DNA of 63,581 nucleotides, the filler included, from Platydemus manokwari (Eukaryota): NCBI GenBank assembly GCA_037951405.1. It is 6 parts of 6 records of this genome, joined end to end, with 100 filler letters (N's around TTAATTAATTAA, not from the genome) between each part and the next. Parts side by side here need not be neighbours in the genome. Positions count along the whole stretch, not along the records: positions 1 to 9,908 come from JBBMOY011190322.1; 5 more parts are not named here. The stretch is one strand, 5' to 3'. The notes beneath the pieces were generated by a model that was not told the origin of the DNA, did no database searches, and saw only the letters and a list, made by a program, of their open reading frames with translations. The translations under genes and the position numbers were made by a program. The number at the start of each line of letters is the position of its first letter. The first letter of the stretch is position 1. Shown one piece after another: positions 1 to 63,581 of this stretch.

Positions 1-719
1 CCATTTGGTCTTTCGCATTTCCCGTTAGTTTGCGGGTGGTATGCCGATGTGGTTAGCTTTGTAATTCCGAAAAACTGGTTTACTTGATTTATGATTTGAC
101 TTAGGAATTCGGTACCTCGATCGGTGAGTAACTTTTTTGGTACACCATATCGAAAGATTATTTCTTCGACAAAGATACGAGCTATTGTGTCGGCGGTATG
201 GTTTGAGATTGCGAAAACTTCAACCCATCGAGTAAGATGGTCGCAAAATACTAGAACGAATTTGTTCCCTTGTTTGGTGGTTGGCAGTGGTCCGACGACG
301 TCCATGGCGACAATTTCCATTGGTGCGCCTGGAGTTGGCATTGCCTTCATTGGTACCTTGAATTTCTTTCCTGTGTTCCGTCTGGTTTGGCATACCTTAC
401 ATGTTGTACACCATTCATGTATATCTTTTTTCATATTTAGCCAATAGTATTTTTGTCGGATACGGCTCATGGATTTCCTAGCGGACAGGTGTCCTCCTAA
501 GGTTCCGTCGTGATATTGTAGAAGTACTATGCTCCGTAGGACTTTGGGTAAGACGATGGGATGGTTTGTGTCTGTTTGATACTTTACGATATCGGCTTGG
601 ATAACAAATCTCCCTTGTTCTCCTTTGATTTGTTTGAGCTTTTTGGTTTCTGATGTAAGGTCTACTCGTTTCGTGATTTCTGACCATTGTTTGGTTTTGT
701 CTTCTATTGTTTTCACGAT
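1..719 (-). pseudogene. Integrase (HHCC zinc finger + DDE core), continuing past the window start
   Basis: Reading on in the RT/RH frame past the TAG at 720-722 gives HDGTLGGHL...YYWLNMKKDIHEWCTTCKVC (HHCC), IVAMDVVGPLP (D), LLTDRGTEF (D), TSAYHPQTNGKCER (E). Confidence 0.93.
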
Positions 720-2224
720 CTACATGATGTCATCGTCCTCTTTATGTAATGCTGCTATATCGTATAGGTTACTCAATGTTTGGTTAGCGGTGAGTACAGT
801 TTCTGTGGTGACTTCGTATTCTGTAGGATCGGCTCGGGACAATGCCTCGGCATTCCCGTTGGCTTTACCTTTTCTATAACACAGTTTGATATTGTATTGT
901 TGCAGCTTTAATGTCCATCTGATGAGTCTTGAAGCTGTGTCTCTATGTTGTAAAAACCATTGTAGGGGTTTGTGATCCGTGAGTACGTGTATTTCTTGTC
1001 CATATACGAACGTCCTAAATCTTTCTACAGCGTAGACGATAGCAAGGGCTTCGAGTTCAATTACAGCGTAATTTTTCTCGTGTGTTTTTAGACCTCGGCT
1101 AACGTAGGCTATTGCGTCCTCGTTTCCTTGTTTATCGATCTGTCCTAAGACGGCTCCTATTCCATATCCGCTTGCGTCCGTCATGATTATAAACGGCTTA
1201 CTCATATCCGGATGTCTCAAAATGGGTTCCTTGAGTAGCTGTTCTTTTAATTGGTCGAAGGCTTGCTTCTGCTCCTGTTGCCATTGAAATGGTTTATTCT
1301 TCTGTAACAACGTTGTGAGTGGAAGGGCTATGGCGACGCAGTTCCGTATAAATTTTCGATAGTAGTTGACTAGGCCTAGGAATTCTTGTACCTGTTTCAC
1401 CGTCTTCGGTGGTGGGAATTTGGCTACTTTTTGTGTGTATGCTGGATCAGGTTTTACTCCCTCTCCAGACACTACGTGTCCTAGGTATTTTACTTCTCGT
1501 TTGGCCCATTCACACTTTGTGGGTTTGAGCTTGACCTGCACTTCGATGACCTTTTGTAGTACTCTTTCGATGTCTTGGAGGTGTTCTGTGAGGCCATTAG
1601 AATAAATGATCACATCGTCTATGTAAGTTAGTGCGTGTTGCACGTCCATCAACATGATGTTCATTGCCCTTTGAAACGTGGCAGGAGCTCCAGTGAGTCC
1701 GAATGGCATGACCGTGTACTCGTACAGTCCTTTGCCGTCCGTGAAGGCAGTGATGGGAATTGATTCTTCATCCATCTCGATATTATTGTAACCTGTTTGC
1801 AGATCTAGTGCGGAGAATAGATTTGCTCCTTGTACTCGGTTGACCATATCGTCGATTAACGGCAATGGATAGTTGTCTTTTCTTGTCTGTTTGTTGACCT
1901 TGCGGTAATCGATACACATACGCATGGTGCCTTCTTTTTCTTGACTAAAACGATAGGTGATCGCCAAGGTGAGTTGCTTGGTCTGATTCTCCCTTGATCC
2001 AGCAGTGTTTGAATCTGTGTGGCTATTTCCGTTTCCATGGCTATTGGTGTATGGTAGGCTCGTTGGTCGATAGGGTTTGGGTCCATCAACTCTATCTTGT
2101 GTTTCATAATGTTGCATTTTCCCAGATCGTTTTCATGTCTGGCGAATGCCTCTGGATATCGATTGAGTAATACGGTTAGCTGCTTGCATTGTTCCGGTGT
2201 AATATCCTTGCTTTGGATTCGCAT
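720..2224 (-). pseudogene. Reverse transcriptase + RNase H (frameshifted near 1945)
   Basis: ORF 1856..2224 gives the RT start (GRIRPSNSPWRSPIVLVKKK). ORF 720..2117 continues MRMCIDYRK, LDLQTGY, YIDD (1614-1625), YLGH, then RNase H TDAS, ELEALAIV, TDHKPL, NAEALSR. Confidence 0.96.
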
Positions 2225-2269
2225 AGGCGCGTATAGTTTTCCTGTTCTAAAAGTACTGGTTCGGCTCTA

Positions 2270-2530
2270 AAAGGCTCTACTTTACCAAGTCTGGTGTTGG
2301 CATATAACGTGACAGGACTGTTGTTCACGTTCGCGATTCTGATCGGGATTTTCTCGTCTTGTGCGATGGCGATTCCATTTCCTATGGGTATTCCATATCG
2401 TTGGACAAACTCTTGGCTTGGTTCGAATACCAGTTCGGTTCCATCTGGTTGTGCTGTGTTGGCATAGTATATAGTTTCGATTCTTGGTGGGATTTCTCCA
2501 GTTTCTCCCACATAAATTTCTCTGTCGCCT
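2270..2530 (-). other. Degenerate dUTPase-like beta module between protease and RT
   Basis: IPPRIETIYYA...ELVFEP...GIAIAQDEKIPIRIANVNNSPVTLYANTRLGKVE follows the dUTPase strand pattern (I-x-V-x-x-x-N...I-x-x-G-x-R-I-A-Q-L); no intact catalytic motifs seen. Confidence 0.45.
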
Positions 2531-2589
2531 CGTCTTTTCTGTTTGGCGATGGAAATTAATTTCCCCGTGCTGCAATCGTAAACAATGTC

Positions 2590-2880
2590 TTTCAATTGCT
2601 TTATTGCGTCCTGTCCGACTACACAATGAGTTGGTGCCCACGGTGATACTCGGGCTTCGACGGTTAGCATCTGGTTGCAGATGTGTAGTCTACATGGTAG
2701 TACTCCTAATAGAGGCAGTTTTGTTCCGTTGATTCCTACTATGGGCAGTTGGTTCTCATCTTTAATGAGGTTCTGCATCTCTATGTGGTTTAGTATTTCC
2801 GGTCTGATGATAGTGACATCAGCGCCTGTATCTATTAGTGCCATTACTGAGTGGCGGTTAAGCTTTATCTGCATGAGTCC
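2590..2880 (-). CDS. Retropepsin-like aspartic protease domain inside ORF 2176..3690
   Basis: VMALIDTGADVTII (DTGA at 2821-2832), flap IVGINGTK, and C-terminal CVVGQDAI (ILG-x-D equivalent). Confidence 0.93.
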
Positions 2881-3329
2881 GTTTCGACCTGTACTGGCTA
2901 CGTTGACGTACTCTACCAATCCCCGTTGGTTTTGTCGTTTGATCCTTATGTCATCTTCCTGGTTGTCGATCATTGCCTGTAGCTCCATTGTAGGATAAGT
3001 TTTCCGTTTGTCATTTCCGGATTTCCCTACTGATTCCTTGAATTCCTGATCGTTTGAATCTCCTTGTCTGATTGGTACGTCTGGCTCGACTTGAACTAGG
3101 CGGTAAGGTGGTGCACTGACGGTTGGCTGGTGCCACTGGATGTCTTCCATGGGTATTCGTCTACCTTTTGGTTTAATTCTTTCTGTCCAATTTTTAAAAG
3201 CGTTAGAATATTCTTCATCGCTGTCGTCGTTTGTTGGCCAGGTTGGTTTCCGGATGATGTGTCGCTTTTCCTCCATCCACGTTTTCATTTGTTGTATTTC
3301 CCTTCGGTGTTGTGCATGTATAGAGTGGT

Positions 3330-5150
3330 CGGCGCAAGGTGGACATAGTACCAATAAAATTCTTCTGGTGCATCCGAAGATTCGGTATAATAAAAATGCT
3401 GTCATTGCTCGATGGAACACTACGTATAATAATGTACACGTGACGTAGATGCCCGTGCATCCGGCAAAGAATGTTCCAAACGTCATGAAGCTACCCCAGA
3501 TTTGGTACATGACATTAACGGCGGCTTTCTTGTAATGTTCGGAGGTAAACAGGTTTTCATAGTCTGGCGCACTCCTTGATCTATCATGATAAATTCGTCT
3601 GATTATCTCGGTAATGCCTAGATCCCTTAGTTGCGAAAACATTAACGCTCGTCGTGCATCTTCGATATCTTTAGGATTGTATAGTCGCATGTGAGTTTAT
3701 CAGTTCTAAACTGACACATCCCTCTATTACACTGAGATTTAGTGTCTGCACTGGTAGGTGTGGTAATCCTCTTGATGGTAGTGTCATCCATGAGTTCTTA
3801 ATTTTGTATAGTGGCGCGAAAAATGGGGTGCACGTTCCCTTTGTAGGCTTGGCGTTTGGCTCCAATAATATCCTGGTGATTGGAACCATGTATCTGGTTT
3901 TCCCTTGATACGTGACTTTTAATTCGTTTGTGCATTCGTGCCCGTGTGCCATCATGACTTCTACCTCTGTATAGCGAAACTCGTACCAGACTTCTCCATT
4001 TACCTTGCCATATTGTCCTTTTTCCATGATGATGGGTGTGATTAAGTCTGGGTTGGCTCTGGCAAATAACTAATCGGTTCCGTAGGATTTCTTTATCTCT
4101 TTGGCAAATGGCAATTAGTGTTTCCTGGTAGATCTCGAGTAGCTGTGACTGTAAGTCATGGTAGAGGAAGTCAAATTTATTGTAGCTAGCTAGTTTAATG
4201 TCATTCTTGTGGAGGGTTTGCGCATTTTCCAGCTTTTCCTTGCTGTAATGGACACCTTCGTAAATAGTACTGTATAGTATCGTAGCACACTTCGTGATTG
4301 GTGCTTTGGTTACAAGCCGGATTGCGTCGGAAGACTTGTTTGACATCAGTATTGTAGGTACTGCTCGTTCTTTCACGTTTGAGTGCTCCTTGGCTCCTCC
4401 TAATTGTTTGTTAGTTACTTGGGTGCCTGTTCGTTTCTCATAAACTAGCTTGGTACTAGTTATGGCAATGAATGGTCCGCTCTTCAGTAGCGTTAGTCCA
4501 CAGTGGTCTGCTTCAGGTGGGCGGTAGCTGAGTACTCCCCCATTGACTCTACAATTTCCGTGTCGTAAGTGACACTTTGGGTATTGTGTCATTAATCCGG
4601 TTTTGGCATCAAATGTCGCCTCGAAAAAGTGTAGCTCCACTCGGTAATCTTCATTGGTTATTACCCAGGAGGTAGAGACTCCGTCCCGGAACTTGGTTCG
4701 TCCGTTACATTCTCCATTATGAGCTATTTTTCCACCTCAGGTTACTGTCTCTTGCGTGATCATATTTGGTTCAACTTTTAGGCTTAATTCAGTGTCAATT
4801 CGCAGTTTCTTGGTTACGAATGCACCTTGGCAGTCGGTTGGTGCTATGTTCAGCATTCGTGGGATTAGTTTAGCGTCTAGTATCGCTATTCTACTATGAT
4901 ATCCGCAGAGGTACTCGAAAGTTGCTACCTCAACTCGGCATTCTTGTACCATGGCTCGTATGAAGTCATTTTCTTGGTAGGTGTAATAAGTGTCCGGTTC
5001 ACTTTTCTGTAGCTGGTACGGTTGCACAGATGGGCAATTTATAAAGTCCACTAGAGAGTAGATATTGGATATCTCTGCTTTTCCGTAGTCATAGGCTTGA
5101 AGTAGAGTGGTTTTCCCTATTAGACTCATGATTAGTTGGATTTTGAGTTG
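3330..5150 (-). pseudogene. Chuvirus/Jingchuvirales-like envelope glycoprotein, split by one stop (4737-4739) and two frameshifts (~4045, ~3690)
   Basis: Colinear blocks match the chuviral G pattern as I recall it: AYD(Y) for GYDC; YSLVDFINC; ECRVEVATFEYLCGYHS; GKIAHNGECNG; ASYNKFDFLYHDLQSQLLEIYQETLIAIC; GQYGKVNGEVWY; ECTNELKVTYQGKTRYMVPITRIL; LYNPKDIEDARRALMF; IWGSFMTFGTFFAGCTGIY, followed by a hydrophobic TM segment (3415-3501). Confidence 0.85.
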
Positions 5151-6390
5151 TCCTACTAAATCGTATCCTTGGTTGCTTGGGTCAGCTTTGTCGGTTGCTT
5201 TATGATTTAGGTTTAAGGCGGTCCATCAACCTTTGCCTTCTAATCATTGGATTAGGTATCTTTGGCATGTCTGTGTTGCTTGCATGACGACATCTTTAAA
5301 ATGACTCGGTTCCTGATATGATGAGGTGACGACCTGTTGTATCAGGCATGTGAGGGCTACTTTTACGCGTACCAGTGTCAGCCGTCCTGAGTTAGTTCAG
5401 CTATAATGGTACGTGGGTTGGCATCTCCCTGGTTTAGTATCTGTTTCATCTTTGGCAGGTATCTTTGGATTGCGCGTATAACTCCTTCGTACCCTTCGGT
5501 TTCTCGGTTTGGGATCCGTAAATTATGCGGTTCTAACCCATGTGCTAATGTTAAAAAGATTGTTTTGATATCCGTGTCTCGGGTATCGGGGTTAGCGTCT
5601 GCGATTTTTTTCAGGATTTTCGCCTGGCTTCTGGCGCAAGTTTCCTCTTTTCGTTCCTCCATGAGGGGTGGTACCCTCTCTGAGTTAGGTGGTCTACCTC
5701 TTTTCCGTTTGTTGAACGCTTGTGGTTCGGTTTCTGGTTCGTGCGTGATTTCCATGGTGGGCTCTATCTCGTTTTGTGTTTGGCCTTCTACGGGGATATT
5801 CCTTTCGAATTCGGTGAGGTACTCGACGATTGGTGTGTTTAAAAATGCATCCAAATCGACCTCGTAGTTTGGCTGGATCTCGTTTGGTGGATCCACATTG
5901 ATTGGCTCCATTCCGGGTTCTTCTGGTTCGGGCGGTTTCAGAAGTGTGATAGTGGCTCATTTCCACTGGTCTACCATAGGTACTGGTATTACTTTAGCTG
6001 TGGTGATGTGCCCAGGCAGGCATCCTACATCGACCAAGTATTCATCGTCGTCTACAGGATGTTCCCATATTGCTATGATGAATGGTTCCCGTACGGGTTG
6101 TGCTTTCTTGATGGCGATTCTCAGCCGTTTTACTTTGCAATAAATAGATTGCTGTGTTTCCCATGCTCCGAATTCTGGAGTGTGAGTCTGTATTGTGACG
6201 GAAAGCCGCGACAGTGGGCTGCGCCTCATCAGATGTCCGTTTCTCTGTAGAAGTAGTTAAATTTCTACTTGGTACTCAGAAGGCTTTCTAAGTTGCGTTA
6301 CTAGCATTAGTGTTACTTTTTCTATGACATCGGTTGGCACGGTGACTTGGATTATGTCTCCTAGCATTTTCTTGATCCATGGGGCATCAC
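5150..6390 (-). pseudogene. Uncharacterised coding region X between nucleocapsid and glycoprotein
   Basis: One frame from ~6390 to 5378 with internal stops at 6257-6259 and 5957-5959 joins ORFs 5957..6229 and 5378..5911. A shift near 5390 enters the glycoprotein frame (stops at 5244-5246 and 5226-5228). Contains an acidic Pro/Glu tract and KRKRGRPP. Confidence 0.65.
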
Positions 6391-7520
6391 CCTTTCAAGT
6401 TCCGGTGGTAGACGTTCTGCCTTTTTCTTTTCTTCCTTAGTCCTCTGGATTGTGACAAGGACGTTTTCAGTTGTGATAGCTGTGGTTGGCTCTGAGTCAC
6501 CGGCAAGGTGCTTTTCCTCTGCGGTCATTACTCGGTCAGCTCCTGTGTTGGCTGGTGAAGAGTGACTTCGTTCAGCACCTGTATTGGCTGGTAACGAGTG
6601 GTTTCGTTCAGTGTACTCCGTGACAGGAGTAGTGTTGCTGGGGAATGTTCGGGTTCCATCCCCTTCCTCTTGGTAATAGAACATTAGTGTGACAGCCCTT
6701 GATTTCTCTGGTATGGCGTGTGCCATGAAACATTGTTCCTGTTGGTTGACCCGTTCAATCCTGTGCTTCTCAGCTAGGTATTCCTGTTCTAGCTGCTGTA
6801 GGAGGGTCCTTTGTCCACCAGATGTGAGTTTCTCGGCGGCGATGAACGCGTTTTGCGGTCTGTTTTCAGGTTCCTGGGTCCTCGGGTTGACCCGTTTTAT
6901 GTTACATGTTTTGGCTAGATGTCCATAGCGCTGGCAGTTGTAACACTGTATTTTTCCGACTGTATTGACTTTTTTCTTTTGAAGTTGTGCCTGTTGTCGG
7001 CAAACTTTTCCTATATGTCCTTTTCTGTTCCAAAGCTCACACTGTAGGCTAGTGATTTTGAATGCGCTCGTGATGTGGTTGTTGCGCCCACATCGTTGGC
7101 ATTGTACGTCTTGAATGGACGGTTTTTTAGTCCATGTCCATGCTGTCCGCATTGGAAGCAATTCAGGGTTGGTTTGACTGGATTGTTCCTCTGGTAGTGC
7201 TGTCCCTGTGATTCGGGGATCTGTATGGCTCCTTTTGCTCTGGTAAGACATATACTTATTCTTGATTGACCTTTCCTATTTCGATGAGTCTGGCTTTGCG
7301 TAACAGTTCGTCAAAATCATCTCCCACGTGCAGGCTGAGTGCTGCTCGGATTGGTGGGAGGAACCCTTCCCAGAGTGTGTCTTTTAGGTCATATTCTGTG
7401 TTTGGCGGCCACTCTTCTCTGGGTCCATATGCTCGCTCGGCCAAAATAGCTAACTGGTGTGCAATTCACCGGCATGTTCTTCTGGTAACTGTTTCCTTTC
7501 CATATATTTCGATAGTAGAA
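6361..7520 (-). pseudogene. Gag (capsid C-terminal part + three zinc knuckles), 5'-truncated and frameshifted
   Basis: MHR-like RKQLPEEHAGE/AHQLAILAERAYG and capsid-like LWEGFLPPIRAAL...LLRKARLIE. Knuckles: CQRCGRNNHITSAF (last C lost), CELWNRKGHIGKVC (second C lost), CYNCQRYGHLAKTC (intact). Confidence 0.88.
6536..6607 (-). repeat. 36-bp in-frame tandem duplication in Gag
   Basis: Encodes ERNHSLPANTGA / ERSHSSPANTGA. Confidence 0.85.
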
Positions 7521-9908
7521 GATTATCACGGATCAAGAATCAGTAAATGACCAGTATGATTTTTAAAAGACCCGACAATAAGATAAAATTTTGTAAAATA
7601 CTGATTCATATCATTCACCGTTGTATCTATAACTGCAGAGGTTTGACCACAAAACCTTGAAGGTAATTAGTTTTTCTCCTATAAGTGACGTCTATTTAGC
7701 GTGAGCTTCATCCAGAAATTGTAAGTCTCAGCATAAAGTTCAGTTTATAGTGCAGTGCTGCAATAACTTAATTTTTATCCTTTAATTTATCTTTAAATTG
7801 CATTTGTGTCATTTAGCAATAAAATTTTAAATAAATAACCTTAGTTATTGATTGGTTGGTGATTTTCGATCTTAAATTGTCACTAATCACAACATCAACA
7901 ATCTTGTGGTTGGGACAAAGTCGGATATCATATGAATCGAATTCGATTGAAAATTAAATCAATTCAATAACTAATGCTTCGTAATCAATAAACAAAATTG
8001 TCAGGGAAGTGATAATATTTATCCATTTTCGTCAGATTGAGAGACAAATATAAATGAAATAATGGTAAATCACATTATATCTGGAATAAAATGAATACTT
8101 ATTAAATTATCTACGTCATATTTCGATTCTAATGAAAGTTAATTATATCAAAGAAAGTTAAAGTGCTTCATTAATCCTTCATTAACTATCATAATATGCA
8201 AAATGCTGTCACATTTATTAAAGTACAGTTATAATTTCAAATCTTTTATAAACTGAGATAGTATCATTCAAACAATTAATATATCCACGTGAAACATAAA
8301 GTACACAGTAACACCCTAAATCATACTCAATGTTATTAAAAGCGTTGTTTAGAAATGAACCAATTAATATTTAGGCTATTCATCGAGACTGGGTATATGT
8401 CCCCCCTAATATATGCAAGAATTAATTAGAAATTATTGTAAAAAATTGCCCGAATGATAATCATACGTTGGACAGACTACTTCTGTAAATAGTTTCATCA
8501 CATCAAGGCACTGAATGTCAGACAGATCATTATTTATTAATTAATTACCGTCAGAGAATATAAACAAAATAAATAAATGCTCGCCATGCTGAGATGTGCA
8601 CTTAATATTCACTAAAGTTACAATATAATAAAGTTTTATCTGAAAATTTAACAAAAATATTTACGAAATAAACGATATACATGTGCAGTACTACCAATCA
8701 TTTACTAGATAAAAGCACAAAAATATTTATTTATGAATATATAATATTTCATTTATCCCATGAAATCTGATGTCATTCGTTTTCAAAATTGCACTTTATT
8801 AAACAATCAAATTTTAAACGGTTTCGATATCTGTTGTTCATTGAAGAAATTTATATTTGTAAATAAACGAAGCAGTGATGAACTTAGTTGATGAAAAATG
8901 TTCCCATATTGGAATACAATATGTTACTTTATCAGTCATTAAAATGTGGAACATGAATTGAAGTGATTGAAAGAATATTATCTTTATCCCAAAATACACA
9001 AATAATTATTCACGGAACAAAGTAAAATCAACATTTGATGTGAAAGCGATATTTATTAAAGAAGATCTGGTAATATTGGCTGGATAAAAGAGTCGCTGTT
9101 GAATAAATTGGAATTGATAACTTCAAATGTCCAGACGTTAAATATAATTTTTATGTCCGTGAGGAAGAATCGTTGAACATATAACTGCTGTAATATATTA
9201 TTTCCTATTATATCAGCATTATTGACTTCAGGATAAATCTCTCTGGAGTATGAAATCTGAGAGAAATTCCATTTGTAATGGATTTCAAATTGAGCTACGA
9301 CTATGATAGATGAAAGTGGCTAAATAAGATAATTAATTAAAAATAATAATTATATTATAATTAACTATAATTCGTATATAAAGTACATATTATCAACTTG
9401 TTTGAATAAATGAAAAATATTAAATAAAATTGTCCAAATTTTTTGTTGAAATTCATTAGATGGTGACTTTGTTGGAAATATTTAATTTTAAATTATATTT
9501 TCATGTTTTAGAATCTCAAAGTACATACACACTAGGCTACGCCTTTTAAATAGATTCCGCGCGTTTTATTGTTTTATTCAAATAAACTTTATTATTTCAT
9601 TTTGTTTAAATTCAGTACAGCATATATAGCATAAGTTATACAAATTATTCATATTTGTACTTATATATTTGTAAATAGTATAACGCATTGTTATGCCTTT
9701 CTTTATACATCGTTTCATAAGACTTCACCTTTTGAGTTAGGTTACTAATAATTTTTGGATTAATCATTATGGATTAATGAATTACCATTAGATAATATAA
9801 ACAAAATAATTAAATGCTTGTAGCACTGAGGGTTAAACTCGATATTTATTGGAGTTACAATAAAATAAAGTTTGGTGAGAAAATTTAACAAAATGTTGAT
9901 GATGATGG

Positions 9909-10008
9909 NNNNNNNNNNNNNNNNNNNNNNNNNNNNNNNNNNNNNNNNNNNNTTAATTAATTAANNNNNNNNNNNNNNNNNNNNNNNNNNNNNNNNNNNN
10001 NNNNNNNN
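9909..10008. other. Artificial contig linker N44-TTAATTAATTAA-N44
   Basis: Identical 100-bp structure recurs five times; the 12-mer has stops in all six frames. Confidence 0.95.
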
Positions 10009-12653
10009 AGACATTTTCTTATAGAAAATAATGATAATTTTAATCGAAAATAGATAATTTTAATAAGATTTAGAGAAATTAATTATAAAAAGCGAATATC
10101 AATTAGGAAATTGATAACGTGTTCAAGCAGAAATTATATCTTTAACATCTTGTCAAATTAACGTTTTCTCATTCAGTAAAAATTATTCCATGTACATTAA
10201 TTATTGAGAGAGCTTCACTTTAAAATTCCTATCTTCAGAAATTATTTTTAGAAATCTGTTTCTTGCTGAGGTATTTTTTCAAATGAATATCTTTATTGAA
10301 AAATTACAGTTTTAAATTCAACGCAAAATTAGCGAAATTATCGAATGTGACGTTTATTATTTTGATGTCTGTCATTCCCTTTCAAATGATATTTATCGGA
10401 TTGTTAACAGTATTGGCTTAGCGAAACAAGAAAAAGAGTCATCATGTAAAGACATGTTCTCAGAATAACACATCCACTGGGATTTACAGTTTAGCCTTTG
10501 GTTGCTCCTAATCACGCTGCTGAATTTCATCCAACTGGTGAGTTCGACTTTCCCTGAGAATTAGTTTGATGAAATAATCAGTGTATGACGACGAACTAGA
10601 AAATGGTATGAATTCCTACACAATTTGGGATTGATTCATAAAATTATATTTGTAATCGAAAAGAATTAAGAGAGGTTAGAGATCAATTCTTCTTTTAGAA
10701 CTTGGCAATATTTTTTTTCTTTATCCTTAGCTTATTTTAGGTTGGATTTGTACGGGTTCCACTGATGAGTGGCGTCGATGGATTGTATGGAGCTATTGTA
10801 ACGGAAGTTTTAGATTGTTTTTAAAATATAAACACTGAAAAAGAAACATTCTTACTTGAATATAAGGGCTAATTAAATTTAAATCGCGCTGCGTTACAAT
10901 GATGTTAAATATGAGCTCTCGATAATGAATATTGCCCTAAATAAAAATGCTATATATGAAAACATGTAGTATTAACACACTAGTATATTATGTATTACAA
11001 AAAATAAAAAATCCCAAGTCCAAAAATGAGAGTATTTTTCAATCGATCTTGTTGTACAGGCCAAATCCAAAATCCATTGAAATTGACCGAGGAAATACAT
11101 ATTAACAAACTCACACTTATTGATTGCAAAAAATCTACAAGATTACAATTCCACAAATGAGTTTTGAATAAATAAAATTGTGTTTGTCCCGAGATTGAGT
11201 CGATTAATAAACGCCTGGATCAATATTAAATTGGCTAATTTCTTTTTTGAAAAGATGCCTGTTAGAGACACTGAATATTTGAATATGAATGAAATTGACG
11301 TTGCTTGAGTGAATAGACTACTTTGATTCGAATGCAATGCATGTTAGCCGTATCTACGTCGTTTAAATAATCGAAATTATTGATTTCACTCATTATTAAG
11401 CTTTTATTCAAAATTTATTTCATTAAGACATTACTGGAACGAATTTTTACGAGAGTTTTCAAATAATTGCCATCATTATCAGAATTTGAATTTTTAAATA
11501 AACGTATGATTTATTTAATTTTCATATGACGTTCAAATTTCGTGTCAACAATTCAAAAATTTTAATCACTATTTTAATAGTCTTTATGATTATTTTGTTG
11601 GTAGGTGTGTTGTGTGCTCAATGTACCACTACCTGCTTTCGTTTGTATTTTTTGTGTGGACCACCTCACTAAATTTATTAGGCTTATTATTTATCGTTAT
11701 TATGTGTTTCCTCAATGCACTTGTGATAATTTTTACCTTCGTGGTATTATTTAAATTATTATTGATACATTTATCTTTCCATCAATTTCAATTTCCATTA
11801 AAGAAGATGAACAAAGGTGTAGTCTGACATTCAATACATTACCACATGCTGCACTTCATAAACGATAAATAAAGCAATTGATGGTTATTTGGCCATTAAA
11901 ATTACACGAAATTGATTTGGACTCGAAATGTTTTGGATTGATTAATTTTGTATTGATAAGTTTAAAGATTGATTTAGAATTTACAAAAAAATTTACGGAT
12001 ATTTAAATTTTTAATATCATGATTATCGATCTGCACTGGATCATCACTCAATATAAACACCAATATTAACTCAAAACAATTTCCATAAGTCTGCTATGAA
12101 AATAATGCTGTATTTTTTGTGAGTTCGCTAAATTTTACAGGCTCAATTTAGTTTGCTCGTATCATAAACCGCATTGCACTGCTAGCAACTTATTATAAAA
12201 ATAATTTCGATTTTTACAAAGCTTATAACCTATTGAATTCTCTTTTTCTATTAAATTTTTTCCTTTCATGTATTTTTTCTGTATTTTTTAAGACATTTTC
12301 TTTTATTTCTTCTCGAATCTACGCATTTACTTCAGTTCAGTATGACACTGTAAGAATTAATTCTACATTATTAAAAAGCATTATTCTGTTTTGTATTATG
12401 TGAAAAATTATTAGGATTTATTTAGCATATCTACAAATATATTACTTTGCCGGTATTATAAATATCTGTTTTCTTACAAGGCTTGTAAATTCTTGATAAG
12501 CTTCACCGTTTTTTAAATATTTATTTATTTTTTAAGATTTCATGATGGTTGTAAGCCACTACTATTTAAAAGAACGCATCGAAAACAAACTGTAAAAGAC
12601 TCGACATTCAATTCTATTTAAAGACAATTATTTCAACAAAATAAATAAAATTT

Positions 12654-12772
12654 AATATCAAATAAAATTCAATATCAAATAAAATTCAATATCAAATAAA
12701 ATTCAATATCAAATAAAATTCAATATCAAATAAAATCTAATATCAAATAAAATCTAATATCAAACTAAATTC
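12654..12772 (+). repeat. 17-bp minisatellite (AATATCAAATAAAATTC) x ~7
   Basis: Direct tandem copies, decaying at the 3' end (AATCT variants). Confidence 0.9.
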
Positions 12773-15700
12773 AAATTCAATTTGATATTCTCACAATGGT
12801 AATACCTGATTTTATAATTTTTCATAACTTAATTAATATTGTTGTGTTGGGCATCATTAGGAATCAAGCTTATCACTAATGCAGGTGGGTTCAGGTGTTC
12901 AGAAAAGGTTTAGTTGACTAAATACAGTCTCGATTTATTCAAAATATAAATTGCTCAATTATATAATATTCAATATTTTCCCCAAAGATCGAAACTATGA
13001 TTTTAAACTCAATGAATGCGAAAAGAACGGATTCAATACAAAACAATGTTATTATTATTATTACAATGATGGCGTGATTATTGTAAATTTATGAACAGAT
13101 GAAAATTCTTACAACTTTCCTTACAACTCACCATTTAAGAAAACTAATGGGCGAGCTCTTTGGTAGCAAGAGAGACAAACAATCCTTATTAGTTTCTGAT
13201 ACAAATATAAATTTTAATAATATTATGTCTGACGGCGCTTAAATAGTTCTGTTACAGGGCAGGATCGTCTTCTCAATATCAGCCCTCAGTTTACAAGAAG
13301 ATAGAATCGCAATCTCAAATCCAATCCTCCTATCAAAGCCTGCAACAGTCTCACAAAAAAGCTACAATCCAGATCCTATTGGAAAATGAATATCGACGAA
13401 TAATAACTTCATGTAATCTATCTAGTGTGACTTTACTTTCTATCTTTATTTTATGACTCTTTGTTTGATGTATAATTGACTTTAATTTGTGTGGAAAATT
13501 TTTTAATTTTATTTTAATGAAAAAATAATTGATTTACGAAAAATCGATGTATTTAATTTTATTTTCGATTTGTTTTATGCGGAATGATATAATATATTAT
13601 ATAATATATTATTTAGGCGAGATTTATAATTTAGGAGAAATAGATATTTGTTGAAAAATGTGGGCGGGCGAAAGGGAAAATTGAAATTAATAATGTAGGC
13701 TGATTTATTTTTAAATAAAATTATCAAAGTTGGAAAAAGAAAATAATTTTAAAATCCAGGAAAAGAAAATAATAAAAATTTGATTATTCATAATCAGCAT
13801 AAGGAAAATAGCATATTAGCATCATGTTAGCATTAGGAAAATTAGAAAGTTCACTTACAGAATAATTCTAACGAATTCTTCCTGACACAATTCTGAGACA
13901 AATATTTATTGAATTATTGAACTTCAGTAATAAATTATAAAGTAAATAAATTTAATTTTATGGATAAAGCATTCATATTTACATAAAATCGGAGATATTT
14001 AACATTTATATATCAGCACAAAGGAGGTTCGATATCATGCCCTTCCTTTGTTGACCATTGTTTTGAAAATGCGCGTCTAAATAAACTGTGATTTCGAGTA
14101 ATTGGAAAATTTAGTTTGAGTGGGTTTTCCTTAAAGAGGGAAATAAAATGGTTTATTGCATTGTAGTAAACGACTTTGCACAATTTGGTAAACATGAATA
14201 AAAAATATTGACGTCATTTGTGTTATTATTTTGATTATCATTATAACTCACACATCTACCGGATTGACATCCCGCATCAACCGATAGTACAAGACTCACA
14301 CTAGAAATAAAATATAAGTCAATCTATTGATTAAATAAAATATTATTCGTTTGATGTGCTTGTTTTCTGTCTTACGTGTTAACAAAAAGGTATTCAACAG
14401 TTTCTTATGTGACTTTTAAGTCATCCATCTTCTCTCTTAGAATTATAATTGTCTTTTCTTATCTTCAGGATTTCTTCTAGTTGCTTCCCTTATATCATTA
14501 AATACATTTTCTGTCTCCGGCATAATGACCTCAATTTCTTGAACACATGATCGATTACTATTAAAGTTTCCTTTGCCTGACAAGTTAATGTCTGTCAACT
14601 ATTTTGTAACAGTTCCTTTGTAATTTTCTGATCGATCATGATCTGTACAGCCTGAAAAAGTTTTGATTCCTTTGTATTATGCTTGTGCTACGAATCGACA
14701 GTATTTTCTAATATAATCTGATACAATATAACACGAATTAATGATAAAATACAAAGCCACACATGTATGATGACCCCAAAAATCAATAAAAATATGTAAA
14801 AGAATACAATTAGTTATAAAAGTAAAGTGAACAACAATAAAAATAAAAATGTAATAAGAAAATAAATAATAATAATAATTGGAAATAAAAAATAAATGAA
14901 AATATGTGACATTTAAAACAATATTTAATAATTTTCGTAAATATTAAACTTATTTAATAGTTAGAAGTCGAAAATAACAGTTTTCAGTTATAAACGGAAG
15001 AGAGGAAAGACAATAGAAAAGATTATACTGTGATCTGTTTTAACTACTAAATTAATTACATATTAGCGGTGAGCTAGGACTAGATTCTGTGCTAAAGTAT
15101 TGAGAAGCCGTATTATGAATTTGTCCTAGTTCTATTAAATTAATTTTATATGGGACATATTCCTTTATAATATTGATATTCGACGCAGAGTTTGACTATA
15201 ATATATCTTAATCAGAAGATATATTTGTTTTTGCTCAGTGCGTATTGGAATTAGATTAGGAATCGGATAAAGTAATTCGATTGAGTCTAGTCGTTAAGTT
15301 ATAACAGTTCTAAACATAATGCATAAATATTAAAAATGAAATATATTTAAGTTACAGGTAAATGTGAAATCATAAATACCAGTTTCTTTATCAAATATAA
15401 TCACAACCAACGAGTCAGATAGATAATCATTTCATTAATTAAATCTCTATTAACAAATTATATGTAGAATCAAATCAGATTGAATATATAGTCAAACTAT
15501 TTAAAATTAATCACCTTAAATTATGTTTATTATTCAAATTTTGATTTCGTGATAAATACATTTAAAAATGTTTAAAATATTTTATAATTGTTTAATTTTA
15601 AAAAATTAACCAATTTTAATCTTTAAAATTATTATTAAAATAAATATATTAAAATTATATTATTTTAAAACAACATTACTAGTACTAATTAAATGATTAT

Positions 15701-15801
15701 TTTTAATTTTTTTTAAATGAAAATTTTGTATAGTAAAATAATCTAACCTCAAAATTTGTTTTAATAATCAATAAAGATTAAATATTTCACACATTTTTAA
15801 A

Positions 15802-16088
15802 ATGTCAGTTTTTCATGACGAAATTGAAATAGAAGACATGGAATTTGATGAAGAGTTGGAAATGTATTATTATCCCTGTCCATGTGGTGATCGATTTGAG
15901 ATTTCATTGGTAATATTTTTGTTATTTATTCTTATGTATTGTTATTTTGTTAGGAGGATTTACGAAACGGTGAGGATGTTGCACAATGTCCAAGTTGTTC
16001 ATTAGTCATCAAGGTTATTTACGAAATCGATGACTTGCCATCAACTGAGGCATTAAATGCTAACGGTCATCAAAAAATCACTGCTTAA
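15802..16088 (+). CDS. DPH3: Diphthamide biosynthesis protein 3 (CSL zinc finger), 80 aa; exons 15802-15909, 15954-16088
   Basis: [13 protein letters not shown]...[15 protein letters not shown] | [23 protein letters not shown]; 44-bp GT-AG intron in phase 0; TAA at 16086-16088. Confidence 0.96.
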
Positions 16089-16784
16089 GTTTTCTTGAGA
16101 AATTATACCTTATTTTGAATAAATTTTTATTTTTACTATTTTTACATATTTGTATATTTTGAAGTTCTGAATTTTATATTTATTACATTAAACGAAATTG
16201 TATTTTAGAGGTTAATTTAAAATCATAATATATATAATAGTGTCCAGTTTGTTAAAGATTGTTTTCGCCTTTTACGGGTTATTATTTTTACTGTAAATTT
16301 ATCTGGCATCAATTCTGAAAATGTTTTTTTGAGTTGCAGTAGTGGTTCTACTAAACGAACGACGTTTAGAAATATATTTGTTTTATGAAATTTTATTAAT
16401 TGTTTTCGTTATTTATTTACATTTGAATTACCACTGCAATAGGAATTGTATTCATCTTATCCTTCTATTAACTTTTAAGTCAGTTTTGAAGTACGGTCGG
16501 TTGGTAATTAGACAGCACTACCGACAACTGATGTAAAGAAAACAAGTTAATCATAATCCACATAGGAGTTTTGTATTGTCTTTGAGAAGAGTTCTTTATA
16601 GTCCAGAGCAAATACTCCTTATTGTAATGAACCTTTATCGCCTCAGTTTAACCCACTTTTAAAGTGTTTTTACTCATCTGATGTAATGAAATAAGGAAGA
16701 GGCACTGAAAGGCTGAAATGATGATCATCGAAAAATAAGATGAGTAGGAAAACCACCAAAAATAAAATTTTTATTAATCTAATG

Positions 16785-17264
16785 CAGTGATTCCTAAAGT
16801 GAGCGCTGCAAGGATCCAGAGGGTCGTTGATGAATACAACCTCATTTGGGAGGGTAATACAATAAGAATGTAGGAAAATGATTATTAAAAAATTTGATGT
16901 ATCTCGTTTGCTCAAAACGCTTAATTTGTCTTTAAACAACGTACTGTACGTTCTCATTAATTTTTATTGAAGTATGTGTAATCGCGCACTCAATGCTACT
17001 GCTTGTGCGCTTTGTCGCTTGCAACGCCGAAGGTGGTATTATTTCTGGGATTTCCCGTAATGATTAACTGAAATAAAACTAAAAGAAAGATTAGTTTGTT
17101 GTGATATCTTTTTAAAATATTTAAAGAAAAAGAAACATTAATATTTTTTATAAATTGTTACTAAAAGTTAATAAAAAATTGAGTGTGGGTTAGTTTGGGG
17201 GCGCTCCCCAGTAATATTTATTCTGAAAAGGGAGCAGTACACCCGAAAAGTTGGGGAATCACTG
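16785..17264. mobile_element. Non-autonomous hAT (Charlie-like) MITE, 480 bp
   Basis: Termini CAGTGATTCC...GGAATCACTG (perfect 10-bp inverted repeat). 8-bp TSD ATCTAATG / GTCTAACG (6/8, both differences transitions), similar to the Charlie nTCTAGAn target. Confidence 0.85.
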
Positions 17265-19534
17265 GTCTAACGTAATGGAGTCATGTCAGAATAATGAATG
17301 CAACATGAACGAAAACTATTATAATAAATGTATTACACGCCCATAATAAGCAATTATTAATACCAAGCAATTCTCTAAAATCGACTCAAACATTTATGAA
17401 AGAATTATTTGCTGTAACTTCCTTGAGACAAATCAGATTCTAAGAATCAAAAATCTTTATAATTTATCTTATTATAAACAGGTCGTTGATGGATTAAATA
17501 AAACGTCAATTTTTCTTGTAAATTAAAGTGACAAAAAACGGTGCAAATAATGAAATCATTGAAATTGAACATTATTGATAAATATATTCGTGATAGCAGC
17601 AGTAATGAAATCTAAATTGAACCGGAAATAATGTGTTACAATAAATGTAAACTGAATGGGAATTGCCCAAGCTAATTACCTGCAATTAGTGATGGGAACA
17701 AAGATTATTCATGAAATATATAATAATCTCAAATGATAAAATTTTAACTAATTTAAACAAAAAATAGTATAAATATTTACAAAAATAAATAAATAAAGGA
17801 AAAATCATAGCAGTTAACAATGGTAACCTGTATGTTTCCTTGACAAAATTAAAAAGAAATGTAAACATATTCAAAATAAGCAAATATAGCAGAAAGCTAA
17901 TCAATGATGGTTAAGCCATGAAAAATACTATATTAACCAGCAACTATTAGCAAAAATTAGAACAAAATATAAACGCAAGAAGATTTCACAAGATTCCGTG
18001 ACAACAAATTTGCACAATTAACTGGAGACGAATAATTATCTACTATCATTCTACTAGAACTACTATGAGTTAATTTTATTTCATTTCTATAATTGCTATA
18101 ATAATTCTTGAAAGGGGATTATTGTTATTATGCTTTATCAGTAAAAGTTCGCATTAAACATTTGATATTTTTTAAACTATCTCCTCTTTAATCTATTTTT
18201 TCTTCGTCAAAATTGGGTTGTATTAGTTCCAAATTCTGGTTGGTAAATCCTTCATGTCAAGACAACTGAAGCACAAAACTTACCATATCATACAATTGTT
18301 ATTTCATTGTTGTGATTGCAAATATTGAGCGATAAATATTCTTCGATATCTCATATATTGTTATGTTCTATCATATTGTTATATACATTTTATAGTAACA
18401 TATGTTTCGGCACTGCTAAGAGTTACCTATAGTGGGAATTGTTCAACCAAATATCAGTCTTAGCAGCATTAATAAACTTGGTTACGCACAAACCATTGCC
18501 GTTAAATATCCTCATCATCAAATTCCATTAGTATTGAAAACGTTAACTTCGATAGATTTGATTTTTACTTATCATTCTAGTTATTAATTAATACAATCAT
18601 CATTTTATCAATGACGATTTTAATCCTAAAATATCACAATTTTTTCTTAAATTTCAGAGTCAGTCCACAGTGGGAAATCCTGCTTAAACGATTATATTAC
18701 GCATACATTTAAGTAGCCAGAGTTATAAATTCAGATAATCTGGTTAAGTCATGGTGAGTCTTATATTTCATAAGAAAGTTTAAAAGGAATTGCTATGATA
18801 ATTTAATCAAGATGAAAATCGATATATTTGCGAAATAAGTTTTATCATTTTTCGAGATTTGCTCAATAAACCTTATAATTTCAAAAACAAATTTCGCTCT
18901 TTCATTGCGATTATTGATCTGGTAATTTATATTCTTGCTGCTTCTCAAGAAAGAGCTCTCGATTTAAATACTTATTTCTATATTTTGAACTATATCGTGG
19001 CACTAAATAACGAATATTCCGTTCAATGACTTATTGTTTCTGAATTTATTGATTTGAAATATAAGTACATGTAAAGGCATTTAATATCAATAATTTCTCT
19101 CTGGTTCCCGTGAGCCTGAGATAAATGGGCAGCTAGTGGAGATAATTATAATTTTTTTTAGCCAAAGACAAATATGACCCATTATCGATTTTTTTCTTTT
19201 GTTTTACTTAATCATCTCAACATTCTAATGTTTGTCAGACAAGCATCTTGAAACCACCTACCAACACGATAAAACATTTCACACATGCATCATCAAATCG
19301 ATTCTGTCATGGTAACCGCTATAAAAATTTCACCCGCCCAATTCTGATTTTAATTATAAATCGGATCTTCGTCCAAACGAAAAATCCAAACAACATCTTT
19401 CAGTGAAATAAAATGCAGCAATAAAATGAAAAGCCCTTTGTTTATAAATAACTCCATTTCATATTCCTAATTCTGATTGGTCTAAATCGACGAGTGTGTG
19501 TGTGTGTCGATATGAAAATAATTGGTTAACGAAA

Positions 19535-22150
19535 CTATTCTGCACATTTGCCATAACTTTCAGGATAGAGTAAAGTGGGGCCTTTCGATTGTGATTTTTC
19601 GGGTTCACCTTCAATCAATAATCTCAGCTTGTTGTCGGGTGGAGTCAACACGAACAGTCGATTGAAGCGAAGGATATTGTATACCTGAAACAACGGTCGG
19701 CACAGTTATTACAAACGATAAATTAAGATATAATTAACAACACAGATATGCAGTGTAGTGGAAAAGTGTTTCATGGAAAATGATAGGATTAATCTTCTCA
19801 TGGCACCTCAGAATTAATATTGCAATCAATTAAAGTCACTATTTTGCTAGACAAAATATGAACACTTGGTTTATTAAATCACAGTAATACCCCCCCCCCT
19901 ACCAAAACATTGCAATAATAAACCATTTTAAATCGGATTAGTATAGAAAATGCCTATATGACAAACCATTACATGATAATATTATAAAATATAATTAATA
20001 ATTTATCAACAAAAATATAATAATAATTATTAGTACAGATGACAAATAAATATTTAATAATAATATATTAATAAAATAATATATTAATAATATTTATATT
20101 AATAACAATAATAATATAAATAAAAATATAATATAAAATTTGGAGTAAATATACTTTTGCAGCTTGAAGTTCTTAAATACGTTTTCATTTCGTGCTTTAT
20201 TAACTAGTAGCACCTAACAGTGAGGCAAAAATAGAACAAATAATTTTAATTAATCCCACTTTGGTCGGATTGGAATATCTCGGATTTAGACTCTGGTCGG
20301 AGTGCTTTCAAAATTTCAGGTTTTTACTTTTATAATTCATATAAATTTCACAACTTGTCTCGTAGCTATAGTTACTGATGTGTGCATGATCAACATATTG
20401 ATTCTTTTCTGCACATTACACACATACACTCACTGTCGACACGTAGTTTTAATAGAGATTTAATAATAAATGTTATTCAATTATAATTATCAATTTAATA
20501 ATTAGTTTGTTTTAATAAATACATTTTTGAAAAAATGGTCTAATTCGAGTTTTTCCTTCATTTTTCTAAATTTGCGATTGCTTTAGAAGTCTTACGAGGG
20601 TACAGTTTTCCAAAGGTTTATTTCGTCCATTCATTATGGCTGAAAAAGACAGAGATAACGATGGAAATGAATCGGAAGACAAAATTGATGAATTGACAAG
20701 ACCTACGATATTGGAAGTCACGTAAAACAATGTCTTAGGCACTCGCATAAGCCAGAAACGATTGTACATGAAGATGTCAGGAAATTGATATTTATCCAGC
20801 CATACAGAACTGATTAAGTGCCATATTTATCAAATCTGACTCAAGGGGACAGGGCTGTAGTTAATAATAAAATAGAGTCCAGATATATCGAGATTCATAT
20901 TCAGTGTTTAATGAGAACTGAATAAATCAAGAGAGATATCAGATCTAGCCAATCAACATGTAGATATGACGGAATAATTGCTGATAATCAATAATTTTCA
21001 AACATATAATCTGATATTCAGAGATTAAATAAAGCACCGTTTTGTAATCTGGGACATTTTATAGCCCTGACCAATGGCTGTAGTCATAATAGGGCATCGA
21101 TTTCCTTTAAAAAGTAAGAATCACAGATAATTATTAATCATTATCAAAGTAAATGGAGTGAGATTGCGTAAAACGTAAAGCTCAGCTATTCAATTTGCAA
21201 TTGGATAATCTCTTCCATAAAAATGATCGATATTTGATTGATTCCACATCTCATAAAAATGACCAATAAAAATCCTCCATGAATCACCATAGAAACAGTA
21301 ATCAATTATATCAGACTATTGCGATTGAAATCGATATAATATTTTAACAGCTTACAAATTATCCATATCAAAATTTCCTGTCATGGTGCAACAGAAAATA
21401 AAACAAAATTTAATTATATATTTATAAAATATTAATAAATGTGCCAATCTAAATTGATAATAGAATAAAATGTGATAATTTAATAATATATTATGAACAT
21501 TATGCATAAAAATTATCAATCATAATATATCTGATCACAATAAACGGTTACTGCAAAAGCGATTTAAGAAATAGATTTATTTATTTAAACATTTATGAAA
21601 TTAATTAGTCGAATAAATAAGCATTTTAATACAGCAATTAAAATAAATAATTAAAAAATATAAAATAACCTTTTCTGGAGGTAATTTATACAAATCTGCC
21701 AACTCTTCTATGGTTATATCATCTCTATATTTTTCCATCATTTCAATCAAAAGAGAAATCGTAATCTTTCCTTCAGGAATAATAACTGGTTCTACTGCTT
21801 TTTCATTGCTGTTATCATCAAGATCATATGGTAGCACTTTCTAAATTTTCGAAATTAAGACCTTCTAATTGGTTGTACACGCAACAAACTTTTGGTAATG
21901 GACGATTCGATTTAGTTGGCACTCGCTTGCCCTCAATTACTTCTGTGCTACTTATTTCAAATTTATTAATTTCTTCTACTAACTTAACATTTTTATTATT
22001 TTCAATAGATTCAGAAATAAATTCCATTTGTTGAGGAATTTTACTAGCTGAACGAGGTTTTAATTTGTCTTTTTCTATTTGCTTTATTGCTCGATTAAGA
22101 ATATTCCAATTTTTAAAGGGCTTGATAGCCCTACTAGCTACAGCACCCAT
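19535..22150 (-). CDS. NDUFAF4: NADH dehydrogenase complex I assembly factor 4 homolog, 193 aa; exons 22150-21890, 21840-21670, 19684-19535
   Basis: MGAVASRAIKPFKNWNILNRAIKQI (family MGA...N.N+.NRA.+.I), RPLPK, IPEGKITI, ELADLYKLPPEK | VYNILRF. Two phase-0 GT-AG introns (49 and 1985 bp); TAG at 19535-19537. Confidence 0.88.
20600..21350 (+). mobile_element. Possible 3' end of an LTR element (polypurine tract + LTR start) inside NDUFAF4 intron 2, antisense to the gene
   Basis: Purine-rich AAGGGGACAGGG (20843-20854), then one C, then TGTAGT at 20856; locally raised GC. LTR end and TSD not found, so boundaries are approximate. Confidence 0.35.
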
Positions 22151-23304
22151 AAGTGAAAATTAAGTTATTCACAATTTTGAATAATGTTGTAATGTTGTTG
22201 TCAAAAAATATAAAAAAACAAATTGAATCTAAAGCTTTGATATTTGAAATGCTATAAAGAAATTATTATTTAAACAAACTCAATTACATAATATATAAAG
22301 TTATCAAACAAAAGTTGAATTGAAAATTTGTGTATATTAAGCTTCTTCACATATAAAATTAAGTAATATCTATTATGTAAATGTAAAATTAAATAATCAC
22401 ATAAAAATTATGTCGTAAACTCGAAAGTTGTCAAATACTTTTAGTCATATTGTTCACTGGAAAATTCGAATAGTTGTTAACTGAACAGAACATTTTAGTC
22501 TGGTTTTCCTTTAAATGTTGATAATTCTTATTTAACTATTTCGAAATTTTTATTTGCTTTCCACTGGATCTGTGTATTGTTAAACTCAACATTTCGAGCT
22601 CTTCACTTCTTTGTCTAACTTAGCATTAATATTTATCATGTGTGAAGACCTGCATTTTGGTCAACTAGTACATAACGATTATTTATTCGTTTGTAATTAC
22701 CCCATATAGGTTTACCAAAACATTAAAATTTAATTCAAATAACGTATTATTCAATGAATGTTCCAAAAATATACAAGTCGTCAAATAAATTTAGTTCAAA
22801 CTTAAAATCCAAAGATTTTTCAATAAAGAAGAATGAATGAACTTGCATAGAACGCAAGTGTTTTAAAGTTTCTCACTAAGATTTTATGAATATATGTTTA
22901 AACACCGACATTGGGCTTCTAAACTAACAACAATTTTGGCGCAGTTGAAGACAAACTATTTTGGACTCAGTGCTTGAAAGACTTTGTAATATTTTGGCTA
23001 TTATTTTGAAATATGGGATTAAAATAAAAACGACGGTTATCTGCAATCAAATGAAATTTGAAAAACACCTCTCAAGATACAGAATAATATTAAGAATCAT
23101 TAGGTTTTTATTGATGAAGTTCATGGAATTTATATAGCCCGTTATTCACTAGTGATAAAATCAAACTGTTTTCGGGGACGCGCGGACGATTCTTTCCAAA
23201 ACAGGGTATTAAGGGCGATTATCTGACTATTATTGTACTTGAAAGTATTATGTATTGATATAAAGTCATCAGATAAATTTCTGTAACAATTTTTGTTTAA
23301 ATTA

Positions 23305-23375
23305 TCATTATTACTATTATTATTACTGTTATAATAATAATAATAATAATAATAATAATTATTATTATTATCATT
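23305..23375. repeat. (TTA)n/(TAA)n microsatellite with inverted halves
   Basis: Visible trinucleotide runs; explains the N/Y-rich ORF 23142..23378. Confidence 0.85.
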
Positions 23376-24617
23376 CATAATATTTTATTTCTATATAATA
23401 TTTATAAAAATAATTTTACACACAGCAGAAAGAAAACTTGATTAAAATAACGTATCAAAATCTTCTTAGAAATTATCCTACTGATTGAAATTCCTATAAA
23501 ATAAACGCTTATAAATTGCCAGTCATCTGTTAGAGTGTTCAATAATTCGTGACAAAATAAAATACTCATGCAGAATAAATTTAATCACAAAGACTTTTTC
23601 CCTGCAATAATAAATTTAATGGTTAAGAATATCTCCCTGTTATGATAAATTCATACTTATAAAACATTCCAGGCATTGAACAAATTTCCATAGAGAATAC
23701 CTACGTCAATGCCTATGTAAGATAGGAGCTCGAATTACTATATGCACAAACCAAAGAATCTATAATAGCTAGTCTACAATTGCTGTATTGGTGTTGTTGG
23801 GTACATTCAGTCCACATTCAAACCCACATTAATAATGTGAATAAGCTAACCCGAAAATTAATTTGAAAATCCGCGTCGTCATGGTAATTTTAAAATTTCA
23901 TTCACATCACCATGGTGATTTACATATTAATAAGGCGAAATCATTAGTGACGTTGAATCACCAATGAAAATAAATAAATTACTTAGGGAGAAAATAAATT
24001 GCGGAAAATTAATCATCACTGCCACGAAAAATCTGGGTATATAAACCCAGCCCAAAATTTAAAAATCGCCAATTCATTTCAGCATTTTAATCGCACATTA
24101 AATTCTGCAAAATATATCCCACATTAATCTTAGCGTATTGTTCCAACGCTCAACTTAGGGCATCGTTTCAGCACTGACATTGATTAGCAGTAATCGGTAT
24201 TCGAACTTATCTTCGCTCATTCTTCTTGGGAGGACCTCAATCCAGTGGAATTCTTCAATCAATTAGTATCAATCCGCTTAGGGATATTCCTCACCCATTA
24301 AGCTTCGAGACCGCATCATCCGATAGTTATTAGATTTATCAATCAACATCAATGGCTTAAATTTGGAATTCATCAATTTATGCCAATGGTAAATATTCTT
24401 GATTTAAACTTGATCATCCGCTCACAAAGCTCGATGAGATTCACAGGGATAAAAAACTAAATTGTAAAGCCGAAACGGTGTGCAAACTAAATTCATTTCC
24501 TAAGTTTATTTTCCGAAGTAGGACAGCACCTAGTTCCCTATGCCGGTTATTCCTCATCTAAATCTCACACTAAATCTCTGTTAATATTTTAGCATTCCAC
24601 ATTCGATAATTTTATAT

Positions 24618-24691
24618 TATTAGGTTGTCCCATATGAAATGTCCGATTTTTATATATTGAACTTTAAATCAAAATTTTTTAAAAACTACTT
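24618..24691 (+). mobile_element. Mariner-like terminal fragment at a contig end
   Basis: TA followed by TTAGGTTGTCCCATATGAAATG, resembling TTAGGTTG-type mariner TIR starts; cut off by the linker. Confidence 0.5.
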
Positions 24692-24791
24692 NNNNNNNNN
24701 NNNNNNNNNNNNNNNNNNNNNNNNNNNNNNNNNNNTTAATTAATTAANNNNNNNNNNNNNNNNNNNNNNNNNNNNNNNNNNNNNNNNNNNN
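24692..24791. other. Artificial contig linker N44-TTAATTAATTAA-N44
   Basis: Same 100-bp spacer. Confidence 0.95.
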
Positions 24792-24863
24792 GTTTAAATG
24801 ATTTGGTAAAACAAAAACTTTAAACAACTAAAAAACATGAATAACTTTTGACTCAGCCTAATA
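24792..24863 (-). mobile_element. Mariner-like terminal fragment at a contig start
   Basis: Reverse complement reads TA-TTAGGCTGAGTCAAAAG, a mariner-type TIR different from the one left of the linker. Confidence 0.45.
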
Positions 24864-25486
24864 TATTTGATAAATAATACAGAATATATTATAAATATCA
24901 ATTATATCAACAATTGTTAATCATGTATGGTGGATCAAAACTGATTTTAAACATATTTTCGGGTTCGGAGCCTTTAAAGTTAGAAATGTCAACAGCTCTT
25001 GTATTAAATAACAGATATTGATATAATGTCTATAATTCTATTCTGGTTGTTTCAGAATCAGCTAGAGATCAATAATTACCTAATGATAATACCCACTTTA
25101 AGTTATTATTAAAATTGCCTTGCTTTTGTTAGCTTTAAATGTTTTGGCAATAAACTCTTGAACGAAATATATATATACTTTGCTATGGTATATTAATATT
25201 TGCGATTCGATTCTATAGAGATCTTAAATAGCTCGAAGATATAAATAGTTTTTAAAATAAGATCAGATTCAATAAAATTACACAAAAGATATGATTGCCT
25301 TTATTCTAATTCTGAGAACCAAATTTTATAAAATAATTTACTTTAGGTTTTTATAAAATATTGTATTTATTGTGGTGAAAAAATTATTCCACTCAACTTA
25401 ATCGAAATAGCTTTAAATTTAAATTATTCTAAAACCTCAGAATTTTTATTGAGATCTTACATTATATTTGTAAATTTATTTCTTAG

Positions 25487-26639
25487 ATTTCGAATATTTA
25501 ATGGGTAGTTTGGCGTTTATTCAAAATCCCGAAAGAATAAAGCAGTTCTATTCGGAACTATTTCAAAAAATGCCAGAAAATCTTGCTGATAATAATTATG
25601 ATAATTACTGCATCAACAACGAAAATGAATCAATGGATTGCTCTTTAGTGGGCAATTTCATGACAGAAAATATCATTCGATCTCTCTATTATCAACATTA
25701 TCTTAATGAATTAATCTCTATGTTCAGTGAGCAAGTCTGTGCTATAAAACAGGAAACACCAACCGACCCATTGTTGACACTTTTCACCAGTGGTATTAGA
25801 AACATAACCCAGTTCTTCAATCATGATCAGATATTTAAGAAACTTTATATCTATAATAAAGTTGAAGATTTCCCGGTAAGATTATTTTCTGTAAAATAAA
25901 CCCAGTGCGTTAGAAAAATAAATCGATGAAGGTTTAAAAATTATTTGGTTAAAGATTTTTGTGTGATCCACGTTTAATGTCTATTTTAAAATAATATGAT
26001 TTGTTAAATTTCAAATTTTGTTAATAATATGAACATTTTATAAATGAATGTTAGATCATATATAACAGAAAAACACAAGACGCATGAAGTACTACTGTAG
26101 AGTTGTGGTTTTTAAGAAATCAATAATCCATCTCATTCTAGTAGATTAATGATAATAACGCTTGCGGTGTAAAAATTTTTAATAATTGTGTAATTACTTG
26201 TATGGGATCACTTTACTCAGGTATCTGATTTATGGTTGATTGAATAAACTTTAAAACTCATTTGAGTCGACACATTCTTAGAGAATGCTATATTACTATA
26301 TTAGAAAATGCTGGTAATAGATAAATGCAACATGTACAATTAATGAATTTTTTCAGCTTATGGTTCAAAAACACGAACAAGAATTCTATCACAGTATTTT
26401 CCATTGCCCTGTTGATAAAACCGTTGTAACAGGTGATAATTCCGTTCTAAGACTCAAATGTGGACACGCTATTTCAAAAAGTGCTTTCAACCAGTTAACG
26501 AAAAATGAACAAAAAACGTAAGTGATTTATATAAATGTATGATATTTATTTAAATAGCTTTCCAAATTATAGAAAAATGAAGTGTCCTTATTGTCCCACA
26601 GAAACCAAAACAAATGAAGTATTAACTCTTGTTCTCTAA
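25487..26639 (+). CDS. RMND5: CTLH/GID complex RING subunit RMND5/GID2, 3' exons only: 25487-25875, 26357-26517, 26573-26639
   Basis: FEYLMGSLAF, DPLLTLFTSG, EDFP | YHSIFHCPV...RLKCGHAISKSAFNQL...| KMKCPYCP. Consistent GT-AG phases; TAA at 26637-26639. 5' exons not found before the linker. Confidence 0.9.
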
Positions 26640-28074
26640 ATACGAACCATGAAATTAGGAATGTCTCTCTCTAAATGTTATTGTATAGACAAAGAATTGT
26701 AGTAATTGAAATGATTTTTTTTGTTAAATATTATGTAATTTACTTTGAATGAAAATGTTAACATCGATTATTATGTCATTTATTTAGGAAATTATTTTTT
26801 TCATATTAAAAAGAAAACAAAACGATATTCATTATAGAAATGTATATTTTAGGCAAAATTTAATTATCAAAATAAAACTGAGCCATAGCTCGATTGTTAG
26901 CCAGTTTGTCAAATTTAAATAGGTTATTAATTCAACGATAAATTCAAACAAGTTCCATAAATCAGTTTCCACAACTGCTTGATAGTATAAAACCAATCCA
27001 CCACTACCAAAATTTAGTTATTTTGCTAAAAAAAAAGTTGTATTTTCATTGATTTTTGAGTAATAAAATTCTACTGGAAATAGATATTTTTGAAAGATTT
27101 GATCGAAATATTTACGAAACACTATTTTCAGATAGAATAATCGAGATCGTACGATTTTGGAAATTAATTATCACAACTTAAAACAAACTTAAATAAAAAC
27201 CAATAAACAGTAAATTATAAAGTCTATCACTCGAATAACTGGCATCGTTAATTTGTCAAAGTTAAAATGTATAGTACAGATCCAACAAACGCCAGGTGTA
27301 ATGTGTGTTCATGAACAGCTAATCTGTTGTACCTGAAATTAAAACAACAGTAAACAATCAATACTCAAAACATTTCACATTAATTGACATTGTTACAGAC
27401 GTAATCTAATAATACTAATCTTTTCAATGAATTCAAACACACAACACGACAATATAATTACAGTAGCGATAAATGTTATTGTCTGCAAAAATGAAATGAG
27501 GTAATTATCAATCAACAGGAAATATGAAAAATATGAAAGATTTATCACAAATCAATTCCATTATCAAAATGATTAATAATATTATCATAATTTCTAGTAC
27601 ATAATCTATACTGTGAAAAACGTTATTTTTTCCTATGCGTAACATGCATTTACTGAATTCATATCATTTTTTTATAAAACGATAGATTGGTTAATGATAT
27701 TAACAAACTCAAAACATCATAATCCGATGAAAATCGTATGTGAAAACTGGACTCTGTCCAATTTGATTTTGTGTACACGTGATTTTTTTTAATAAAGTTC
27801 ATTTTTGTCATAACATAGAAAATACAATAGTGGTAAAACAGAAGAACAGTTTTTAACGAATTTAGCTAACACTATAATATTCATTTCAAAGCTAGTCTCT
27901 TTTAAAGGATGTTGGAATGTTTCATTGTAATGTGAGAATCATTATCACAATTTATCACCGTGTGAACCTATCTTGGCTATAAAATCAATTGATAAAATGA
28001 GTTGTAATTAAAGTATCAATGTCAAAAAAATGTGATATTTTAGTGATTTTTAAAACATTATTATTACGGATAAA

Positions 28075-31000
28075 TTAATTGTTGATATTTCCACCTCCGC
28101 CTCGAATTCCTTGGCTGGCTTGTTGTGGTACGGAACCAGCACCTGGAGCATGACCTGCTCGGATTGGTTTGACAATTTGTGGGGCCGGCCCTCTTCGAGC
28201 AAGGTTTCGTTGTCTCACAGCCTCTTTAATTCTATCAACTTCGTGTTGATATCGTCTTCTGTCTCGCATAGCTCCTTCCTTGGCATCTTTCAATGCTGAT
28301 TCAAGGGCCTTGACTCTTTCCGTTGTGCTCTGTAGATTAAAAAAAAGAATTTCAGTATAAAATATTATATTATGATATAAAACTTCAATGATATTCCAAT
28401 GTGTATATATAGTGAGATATTATACAAACTAGATCAATTCTGTGGTATTTATGAATTAAGATTGCGTCAAAAAAGCCATTACAATATTGTCTTAATGATA
28501 AGAATAAGATAAAATTATTATTAAAAATACACAGATGACCAAATGTACAAAATAGGGAAAATTTTTAGTAATTAAGAATGTAATAAAAAATACAAATATT
28601 TCCCGTGTATTTGATAGATAAGAAATAACAATTTATAAATACGTATGTAATCAAATATGAGAAAATGTTTTATTGGACAAATAGAGAATAAAAAGTTGTT
28701 ATAGTTAGGCATCAGATTCAATTCAATGAACTAGATACGTATAATCAATAATAATGCACAAATTGAAGATTCCAAATCCAAAAAAGCTAAAAATCTATAT
28801 ATATGCATGAATCTCATATCAATATAAAATAATATTTCACAGCATGTCATAGAAAATTATAATGGCCAATTGATCAATTCAGATATTATGAACAAATAAT
28901 AAAACAAACTTTTAGTCTCTTTTCCAGTTTTGGTAACTCCAATCTCAGATCGGAATTATCCCTAACTAATTGTTTGTGAACTTTAGTGAGTTGTTCCAAA
29001 TTCATTTCTAGGAATTGAATTTTTTGTTTCTGTACTAGATTTCCAGAACGACTATCATCATCGTCGTCATCCTCTCCAATAATACCAGAATCCCTATTGA
29101 CACCACGTGTCGACTAAAATGATGAACATTTTTAAATGAATTATAAATATAGAAATAATTTTCTTCCAAAAATACCTTTTTCACCCTGTTGCTGAGATCT
29201 TGGACAAATAATTTACGTAAATTATGCAAAGTCTGTAATTCCTTCATCACGGTATCTTCAAGGCCTTTGAGATCTTGTCGAGCTTGTTCTCGCTTTTCAG
29301 CAGCTTTCTCCAGGCCTTCCAATTTTGCTGCTTTTACTTCTCCTTCTGCTACTACCTTTTCATATTCTTCCTTCAATTTCTCGTTTTGAAAGGTCAAATG
29401 ATGAATTTTGCTAAAAACATTAAGGAAAATAAAAATCTGGTGAAACATTTCATTTGAGGATTACTCTTTCATTTCTTCACTCATGCGTTGTTTCTCGTCC
29501 AATTTATCTCTCAGCTCTTTGATCTGCTGAGAATATTGTTCACTTTGGCGTTTGAATTCTTCATCTAGTTTTGACTTGATATCCAATTGTCCAGCGAGTA
29601 TTTCAGCTCGATTTTGAGCATTTGCATTGACGATGAGTTGCTCATTAGCTTTAAATTTGGAAACTTCGGCATTTAATTGATCGACTTGTTCTTCCAGTTT
29701 CCGTTTCTGTGCCTCAGTGTCATCGACTTTGTTGTTAAGTGTGTTCATTCGCACTTCAAACTGATTATCAAAGCATGAGATTCAGATTTATTCGATATAT
29801 ATAATGAATGTAAGTACTTCTTGGACTCGCAATCTCATGTCTCGCAATTCCTCATCGTTCTTTTTCAGGCTTTGGTGTTGTACTGTTCTTTCTTCTTCCA
29901 ACTGTTTAACGCGAGATTGTGTTGTCTTAGCCTCGGTCTTCATTTTGCTGATGTACAATCGGATAACTGTGAATTCCTCATCAATCTTTTCGATTCCAGC
30001 AAAAGATGGTTTCTATAAATCCAAAATTAATTACAATTTAGTTAATTGGAATACGGTTAATATATTTAATTTATCATATTTCTCTTACGCTTAATTGGTC
30101 ACTCATACACTCTCCTACGTCTCCGAGGTCTTTGATCAAGCTATTGAACATTTCTGCATATTTCTTTTTCTGAGTAACATAATTTTCTTTCAATTGTTGC
30201 AATTCATTTTCTTTGCAATTGATGCTCTGTGTTTGCTGATTGAATTGTTCCTGCATGTCTTCTAGTTCGTGGGTTCGATTTTGGATTTCTTGAATCTTTT
30301 GATCATAATTCATTGCTAATTCTTCAAGAGCCTGGAGAACTTCCTTTACTTCTTCTTTACTTGATTCATTTTCACTCTAAAATTTAGATGGTATAAAATG
30401 TGATTAATTTAGTAAATAGTGGGTGAAACTTGTAATCTGTTGAATTCTGCTTGAGTTCTTTCTTGATCTTGTCTGAGACTCTTAATTAATTCATCTTGTT
30501 CTTCAATTTGTTGCTTAAGTCGTTCAACAAGTTGAGCTTGTTTATTAATTTCGTCATCTTTGTCGTCCAATAACCGATATAACTCATTAACCGATGCACT
30601 ATCACCGACTTGAGCTGTAATTTTCACAAACTTTAACAACAGATTTCATCAAAACTATTTTTAAAATATTTAATTTTCAATAGATTTTTCCATGAGAAAG
30701 AAAATTTTCAATGATTAAATCAACACGTAACCCCTCCTCCAGGATCATTTATAATGAATAAATAATAAAACTCGATCTTATAATATTGATATGGTGTATA
30801 ATTCAAGAGTTATTTGATAGAAATATTTCATTACAAAATCAAACCTATGAATCCAATAAAAGATTACCAAATGTTTTAACTGCGATAATGAAATTATTTA
30901 TATTTCAAACAAATATGCAAAACAAATTGTTGATGCCTAGATTATTTATATATTTCAAGCTCAGCTTCGTAATTGCAGCATATTGTGATTAAAATTTGAT

Positions 31001-31734
31001 TAAATATTAATAAGCTAAATAGTTAATGATTATATTGAAGCCTATAGAATAGCTTAGTAACAGATTCATCTTGAAAATGTCAATCAATAGTCAAATAAAC
31101 TTCGAATGAAAACCATAACATATTAATGTTTTCATAAATACAATGAATATTATTGAATAATAAAAGTTAAACCATTGGTAAAATTAACAAACCTGGTCTT
31201 GGTTTTTGACTAGAAACATCAGGATTTAATCTATTTAAACTATCAGTTGATGCAGAAATAGATCCAAATTGGCTATTAGTCATATCTTTCACTTCTTCAG
31301 CTATTTGGTTATATTGTGATTCAGTAAACCATTCACTTTGATTGACCTTTTCACCTGAAAATCAATAATCATTGAATTGTTTAACTATTTGTGTTAATAT
31401 TTAAAAATTATATGAAAGAAAACATATTTTTTAATGAACCTGTTCGCCATTTCTTAATTTCTGCTTCTAAATTGATGATAATGGCTCTTAATTGTTTATT
31501 ACGTTGTTTTTCTTTTTCATATCTTCGTCGCCATTCTTCTGCAGTCAATTCCTCGTTGACACTAACACAATTTTTGATTGTTTTTGCTCTCATACCAAAC
31601 ATCAATGTTGATTTTGTTTCTGCATCATTGAATTCGGCAGGAGAACAGCAAATTACCATGGTGGTTCTTGCATTTCCACCGAGTGATTCTTGGAGAATCC
31701 TAGTTAACTTTGAATCTCGATATGGAATATGAGC
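28075..31734 (-). CDS. KHC: Kinesin-1 heavy chain, 3' part; exons 31734-31440, 31354-31193, 30614-30430, 30376-30089, 30012-29818, 29760-29465, 29410-29176, 29113-28910, 28329-28075
   Basis: [24 protein letters not shown]...[10 protein letters not shown], neck [92 protein letters not shown], tail QIVKPIRAG. All junctions GT-AG and phase-consistent. N-terminal motor exons not found before the linker at 34073. Confidence 0.96.
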
Positions 31735-34072
31735 CTAATTAATATAGAAATTAATTTAAAAGGTTTTATCATTTTTGTCAATTAATGTTAAAACATTCCT
31801 GTTGTTGTAATAATCAATAAGTTCAAATTAAGATAATATTTGATTTCCTTCAAATCAAATAAATCAGTAATCAATTAACATCACAACATTTCAAGACTTG
31901 ATAATGCCACAATTATAATAATTCTATTTTAAAACTACTATTTAGCAAGAATAAAATATAAAAGCATAACGATAAGACTTCTTTATCAATTGTTCGACAA
32001 CATTAAATTATTAAATTCATTAGATTAAATTACAGAGTTGAATGAATTAAACATTTTAAATTTGTAAAAATAACCAAACAGTACAATAACAGAAAATAAA
32101 AAAATTTATAAATTATAATCATTGAAAATATTTACCAACGACAAAAAATATATCTCATCAATATTTAACTGTTAAAATAATTATTTTTCAAGACATGTGT
32201 TTAATTTTCTGATTTTATGGAAAGGAATTATTTCAAGAAAATCAATATTATTATTTCTTAGATATGCACAAAGACATTTGAATCGATAATAAACTAAGAA
32301 ATGGGTAAAATGTAAAAGAACTGTTGTCTAATCAAATAATAGTCATATTAACACATCCTACAAGTATGTTTATTTGTGGACACACATAGATATGAGTCAC
32401 GACAGCAAGAACAGAAATGAAATATGCCCACTCGAATACTATTACAAAACAAGCAAAAATTTCAGAAATAATTATTTTGCATGCAAAATTTTGAAATTTT
32501 ATATCTATTGAGATTCAAACAAATTATAAATAGATTAGACAATCATGTATAACATTTTTCATTTATGAATTATTATTGGAAAATTCATGAATTATTGACC
32601 ATTAAAAATTACATATTGAACAATTTACTGTTAATTATTTTCGCCATTTATCATTTTAGATTTATTTCCTTTTTAAACTCAAATATGCAATCAAATGCAT
32701 ATCTTGAATAATTTCTTTTTGGTTATTAATGATTTTATGTAAACTATAATTTTCAAAAGAATTCTTCATATCGGCGACATTTATCAGTTGTATCCAAGTT
32801 GCAAGTTACAAATAATTTCAAATTTATCACTAAAATTAATTTAAATTTATTTTATGCTGTATCCAAAATGTATTTATCAAAATTAATAGGAAATTAATTT
32901 AACATATTCTACTCCATTAGGATTGCTGTAGACTATGAAATATAGACTAATATAAATTTTAATTTTGCTTTACAATTTCAATTTTTCAGATAATATTATT
33001 GTCTAAAATAGGCTTGCTTTCAGCATATAAACACGCCTATCACATTTTTACAAATTCCCTATACCACATTCTATTTCCAATATCTATTAGCGTTGTTAAT
33101 TTAATTGATAAATTATTTAGTCTTCAATCTAATCGACTAATCTGATATAAAAATTATTCAGTATTGGATCAACTTTATTATGAATATAATTATCTCATAG
33201 ATCGATAGATAGATTTAAGTGAACAAATCGTAATTTCAATANNNNNNNNNNATACATAATATTATTTTTTACAAAATTATAAATAATAAGTTGAAACTGA
33301 AATTTTATTCATTTCAGATAAAACTAAAAATCGATCATTTATAAACACATAATATATTCTTGTAAAATCATTTAAAGATAAATATAGCCATCGGTTTCAT
33401 ATTAGAACACTTGTCACAATTTTATTTACACATAAGTTGTTTAATAATAATTTATGACTTAATTAATAAATTGAATATTGAAATGGTACTAGGATATTAA
33501 AATTCAAAATACAAATTAAAGTTCAACATAATCATGACACAGATTAAAAAAATAAATTAACCGATTTGCTGTGATAATAAATTATTTGGATTAATTTGTA
33601 TAGTAAATACTTATTTCATTGTTATTAACACTATTTGTGAGAATATGATTCTAACAAATGATTTAGGTATAAAAATATGATATAGAACTACTTTTGAAAG
33701 CCACGTTACAATCAAAAAATAATAATTGAAGACAATTAGTTGGATTTATCATAGATAATACCGGATGTCAAATAAGACAACCGTTGATAGTAATTTCCTT
33801 TATCCATTTTTATTACAAATATCTGAATTCAATTGTAAACATTTTTATAAAATCAAATAAATATTTTTTTAAACAAATTGTTCAGATCTGATATATATAA
33901 AATGTGCTTATTTTTTTTATCAATACAATCCTATATGATATTACTTTCAAAAATAAAATATACTCAATCATTTAAGTGAATTAATAAAAAAATATTATTA
34001 TTGCTATAATTAATATCCCTAGAATAAATAGAACTAGCATTATGATTAAAAATAATATTACAACTAATATTT

Positions 34073-34172
34073 NNNNNNNNNNNNNNNNNNNNNNNNNNNN
34101 NNNNNNNNNNNNNNNNTTAATTAATTAANNNNNNNNNNNNNNNNNNNNNNNNNNNNNNNNNNNNNNNNNNNN
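34073..34172. other. Artificial contig linker N44-TTAATTAATTAA-N44
   Basis: Same 100-bp spacer. Confidence 0.95.
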
Positions 34173-34559
34173 AAATTACTGTCGGTGGTAACGAGGTGTT
34201 ACCAAAAATAGTAAGCGGAGGCTGGCTCAGTAAAATATAAATACTGAGTACAGGATAGACACAACACAATCACATTTACCCAAGGAACAGAATATCTTCA
34301 ACGGAGATAAACAGAATTTCATATCGAAACGGAATTGCAATTTCAGAAGGGAACGTAACGAAAACAATAGTCAATTCGCGAGGAATTATTTATATAATAT
34401 ATTTGTTCAAGGATCTATATTATCAGAGTGAAGATTTTTCCTGTTTTGTCAACATCGATAGTAAGTATTTAGTTTTTGTAATTATCATTTTTCACTTAAA
34501 TAAGCTAACATTTGGTAAAGATATTTTCATAATTAAATAATTCGATAACATACAACATT

Positions 34560-34980
34560 GCCGGAACTCTCTCTCTCATTACGCATCTTTCATTAGTCCG
34601 CTTCGGATTTTAGCTGGCTACTTGCTGAGGCAATGTGCCGGCCATTTGACAATTTTTTATTGTTCATTGTTTCAATCGTTATTGTTCCTTTGTGCTTCCG
34701 TAAATAAATCTTATTAACACTATTATTACTTTTTGATAATTAATATCGACAATTCATAACTTTATCAACAACGTGGGAATTCGTATAAATTTCGCCGTAA
34801 TTTTACCGATAATATTTTGTTACCCCACGTCGGGAAAATAACCAATTAACTTTTACAGGCTCACAACGGTGTCATCGTCAAAAGATTCAGCCAACATCTG
34901 ACCTTTAGAGAACACTAACATTAATTTTTCCAATAGCGTGGTCATCATACCCATTATTGAAGCCCCTTAGGACCAGATAA
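34560..34980 (+). repeat. Dispersed LTR-like repeat, copy A (homologous to 55845-56250, minus strand)
   Basis: Colinear shared blocks CTCT, CGGATT, GCTGAGGCAA, TAAATAAAT, TTTTCCAA(T/C)A-GC(G/T)-TGGTC, TTGAAGCCCC(T)TTAGGACCAG. Confidence 0.6.
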
Positions 34981-35758
34981 AATCAAATCACTCGCAAGGC
35001 TAAAATTTAATTTAACAGAATTAATGACAGAATTTCTCACTGCCTTGAAAAATTCCAGTGCATTAAACACGTAAGTAATGTAATAAATAAATATTCGCAG
35101 AAAATATCCGCGAGTGAGTCATTGCTGCCTATATAAGGCAGTGACTGTAATTAACAAACACAACAACTACAGTAAGATAGTAACATATTAACGTAATAGC
35201 AGAATCGACGCATAGCTATTTCATTCGAAGCGCGGTAATACATTACACCCGTATTACGATGTGGCAAAAGAAGATTTAATTGCACATAGGGGATCCAGAT
35301 TTTGTATATGCCCAGTACTCGTACTGGAAGAATATCAATTCCATGGGAAGATAAAGTAAGATCTATTAAATATAAAATGATCTATAATTTGTAAGCAGTC
35401 GCATATTCTTACTATTTATAGGGTTGATCCTCTCCATAATACCCGGTTTTACTTTTCTTGGGACCATTATTAATATCTAAAGCCACCTATCCCATATTTA
35501 TACGTGGATTAGAGTGATCAAAGTAGCATAAAAATATTATGTTTAGTGATTATCTGTGAGTCATAAGGATTAAAGCAGTATATAAACGAAACTGTCAAAA
35601 TATTGAGAAAACAAAGATTTATTGAATTGCTTTAATTATTGTATGAGTTCAGGAAATAGAAACTTGCTGTGACTCATTTTCCTCAAATAATCAATTTTAC
35701 CGTACATCGAACCACATAAACAAAGGAAAATTATATTAAAATTAAGTTGCAACCAACA

Positions 35759-35782
35759 ATATATATATATATATATATATAT
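35759..35782. repeat. (AT)n microsatellite
   Basis: About 11-12 consecutive AT units. Confidence 0.9.
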
Positions 35783-38700
35783 TTGATAACAGAAATAATC
35801 TAACTCATACGATTACAACGAAAAAGGTAAGGACATACATTTCAGGTTTTTAAATACGAATACTAATGGAAAAAATTACTATTGGACTCACCAAAGTAAA
35901 GATGGTGTTAACTTAAGCAGGGGCTTGTAATAAACAAAGATAATTTTATACTAACAAGTGAATTTATTGAACTGATCGATGTTGTGATGTCAATTGATTA
36001 TGACATTATAAACCCTACTATTTTTAAAAACGAGATTATTCATTGATTTTACGAACTGTCAAAACTAAATTAACTTGAAAAAAGATATGTAAGAATTCAA
36101 AATTTGAATACAGTTAATTATTATTACAAAATGAATATTTTTTAATGCGAAAAAATATGAAAAACATTCTGTAAACCAAACCTTTAAGGATGTCAAAACA
36201 TTATTTAAGCACAATTCTGATAAATAATGTAAATGATCGTTTCGTACTTCAGTATTTGCGACATAACATACTTCACTAATTGTTCTGATTGGATTTTCTA
36301 AAATCAAGATATGCGTATGAATGTATCAAAATTTATATAAATATTCAAACAATTACAGTTGCTAACCACATTCGTATAAATTACATTATGTTTGAACATA
36401 GTTTATAGAAAACGAAAAATTTCTCAATATATTCAAGTTAAAACGATTTTGAATATAAAATTTTGAATCAAATACAAAATTACAGATACCTTAAAATGAA
36501 AGGTGATGAAAAAGAAACCAAATAATATTCCCCATGATACTAAATATTAATATTAATGATAATAATAGTAGTAATAATAATAGATTAAGTATTCATAGAT
36601 TCAAGTTTAATATAATGAGTCACGCGATCACCTATCAAGTGTTAGTGATTCCATACTTCTATATCCAAAATTTCTCTGACCAAAATAATTTCTTGCAACT
36701 TGAGAATAAATTTGTCTATCTATTCCATTTATATTCATAACAACCGAAACTAGTTTTTATACTACTCTCGTGTATCTCGGCACGTGATTAAACTTTTGGT
36801 ATTTTAATCATTGGTTTTGTCCAGGATTTCCTTGAATCAAATGTTTCACTTGCTTAGAAACAAGATCTTTAACAATTGTTTCACATGTCAAGACTTAATT
36901 AAGTGCCTAAGTGTCAAATCTCTAGCAATCATTTTGTTGGACTGTTGCTAATTCAACGATTAAGTTAGTAATTAACTTTTTTATTTTAAAGTTGTCTATG
37001 AATCACCTCTTGCGTCTTCTCATTTTGTTTTTTCATTCCTTGTAAGTCGATACTATTTTATAAACAACGCGTTGAAAGCGAACTGAAAAATAACGACACC
37101 AACTTACATATATTTAAATATGATTATTTAAACAAATTAATAGAATTTTATAAAACTTGAATTAAATATTTAAAAATTTAATTCATTTAAAAATTCTCAC
37201 ATTCCTATATTTTTTTCATTAGATCCCAATCTATAGTACTAATCTTATTGAACTGTATTCGGGATTCAATGTAGTATTCTGCGTATCTTGCCATATTTTC
37301 GAACATAAAAGTTCATATTATTTTATGCTTTGTTAGGCAACAGCTCTAAAACCATTTTACGCTGCTTGCCTCTGGTAACAACATTAATCTCCACCCTGTA
37401 GCCAGCAGTTACAATCATGTTAAAGTATATACAAACATGCCAAATCACCATTCAATCACGTGACTCATTGGAAACAGAAAATTTGAATTGATAATTTATT
37501 ATAAATAATTATGAGGTAAACAATATATTTCATGCTTATTAAAATTTTTCCACCAGATAATAATTATAATAATCCATGAGAAATGATATCAAATTTAGCA
37601 ACGTTTCCAAATAGTACAAGCATATTTAACATTGATTAATTTAAACTTTAGTAAAGAATCACGCTCCGATATACCAAATATTTAAATTATATTTTTCATA
37701 AAATATTATATGTATATATACACTTTTGAAAGATTTAATAAAAACGCTTACTGACAGTCTTTAAATTCAGTTTGTTTTTTGAACAAAAAAACAATTGTAT
37801 TTCTGGATACAATATCTTCTATATCGCATATTCCAAGTTTTTTCACACTAAAATACAATTGACAATAAAGTGATACTTTGAGTAGGTTAACATCTTTAAA
37901 AAATAATATTCCAATAAAAAAGCACTGAAAGCCTGTGACTGGAAACGTTGAAAAATAATGAGACTAAAAATATCATTGGTTGATTATCCACAACAATCAA
38001 AGATGTATACCACCTTTTNNNNNNNNNNNNNNNNNNNNNNNNNNNNNNNNNNNNNNNNNNNNNNNNNNNNNNNNNNNNNNNNNNNNNNNNNNNNNNNNNN
38101 NNNNNNNNNNNNNNNNNNNNNNNNNNNNNNNNNNNNNNNNNNNNNNNNNNNNNNNNNNNNNNAATGAGCTAATTCAATGATGGATAACCTGGTTCCATTG
38201 AAATCAGATTGTACAGATTTATTATATTAACATTATTTCGGACGAATATAAAAACTGAAATAGGTTTATCATTAACATTTGGTGTCATTACCCTTGACTA
38301 GACTACAAATTCAATAAAAATGTTTAAAATTGAAACTTCAATTCATTTTGAAAAATGACATTATTTCCATGAATACTTAAATCAACATCTCATAAATTTT
38401 TGGACTCTTAAGAATTAGAACAAGAATTAGCTACTGGGTCTTTGAAATTTTTAACAGATTATCGGCTGGTTTCGTAGCTAGAGCCTTGAACCTACTATTT
38501 TGTATTTCTTTCTATAGATAAATAGATTTGATTAGATTAGATCATATTGAATTAGATTAGATTAGGTAGATAGATATAGTTATATTAAAAAGTTTAAAAA
38601 ACATCACAAAATTCAAGAATACTTCATATCATTAAGTAGCCACCAGCATCTATTTTCGTAGCTACATTTGCAAAAATAATGACCATTCTCGTTGGTACCT

Positions 38701-41700
38701 ACGTGATCGAGAACAGCGATTAATTGATAATCAATATTTCCTTGCGTTGCTAATAAACAAATCACACGATTTTAATTTATATGTAATATAATCAAACTTT
38801 CTATAGAAATTGATTCATCACAGACTACAAAAGTATTATTCTTTTCTCGATGATAAAACGATGATCCTCTCTCAAGATCTACCGAAAGAGATCAATATAC
38901 ATAGAAATCGAATCAATAAGTCTCACATATAAACAAATACTTAGGGCTATGTGTAATCCGACGGGTTAAGGAAAAGCTTTTTTTTGCTGATTGACATTTG
39001 CAATACTAAAGATAAAATTTATTTATTCAGATTATCAATAAACAATAACAAAAAAAATTAAATATTTTAGATATATCATAATATATCCTTATAATTTATC
39101 ATAACAACACCCACCGCAGAGCCATCAAATTCAATTTTGGTAATGTTTAGAAAATTGTCGATACAAACATTTAAAAGAATAGGCTGTTTAGATATCTAAA
39201 ATGGGAAAAATAATAATGATAATTAGTCGAAACTATCAATCTTAATTATTCTTTTAAAAAACAATATTATAAAAACAAACTGGAATAGGAAGAGCTAAGG
39301 TTTTGAATAGCTGGTATGAGGAATTTACGACCTGTTCACAATAATCACAAGTTATACAGTGCATAATTTGACCATAGAAGCAATCTAAATTATATATATA
39401 ATTTAGATATATGTATGTATATATATATGTACACCAGGTTCTATTTTATACGATCTCTGAATTCCGCAAAAAATCGCAACACTGTTAAAACTAAAAAGAT
39501 TTATTCATTGAATCATATATTACTTATTTGATATTAATTACATGTTTATCGAGATTTGGCAGTTATACTCGATAAAAAGCGGGTTTTCATATATTCAAGG
39601 AAAATCTATTGGTATTTGACGTATGTAATAATATTCTACATTAATAATCACGAAAATAAATATTAAGTCAGTTTAACATTTCGGTTATATTTTCTTCCGA
39701 AAATCAAGTTTGTGTCCAATAATTGGAGCTGACTTCTTAAAAATTGATTTCAAATTAATATTTTAACAGCGCATAAAAAGAACCTGACTGATATAAAAAC
39801 AAAAATTACCAAAAACAAAGCCATAATTTGCATTTTTGAAAGTATCAAATTTGATATCAGCTTCGTTGGATAAATTTGTCTTGGGGCTATAAATTATGAT
39901 TTGTATAAAACTAATAACGAATTCATTTGTAATTTAGTTCCGTAATGGTAATCAATTGTAAAGTGCTACTATAATTAGTATAATTAACTTTAATTTAGTG
40001 TAATGTGACATTTAATTTGAAAAAAAATTCAAGTATTTAACAGTTTTTGCTAATAATAAATATTGTTTTTGTCAAATTTAATATTTAGTGAGATTATTCT
40101 CATTTCAATTGATAATTGTTATTGTAAAAATTAGGTTAGATTTCCGATAAAATTCATAATAAAATTCTATATACCTTGGCTTAGGTTCTTTAGATACGTC
40201 ATTGATTAAAGTGAGAAGATTGATAAAAAACTTATTCACATCATCCCTGAAATAATAAAATTTTAATAAATATAATTTAATATGATAAGTTTTAGGCATG
40301 AAAATCTAAGAATTCTTTGACAGAGTTATGTTACTAATAAAAAAATATGATATTTAAGAGATATTTAAATCGAAATATTAGACATTTAAGGACAAAAACT
40401 GGGTTTACCATTATATTAATTTATGAACTACACGAAATCAAAATTTATCATAATCATAATGATAAGAAATACTTGATAATAATGTTAATGATAATAATTG
40501 ATCTTTTATATAGGTAGAATAATAATAATACTGACAATACTAATAATAATAGCACTANNNNNNNNNNNNNNNNNNNNNNNNNNNNNNNNNNNNNNNNNNN
40601 NNNNNNNNNNNNNNNNNNNNNNNNNNNNNNNNNNNNNNNNNNNNNNNNNNNNNNNNNNNNNNNNNNNNNNNNNNNNNNNNNNNNNNNNNNNNNNNNNNNN
40701 NNNNNNNNNNNNNNNNNNNNNNNNNNNNNNNNNNNNNNNNNAAATAATAATATCATAATAATATTATTACAGCAATAATAATAATAATAATGATTTAATA
40801 AGTTGATAGGCTATAAATTACCCTCCACTTGAAGCTTTGAAATAATTTTGGATTTCTTTTAAATGAGACGCTATATTTCCATTTTTCTTTAATTCGTACA
40901 TCATTCTACAAAATTCTGAAAAACAAATCCAATTTAAATAACGTGTTATAAAAAGTCTTGAATTTGAATATAAAAATAAAATGATTACATAGAAACATCA
41001 TCATTGTTGGATTGTTTCGTTTTCCCTTTAATTACCATTTATGTAATGATAAAACCAAATGATTTATTAAAAACAATTTGTAAAATCGGATAATTATATT
41101 TTCACATCTCAACCTTCACGTGTCAATTGTAGTCCATATAGATACTTTTAAATAGACTCATTCAAATCAGATATATATATGATAGTGTTCAATATTTCAG
41201 AGTTGTTATTAAACAACCTAGAATTTATTTTCAAGAATCACAATAAATTTAATTGGTAACTGAACGCTATCCTTCATCTTATAATACTGAATATAACCAA
41301 TGAAAATGTTTTTAATAACGTTTTATAAAATATTTTTAAACGTAGTAAAATCAAGGTGCCGAATCATCTCATCTAGTTCATGATTGCACAAACTTTTCAA
41401 ATTGCGTCCCCATTTTTATTACATTACCTACAATCGCCCCTAAAATTGGTCCCGTAATAGGTCTTAACTCCCGTATGAAATATTATTTAAATGAAATAAA
41501 TATCTTCTTCATAGCAAGATATAATTCAAATTATGCTTTTTTATTAATTAATAATTTTATCACAAAATGAAAATTGCAGTTAATTGAAAAAATTACTTTC
41601 AACAAGCCAGAAATTATTACAACTCAATTTTATTTTAGAATTAAAAATTTTAGACGCCTCCAATATAATGTTTCGCGCCCCCGAGTTTGCACACCCCTGA

Positions 41701-43484
41701 TACTGAAATAGTAAATCTTCACTATCAAATTAACTTAATGCTTTAAATGGAATTTTTAAACCCAATAAAAATATTGAATGTGTTAAATGAACAGTATTTA
41801 TTTTATCAAAATTGAATCTAATATTTTATCAAAAACAATGATGGGCATGAATAATTTGATAATTGAAGTTTTGTATTTTGGCCAATATCACAATAAGTAG
41901 AGACAGATTTTCAAGACCGAGTTATCATATACAAATAAGATTTCTTTTGCACTGAGAGATGAAATAAGAAAACCTCTCAGGTCTGTAGACAGTTTTATTG
42001 AAGATATCCCACAGGAGGCTTTTTCGAAAAAAAAATAATTATTCTAGACTAAATAATGAAATATTATATATAATGAGGAATGTATTGAAAAAGAAATACA
42101 AGTGAAGATCTGAATGACACTAAAAATGTACATGTTAAACTCAAAGGAACTTAAGGATTTATTGCTAATGCAACTATAATCTTGATGATGAAAAGTGAGA
42201 ATCAATTATTAGATAACGACACAACATTGATGTCTATTAATATCGATTTAATGAATTGCACTTTATGAAATAGGTATCCATTTAGAAAACTTAATATTTA
42301 TTTCATACTTAAGAATAGATCCGGAAGACGATAAGGTTGAATTAAACAAAAACTCGGAATAATCTTTGAAGAATCAGCATTAAGCACTATTAAAACGAAG
42401 GGAAGACTTAAAAACAAGAAATAACTATAATAGAATTTTCAAATAAATGAAATTTATTTTTAATAAATTAGATTTACATTTCTTTAATAAATAAAATACC
42501 GAATTTCGAATCATTTCATTGGGTAATTTCTTAGTCTTTAATAATAGATTAACAGGCTCACCACTGAAGGTGATCAAGAGTCTAAAAACATATCATCAAA
42601 TAATTATATTTTCACGAAAGAAAATGTTTTTGTGTCATGTTATATACACAGAATTTTACGTCATTTATAATTTAATAATATTTTTCGGAATTCTGTATAT
42701 TAAACTGGAAGTCATATTAAAAATATAACTGATTGTCTGAGAAATGAAACTTACTAATAACAAAGATAATTTTCTTTTCATTTGCTTGAGACTCAACAAT
42801 TTTACTGCTTTCGTGATAATCTATAATAGCTTCACTGAAATCATTGCAGCCATGTAAAAGTTGAACAACGGAATTTAAGAAGCACTAAAATTATTAAATT
42901 TGTAAATTACGCGATATTATTAAAGATTTCATGTAAAACACATGTAAATATCCTCAATGTTTTATTGTTCAATATATTTGTAAAGAAATAATAAACTTAT
43001 AATTTTAATAAGAATTTATAAGTTTTCGTTTACAAAAAAGTTTCTTTAAATATTATAAATTATTAATTCAAACATTAAAAATAATCAAATCTCGTAAATC
43101 TTTTAGATATCCGAATATACATGAAGTTGTTGCTTCTGCAAAAAAAGTAATAAAACTGTTCGGAATAAACGAATCCAATAAATATCAATAAATAACGCAG
43201 AACCAATTGTTACATGCCGTTCCAACTGTGAAACAGGCCTGTATATTGGTTAAACAATTTATCTTAGATCATTGTATATTTGGTATCCGTTTTTATGCTG
43301 CTGAGATCAAAAATATTTCAGAATTAATGTCAGTGCCTATTTTAAAGCAAAGGATTGTTAATTATACCGATTTTTACAAATCATCAATTATGGTATATTA
43401 GTTATTTAATATTACAATCATCTCTTTAGTAATGGCATTTACATTGATTGATGTTTCCCTAATTATTATGTAATGTGTACTGAT

Positions 43485-43584
43485 NNNNNNNNNNNNNNNN
43501 NNNNNNNNNNNNNNNNNNNNNNNNNNNNTTAATTAATTAANNNNNNNNNNNNNNNNNNNNNNNNNNNNNNNNNNNNNNNNNNNN
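43485..43584. other. Artificial contig linker N44-TTAATTAATTAA-N44
   Basis: Same 100-bp spacer. Confidence 0.95.
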
Positions 43585-43685
43585 GATTTATAATTTTTAT
43601 CTATAATTGTATTGATTTATAATCATATTGATTTATAATTTTTTAATCTCTAATTGTATTGATTTTTAAATATATTGATTTATGA
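43585..43685 (+). repeat. AT-rich ~45-bp tandem repeat with TATTGATTTATAA subunits at a contig start
   Basis: GATTTATAATTTTT...CTATAATTGTATTGATTT...ATATT occurs about twice. Confidence 0.7.
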
Positions 43686-44890
43686 ATTAAGACCACTAAT
43701 TTAATACAGGTGATTCAGGAAAATTAATTTATTAAAAAATTTAAATTAAATTAAAAATTAAAATTTTAAGGTGATTTGTTTGACATTTTGTTTCATAATG
43801 GATTCCGGGTTTAATCTTGAGATTTCAAAAAAGGGAAATGAATTGCATTATTGTCACGAAGCTTCAAGAAAGAAAGTCATACATGAGATATTAAATGATT
43901 GATCATGATGTACCCCATATCTCATTGAGTATTTAAATAAGAGAAATAAAAATGTTAAACTCTAATTTATTGATCTTCCGAAAGGTATTCATTCAAAAAA
44001 ATTAAAACAAATAAAAATATCAATGGTATATTTCCATTTAAACAAATCGAACCCCATTGGTTAATCTTATCCAGCAAAATTTCAAAAATTCTCACATTAT
44101 CTCACTGAACTTGATTACTGGAATGAACTTGAAAACCAACCCCATTGGCAAATGGCCCAGAGAGAATTCAACAATGGCTAATTATTATTAAAAACTATTA
44201 ATAAAATTCTTCTCAACTAATCTGAATGGTCATAAAATGTACAAGACATAAAAAATCATCTTTTATTAATATGTGGAAATTTTTTGTGTGACTTTATTTT
44301 GAATATTTAAATCTAGAAAATTTCGATAAACCAGGAAATGAAGTCATTGTTTATATGAAATGATCAATTTATATATTTTTATTGATAATTCCATTTGATG
44401 AACTTCAGCATCGATACAAATGTTTCAATCATCATGATGTTGATGAATGATGATTTAAATTTTTTGGTTTTTCACCAAATTTTAGAACATAAATTGATGA
44501 ATAACAAATTCAAAACAAAAGAATACGTGAAAATTTTTTTTGTAATTAAATCAAAAAGTCATATATAGAAAGATCTTATTATTTGGAAAATAATTGTGAG
44601 AAATGAAAAATATTTTCCGTCTACAGGAAATTAATTATGCTCCTGAAAAATAGTCGTACTCTCTCTAGCTCCAATTTTTTACAGTGAAGATTTCTTTACA
44701 AATATAAATTGATACATCAATTGGCACATGCATCTACCTTTGTGAATCTAATTTAAGTTTTCATTTCAATTTGGTCTTGTAATAAAATATTCAAGGAAAA
44801 TCAATATTAAAAATACTAAATGCCATCCTTAAACATGATAGTTAAGTCGCTGGAAATTTCCGTGATACCGCGTTAAACCAAAATTGAAAT

Positions 44891-45165
44891 CAGGGCTAAA
44901 GTTAAGAAAAGGAGTCTTAAAATGAAAATTTAAATTTGTTGAGTGTATTGCAAAAATCTATATCGTTTATTTAATTATATTCTTTAAAAACATTTTGAAT
45001 TTTTTATTTAAGTTCTTAAGAGGAATTCTAGTTGTTTGAAATCAAATATTAAATGTATTATAGCTTCAAAAATCCCCTAAAATTTGATTATTTGAGAAAT
45101 AGATCAAAGTATGTCGAATTGTAATTTTTGAAAATTAGCGAGGACCCCTTCTTAACATTAGGAGC
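44891..45165. mobile_element. Possible MITE
   Basis: CTAAAGTTAAGAA (44896-44908) is the inverted match (12/13) of TTCTTAACATTAG (45149-45161), with more loose pairing inward. No clear TSD. Confidence 0.4.
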
Positions 45166-48100
45166 AAATTGAGAGATGCTCTCAATTTTTACAATTATTT
45201 TATAAAAATAGCCAATGATATTATTAAACATATCTGTAATTAACTAACTCGATTTTTAAAAATAACTCGATAATTTAAAAAAATTAAATTTAAAAACTCA
45301 AATAATCATATAGAAGTGTTGTGATTAGAATGGGAACTTGGTTTTAAAACTATATTTTGTCCACATTAGGCATCCTAAATGTGAGATAATTAACTGGATT
45401 ATACGAATAAATCAAATATCGAAATTATAAAAAATTAAACTATAAAATAATCTCATGCACGAAAATTCATTATTACGAAAGTAGGTCAAAGGTTCCCTTT
45501 GCTTAATTTAAGCCGAAATCACTATAAAATTGTGTTGCATGCCGACAATGACTAAGATCATAAATAAAAATAAAATCCATTAAGTTAAATATAAAATGGA
45601 TTTTTTTTTATCAGCCTAGCAATCTTGCTATAGGGAGGGACATGTGTATATTATCTTTATGTTGCTTTTCGATTTTAGATATGTTAAGGGAATCTTGGTT
45701 CCACAATAAAATATTGAGTGACGGAATAATGAAGCCAATTATAAAATAGGATTTCATAAGGTATTGTTAAAAGATTTATTACAGACATGAACAATATTTT
45801 GAGACCTGAATTAAAATAAGTCGTTATGATCACTGATTTCTAATTTATGAATAAGAAAATCATCATTATATCGCAATTGTTAATGCCATAATAAATTATT
45901 AATTCACAAGCTTGGGCTTAAAATAAGTATTTTTCAATACAAAAACTCGAACAAAAATATTCCTGTTTAACTCAAATAAATCCATTTTATTTCCATGTGA
46001 TTCGTAAAACGGCTCTTCGAGGGATTGTAACTGGGATAATAACTACATTAATCATTAATTTATTCAGATTTTATTCGCATTTGTGTTCTTTCAAAACAAA
46101 GGAACACTTGCAAGTAATGACATTAAAATTATTCTGTTTTGAGAATGTATTTCTCAATCAAACACATGAGTTTTTTTTTTTTATTTCTTGTTTTCAGATA
46201 AATAATCTCAGTAGTAGCACATATAAATTGAATTGGTACATGCGTTATATCGATGAAATCCACATTTCATTGATAGGTCTCATTCTGTACATTTTTCAAT
46301 GTATATACTTTTAAAATTGTGAATTTTTTTTAATGACTGATAGGACAGAAAAAATGATTGCATTCTAAAACAAACTTATTAGAAAACCATTACCACTAGT
46401 AGTAAACACATTTCTTTAAACAAATTTTGTTTTAACGATTTCGTAATTAGATTTTTTTTTTGGTTAAAATTTCGAGTTTAAAAACTGTACTGGTCAGATC
46501 TTATTGAATCGCGATCATTTTTATATTTAATGATTTGGAAATTTGTTTGATGCTTCATCACTTTTTGGACTGTGGGTTTTTATTAGATGGATTTCAATGA
46601 TAAATTTGAAATGATTATTTTTATTAACTGGCCAAAAAAACATTCCAAAACAGTTATCTCATAGAACTGATTTGAATATTATATTATTATGGATTTTATA
46701 ATTCTATTATTCAGCTTTCTCTGCTATTACCTTTTCCATTTCAATGATTCGAATCAATATTTGCAAAATTCTATTTTTAATAACATGAATTAAACGCGTA
46801 TTTTGTACGAGTTAGGCAATTTTGATTTCTATCAAAAATAATAGAGGGATTTGAACTACGAAACTATTTACAGCCTTGATAGATAATCAATCGATCAATT
46901 TTTCTTTCTATTTCATCTTCTAATGATTTCATTCCAAAGGTTTTCAATATTAATAGATGACTAAGATTTCGTCCAAGATAGTTGGTATTTTTCTTCGAGA
47001 TAAACTGTGATGTGCCTAAGGAAATCCGTATGAGGGGTTTCAATCTAAGTGACATATTTTATTGTATATTTTCGTGGTATAAAAGGGAAAAATATTTTCT
47101 AACAATTAATCGCCCTCTAACAAAGTGAAATTAAAATGTTAGTTCGTTTTCTATTGAATGGACATTTATAACTTCTCTGATATTAAAATATCAAGGTTAA
47201 AAATCAAAATAAAATTACAAAAGGTGATTTATAGCATAAAGGTAAGTTGATTCAAATCTACTTAATGAGAGAATTATGCAATAATGGATTCCAGCACAAC
47301 CTGATACTGATGAGTAGAAAATGATATTTGGGGACCTATGGAGTTGTCAGTGGTTTAACCAGTAGACTCATAATTAGTACAATCATTATTTCCGTTACTC
47401 ATACCAGTTAAAAATTATCATGATAATTTATAGTTCTTTTTTGAATATAATTAATATGCCAGATTTAAGTTTCCAACGTGCATTTGAAAATATTTTTAAG
47501 TACAATGTCTGATGTGTAAATTCAAAAGATTATTTTAGATTACTTAATCTATTAGAACATGCTATGAGATATCTCAAAAATTCCCGATACTATTATTACA
47601 AAATATCGAACATCATCAATATTTAATGCTGGCAAACCACACATCTTCAACGTACTTGAATGAAATGATAAGCAAAATGAAGACATTCGAATAATTACCA
47701 TATCAAACATCAACAATCAAAACTTCTCATACCAATATGACTGATTTATTTCGTTTATAAGAGCAATGACAAATATTTTTGACCGAGCTTATTGTGCATA
47801 GGTGCCGATTAAATATTATCTATTGTACGGAATACTTTTTATTTTACATCGACTTCTCTCACATTAAATGTATTTATTTTCATTACACACGCTATAATTA
47901 TATGTTGCAGAACAATTAGTCGACTTTCCATATAAGATAAGTTTTGCACTCAGAGAATTCGACATGTAATCTCAGCATTTACAGAATTCTTATAGATAAT
48001 ATTCTTAAAGATGGCAAAATGAAAATATGAATTTTTTTTATTTTTCAAAATTATAATTCGACATCATTTATTAATCAGATTTTGCCGTATTTTTAGTTAT

Positions 48101-48298
48101 ATTAAATTCTATAAAATTAGTTGATATTTTGCTTGGATAAGAAACAAGTTCACATTCAAAAGCCGTATTGCATTTCTTAATTTGATACGGTAACGTCCAT
48201 CGATTCTAACATTTTTGGGATTTCTTGTTGATAAATGAAAATTAAAAAGAATATCCAATTATTTTCAAGATTCAAAGAGACACATTTACTATTCAGAC

Positions 48299-48603
48299 CA
48301 GTATTCTTCAAAGGGGAAGGGGATCGACATTGACTTATATTAAGACAAAATATCGATCGAATTTTAAAGATCTTGAATTAGTATTGAGACCAGCCAGAAC
48401 CGAAATAGAGCCAAGATTTGATGCTTTATACCAGATTATGCAAAATCGTTGTTATTATTAAATATATTTTAATTTTTTGGTGTTAAAAGAATTTTTATTA
48501 AAAAAAAATTTACTTTATTATTTTTATTTCAATCCCTAGAGGTGGCGAAAAAATTTGGACTCGTAAAGTGGGTCGCCACACAAAAAGTGTGATGAACAGA
48601 CTG
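48299..48603. mobile_element. Degenerate hAT (Charlie-like) MITE, ~305 bp
   Basis: Starts CAGTATTCTTCAAA, ends GGGTCGC...TGATGAACAGACTG; flanks ATTCAGAC / ATTTAGAT (6/8). Confidence 0.6.
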
Positions 48604-50469
48604 ATTTAGATTATTATTTAAGTAACAAAACATCATATATCAAATCTAATATACTCATACGAAAATTATCAGACATAAATATCACAAGAAAGGTAAAAGT
48701 ATTTATAATAACAAGCTACCATATATATATGTATATATTTAAACAAAGATTTATGAAAATTAAAGTGTCGTGGCGCAAAATTCCAAAGAAATCAGACCAA
48801 ACCTCATGAAGACAATGTAAATTAAGTCTGTATAAAGTCTCATTTCAATCATTTTTATTCTGTATTTTTAATTATGCTTAAAAACGACACCTACTCGAAT
48901 GGAGCTAGCTAATACTGTCTCGTAGAATACCAACTTGAGCATTAATCAAATGACCAAAAAACATTATTAAAAAAAAAACAACTAACGTCAATTGTATTTG
49001 TCCTTAATATAAATGAAAATTGAAATTCATTTCTTTTTATCAAACATTGCTACATCAAATATTTCCTGTCAATTCAATAAACAGAAACCGCAATCAACCA
49101 CAAACGAAAATGGTAGAAAAAGTCTAAAATTGATATCCAAATAAATTACAACCACAAGAATTTTCGGACCCTCAATTATTATTGAATTGGGATTATCCAT
49201 CATTTTCAAATAAGATTTTCAGAGAAAAAAATTGCACCGATTCAATTCAAACCAAATGGCACCGCATTGTGCACAGGAGAAAAAATATCATTTTAATTTT
49301 TAAAACAAATTCAGTAATTTCTTTTTTCAAAAAAATATTTTTATCGAAATCAACTTACAAAACACAGATTATTGTTACTATTTATTCATACTGATAAAAC
49401 TATCTAAGTGCAACTCGATTGACTAAGTTTGATATCAGATAAACACGAAAAAAAATCTAATTTAATCTGATAACGAAACAGAACTTAATCTGAAACCACG
49501 ATGGAAACACATCATTAACTGTTAACACGAAAAACTGTACTTTAAACTTGACCGAAAAATTAAAAAAAAAATATTGAAGAATAAATACCATAATATCAAT
49601 AATTATTTTACCAAATCCAAACAACATTGTTTGAAACCAAATCTCAGGTTTTTTTAATCCACATAGTAATATTTATTATTAAAGAAATGGCTGCGAAAAA
49701 AACCATTGGTAAAAAAATTTCCATTCGATTTTACAACACGATAAAATAATTCCAAAAACAGTAAAAATTGATTAACGGAATATCAATATTTGTATGACAA
49801 CAAAGAGATACCTGTTTGAGAGAATAATATTCAACTGAAATGCATGTCCAAACTAATTTTTCAGTTGATTAATACAGAAAAAAAACGAATATCAATTTCA
49901 TCAGCCATATAAAACCACTTAAAAATCTTGATAACTTAACTGATCACGGGCTAAACTTTATTCCAAAACAAAAACTAATGGCCATATTATTATCATTTGA
50001 TAGTAAATTTAAAAATCAATATATTCAATCCATTAATAATACCGTTATTTAAAATAATCAGCAATGTCTATAAATTTTCGGATATAAGACTATTTTAGAA
50101 TTTCTAATTTATTCCATTTTAAAAATCCATTAAAATTAAATTAAGTAATTCGAAAAATAATTTTATATTGTGGACTGGATGAAATTAAACGGTAATTTTT
50201 TAATAGATTATTTAATTAAAATCACTTAGTTTGAGTTCAGCTTTCATTTTATGCTAATGGAAAACGTGGTTGTTTTTTGTTAAACAATTACATTCACGCG
50301 ATTTTTGTTTTGCGGAAAAAATCTTTTCGAAAATGTCTTGATTGATTTGGTTAAATATTAAAATATATACATGTTAAAATTGCATATTAAAAATCCAAAA
50401 TCATTATGGATCATATATATATTTATTGTGATGGTTGAGTGTTACGAAAGAAAAATCAAATTTACGTAC

Positions 50470-50739
50470 TTCGCAGCATGTGGTCCAAATTCGGAATCTT
50501 TTCGAAGAACGGAAGACGCCGAAAAAGCAGAATCACTCACATTTTCCAGCAGTCGTGCCATACAAGAATCGTTAGGCCCATTTCTTTCATCTGTAGGACA
50601 TGATGTAATTAAAAATCCATTTATCGACACAGATATTCGTATTAATCTTACATCTTTGCGGATTCGCTAAAGTTTGTGACAAGAATAGGCAGAGTAATAT
50701 CATTAACCAGCAGTCGAGCTCATTGCTAGGAAGCAGCAT
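50470..50739 (-). CDS. First two exons (50739-50652, 50590-50470) of a secreted or membrane protein starting with an F5/8 type C (discoidin) domain; Neurexin IV/Caspr-like or DDR-like
   Basis: Signal-peptide-like MLLPSNELDCWLMILLCLFLSQTLA. 61-bp phase-1 intron GTAAG...CTACAG. Then CMARLLENVSDSAFSASSVLRKDSEFGPHAAK, matching the discoidin start C-x-x-x-L...FSASS...GP-x-x-A-K/R, ending at a GTACG donor. Downstream exons not found. Confidence 0.62.
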
Positions 50740-52081
50740 CAATGTAAAATGATCGAGTAGATTGCGAGTAGTCCAATATGAATGAAATTGCAAACCGTCA
50801 AATAGCGCACATGCGTATCGAATTGACTACTTGACTCTGATGACAGCATGTGTGCATTTGTATGTGCTGCTTAGATCTCTATCTACTCGACAATATTTGA
50901 ATGTGATTGGCTGATGTCTGACTACTCAGATCTCAGTGTCTGTAAAACTCTACTGCATTATTTGATCCGTGTTTTTAGTTGGGATTTTAATTTGATTATT
51001 GATTTTAAAATTATTTAAATGAAATAGTGGCACTGTTTTGAAATAATAATTATTGTAATCAGAAGTGATAAACACCAGTGACGGTTTTATCAAAACACTT
51101 CATGTCATTACTCAATCAACACATTTGTCATAAGTTTTATTTATCAATTGTAATAACAAAACCAATGCTATTTTTGTAAGATAAAACCACGTTTTTTGAC
51201 AAACATTTTGTTTATTATTGCGTTATATTTATTTTAATTTAAATGTATTTGAATATGATTATAGGTCGTTATTCAATTTAATTGCGTTTTAATAATTGAT
51301 ACACGATTAATTAACTATATAATAATAATTTTTAATTGGTTAACAGTGAATTTAAGAAAACCATATTAAGAAAACCATTTTAGAAAGAATAATATTTGAT
51401 AATAATAAATAAATATATTTCTTATTATTTATCAAAATACATTAACTTTACAATCATTTCATTATTTTGTTATTTAACGCTCTTCGTTGTATTTTTCTTG
51501 GGCTTAAATTTTAATAATCACCATCAAGAAAATTTGATTGAATTTTTTGAGTGAAAGTATTAAAATCTAATATTTATTCCAAAAATGTTAAATTTTTGAA
51601 TGATTAAAAAGGTTCATTTCAGTAAGTCATATGTTTTTCACAGATTTGCAGATCCCCACAAATGATGAAAGTCGAAAATGACATTCAACTCCGGAATAAA
51701 TTTGCACGAAACACAAGCCTTATCTATCTGTGTTTAATAAGCATTCGAATCTGAAATATCTTCAGAGTGCCCTGTTGCGGACATTTTAATATGTCCCCTA
51801 ATTATTTTTTTTATCATCCGATTTGTGTGAACTATGTCACTTAATTGTTTAAACGACAAATCTGAATAGAAGTATTAAGATTTATTATACGTAAACATAA
51901 CAGTCTTCACGATGGGGTCACACAAGTTTCGAGTCGGTTTTTAAATATAATTATTAGATTGATATTCTTATCCGAGATTTCTTCATTTGAAATCTTCTCA
52001 TTTGCTTTGTAACATTAACAAGTAGCTCTGTTATACACTGATTGTTTTGGCTGGCCAGTGCTGGAAAGCTAGTAGTCGATC

Positions 52082-52530
52082 CTAACGGACATTCTTTAGA
52101 TTTCTTTGGTCGTTATGAGCCTTGTAAGTCACGTAGGTATCTCTGAGCAATGTTGTTATTAGGAACCCTAGGATAAGCTTGATTTGCTTTTTATAGAGTC
52201 CGATATTCGATAGGACCTTGTCGTTACGAGAGTGCATCGATTACATGGAGGTGAGTTTCGAATCTCCTTGGCTATTGATCTGTATTTCTGGTAATTGAGG
52301 AGTCGATGGCGCTGGAAGTTGTCGCTCTTATCAAAAGGAATTCTAAGGTCGATGATGCAGGTTTGACGTTTGTTTTTTTTCGATCACCAAGTTCGGTCGT
52401 AGTTTACTCGCAGATTCCAGTGGTGTTGTATCGATGTCCGTGTCGAAGACCAATGACTGTAGATAATTTCCTAAATGATCTAGGATTATCGTGTGACGTT
52501 TCGAAATTAGTAATGGAATAGCCGGGTAGT
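52082..52530 (-). mobile_element. 3' fragment of an RLE-class non-LTR retrotransposon (NeSL/R2/R4-like endonuclease), frameshifted
   Basis: Manual translation: LISKRHTIILDHL...KLRPNLVI / CIIDLRIPFDKSDNF...NYQKYRSIA / NDKVLSNIGL...TYKAH...TAG. Matches the RH(N/D), PD..D and KY motifs of restriction-like endonucleases. Confidence 0.8.
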
Positions 52531-54242
52531 GGATAAATAAGCTTTAGGCAAGACAATGATATTCCAGTAATTAATTATATAATAGGCATTAATTAATGAA
52601 AAAACAGTTAAAATTTATTACATACTAATTAAAAATACTAATATATGTTGATATTTCAAAAACAATAAAAGTAAGACAGATAGATATAATTTAAAAAGTT
52701 TCTTACGGTTTTAGTAGTGATTTTAAAATTTTCTTTGTGTTTATTTCCATTTATAATAAATAAAACTCATAATTAAAAAATAAATATTTTAAAAACGCAA
52801 TTTAAAATTTGATATTGCACTACTTTTATGCACATTTCAGAAACCAATAAATCTCAAAATCCAAGTACACCCACAATGGATTTTAGAAAGGGATTTTCTC
52901 AAATTACACTTAACCATTATCATCATTGGTTATAACTTTAAAAATTTATGATCATATTTGATTTGCTCTTAAAAAACTAAATAACATTTAATAACTGTTC
53001 TTTGGGTTTAATGATTGTCATAAAAATATGACCGACAAATTTAGCGAACCAAATTTACCCATACATTCACACGAAAACACCAAATATTATTAATAATCCC
53101 AGGAATTGTAATATTTATGAAAATTAGACTGTTATAATTTGTGAGTCAACAAAAAATTGAACAGATATGAAGGCTAGTTGAGTGGTTGAAAAAAAAACTT
53201 GAAAACTTCATTGAAAAATAGTTATGTGCTTCATGAAATAATAAAGTAGAAATACAGATTTATCCATACCAGTCATTGCATTCTTCTCAATTCCTAAGGA
53301 AAGGAAAAACCCATCTATATTGGATCACATTTATTATCTACATCTCTAACATTTGCACGAAAAGAATACAGTAATGAAAATCGGCATATAAATAATTCAG
53401 TTAAAAATTTTTTTTTCACGGTGAATACCAATTTCCTCTTCAGTGAATCGGTTTGGTTAAGAAACCGGGGGTGAGTAGCCTTAAATAAGGAACACATTAT
53501 TCTGTGATATAAATTTCGTAAATTTGAATTTATACTTTATGCATCAGAATATTGAATTGGATATAAGTTTGACACTTGTATTATTTAGCAATGAAATCTG
53601 AGTATATCCAATCATAATATTTGACATAATATTGTCATTGTAATAGGATGGAAATGTCAAGCGTTGTGATAATAGAAAAATTATAACACGTCTACCATGA
53701 TATTTTGCTGGCATAGTTAGAACGGGTTTTGAGGATTCAAATCCCCCATCGGGATTAGAAAAAAAATACTTTATCATCAGACAAGTATTAAATTTTGGAT
53801 GATATGCACTGGAAAAAATTTCAAAACAAATAACCCCATAAATTAACAAGAATAATTAATTATAAATTCATAAAGCATTTTTTTGCTGATGTGGAACAAA
53901 AATGTCTTGTTTCGAAAATTTGTTTCGTGTTGGTGTTCTATTGGATTGATAGGAACACTTAATTGCTTTATGCTACTATAAGCAGAAATGAATTTTATTT
54001 CAGATAAATCATCAACTAAGCTATACTTGAAAATTAACAAGCTTTCCATAATCATGGTAGATAATTTATTTTGTCGATATGTTTATTAGTAAATTAGTGG
54101 AAAATCTTTAGATGAGAGGTATGGAAAAGACACAAACAAAGAATCAAATAAATGATTTCATATTTTTATTAGAATGATTTTGTTTTATTTATCAATTATC
54201 AATTATTTGTCTAATTTTTTTTATAATCGTCTAAAAATAATT

Positions 54243-54342
54243 NNNNNNNNNNNNNNNNNNNNNNNNNNNNNNNNNNNNNNNNNNNNTTAATTAATTAANN
54301 NNNNNNNNNNNNNNNNNNNNNNNNNNNNNNNNNNNNNNNNNN
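54243..54342. other. Artificial contig linker N44-TTAATTAATTAA-N44
   Basis: Same 100-bp spacer. Confidence 0.95.
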
Positions 54343-55844
54343 ATCAATTTTAGTATTACACCACCTATCTGGAAGAAGTTATTATTTTAAGAAGTATGAC
54401 TCATCTTATATTTTAATACTATATTTAGATTTATAATGAAATTGTTATTAACATTATTCCTGACAAATGATTTAATTCACTTCTCTATGTTCGAGCGATA
54501 ATTATTGCGAAGTTATTTTCTATTGCTCTTGGATTTGTTATTTATGTTTATCATTGGCTTTTGGTAGTCTTACTTATTGAAATAATGAAGTACTAGTAAT
54601 GTTGTTATTTGAAAAAATCTAATTTTATTCAGAAAGCATTGAAAGTAAGTGCATATATAAGAATTATTTTATTTTAATTAATAATATCTTAAGAAAATTT
54701 TCTTATGATTTAAAAATTTACCACATTAAGTCAGATAATTTGTTCGAAAAATATTTATTCAAATTAAAATTTGTAATGATTGGAATACGATGTAAAAGAT
54801 AGTTTGATTATAAATGTCAGAAATAAAATCTGCTGAGTTTGAAAACAATTAACTACCTTTCATGTTATATTTTCTATAGCTATGTTGCTTGAAAACATTG
54901 ACAGCAACGTTGAACTCCAAAGTGAGTTAGAGAGAATATTTCAGTTAGTGCTCAATTAACTGTCGATTGAATTGTTTATATTCAAATAAAATGTGTAAAA
55001 TTAATAATTCCAATAAATGATTTGTATATATTTTATGATTGATTAATTTTTTTATTGTAATCCGACATAGATTCGATTCTTAAATTGGTTTAATTCAACA
55101 ATTAATTTGTGACTTTCATTCTTGTAACTCTTCTTGGGATTGGTCTATGTTACTGTGTGACCATGTCCAATTTTCGAATTAGAATTTCACATTTAAGTCA
55201 GCTGTGATTGGCTGGTTGATAAACCTGTGAGGTTGTGAGAGCAAGATAATGTTTAAAGTGCTACAATAAGGTTTCCAAAGTACAAAATTGTTTTTTGCAA
55301 GATTTCGTATCTACTCAACACTAGCAATGAATGATATGTCTAAAAAATGATCCCTTGACAACATATTGAATATTTATGCCTCAACGGATATTGAGTCTTT
55401 TAAGGTGCCCAGTCTACACAATAAAATCTATTACTGGTAGTCTTTCATTCATCATTTAGTTTCTGAGAATCATGTCATCTATAATAAAAACTTAAAGCTA
55501 CGTGCTTATCAAACGCACTGGTTTGTTCTTTTTTGGATTAAATTCTGCTCCAACACTATTAGCTCTGGATGCAAAAAGTGCAGCCTTAAAGAGTTGTTTG
55601 CTTATAATTATTCTTCATCATATTTGTGACTTTCATTCTTGTAATTCTTCATGTCTTTTGGAATCAGTTGTGAATCTTTCCATATGAATTTTACTGGTTG
55701 TCATTCATCCAATAATTTGTTGGTGTTGTTGATTATTAGAATGTGTGTAATACTTTTATTAAATGATTTTTGGGGTGTTGGTGGCTTTATTATTAAATGA
55801 TATTCTTGCTTTCGTTTAGTTATTTGGCGCGATTTAATCTAAAT

Positions 55845-56250
55845 CCACTGGTCCTAAAGGGGCTTCAACAACTGGTAGTGAAGACCAAGCTGTTGGAAAA
55901 TAAATTTAACGTATTGATTTTCGGATTGTAGCACACAGAATGCGTTGTCTCTCTGGGCCTAAAATAATATGAGATTTAAAGTCTATCGGTAGTTAGTTAG
56001 ATATATGAAGTTTACGATGATACAATAATTCGATTACCCTTGCTACCTTCGAAATTAGCTAATAATTATTAATGCGACGTAATGAGAACGCAACTTGGGA
56101 TATCAAAAATATTTATTTAGGAAAATGAATATAACAATTATTATAAAAAAAATGTACACAAAAATTGAGCAAATATCTCGTACCTTGCCTCAGCGCTTAA
56201 CGAGTAATCCGGTAAACAGACGGAGATTGTTAATGATACGGAGAGAAGAT
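55845..56250 (-). repeat. Dispersed LTR-like repeat, copy B
   Basis: Reverse complement shares the ordered blocks of 34560-34980 and reads ...TTTTCCAACA-GCT-TGGTCTTC (LTR end + PBS-like spacing). Confidence 0.6.
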
Positions 56251-57655
56251 ATTATTTCATAGAATTAATAAATTCGATTATTATTATGTTATCAAAGATA
56301 CCGCTTTTAAATTAAATTGTTAAAGCAAATGAATGATTAAAATGTGATAGTAGAAAATTAACTCTGTGTTTATGATAACAACTCGGCAAAAATCCAAATT
56401 GCATAAAAATCCCAGAAAAGCTGTTGGTTATTCCGATATCTCCTGACAAATGGTCCAAAAGGATGCTCGAATAAGATTTCGGCTGCGATATGATTTCTAT
56501 AAATTTTTTCTGTAAAGAATTATTAAACGCAGCTGTTAATATGTGAAATTAACATGCATCCACTATCTCCGTAGACCACAATGATCGCTGATATTGTAAT
56601 GTGTTTACAATGATTAACTATAGCAGTGTATTTTCTTCGCTGTTTTCTAGTGATGTTGATGTGGTGCTCATCTCATGACCAACGCCGTTATTTATATGTG
56701 TTGATCACGTCCACCCCCCCACACGGCTCTTCATGCCGATCATTTATTTTACCATTTTTTCACACGCTTTGTATGAATAAATAATAATGTTATCTTATTC
56801 TTATTATCCATTGTAATCGACTTTCTGAAATTTATTATATTTCTTATTATTTTTCTATCTGTCTTGTTATTTATTATTATTATTTTGTAATATTTAACTT
56901 GATATTAATTATTGTTCATTTGTCTATATTATTTATTATTTATTTAATTTCATTATTTATTACTTATTTATTTCTCTCCGTATCTTTATCTCCACCGGAT
57001 TTTAACATAAAAACCATAATAATAATAAATTAGCCAACTAATATAACATATAAAGCACAATGTTTAGTTACTATAATGAAAGCAATTAATCAGAGTGAGA
57101 GCAATTAATCAGTTAATGTTATTGATCACGATTGTCACAATTGTTGCTTTCGGATAACATTGTTGGCATAATTGGCTGTCATTGTTGATTGGATTCATTA
57201 TTTGATTTATCAGCAGCAGGTCAGTCCATACTCGGGGTCAATGTATATTTTTAGGTTATAATATATGTACAGACGTTAGAAGGGTGTATATTTGTAGGGT
57301 GTTTGTAGAGGGTGTTTGTAGGGTGCGTATATCCAACAATATGAATATTAATTGAATATTATTTAATAAATAAATAAATAGTATCAAGATGTGTATATAA
57401 AGGCTATAATAAATTGATAATATCGAGGAGCCCAGGTGGAAATAATATGTTCTGATTAACAAAAAGTTGTAAGTACTCAGAATTAAACTATTTAACTCGG
57501 CTCACAGTTATTCTATTTGATAATAATGACCTATTATTCGTAGTCAAAAGTTCTTTCGCTGTATAGTATAGTATACTTTTTCGGCCTAAATAAACTTAAT
57601 TTTAATCTAACAAAAATAAATAAATGACAAAAAAATTGTTATAATTTAATAATTA

Positions 57656-58210
57656 TTACACATTATTTTCGGTATACCATGTTTCAAAATATGGCGCAGG
57701 ACACAGCGCAGGTTTTGATATGCAATTCTTGCAGCAATATGACGTTTCCTTCCGTATTCCCTGTTTATAACATTGTTTACAACGCCGAAAAAATGTTTTT
57801 CGCTGATAATTTTCAGGACGGGAAATTTTCTCAGGAAAGTGCTGTGTTTCATTATAGTTTAATTCATTCGTTTGGATTCGTGCACCTTTAAATGGAACCG
57901 AAGACTTTCCATGCTGTTTATAATTTATACCAGTTAGAGATCGTATGATTGCTTTCCTTCACTGCTCCCTTCGCAACCACTTGCATACTGCTGCAAGTCG
58001 TGTAATAAGTGGAAAACAAAAGTCAACCGAAAGAATTGTTTCCAAAACATTGCACTAGTCTTCTATTTGTACGCCGGTAAATGCACATTTGTGCCGTTAT
58101 AGCCGCATTGTCCAAAAAAGACCGTTTCGTTTTAGACGGCTATTGCCGTCTTGCCATAGAGTGAACTTCGCTTTGACAGTTATAGACGCAAGTGTCCGTC
58201 AACATGTTAA
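57656..58210 (-). mobile_element. piggyBac transposase C-terminal relic (cysteine-rich domain), probably an internally deleted element
   Basis: A minus frame missing from the ORF track reads RKAIIRSLTG...QHFPEKI...RRCKQCYKQGIRKETSYCCKNCISKPALCPAPYFETWY...TAA (57656-57658). TTAA at 58207-58210 is a possible end; the opposite TIR was not found. Confidence 0.8.
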
Positions 58211-61200
58211 ATATTTTTCGTAGTTGATTTTATAAATCAACTACGAATTTAAAATTTAGCCATGAGTAATCTATTACACCAATCTTTATTTAATTCTACT
58301 TAAGTGAAAATCATTGTTTCTACGATTTGTTTTCTGTTTGAATTGTACCTACATGTATGCCTTTTGTTTATTTTATGGTTAAAAATATAATCCATTTTAT
58401 TTATTTTAACTCAGAATTATTTATCAATGCTGAATTTTTTATATTTGATAATACTTAATTCCTTAAATATGTGTGACAGATATTTAATTGTTTCAATTCA
58501 CAAAGATAAATCAAATCTTTACAATTTTTTATCAAATAATGTGATCAAATATCATATTTGAAAAGTCATCAATTATCAGATTATCAAAAGTAATATCAGG
58601 TATAATAGTCAAATATCAAATAGTCTAATAATTGTATTTGGATTGGTTTGAAATATTTTGATTTGAATTGTTTCTGATTGGGTTTGTCAAATTTAGGTTC
58701 GGGCATTATTATAAAATTCAATGAAATCAAATTACTCTTAGTGGAAGTGTCTGGAAGATTTTTGGAGTCGAAGTCGTATTATCAGTAAATGATAGGTTTT
58801 GAATGTGCTTTGTTTATTTAATTTTTGTTTCCCATATGCCTTGTTTATTTTCTATTTTCTTACTGATTTTCTTTATTTCATCATAGAAACATATGTATTT
58901 GTGTCAAACTGAGACCAGTCAGTGTATGTGTCGTTGTGTTATCATTTTGTTTGATTGGTGATCTTGACTATTTGACATTGCAGGTATGCATGTATGTAAA
59001 ATATCGATCTTATAAAATCAGCAATTAAATTTTTTAATAATTCCAAAAACGATATTTTAAACTGAAGTAAATGAAAAAGAAAGGTGTAAAGTACAAAACT
59101 AAAAATGTAGTATATAGGTGGCACCATTCTAATTATAATCCAAATCTACTAAAAAATTGAGTACTCCGCATTTCCAAGTATTGTCTGGTTTTCTTTCGTA
59201 AGATAAGTGGAAAATTTAAAATAAATTTTAAATTCCATTTTTTATTATTTTTGAAAGTTTAAACCTTTGAAATCTCTTCAGAAGATAGTTATTTTCACAT
59301 CATGTATACTGACTTCTTTTATGATTTTAATTCTCTACAAAATATCCAAAATCGATATTTGAAGCTTTCGACCATTTGTAGCTTTGCAACCATTTTCAAT
59401 ATTTTCAGTTTTATAATTACTTTTAGCTCTTTAATTCTGTATCATTTCTAAATATTTAAAAATTGACAAAAAATTAAGGTTTCGAACCTTTATATTTTCG
59501 TGTTAGAGGTTTGATAACAATAAAGGTAGGATGATAATTAAATTATAATCAGAAATTTTAAAAGCTTAAGTAATATATGATAAATTTGATTCAAACAGAT
59601 TAAAGTTTGAAGTTGCTTATAATTGCCGATATAAAATAATTATAATATTGTTAGTTTATTAAAATAATATAAAATTTAATAAATTGTTATTATTCAAAAA
59701 TCGTGGTGACGAGTTCGATTAGTCAGATAACTGAATGATATTATGATCTTACTATAAAAATCAAAGTTTCTTTAATTTATGGACAGAGTTCATTTTAATA
59801 ATAGTAAAATTGCTTCGAAAATAAAAGAATGACTATTTGATAAACAATAATCAAAATAGTTTCAAAAGTAAGAAGTGTTAAATGTAAATTGATCCATTCA
59901 CAAATAATTTCAAATACAATCTTCGTCTGTAAATTCAGGTATTGGAATTTTTGTGCTGAAATTCATGTGTAACTAATAAAACGACTGCTTATATTAGATT
60001 TTATTTTTGTGTTTTGTTGTTGTGTGCTTTGGTAATCAAGCCGATGTTCTTTGTTTTAATGTTGTAAGCTTTTACAGTAGTTCTTATCTGAACAAAGCTC
60101 TAATGTTTAAAAATTATTGTTTTTCTTTATTTTGTACTATCCTTGTTTGTGCATGTTTCATTGTCATACAAAGAACGTGTTTCAAAAATTTATTTCTTTT
60201 GTTTATATATATAATTTTTATTTATTTTATACGCGGATCTCACAATATTTAGATCATGAATACCTGAAAAGCAATAAACAATAAGACTGTGAACTCAATG
60301 AAAACAATTATGAATTAATTTAAATAGAAACATCATATAACTTAAAACGATACCAATATTTTATACTATGATGTGGTAGTCTAAAACAAAAATTTAAACA
60401 GTAAAATGCCCAATAATTCTCTTAATGAAAATGATGGTTTTATGAAATGTTTTCTTATTTTCTCATTGTTTTCTTTAGTTATTGAAAATATCTTCATAAT
60501 ATGATTTGAAAATTTTCGCAAATAATTGAAATCGACTAATTTTAATTTTGTTAGTAAGAATTGTGCTGAGGAATATTTTGTACAGATATATGTTGTGATA
60601 AATTTTACTTTGGTTCTCACCATGTGGTGTGTCACTGTTTCTGATTAGAATCATTTTACTAATTTTAGTTCTATTTTTATTTTATTACAATGGGCTATGT
60701 TTAGCAAAATTTGATTCTATTTTTGTCAGCATGTTTATTTTTGATAACAAAAGAGCTGATTTATCTTTGTTATGATTGAAAAGTTTATGTATTGAAACAA
60801 TCCAAGAACATTAAAGTTTTTATATTGTTAGTTTTTATTCCGTATTTTTGTAATACTTTTAAAAGGTTTAAATTTATTTTTAGTATTAGTTTATTTTAAA
60901 ATATATTTTAATATTCTATGCTGCACATTTTAAGTTTCTGATTTTAGGAGTTACTTTTCTAAAAATTATTATTTTTAATCATAATTTATATTTAAGTATT
61001 TAAATTTTAGGTATATTATATTATTTTTTATTTTACGATTTTCATTACTCTGGGTGCTTTTTATTTCCATAATGTCTAATTTTTTTTACAGTTTTCTTAC
61101 AGAATAATCGAAATAATTACATCAGCACAAAGCATGTACATACAAAAATATTGCAACAATGCAGCAGAGGTATTCACGATCATTCAATGTCGAAATCATG

Positions 61201-62936
61201 GTAGAACTCTCATTAATAATTGCAAATTGTTAGAGTTGTATTTGATTGTTGTTAATCGATATTTATTGTCATCTTGGTTCAGTTGTAGTATATCATTTTC
61301 TTTTTCAGTCGTACATATCTTTCTTTCGAAATTTTCGTGCCCCATTTGATTTCACATGTAAATCTGATGATTGTGATTTGCTATATTTTTAAAAAATTAT
61401 TAATTTGTGAATTTGTATTTTTTTATGTCATTTTAATTGATCAAAATTGACTTCGTCTAGCATAGGTCGATTTCATTGACAAAGGTGCTCTCCTTTTTAA
61501 ATTCAAATGTCCAAAGCATTTTATAATCGCATAGTTATATTTTCATTATCAGTTTTGAATACAGAACAATTTTATGTTATTTCAACCATCATATTTTTGT
61601 ACTCAATTTGTTTGAATTCATTTTTCGCCATTCTTTTTAAATAAAGTATTATTTTTTGAATTAAGATTTTCTCTGAATGGGTATAATAATCTGACATAAA
61701 AAAATTCAAACCGACTACGTCGTAACAAATCTTTATTTTTGTTCATCGTAGATTTTTATAAAGTTTGGTTTAGATACAAAAAAATGAAAAGATTCTCCAT
61801 CTATTTCAAGAAAAGTTTTAAAATTCTCACAATTATTCTGAAGTACTAGAAAAAAATATGATAAAGCTCCGAATTTTCTCCGAATGAAGACCCAAAACAT
61901 TTAAAGGCTGGCTTACTTAAAATTCTACATATAAAATTTAAGTTTTATATAAATATTCAAAAATTTAACAATCTTTGAATTCGAAGGTATTAAATTACTT
62001 CTCTCCATGCTCAGGGCTTGCTCATTGTGACTGTTGAAATTGTGTTCTTTGGTATTACAAATAACTGTTGAAAATATTATGTACTAGTTTGTTGCAAATA
62101 TTTATTGATTAATTACAAGTGCTGCTCAGCACCAATACAAATACCAATAAATAACACTTCTACTTTACTAGGCTTAAATGGCAATAATCTATATTTCTTA
62201 TGACATTCATAGTCAAAGATATGTCTGTTGCGTATGCTCAACTTCTATTCGATGTTTTGATTTCTAAGGTTTCGATTAATGTTTTAATTTTGTTTCATAT
62301 ATGGTCATATGAAATCTAAATAAGTAATTTAGTGGTCAGTTGCTTGTAATTAATTGATTAATGCTCTGTTTCTGATTGTCGTATATTTGAATATGAGTAT
62401 TTTGTTGATTGTTGTTGTTTTGCTTAATTTGGTTTACCTATCATTGTCATATGAAAATTGGAATTAATTAATGTGATGATATCATAATTTCTCTACAATT
62501 TATACGTTTGAAAAATACTGATATTTGAAAATGTTGATAAGTTAGAAATGGTCATTAAATATACTGTCGATTAATGTTTATTATTACCGAATTTGAAATT
62601 TATCTGAATCTGTAGTCGGAAAGTTTTAAAAAACACGGTACCATATAGTCCAAGTTTTCACTTTAGACACTACTTGAATATTATTTTTTGATACTTAAAT
62701 TGGTGCAATTTTATAAATTAGGTATTTACTTTACCATTTGTTAGTTTGCTTAGGATTATTTTCAGATAAAAGAGGTTATTATTAAATTTCCTTATCAATT
62801 CTTATTCTGAAATGTGTTGTTACGGCTTATAAGATTGCGACAATTGTATCCAGCGTGGTCATGGGAATTTATTTACGTGTAAACCTTAACTTATAAGTGG
62901 TATTGATTGATTGGAAGGTACGACTGCATATAGATT

Positions 62937-63143
62937 TTATCTTGAATTCACTGTTTCTTGAATCCATATGATAGCTTTACAGAATCTTTTTGAACAACTA
63001 AAAGCCGTATTTGTTATTTCTATTTTCTGAATATAAATTTGTATGGGTTGAATTATATGGGTTGACATTCTGGTAATTGTTTTCAATTCATGTTTTATGA
63101 AACCACAGCAGCTTACGAATGTGATTAATAACAAATAATTCAT
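62937..63143 (-). pseudogene. Possible pogo/Tigger (DDE_1) transposase relic
   Basis: ITRMSTHIIQPIQIYIQK resembles the P-x-x-x-T-x-x-L-Q-P-L-D motif, with the Asp lost; downstream WI. Confidence 0.3.
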
Positions 63144-63581
63144 TCAAATACTTAACAATTCTTTACTTAATGATACTGATATAACGTAAATACCTACATA
63201 AAATGTGATCCAATATTTAGCCTGTTAAATACCTGTAATGGCTTACAGGGAGTATGAGTTAAAATTCAATGACGCAATCTAGTATCACCTGACTTTATTT
63301 GGATGAATTTCTAAAGGCTATTTTGCAATAGATTAATAATGCTGGGTTGTATGTGATGTTAAAAGTTGTTTTCAACTCAACAGCGTGAGTTCCCTTGCTT
63401 TATTTATCGTGAAAGATCGTAAATAAATAACACTAAAATTTATTAAAAACTTTATTTAAAAACAAGTTCACTGAAAAATTTAATTCAAACGATTAGTTCA
63501 CTTTAAGAAATTTATATAAAACAAATAGGTAAGGTTATCTCACAGATACCGTGAGAACCCGAAACTTGCACCTTAAATTTT

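Follow-up and report, generated by a model that had tools for sequence, protein, structure and literature searches.

We consider it very probable that a stretch of Platydemus manokwari DNA (63,581 nucleotides in six joined parts, hereafter the window) carries a decayed, 5'-truncated Ty3/gypsy element with a glycoprotein gene between its Gag knuckles and its protease, belonging to a family whose intact members are encoded in one frame and whose glycoprotein, a predicted gB-like fusogen, likely aids movement from cell to cell. On the minus strand of positions 1-7500 the order is Gag knuckles, a spacer, a glycoprotein gene of ~590 codons, protease (PR), reverse transcriptase (RT) with a YIDD motif, RNase H (RH) and integrase (IN). 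The membrane anchor of the glycoprotein is joined in frame to the protease, the layout is family-wide, and this copy is decayed. It is very probably a further member of the published GAG-ENV-POL group with gB-type envelopes.

The Metaviridae order PR-RT-RH-IN was recovered with Pfam, the domains downstream of the glycoprotein being RVT_1, RT_RNaseH, RT_RNaseH_2, Integrase_H2C2 and rve, all on the minus strand. The aspartic protease (2590..2883, minus strand), with its DTG motif, matches gag-asp_proteas (E 1.8e-7) and RVP (E 2.7e-5) as residues 272-369 of the piece 3696-2179, an open frame that it shares with the glycoprotein anchor, with no stop between them. The RT and RNase H (723..2240, minus strand) match RVT_1 at E 4e-35 and RT_RNaseH at E 2e-38, with frame changes near 2250 and 1935. 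Both are of Ty3/gypsy type, as indicated by the RT_RNaseH families and by tree neighbours that are gypsy-type polyproteins. Among solved structures, Ty3 is the best match to the window RT (E 1e-82), followed by a caulimovirus-type polyprotein (2e-55) and retroviral RTs at 1e-26 or weaker. The integrase (1..722, minus strand, with a stop at 722) has an H2C2 zinc domain at 548-375 (Integrase_H2C2, E 3e-20) and a core at 326-33 (rve, E 2e-13); it is truncated by the window start, so the 3' end of the element falls outside the window. A conserved domain between protease and RT (2240..2529, minus strand) matches 9 of the 21 relatives searched and occupies the same place as the dUTPase-like domain of the planarian element Burro. 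It has no Pfam match, and a dUTPase identity is unsupported. The Ty3/gypsy backbone and the pol order with YIDD proposed in the earlier note are upheld by these domains, the best solved RT and the RT tree neighbours. The grouping with BEL/Pao that the note named as evidence against its reading was not seen in the domain content or the best solved RT; the RT tree holds no BEL/Pao rows.

The glycoprotein gene (3330..5160, minus strand) is no longer open: it has a stop at 4739, and its frame shifts near 4065 and again near 3700-3745. Four successive frame pieces nevertheless match the Monjiviricetes_fusion family PF24664 colinearly with the profile: 5225-4740 (profile 11-129, E 4e-9), 4736-3801 (238-357, E 1e-8), 4069-3674 (352-457, E 6e-14) and 3696-2179 (478-614, E 2e-15). 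A profile built from the glycoproteins of four relatives scored 78-145 bits against these four pieces alone among 1,344 stop-to-stop pieces of the window; the next best piece reached 6.5 bits and 5,800 shuffled pieces no more than 7.0. The ectodomain is Cys-rich; of 14 cysteines that the relatives' glycoproteins conserve, it keeps 12. One hydrophobic segment in the gene, at ~3474-3415, passes the membrane-helix threshold and is the anchor. Around 5156-5100 lies a signal-like segment, which this copy has in weak form (Kyte-Doolittle 1.09). A Cys-rich ectodomain of ~600 codons with a C-terminal transmembrane segment between knuckles and protease, as first noticed in the earlier note, is present, and the coordinates given there for it are correct.

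Modelling of the relative P0124, rather than of the window copy, predicts that the glycoprotein is a class III fusogen resembling gB. The P0124 ectodomain, 27-35% identical to the pieces of the window copy, gave a model with pLDDT 89 and pTM 0.72 from an alignment that included the window pieces. Its top structural match is HSV-1 gB (Z 10.1, rmsd 7.8, 426 aligned), and every match from rank 1 to rank 11 is a class III fusogen or a domain of one. A deep glycoprotein profile searched against the PDB likewise returned gB as its sole target, at a best E of 0.005. The PDB profile search from a 6-row alignment gave no matches, and an earlier model from 6 rows was unusable (pLDDT 41.6). Together with PF24664 membership, the model agrees with the class III-like, chuvirus-family glycoprotein that had been expected, and a lack of any profile or structural match, which would have spoken against it, was not seen.

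Upstream of the glycoprotein lies a conserved spacer of ~1.2 kb (5230..6360, minus strand), absent from the earlier note, that separates it from the knuckles. The spacer contains several stops, an AT-hook-like motif at ~5700 with counterparts at the corresponding position in the relatives P0124, P0251 and P0297, and a conserved domain of ~85 aa at 6256-6008 that matches P0251 (E 5e-12) and P0124 (E 2e-7). A ubiquitin or SUMO identity for this domain was considered from a likeness by eye and found no Pfam, PDB or Atlas support; a second spacer piece had no Atlas match. The gag itself (6364..7465, minus strand) is truncated and frame-broken, with three knuckle-like motifs, one of them a complete CCHC at 6945-6904, and the end of a capsid-like region. 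Within it, the piece 7275-6364 matches zf-CCHC (E 7e-5, Pfam), and the knuckle region matches knuckle regions in 7 of the 21 relatives searched. The piece 7465-7259 found no match in Pfam or in the search of relatives, so its capsid label is positional.

The 5' edge of the copy falls inside the gag region (7460..7510, minus strand). At ~7500 the GC content drops from 0.44-0.56 to 0.24-0.32, and summed contig depth falls across the edge from 413 to 46 to 13. A contig of depth 13.1 spans 7435-8327 without differences, and sibling contigs diverge behind 7462 and 7509, continuing with different letters. Summed depth is 233-1,489 over 1-7500 versus 12-33 over 7501-8700, values that we do not take as copy number. 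No long direct repeat was found in the window and no LTR, primer site or target duplication is visible in this copy, so its LTR status is assigned from the coding domains. The copy is dead: it has stops and frameshifts, it has no 5' LTR, and its 3' end is cut by the window. Because of the stops within the spacer, any original single frame for gag and glycoprotein is unreadable from this copy.

Relatives do have a single frame. P0124 consists of 3,735 aa in one uninterrupted frame with the order Ty3_capsid (weak, E 0.011), CCHC, spacer, hydrophobic segment, PF24664, anchor, PR, RT, RH and IN; it is colinear with the window element, with matches at the knuckles, spacer, glycoprotein, PR, RT and IN. 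P0063 also runs from gag to pol in a single frame, and the nematode endogenous retroviruses of Sacco and colleagues reportedly have a continuous gag-env-pro-pol frame. The 16 best glycoprotein matches among 1.84 billion representatives scored 346-860 bits. Domains were scanned in 13 of these, three short fragments being left out, and in 11 the protein continues past the glycoprotein into protease or RT domains; the other two have the glycoprotein alone. Hydrophobic segments flank the glycoprotein on both sides in most relatives, some carry ankyrin repeats, and lengths reach 4,844 aa. The gag-env-pol order suggested in the earlier note is thus a trait of the family, as the colinear P0124 and the 11 relatives indicate. 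A word-based search with the P0063 glycoprotein against shorter proteins yielded 7,014 candidates and none at E 1e-5; a search of metagenome contigs with the RT piece gave 51 pattern matches, none confirmed.

Published elements come close to this layout. Chary and Hayashi (eLife 2026, PMC13524379) report GAG-ENV-POL errantiviruses with HSV/gB-type ENV from Nematoda, Bryozoa and Platyhelminthes. These share with the window element a Ty3/gypsy pol and an env between gag and pol, and with its family a gB-type fold (predicted here) and signal or membrane segments on either side of the ectodomain. They are intact, uninterrupted ORFs being the rule for inclusion, and some have annotated LTRs, whereas the window copy is broken and truncated; relatives such as P0124 do have uninterrupted ORFs. 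None of the words "polyprotein", "immunoglobulin", "fibronectin" or "ubiquitin" occurs in the main text of PMC13524379, which therefore does not use those terms for the spacer domain or for the second membrane protein of the relatives. In the planarian element Burro (GYPSM1), env lies in frame between gag and protease within one polyprotein (Arkhipova and Yushenova 2019, PMC6431247). Like the window element and its relatives, Burro has Gag, 2-3 CCHC knuckles, env before the protease and a further domain separating PR from RT. The window element has conserved domains at the places of both the SUMO-like domain (before env) and the dUTPase-like domain (PR-RT) of Burro, though library searches give them no name. 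Burro is a giant with cargo domains and the window element is much more compact, with no BIR, BCL2, MATH or ankyrin Pfam match in the 12 window pieces scanned, the ~1.2-kb spacer included. Burro env matches mononegavirus fusion proteins and is likened to gypsy Env and to baculovirus and paramyxovirus fusion proteins (PMC6431247); it may belong to a different class from the gB-like fold found here. The nematode endogenous retroviruses of Sacco et al. 2022 (J Gen Virol), as cited in PMC13524379, are a metavirus with a captured RNA-virus glycoprotein and ENV before POL. Anakin, a mosquito BEL/Pao element with a chuvirus glycoprotein (Dezordi 2020, PMC7642597), is another LTR retrotransposon carrying this glycoprotein family. 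Its backbone is BEL/Pao, whereas the window element has no Pao-type Pfam family and has gypsy-type RNase H and an H2C2 integrase. The mosquito BEL/Pao Chuviridae-like glycoprotein has also been found beside gypsy pol (PMC13524379). Troyka (PMC12440569) was set aside as not relevant.

The origin of the glycoprotein was approached with two FastTree phylogenies. These hold no published element's sequence, so membership of a named clade is putative. In the RT tree (window plus 118 of 120 matches), the window falls in a 10-tip clade with support of 0.997 that includes P0029 (a cluster mate of P0124), P0052 and P0057; support inside it is poor, 0.23 at one node. In the glycoprotein tree (147 rows, most of them unnamed and picked with a profile of this clade), the window falls in a 23-tip clade (support 0.971) with the same relatives. 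This clade consists of polyprotein-embedded copies on a long stem (0.42), apart from the stand-alone glycoproteins, a chuvirus G among them. In the view of the earlier note, a gypsy element independently acquired a Jingchuvirales glycoprotein and gave rise to an enveloped lineage not yet described; this scenario now seems very unlikely. In its favour, the G of Tacheng tick virus 4 (Chuviridae, E 1e-78 to the profile) is the sole named virus among 10 stand-alone matches looked up, the closest relatives include no named retroelement, and GAG-ENV-POL elements are not monophyletic according to Chary and Hayashi (PMC13524379), which makes several origins possible. Yet the window glycoprotein is only 17% identical to that chuvirus G (316 columns) compared with 26-37% to its 19 closest relatives, and its long-stemmed clade does not nest beside the chuvirus row. 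By these sequence comparisons, the glycoprotein is only distantly chuvirus-like, though it is placed in PF24664. A BEL/Pao-linked match, P0336 (DUF5641), is 16% identical and also falls outside the clade. Since the rows were selected with the clade's own profile and are mostly unnamed, the donor can be neither named nor excluded. The independent capture is thus not borne out, and neither is the novelty of the lineage: both the order and the envelope type are already in print, with gB-type envelopes in Ty3/gypsy gag-env-pol elements in PMC13524379 and env before pol in PMC6431247.

Insertion of chuvirus-derived sequence into an ordinary gypsy element as a single event is hardly credible here. 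Chuvirus-like glycoprotein fossils of arthropods often adjoin gypsy fragments without clear capture (PMC10084718), and such a nested insertion had been named in the earlier note as an outcome that would undo its reading. It was not seen: the glycoprotein is joined in frame to the protease, 11 of 13 relatives have pol behind it, intact one-frame relatives refute it, and the RT and glycoprotein trees give matching clades. The composition is also even, with GC of 0.43-0.48 spread over gag, glycoprotein and pol versus 0.27 in the host flank and A-richness likewise even, and many diverged copies extend across the glycoprotein. It is also improbable that the clade (~20 protein clusters, none a named retroelement) is an undescribed enveloped gypsy branch with a host outside Nematoda, Bryozoa and Platyhelminthes, the phyla reported so far. 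Its members would make one membrane-spanning polyprotein, with Pol recruited through the fusion-protein tail, an additional surface protein of Ig/fibronectin-like type after the integrase, and a gB-like glycoprotein that is a deep sister of chuvirus G and not a capture.

Our preferred reading, a gag-env-pol gypsy family with a gB-like fusogen, suggests how an intact member might work. Gag, glycoprotein and Pol would be made as one polyprotein. An internal signal sequence before the glycoprotein would direct the ectodomain to the ER lumen, with signal peptidase releasing Gag and spacer on the cytosolic side. The anchor would act as a stop-transfer segment, leaving PR-RT-RH-IN cytosolic and tethered to the glycoprotein tail until the protease cleaves. 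Such a tether could deliver Pol to the membrane where budding occurs, with no need for a frameshift or for splicing of an env mRNA, and trimeric glycoprotein on the particle may then fuse it with a neighbouring cell, germline included. The window copy itself cannot go through this cycle. The earlier note's idea that the element was possibly once infectious is an inference. Alternatively, the same layout could provide a glycoprotein for cell-to-cell fusion, particle exit or the blocking of related viruses rather than for infection by free particles, which we regard as rather unlikely. The single frame implies one glycoprotein per Gag, unlike in retroviruses, and this counts for such a role. So do the solo chuvirus-like glycoproteins of mosquitoes, which have been proposed to be antiviral (PMC7642597), and the statement of Chary and Hayashi that the transmission mechanism of most such elements is unknown (PMC13524379). 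Against it, the full ectodomain, the conserved cysteines and the anchor are retained among relatives that share only 25-35% identity, and always with Gag and Pol, which fits a part in the element's own spread.

To a group described between 2019 and 2026, the window contributes a single dead copy, along with intact relatives that are still unnamed. From the intact relatives with one frame, membrane topology can be predicted. The broken window copy is a poor subject for work on the threading or cleavage of a mid-polyprotein envelope. The known range would be extended if the host belonged to a new phylum.

Run X1, which could be the very sample behind the window and does not count as independent, contains 958 contig pieces of mixed identity across the element, glycoprotein included, and one contig links pol to glycoprotein sequence. 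The window also contains a kinesin-1 tail exon, with protostome-type matches at 59-85% and, among the 120 matches listed, no close named relative. No tRNA gene was found in the window.

Over its first 7.5 kb, the window has a GC content of 0.45 versus 0.27 in the remainder, and the coding strand there is minus. A Pfam scan of 12 stop-to-stop pieces gave, from 5' to 3', a CCHC knuckle, four consecutive matches to the Monjiviricetes fusion family (PF24664) in profile order, an aspartic protease, reverse transcriptase (RT, with a YIDD motif), RNase H, H2C2 and the integrase core. The protease shares an open frame with the last glycoprotein piece. Using a profile from the glycoproteins of four relatives, we recovered those four pieces alone out of 1,344 in the window, at 78–145 bits compared with at most 7 bits in 5,800 shuffles. 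The copy retains 12 of 14 conserved glycoprotein cysteines and has a single membrane segment at about 3474–3415. Together, these results bear out the gag-glycoprotein-pol arrangement that the earlier note had placed at 1–7520.

Proteins related to the element were found with both its RT and its glycoprotein. The RT piece was searched among longer proteins (8,000 best-sharing candidates scored, best 120 listed), and at least 10 of the matches listed are 50–56% identical over RT-RNase H. PF24664 precedes the protease in three of the ten RT relatives, P0052, P0057 and P0063. Cluster look-up added P0123 and P0124, the latter running in a single frame of 3,735 aa from Gag through integrase and further, and aligning with the window at the knuckles, spacer, glycoprotein, protease, RT and integrase. 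Against 1.84 billion representatives, the glycoprotein profile matched 2,976 proteins at E 0.001 in two score tiers: 16 at 346–860 bits, then proteins at 310 bits or below, mostly stand-alone and about 650–700 aa long. Pol domains lie behind the glycoprotein in 11 of the 13 top-tier proteins scanned, so the layout is not a one-off nested insertion, the reading that the earlier note had set against its own. The two exceptions are P0246 and P0255; P0246 and the RT relative P0035 lie on contigs of equal length, which are probably one contig. Of 10 stand-alone matches whose records were checked, a single one is a protein of a named virus, Tacheng tick virus 4 (Chuviridae), two are clusters that include endogenous copies from insects, and the names of the other seven are uninformative. 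Tandem aspartic-protease-like domains lie between glycoprotein and RT in P0393 (six stretches), P0251 (four), P0249, P0256 and P0034, and P0393 and P0065 contain ankyrin repeats. Clade members P0248 and P0056 are labelled bacterial metagenome-bin proteins (Flavobacteriaceae, Turicibacter) and are probably mis-binned animal DNA.

We next consider the fold, modelled on the ectodomain of P0124 with a 132-row alignment (pLDDT 89, pTM 0.72); a 6-row alignment gave a failed model. Among 48,161 solved chains, the best structural match was the herpesvirus fusion glycoprotein gB of HSV-1 (Z 10.1, rmsd 7.8, 426 aligned), ahead of further gB entries from herpesviruses (Z 8.3–9.4), thogotovirus Gp, vesiculovirus and rabies G, and baculovirus GP64. 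Class III fusogens fill ranks 1–11, and unrelated folds begin at Z 3.8. Used as a sequence profile, the 132-row alignment matched 33 sequences in the PDB, every one of them gB (best E 0.005). The predicted structure of this relative agrees with the class III-like fusion fold that had been expected.

An RT-RNase H tree (FastTree) of the window and 118 of the 120 listed matches, with two dropped for short coverage and no BEL/Pao rows, placed the window inside a 10-tip clade with support 0.997 and weak inner nodes. The best solved RT match is Ty3, and the proposed Ty3/gypsy backbone is supported by the pol domains, this match and the tree of gypsy-type matches. The glycoprotein tree (FastTree, 147 rows, 329 columns) comprised the window's N-terminal piece, 144 of 150 listed matches and three cluster mates; six short fragments were omitted and one further row was dropped for gaps. 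Here the window falls inside a long-stemmed 23-tip clade (support 0.971) of polyprotein-embedded copies and some short fragments, in a row set picked by a profile of this very clade, which favours a split from stand-alone rows. The window glycoprotein is 26–37% identical to the 19 closest among the matches listed; identity falls to 17% for Tacheng tick virus 4 G and to 16% for a copy linked to BEL/Pao. Given this placement and these identities, the glycoprotein has long travelled with this gypsy clade. By its Pfam family (PF24664) the envelope is chuvirus-like, but a chuvirus is no more than a possible donor, given the 17% identity and the separate clade.

Chary and Hayashi (PMC13524379) describe gB-type ENV in GAG-ENV-POL order in several clades of Ty3/gypsy elements from Nematoda, Bryozoa and Platyhelminthes, and a Chuviridae-like glycoprotein also beside gypsy pol. 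They cite Sacco et al. 2022 for nematode metaviruses with a captured RNA-virus glycoprotein and ENV ahead of POL. The layout with this envelope type is therefore already published, contrary to the undescribed lineage proposed in the earlier note, and the window element is a real, further but dead member of this published kind. The earlier note's view of chuvirus G capture matches that of Dezordi 2020 and 2023 (PMC7642597, PMC10084718), which cover the mosquito BEL/Pao element Anakin and, for insects, describe no clear capture by gypsy elements. Unlike published members, the window element has a compact spacer; in it lie a conserved domain of 85 aa and an AT-hook-like motif, both common to the window and two or three relatives. 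A SUMO-like identity for this domain, as in the planarian giant gypsy element Burro, was not confirmed in Pfam, PDB or Atlas. Many relatives also differ from published members in extending past integrase with a signal-like segment, ectodomain and anchor; the window ends before that region. This second in-frame membrane protein is present in P0124, P0123, P0034, P0035, P0038, P0039, P0065, P0248, P0249, P0253 and P0393. The C-terminal part of P0123 has an Ig_3 match (E 9e-5), and the tested C-terminal part of P0124 has no convincing Pfam match.

Intact members have a hydrophobic segment before the glycoprotein and another at its end. The simplest reading, we infer, would be one polyprotein threaded twice through the ER membrane, with Gag and spacer in the cytosol, then an internal signal, a lumenal ectodomain, a stop-transfer anchor and, again in the cytosol, PR-RT-RH-IN. 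Signal peptidase would release Gag, and the element's own protease would release Pol from the glycoprotein tail. Such a scheme would not need env splicing and would bring Pol to the budding site, with the trimeric fusogen taking particles into other cells.

The window copy itself is dead: the glycoprotein is broken by a stop at 4739 and changes frame twice, pol also changes frame twice and has a stop at 722, and gag and spacer contain several further interruptions. Its 5' end is truncated within gag at about 7460–7510, its 3' end is beyond the window, and no LTR is visible among within-window repeats. The junction with host DNA is bridged by a difference-free contig at depth 13, and sibling contigs continue with other letters. 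X1, the sole sequencing run listed and possibly the source sample, gave 958 contig pieces on 1–9000 (135 at 99% identity or more, 215 at 95–99%, 289 at 90–95% and 319 below 90%), with depth not read as copy number. Since these mixed-identity pieces span both glycoprotein and pol, and a single contig of 3,585 nt combines pol pieces with a joint into the glycoprotein, the host carries a diverged multi-copy family with the glycoprotein-before-pol layout.

The largest "repeats" of the window are artefacts, because they are N runs with a central 12-base stop-rich linker (about 9909–10009, 24692–24791, 34073–34174, 43485–43584 and 54241–54343), read as assembly gaps. There is also a two-copy 131-bp repeat at 8526–8656 and 9763–9893 (78% identity) and a 17-bp tandem array at 12609–12795. 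A minus-strand Cys-rich frame at 57656–57958, without a Pfam match, resembles by eye the C-terminal zinc domain of piggyBac transposases. A probable host exon on the plus strand at 25474–25899 has weak CTLH and DUF4847 matches below curated cut-offs, and a minus-strand exon at 21827–22159 matches UPF0240 (Pfam E 6e-7), a family also named NDUFAF4. The host is an animal whose kinesin-1 is of protostome type, without a close named relative among the 120 matches listed. The exons of this kinesin-1 heavy chain lie on the minus strand at 28075–31734 and extend further (Pfam Kinesin E 1e-19), with a tail matching human and fly KHC.

Follow-up and report, generated by a model that had tools for sequence, protein, structure and literature searches.

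An envelope membrane anchor that reads without a stop into a retroviral-type protease, as found in the genome of the flatworm Platydemus manokwari, raises three questions: whether the fusion is real, whether it belongs to one copy or to a family of elements, and by what route the Pol proteins of such an element would enter a particle. The window analysed is a stretch of 63,581 nucleotides (filler included) from assembly GCA_037951405.1. A single retroelement on the minus strand occupies its bases 1 to ∼7,560, where the GC content is 42–47% as against ∼26% in the remainder; the flanks have the character of an AT-rich animal genome. Read 5′ to 3′ along the minus strand, the Pfam matches form the series CCHC knuckle, four PF24664 pieces, aspartic protease, RT, RNase H and integrase. 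The Pol order PR-RT-RH-IN is that of the gypsy type, and the position of the PF24664 pieces between the CCHC knuckle and the protease places Env between gag and pol. The element is a decayed Ty3/gypsy copy containing Gag, Env, PR, a dUTPase-like domain, RT, RH and IN.

Content and decay of the element

All features described here lie on the minus strand. The element is cut off at 7259..7560, a broken stretch that is probably the end of the Gag capsid, as judged by its by-eye likeness to the start of relative P0010; a Pfam scan of 7259–7465 gave no match, no 5′ LTR was seen, and there was no long repeat pair around 7259..7560. Past ∼7.6 kb the GC content falls to the host level and the depth of related copies drops from hundreds to ∼14. 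The nucleocapsid region of Gag, with its CCHC zinc knuckle, lies at 6904..7155 (PF00098, E = 7e-05; tblastn also aligns it with the knuckle region of the related locus L001). In the linker between Gag and Env, a stop-broken piece at 5960..6388 is 29% identical over 92 aa to a stretch of another related locus, L003; that stretch has a ubiquitin match below the cutoff (E = 0.0002) while the window piece itself has no Pfam match, and the piece is only tentatively described as ubiquitin-like on this basis. A signal-peptide-like segment directly precedes the glycoprotein (5094..5159); its position is shared with relatives, and in the window it is decayed and weakly hydrophobic. The fusion glycoprotein ectodomain, probably of class III type, follows at 3502..5093, marked by the four PF24664 pieces and by collinear tblastn matches to six long relatives; it is damaged, having a stop near 4739 and losing its frame near 4060 and again near 3690. 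Downstream of the protease region, RT and RNase H extend over 894..2260 (PF00078, PF17917 and PF17919; tblastn maps), and the frame is broken near 2240 and again near 1940. The integrase zinc finger and core (3..719; PF17921, PF00665; stop map) come after a stop at 722–720 and are truncated by the window edge, beyond which the 3′ part of the element lies; the 5′ part of gag is absent. The span from knuckle to integrase is ∼7 kb. Between 7260 and 720, the stop map and the tblastn maps to long relatives revealed a minimum of 11 interruptions, each a stop or a frame break, and the window copy is therefore non-functional in its present state. Four of the frame breaks coincide with length differences among other copies present in one public run (X1), which is consistent with decay of the window copy.

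The Env-protease frame as a family trait

The frame that joins Env to the protease runs from 3696 to 2179. It is stop-free, with 506 codons from stop to stop, or 504 when counted from the ATG at 3690. Its residues 5–144 match the Monjiviricetes fusion glycoprotein family PF24664 (E = 1.8e-15, profile positions 478–614 of 653), and residues 272–369 match retroviral aspartyl protease families of Pfam, with the DTGA motif at residue 289. The sequence-only reading had proposed a single open frame leading from the G stem through an anchor and a linker to a DTGA protease, and these matches bear it out, although some of the particulars had to be revised. The length of 504 aa that it gave is correct from ATG 3690, but this codon specifies an internal Met rather than the gene start: it lies directly after a point where the G ectodomain loses its frame, and the ectodomain extends upstream to ∼5093. 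The membrane segment assigned to 3415–3501 proved to consist of a membrane core at residues 76–94 (∼3471–3415) and, at 3501–3472, a membrane-proximal stretch. The linker, described as charged and Pro-rich, is indeed charged (32% K/R/D/E), but Pro makes up just 6.5% of it (10 of 155 residues).

Together, the membrane-proximal stretch and the single predicted anchor (3415..3501) are recognised by hydropathy, by a conserved W-G-x-F and Gly pattern, and by a modelled helix. They are followed by a second hydrophobic stretch containing Cys and Pro (3331..3408; insertion score, short helices in the model), by the charged, largely disordered linker, predicted to be cytosolic (2887..3330; pLDDT below 50 at residues 177–234), and by the retroviral-type aspartic protease (2590..2883, DTGA at 2832–2821), for which the Pfam matches are joined by fold matches to the Ddi1 RVP and HIV-1 proteases. 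The frame continues beyond the protease through a dUTPase-fold domain placed between PR and RT (2263..2529); Pfam gave no match for this modelled beta domain, and a fold search matched it to human dUTPase (E = 6.7e-05) and also to viral dUTPases. The AlphaFold model of the frame (mean pLDDT 77.6, pTM 0.38, 91 sequences) contains one long anchor helix (residues 52–107) with short helices after it; the linker is modelled as disordered, and a second beta domain accompanies the protease fold. Base shuffling left the linker open in only 9 of 20,000 trials, and over the same interval each of the other two minus-strand frames has seven stops.

A HMMER search over 1.84 billion representatives gave 218 matches, 150 of which were listed, and 30 of the listed ones, picked for length or for multiple matches, were scanned with Pfam. 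PF24664 was present in 17 of these 30, and in 14 of the 17 a protease lay in the same chain. Word-index protein searches for longer proteins gave two weak matches, then none. Gene-caller joins are possible among the long proteins; the four DNA loci (L001 to L004) obtained by an alignment search of metagenome contigs are free of that problem. Single-protein locus searches and an alignment search of viral contigs gave no match. In three of the four loci, G, PR, RT, RH and IN are in one frame (3,703 codons in L001, 3,426 in L002 and 2,693 in L004), and the single frames of L001 and L004 also contain Gag CCHC knuckles. In L003, which breaks off within G, an in-frame stop separates Gag from the signal segment and lies just upstream of the latter; the corresponding stretch of relative P0008 is open.

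A G tree made by quick search, with the 47 rows whose match to the G stem and anchor was long enough, placed the window in a group of 28 rows (support 94, below the starred level). Twenty of these are fused to a protease, counting the window and three near-duplicates, three end shortly past the anchor and five are truncated. Of the 19 rows in the other group, 18 end, one is cut and none is fused. P0025, P0036 and P0132, all in the window's group, end 37–41 residues past the anchor region, at either a true stop or a contig end. In the RT tree, likewise a quick search, the window RT (up to 56% identical) belongs to a starred set of 11 rows formed by itself, seven relatives with Env in frame, and three fragments that begin downstream of the expected position of G. 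The Env-in-frame rows P0091, P0097 and P0023 fall elsewhere in this tree, and the same is reported of this gene order in PMC13524379.

Sister copies were compared through run X1, in which 113 contigs lie over 2780–3620, no single contig spanning the stretch. The 40 best-supported of 224 substitutions were 25 synonymous, 15 missense and no stop. One divergent contig has a net shift of frame within the linker, three contigs had deletions, and each of the length differences amounted to less than 10% of the local depth. Within the linker, 8 of 15 substitutions were synonymous, versus 26% expected. The Env-PR fusion of the window is real and conserved, and is a trait of the whole family, not of the window copy alone. 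The assignment to this family, with its shared Gag-Env-Pol frame, can be held with great confidence.

The many frame breaks of the window copy might suggest that env and pol were formerly separate frames that its decay joined by accident. This explanation is largely refuted: many distant relatives have the fusion too, as do three contiguous DNA loci, and the X1 copies have no common length difference between anchor and protease. It retains next to no probability. Another possibility is that the element has a further output besides the long frame: a message without env, made by splicing or from an internal start, would yield ordinary Gag-Pol for intracellular copying, Env-Pol being minor. Env-bearing retroelements often employ splicing, which speaks for such a message. 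Against it, the synonymous bias of the linker in the Env frame, and the maintenance of the shared frame at ∼20–30% protein identity, show that the junction is translated under selection. A second message would still be compatible with this, although we regard the possibility as a whole as distinctly unlikely.

Predicted topology and a proposed route for Pol

Topology was assessed with a crude, home-made hydrophobicity/insertion score. Over 17 sequences, L004 being left out as a locus without the anchor motif, the first stretch (the anchor) had a mean score of 0.1 and the second a mean of 4.5, the lowest value being 2.8; the second stretch is therefore predicted to rest on the membrane without crossing it. 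The type I topology suggested earlier, with Pol on the cytosolic tail of G, agrees with this prediction, the second stretch being too polar for a pass in all 17 sequences. Were that stretch to cross the membrane after all, the protease would be luminal. The stretch is conserved and looks hydrophobic by eye, but its scores, together with its internal Lys/Arg and Pro, make such a crossing highly improbable, the more so since RT and IN, which must be cytosolic, lie downstream in the same chain.

Inside the chain of 14 relatives there is a hydrophobic segment, followed 10–25 residues later by the first conserved Tyr/Phe-Asp-Cys of G, and five standalone G proteins have an N-terminal signal peptide at the equivalent position. 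The number of hydrophobic segments before RT is even in all six close relatives that retain the N-terminal part, two of which (L002 and P0153) have an additional pair; it is odd in L004 and P0097 because these carry a second hydrophobic stretch ahead of G, which counts against the predicted topology. The density of glycosylation sites did not separate the predicted luminal from the predicted cytosolic parts. The idea that no Gag-Pol frameshift is required also stood, for a reason that the sequence-only reading had not seen: a frameshift is unnecessary because intact relatives encode Gag, Env and Pol in a single frame. Slippery heptamers were matched many times in the three intact frames, with no signal.

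On these predictions, Gag would be synthesised in the cytosol and G threaded into the ER lumen by the internal signal segment; with the single anchor the chain would come back to the cytosolic side, and PR, the dUTPase-like domain, RT, RH and IN would fold there. Cleavage of the internal segment by signal peptidase would be expected to give equal amounts of two products, Gag attached to the signal stub and Pol attached to the tail of G. Both would then gather at the same membrane face, with Pol joined to Env and not to Gag, as the sequence-only reading had proposed. Pol would enter the budding particle with Env, to be freed later by the protease. We consider it reasonably probable that Pol stays attached to the G tail, on the cytosolic side, once the predicted internal signal peptide has been cut. 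Packaging of Pol through Env can soundly be inferred, provided that this cleavage takes place.

It might be, however, that the internal segment is a signal anchor that remains uncleaved. Gag-G-Pol would then be one two-pass chain, in which Env forms a loop through the membrane, and Pol would enter the particle together with Gag, in the manner of other gypsy elements with a single frame. L001 and L004, whose single frame reaches from Gag through IN, would fit this arrangement. So would the description of gB-type ectodomains in the preprint text of PMC13524379, according to which the ectodomain has either a signal peptide on one side and a membrane domain on the other, or a membrane domain on each side. 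However, the segment matches the signal peptides of standalone G proteins in length, in position and in its small-residue end, and we consider the uncleaved anchor unlikely.

The linker that would connect the G tail to Pol contains a conserved Tyr-Pro motif (2997–2980 in the window), identified by comparison of 17 sequences: in 14 of them it lies 22–65 aa upstream of the protease motif, compared with 53 of 634 background windows. Tyr-Pro also occurs in 8 of 18 standalone glycoproteins, where it is near the C-terminal end and is not followed by a protease, so the motif likely marks the retained end of a captured glycoprotein tail. Its use as a protease cut site was ranked lower on the same grounds. 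The motif may resemble YPxL late domains and YxxPhi sorting signals. A more extended proposal is made tentatively, namely that Pol may be packaged as the cytosolic tail of the glycoprotein (a route absent from the cited papers), that Tyr-Pro may be a budding or sorting signal, and that relatives may extend this thread-through design with tandem proteases and with extra signal-plus-anchor cassettes bearing a fibronectin type III-like domain.

Comparison with known elements

The Env-Pol fusion layout is already published for flatworm elements (PMC6431247, PMC13524379), so the window copy alone adds little. The new contribution is the predicted topology, that is, a homologue of the signal peptide inside the chain before G, followed by one membrane pass. 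The cited text of those two papers holds no statement on what an Env tether would mean for Pol; Sacco 2022, Grohme 2018, the eLife figures or the bioRxiv supplements may give a topology.

The planarian gypsy-like elements Burro and GYPSM1 have env in frame between gag and pol, and were called the first such case (PMC6431247, Arkhipova and Yushenova 2019). As in the window family, the Env of Burro matches mononegaviral fusion glycoproteins. Relatives L001 and L004 likewise have a full Gag-Env-Pol frame, the window itself having the Env-PR frame. According to the cited text of PMC6431247, Burro also has a dUTPase-like domain between PR and RT, the counterpart of which was found in the window by fold search, and a ubiquitin/SUMO-like piece upstream of env, to which the window piece might be likened only indirectly, through the sub-cutoff L003 match; decayed copies are known, as is the case here. 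Burro differs in its frame of 4,873–5,140 aa, its MATH, BCL2, BIR and ankyrin modules and its length of >30 kb; none of these modules had a Pfam match in the 10 window pieces scanned. The window element shares the layout of Burro but is not a giant Burro. Signal peptide and topology go unmentioned for Burro in the cited text.

GAG-ENV-POL gB-type errantiviruses have been listed for nematodes, bryozoans and flatworms (Chary and Hayashi, PMC13524379). The Platyhelminthes C1a GAG-ENV-POL HSV/gB-type errantiviruses of that preprint have the gene order and env type seen in the window, and domains I–II of the window G are closest to those of Smed_errantivirus_4, motif after motif, in what was a by-eye comparison. 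The tentative assignment of the broken window ectodomain to the gB/class III fold with the C1a cysteine pattern draws on the PF24664 matches and on a by-eye match to the C1a rows. The window element is very likely a member of the GAG-ENV-POL gB-type errantivirus group. Those errantiviruses are intact while the window copy is broken, and the cited passages of the preprint refer to three ORFs, the words 'polyprotein' and 'in-frame' occurring 0 times in its text.

Endogenous retroviruses of nematodes are said to have a continuous gag-env-pro-pol frame and, reportedly, to be nematode-restricted. Their Env lies before pol (Sacco et al. 2022, as cited in PMC13524379). In Atlas virus (Belpaoviridae), Gag, Pol and Env form a single polyprotein with Env last (PMC9094657; bioRxiv 10.64898/2026.03.22.711591). 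The cited text of PMC9094657 describes this Env as C-terminal, class II and phlebovirus-like, with Pol remaining joined to Gag and with a YVDN motif in RT, the motif of the nematode members, where the window has YIDD. Unlike that of Belpaoviridae, which comes after Pol, the window Env precedes PR. If the predicted topology is right, Pol of the window family would get into the particle through a covalent link to Env and not through Gag, at a 1:1 ratio and with no recoding, unlike in retroviruses, and this would bear on how a retrotransposon can turn virus-like by one in-frame gene capture.

Cassettes downstream of the integrase

Downstream of the integrase, the reading frame of related elements continues into a second signal-like segment and then a small ectodomain, which a Thr-rich stalk joins to an anchor. 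This post-integrase cassette was found in all seven close relatives with a complete end. Among the related metagenome-contig loci, cassettes of this type were located at L001:10006-10923 and L004:7694-8506, and signal-like/ectodomain/stalk/anchor cassettes at L002:4751-5314 and 9050-10039; among the related proteins recovered with HMMER, the type was seen at the C-terminal ends of P0003, P0006, P0153 and P0156. In the window, the element is cut off before this region. The similar cassette that lies mid-chain in L002 is predicted to fold as a beta sandwich (pLDDT 56), the top fold matches of which were fibronectin type III domains (best E 7.9e-04). In both L001 and L002 a separate ORF lies further downstream (L001:12085-13470 and L002:10617-12104), with a weak match to RNase T / DEDD exonucleases.

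Unusual relatives

P0006, a knuckle-Env-Pol polyprotein of 2,627 aa, is recorded in the database as a hypothetical protein from a bacterial genome bin; it is probably a mis-binned animal retroelement. P0023 is a Gag-signal-ectodomain-anchor-Pol chain of 2,430 aa in whose ectodomain the Pfam scan found no PF24664 match, and which may bear a more distant or a different envelope in the same layout. In locus L003, an in-frame stop (3058-3060) lies between Gag and the signal segment preceding the glycoprotein G; this could be read as a readthrough site, decay of the locus being the simpler reading.

Other features in the window

Host exons on the minus strand include those of a kinesin (28075-31734), heavy-chain-like by eye and containing a PF00225 match at 31411-31734, and one with a UPF0240 match (21824-22159; E 5.7e-07). 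A Cys-rich frame on the same strand (57656-57958), which we take to resemble the end of a piggyBac-type transposase, gave no significant match in the Pfam scan. A 17-base unit is repeated in tandem ∼11 times at 12609-12795; the remaining repeat calls are inflated by several N gaps at other places in the window.

Tandem proteases

P0003, P0009, P0010, P0027, P0153, P0156, L001 and L002 have tandem arrays of two to five protease-like domains after the G anchor and before RT, an arrangement that, speculatively, could permit single-chain dimers on trimeric Env. The window element, in contrast to these relatives, has a single protease.

Follow-up and report, generated by a model that had tools for sequence, protein, structure and literature searches.

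Burro (GYPSM1) elements are giant gypsy elements of planarians (PMC6431247, citing Grohme 2018 and Jurka 2007). According to the available excerpts of PMC6431247, the Burro polyprotein contains Gag, CCHC knuckles, Ubi2/SUMO-like and BCL2-like motifs and, in the same frame ahead of protease, reverse transcriptase, RNase H and integrase (PR-RT-RH-IN), an env akin to the fusion proteins of mononegaviruses; it is presented there as the first case of an env placed in frame between gag and pol. The same excerpts give an ORF1 of about 4,900–5,100 aa with MATH, BIR, ankyrin, Smc and AIR1 motifs and mention decaying copies with stops and frameshifts; we found in them no mention of a signal sequence. 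GAG-ENV-POL elements with HSV/gB-type envelopes have also been reported in nematodes, bryozoans and flatworms, with the ectodomain lying either between two TM domains or between a signal peptide and a TM domain, and the main text describing them contains no occurrence of Bcl or ubiquitin (PMC13524379). In the literature searched, we found no discussion of such a signal sequence in Burro-like elements.

We analyzed a window of 63,581 nt from Platydemus manokwari (GCA_037951405.1), meaning the whole stretch of joined parts, in which a minus-strand element runs from ~7560 to the window start as an island of 0.38–0.48 GC within animal DNA of 0.25 GC (Table 1). About 7.5 kb of the element lies in the window, and Pfam matches along the minus strand followed the order zinc knuckle, four successive PF24664 pieces, protease, reverse transcriptase, RNase H and integrase. 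The pol order is that of Ty3/gypsy elements (Metaviridae), and an env placed between gag and pol (zf-CCHC, then PF24664, then PR-RT-RH-IN) is the arrangement of gB-type GAG-ENV-POL errantiviruses. The initial annotation had read Gag, a region X and the glycoprotein G as one continuous polyprotein with a weak internal signal before G. Judged from its sequence, the element is very probably a decayed, 5′-truncated, compact Burro-like Ty3/gypsy copy. When active, the element likely produced a single polyprotein, and entry of G into the ER is predicted to have run via an internal hydrophobic stretch at 5171–5097. The ancestral polyprotein likely had the order capsid-knuckles-Ubl-AT-hook-Bcl2-like-signal-G-anchor-PR-RT-RH-IN.

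Table 1. Coordinates of the element's features in the window.
Feature	Position	Strand	Basis
Gag capsid, C-terminal third	7277..7520	-	relatives' capsid profile, GC step, run X1 depth drop
CCHC zinc knuckle cluster (nucleocapsid), up to four, some degenerate	6904..7160	-	Pfam zf-CCHC E 7e-5
Low-complexity linker, ends at ~6391 frame switch	6391..6900	-	codon model
Small helical + ubiquitin-like domain (region X part 1), stop at 6259 inside	6011..6373	-	relatives-only profile
AT-hook-like motif	5681..5710	-	Pfam AT_hook E 0.28, under cut-off
Likely Bcl-2-like helical domain (region X part 2)	5220..5620	-	relatives-only profile; 5620-5390 half by position only
Predicted internal signal sequence of G, degenerate here	5097..5171	-	relatives' profile + hydrophobicity ranking
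gB-type / Monjiviricetes-like fusion glycoprotein G	3262..5096	-	Pfam PF24664
Aspartic protease	2590..2883	-	PF13975/PF00077
Ty3/gypsy-type reverse transcriptase + RNase H	894..2240	-	RVT_1 E 4e-35, RT_RNaseH E 2e-38
Integrase (zinc finger + core), exits window start	1..548	-	Integrase_H2C2 E 3e-20, rve E 2e-13

The copy is 5′-truncated, lacking its 5′ LTR and the beginning of gag and with the element edge at ~7560–7600, because a capsid profile built from relatives matched 7462–7277 only, which is the last third of the profile (iE 0.0047), and because read depth in run X1 dropped from ~680 to ~20 near 7590. No LTR pair was found in the window; the element leaves the window inside its integrase, and its 3′ end lies outside. 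Knuckle patterns were located at 7160, 7101 and 6945, and a fourth, degenerate knuckle was read from the translation at ~7041. The linker that follows differs in length among other copies in run X1. Further downstream, PF24664 matched G in four successive pieces covering profile positions 11–614 (E 4e-9 to 2e-15), and G is broken by a stop at 4739 and by frame switches at ~4066 and ~3690. With its predicted membrane anchor at ~3471–3415, G would present a class III gB-type ectodomain between a signal/TM segment and a TM anchor. A single open frame of 506 aa (2176–3696) covers both the C-terminal part of G and PR, matching PF24664 as well as PF13975/PF00077; pol itself is broken by frame switches at ~2242 and ~1920 in the RT/RNase H region and by a stop at 722, upstream of the integrase.

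The in-frame Gag-Ubl-Bcl2-Env-Pol layout predicted for the intact form of the window copy is that of Burro, as the latter appears in the available excerpts. None of Burro's MATH, BIR, ankyrin, Smc and AIR1 motifs was recovered in Pfam scans of the window pieces at E up to 1–5, and the giant size of Burro is not matched, the knuckles to G spanning about 2 kb in the window. Because this size and the MATH, BIR and ankyrin cargo are absent from the window, we call the element Burro-like and not Burro; its resemblance to the planarian elements would by itself suggest a planarian host. Nematode ERVs with a continuous gag-env-pro-pol ORF were reportedly described by Sacco et al. 2022 and, as far as that account was available, resemble the window in having env ahead of pol in a metavirus. 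Smed_errantivirus_1-6 of Schmidtea mediterranea share with the window their gene order, a Ty3/gypsy pol and a gB-type envelope (PMC13524379, available part). By eye, the envelope of Smed_errantivirus_4 looks closest to G, with 26 of 41 domain I residues identical in the best ungapped stretch, also counted by eye. The elements in the available part of PMC13524379 are intact and often multicopy, whereas the window copy is broken and truncated, and the Nematoda_C1 envelopes given there (18 rows) appeared unlike G by eye. Identity as a nematode ERV was rejected, the planarian envelopes having looked closer by eye.

The in-frame layout is already known, as Gag-Ubl-Bcl2-Env-Pol in Burro (PMC6431247) and as GAG-ENV-POL order in PMC13524379, going by the available parts of both. 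We likewise rejected the notion that a Bcl-2-like plus Ubl cargo was undescribed, this being published for Burro in the excerpts of PMC6431247. Because the layout is published and the copy is dead and truncated, the finding itself has limited value. What it contributes is a picture across the family, in which a conserved internal signal, placed immediately behind the optional cargo, likely brings G to the ER from within the Gag-Pol polyprotein.

To train a codon model, we took the G and pol frames of the element itself that lie outside the interval under test; the model recovered the breaks on the training side and picked a coding frame in every 120-nt interval from ~7480 to 5020. GC in this region was 0.38–0.53 versus 0.23–0.37 upstream of 7600, and since the coding frame persisted throughout and GC stayed above the upstream level, there is no AT-rich spacer, in agreement with the initial annotation. 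Its list of breaks needed more revision. At the middle penalty of the codon model, with which the number of switches varies, three of the four listed positions (~7462, ~6391 and ~5385) were indeed frame switches, the first of them within the capsid C-terminal region. The fourth, given as ~7255, proved to be a stop at 7258 near the knuckles, followed by two switches at ~7240 (~7240–7200) and ~7080–7125; these are separate because the first zinc knuckle (7160) sits in a third frame. The list had also omitted in-frame stops at 6259, 5959, 5246 and 5228, which brings the region before G to about five switches and five stops.

Decay is the simplest reading of these interruptions, which we take as damage to this copy and not as recoding signals. 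Contigs of related copies in run X1, which is possibly not independent of the window, showed frame-changing length differences at ~7462 and ~6389 among the matches listed, and the stop at 5959 differed as well; this copy-level comparison covers two of the five switches. The domain that contains the switch at ~5385 and the stops at 5246 and 5228 is read in a single frame in relatives. It had been suggested earlier that one of the shifts could be programmed; the most plausible case would be a −1 frameshift within the zinc knuckle cluster, where a slippery heptamer lies at 7128. This heptamer is canonical and in the correct phase, and all five switches are in the −1 direction. However, such heptamers are common (20 in 7.7 kb), and no slippery site was found at the other four switches. 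Judging from the translation, a slip at 7128 would also cut knuckle 1 short, changing frame ahead of its last ligand position; P0123 has three knuckles in one frame, and a short Gag ending at 7128 was not seen in the one-frame relatives. With no slippery site at four of the five switches, and with two of them differing in other copies, we consider a programmed shift highly improbable.

Relatives were sought with the N-terminal part of G against 1.84 billion representatives, which gave 95 matches, and a metagenome scan added three DNA loci (L001, L002 and L003), for a total of 98 sequences. Other searches contributed little: a viral-contig scan found no relative, word-index searches yielded relatives in 0 of 236 candidates with the C-terminal part of G among longer proteins and in 0 of 7,712 with the region-X alignment, and an RT search returned mostly generic Ty3/gypsy pol. 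At least 100 residues preceded the G start motif in frame in 17 of the 98 sequences. Eight of these 17 carried capsid or knuckle signatures upstream in the frame of G, seven of them without a stop, and three of the eight (P0127, P0143 and L003) also extended to RT. Profile scores are circular for sequences used in building the profiles; the independent results are the misses and the scores of L001 and L002 against the Ubl and capsid profiles. Protein counts favor continuity because library proteins are stop-free by construction, and therefore the DNA loci weigh more. Among these, L003 encodes one ORF of 2,693 aa from gag to integrase, and L001 one 5′-open ORF of 3,426 aa from Ubl to beyond the integrase. 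Env lies in frame between the BCL2-like motif and PR in L001 and P0124, as in Burro, and would have done so in the broken window copy. Since there are uninterrupted relatives, a conserved hydrophobic stretch before G and a published Burro layout, a single Gag-X-G-PR-RT-RH-IN ORF with an internal signal, as proposed at the outset, is supported and very likely.

The third DNA locus, L002, brings in a different reading, in which the one frame has, in some lineages, a leaky stop past the Bcl-2-like domain and would yield mostly Gag-X and, by readthrough, Gag-X-G-Pol. In L002, a 999-aa gag-to-Bcl2-like ORF ends at one in-frame TGA that separates the Bcl-2-like domain from the signal, after which signal and G continue in the same, otherwise open frame of 1,400 codons, with no ATG between the TGA and the signal. 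Lower Env and Pol output would suit particle assembly. Yet P0124, the nearest relative of L002 (100/99 support), has no stop there, nor do 16 of 17 relatives in what is a biased set, and no stable fold was found 3′ of the L002 stop (−10.9 versus −11.4 ± 2.7 kcal/mol). The window's own two stops (5246 and 5228) lie inside the BH2-like motif, not past it. Although some lineages such as L002 may tune output by a leaky stop at the X/G junction, we regard this reading as improbable and favor the single ORF.

Turning to the stretch ahead of G, we found that the peptide quoted in the initial annotation does lie in the frame of G, and a profile built on 12 relatives to cover the signal and the start of G matched 5171–5019 (iE 5.4e-9). 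The best 11-residue Kyte-Doolittle mean of the window signal was 1.65, a value reached by 2 of 56 background windows and lower than that of all 22 relatives scored (2.0–3.7, median 2.75), these being the sequences among the 98 with a scorable start motif and enough upstream sequence. Each of the 15 internal-G relatives scored had a stretch of at least 2.0 just before G, and the closest-looking relatives, P0124, L002 and L001, also fell at the low end of signal hydropathy. The family likely has an ordinary signal-like stretch whose weakness in this copy is due to decay, so that the earlier description as modestly hydrophobic holds for the copy and fails for the family.

The polyproteins of flaviviruses, hepaciviruses and alphaviruses send their glycoprotein to the ER by means of an internal signal that stays on the preceding protein; the likeness is one of analogy only, since these are unrelated viruses with other fusion-protein classes. 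From hydropathy, and from what is generally known of signal sequences, we predict how G would enter the ER, be cleaved and be oriented in the membrane. Gag and X would be synthesized in the cytosol, the internal signal would open translocation and be cut by signal peptidase, and the G ectodomain would pass into the lumen until the predicted anchor stopped transfer. PR-RT-RH-IN would then emerge in the cytosol, to be freed by the element's own protease.

The env mRNA of Drosophila errantiviruses is spliced or internally initiated and has its own start, and G could also, or mainly, be made from such an mRNA. Several short library proteins (e.g. P0125 and P0135) do start with Met just before the signal, although these are possibly gene-caller fragments. 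Against this, the sole in-frame ATG of the window after its last stop is at 5129, inside the hydrophobic stretch, with none ahead of the stretch, and L002 likewise has no ATG there; the combination of a conserved stop and a separate ATG with a signal for G, which the initial annotation had named as the contrary case, was thus not found. Moreover, G runs in frame into PR, and a separate env mRNA would therefore also make Pol. We give this origin of G a low probability and retain the internal signal within one polyprotein.

Within region X, a relatives-only profile of the helical plus Ubl module matched 6373–6011 (iE 3.5e-14), upstream of the Bcl-2-like domain (5369–5220), which is the order described for Burro. 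Pfam ubiquitin matched two relatives under the cut-off (L002, E 0.0047; P0129, E 0.031), and PDB Ubl matches were weak. A 430-aa model of region X, itself poor (pLDDT 49), showed no Ubl fold; the Ubl assignment rests on sequence profiles. A loose AT-hook pattern occurred in 4 of 17 relatives.

A Bcl-2-like profile from six relatives matched the window at 5369–5088 (iE 0.003), where an earlier four-relative profile had reached an iE of 0.17 only. Searched against the PDB, the six-relative profile gave its best match to Bcl-xL (E 6e-4), and 60 of the 60 matches listed belonged to the Bcl-2 family. Weak Pfam Bcl-2 matches fell at the same place, just before the signal, in three relatives (E 0.001, 0.055 and 0.2). 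A structure model of P0124 (pLDDT 58 overall, 70–80 in the core) was closest to KsBcl-2 (Z 7.0, rmsd 3.2 over 106 residues), and the Bcl-2 family accounted for 9 of its top 10 fold matches, with the proviso that Z under 8 is the range the tool calls common for helical bundles and that Foldseek E was above 0.1. BH2 is kept, its GGW being invariant in all six aligned relatives, and the BH1 position aligns, with the NWGR motif not retained. In the window, the BH1-like stretch is interrupted by the switch at ~5385 and the BH2-like stretch by the two stops (5246 and 5228). These comparisons lend moderate support to a Bcl-2-like domain, which is likely present upstream of the signal.

From the BH2-like motif to the G start we counted 43–78 residues in all seven relatives measured and about 42 in the window, and Bcl-2 proteins carry a membrane anchor close to such a distance past BH2. 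We tentatively suggest, as a possibility that falls short of being probable, that the internal signal of G has a second role as a tail anchor for the Bcl-2-like domain, staying on the upstream product after signal-peptidase cleavage. The product, a Bcl-2 mimic fixed in the membrane, would hold back host cell death and also tether Gag to the G-bearing membrane. This idea is testable and, together with the family-wide internal signal, may be new. On the tree of G, the Bcl-2-like carriers require four changes, and one origin is compatible with their distribution.

The cargo carried in region X, the interval between the Gag knuckles and the predicted signal of the gB-type fusion glycoprotein G, varied across relatives: among the 17 with at least 100 residues in frame upstream of the start of G, six carried a Bcl-2-like domain and seven a Ubl. 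In the protein relative P0142, this region (residues ~115-260) instead holds what we take, judging its motif by eye, to be a DEDD-type exonuclease-like domain in place of Ubl/Bcl-2. L002, a relative at the DNA level, has a single in-frame TGA (3058-3060) between its Bcl-2-like domain and the G signal, with the surrounding frame otherwise open over 1,400 codons and no ATG found downstream of the TGA. This codon could have arisen as a lesion, or it could serve as a stop for readthrough.

Downstream of G, the window's element has one aspartic-protease-like domain, whereas several relatives have at least two (the L001 ORF, P0123, P0124, P0126, P0132 and P0159). The stretch between the window's protease (PR) and reverse transcriptase (RT) gave no Pfam match; Burro has a dUTPase-like motif in this interval (PMC6431247).

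Some relatives (L001, L003, P0009, P0012, P0013 and P0014) also encode, in frame, an additional predicted membrane protein or a pair of them, placed before PR and/or after integrase, with a predicted build of hydrophobic stretch, ectodomain and anchor; Pfam returned no family above cut-off for these. The 3′ end of the window's element falls outside the window.

Coordinates of features in the window and in relatives of the element
Feature	Location	Strand or frame	Source
Stretch between PR and RT	2560-2240	minus	window
Extra predicted membrane protein(s)	4900-5400 and 9100-10282	in frame	L001
Extra predicted membrane protein(s)	7700-8521	in frame	L003
Extra predicted membrane protein(s)		in frame	P0009, P0012, P0013, P0014
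Host kinesin-1 heavy chain gene exons	28075-29460	minus	window
UPF0240 exon	21824-22159		window
N stretches with central TTAATTAATTAA marker	9909-10008, ~24690-24791, ~34070-34174, ~43485-43584, ~54240-54343		window

Two relatives, P0127 and P0017, carry database labels that assign them to bacterial MAGs (Flavobacteriaceae, Turicibacter), but probably derive from mis-binned eukaryotic contigs. Within the host kinesin-1 gene, the piece at 28078-28419 matched PDB kinesin-1 (E 3e-24). The presence of this gene points to an animal with AT-rich DNA as the likely host. The apparent long repeats in the window are due to the marker-bearing N stretches.
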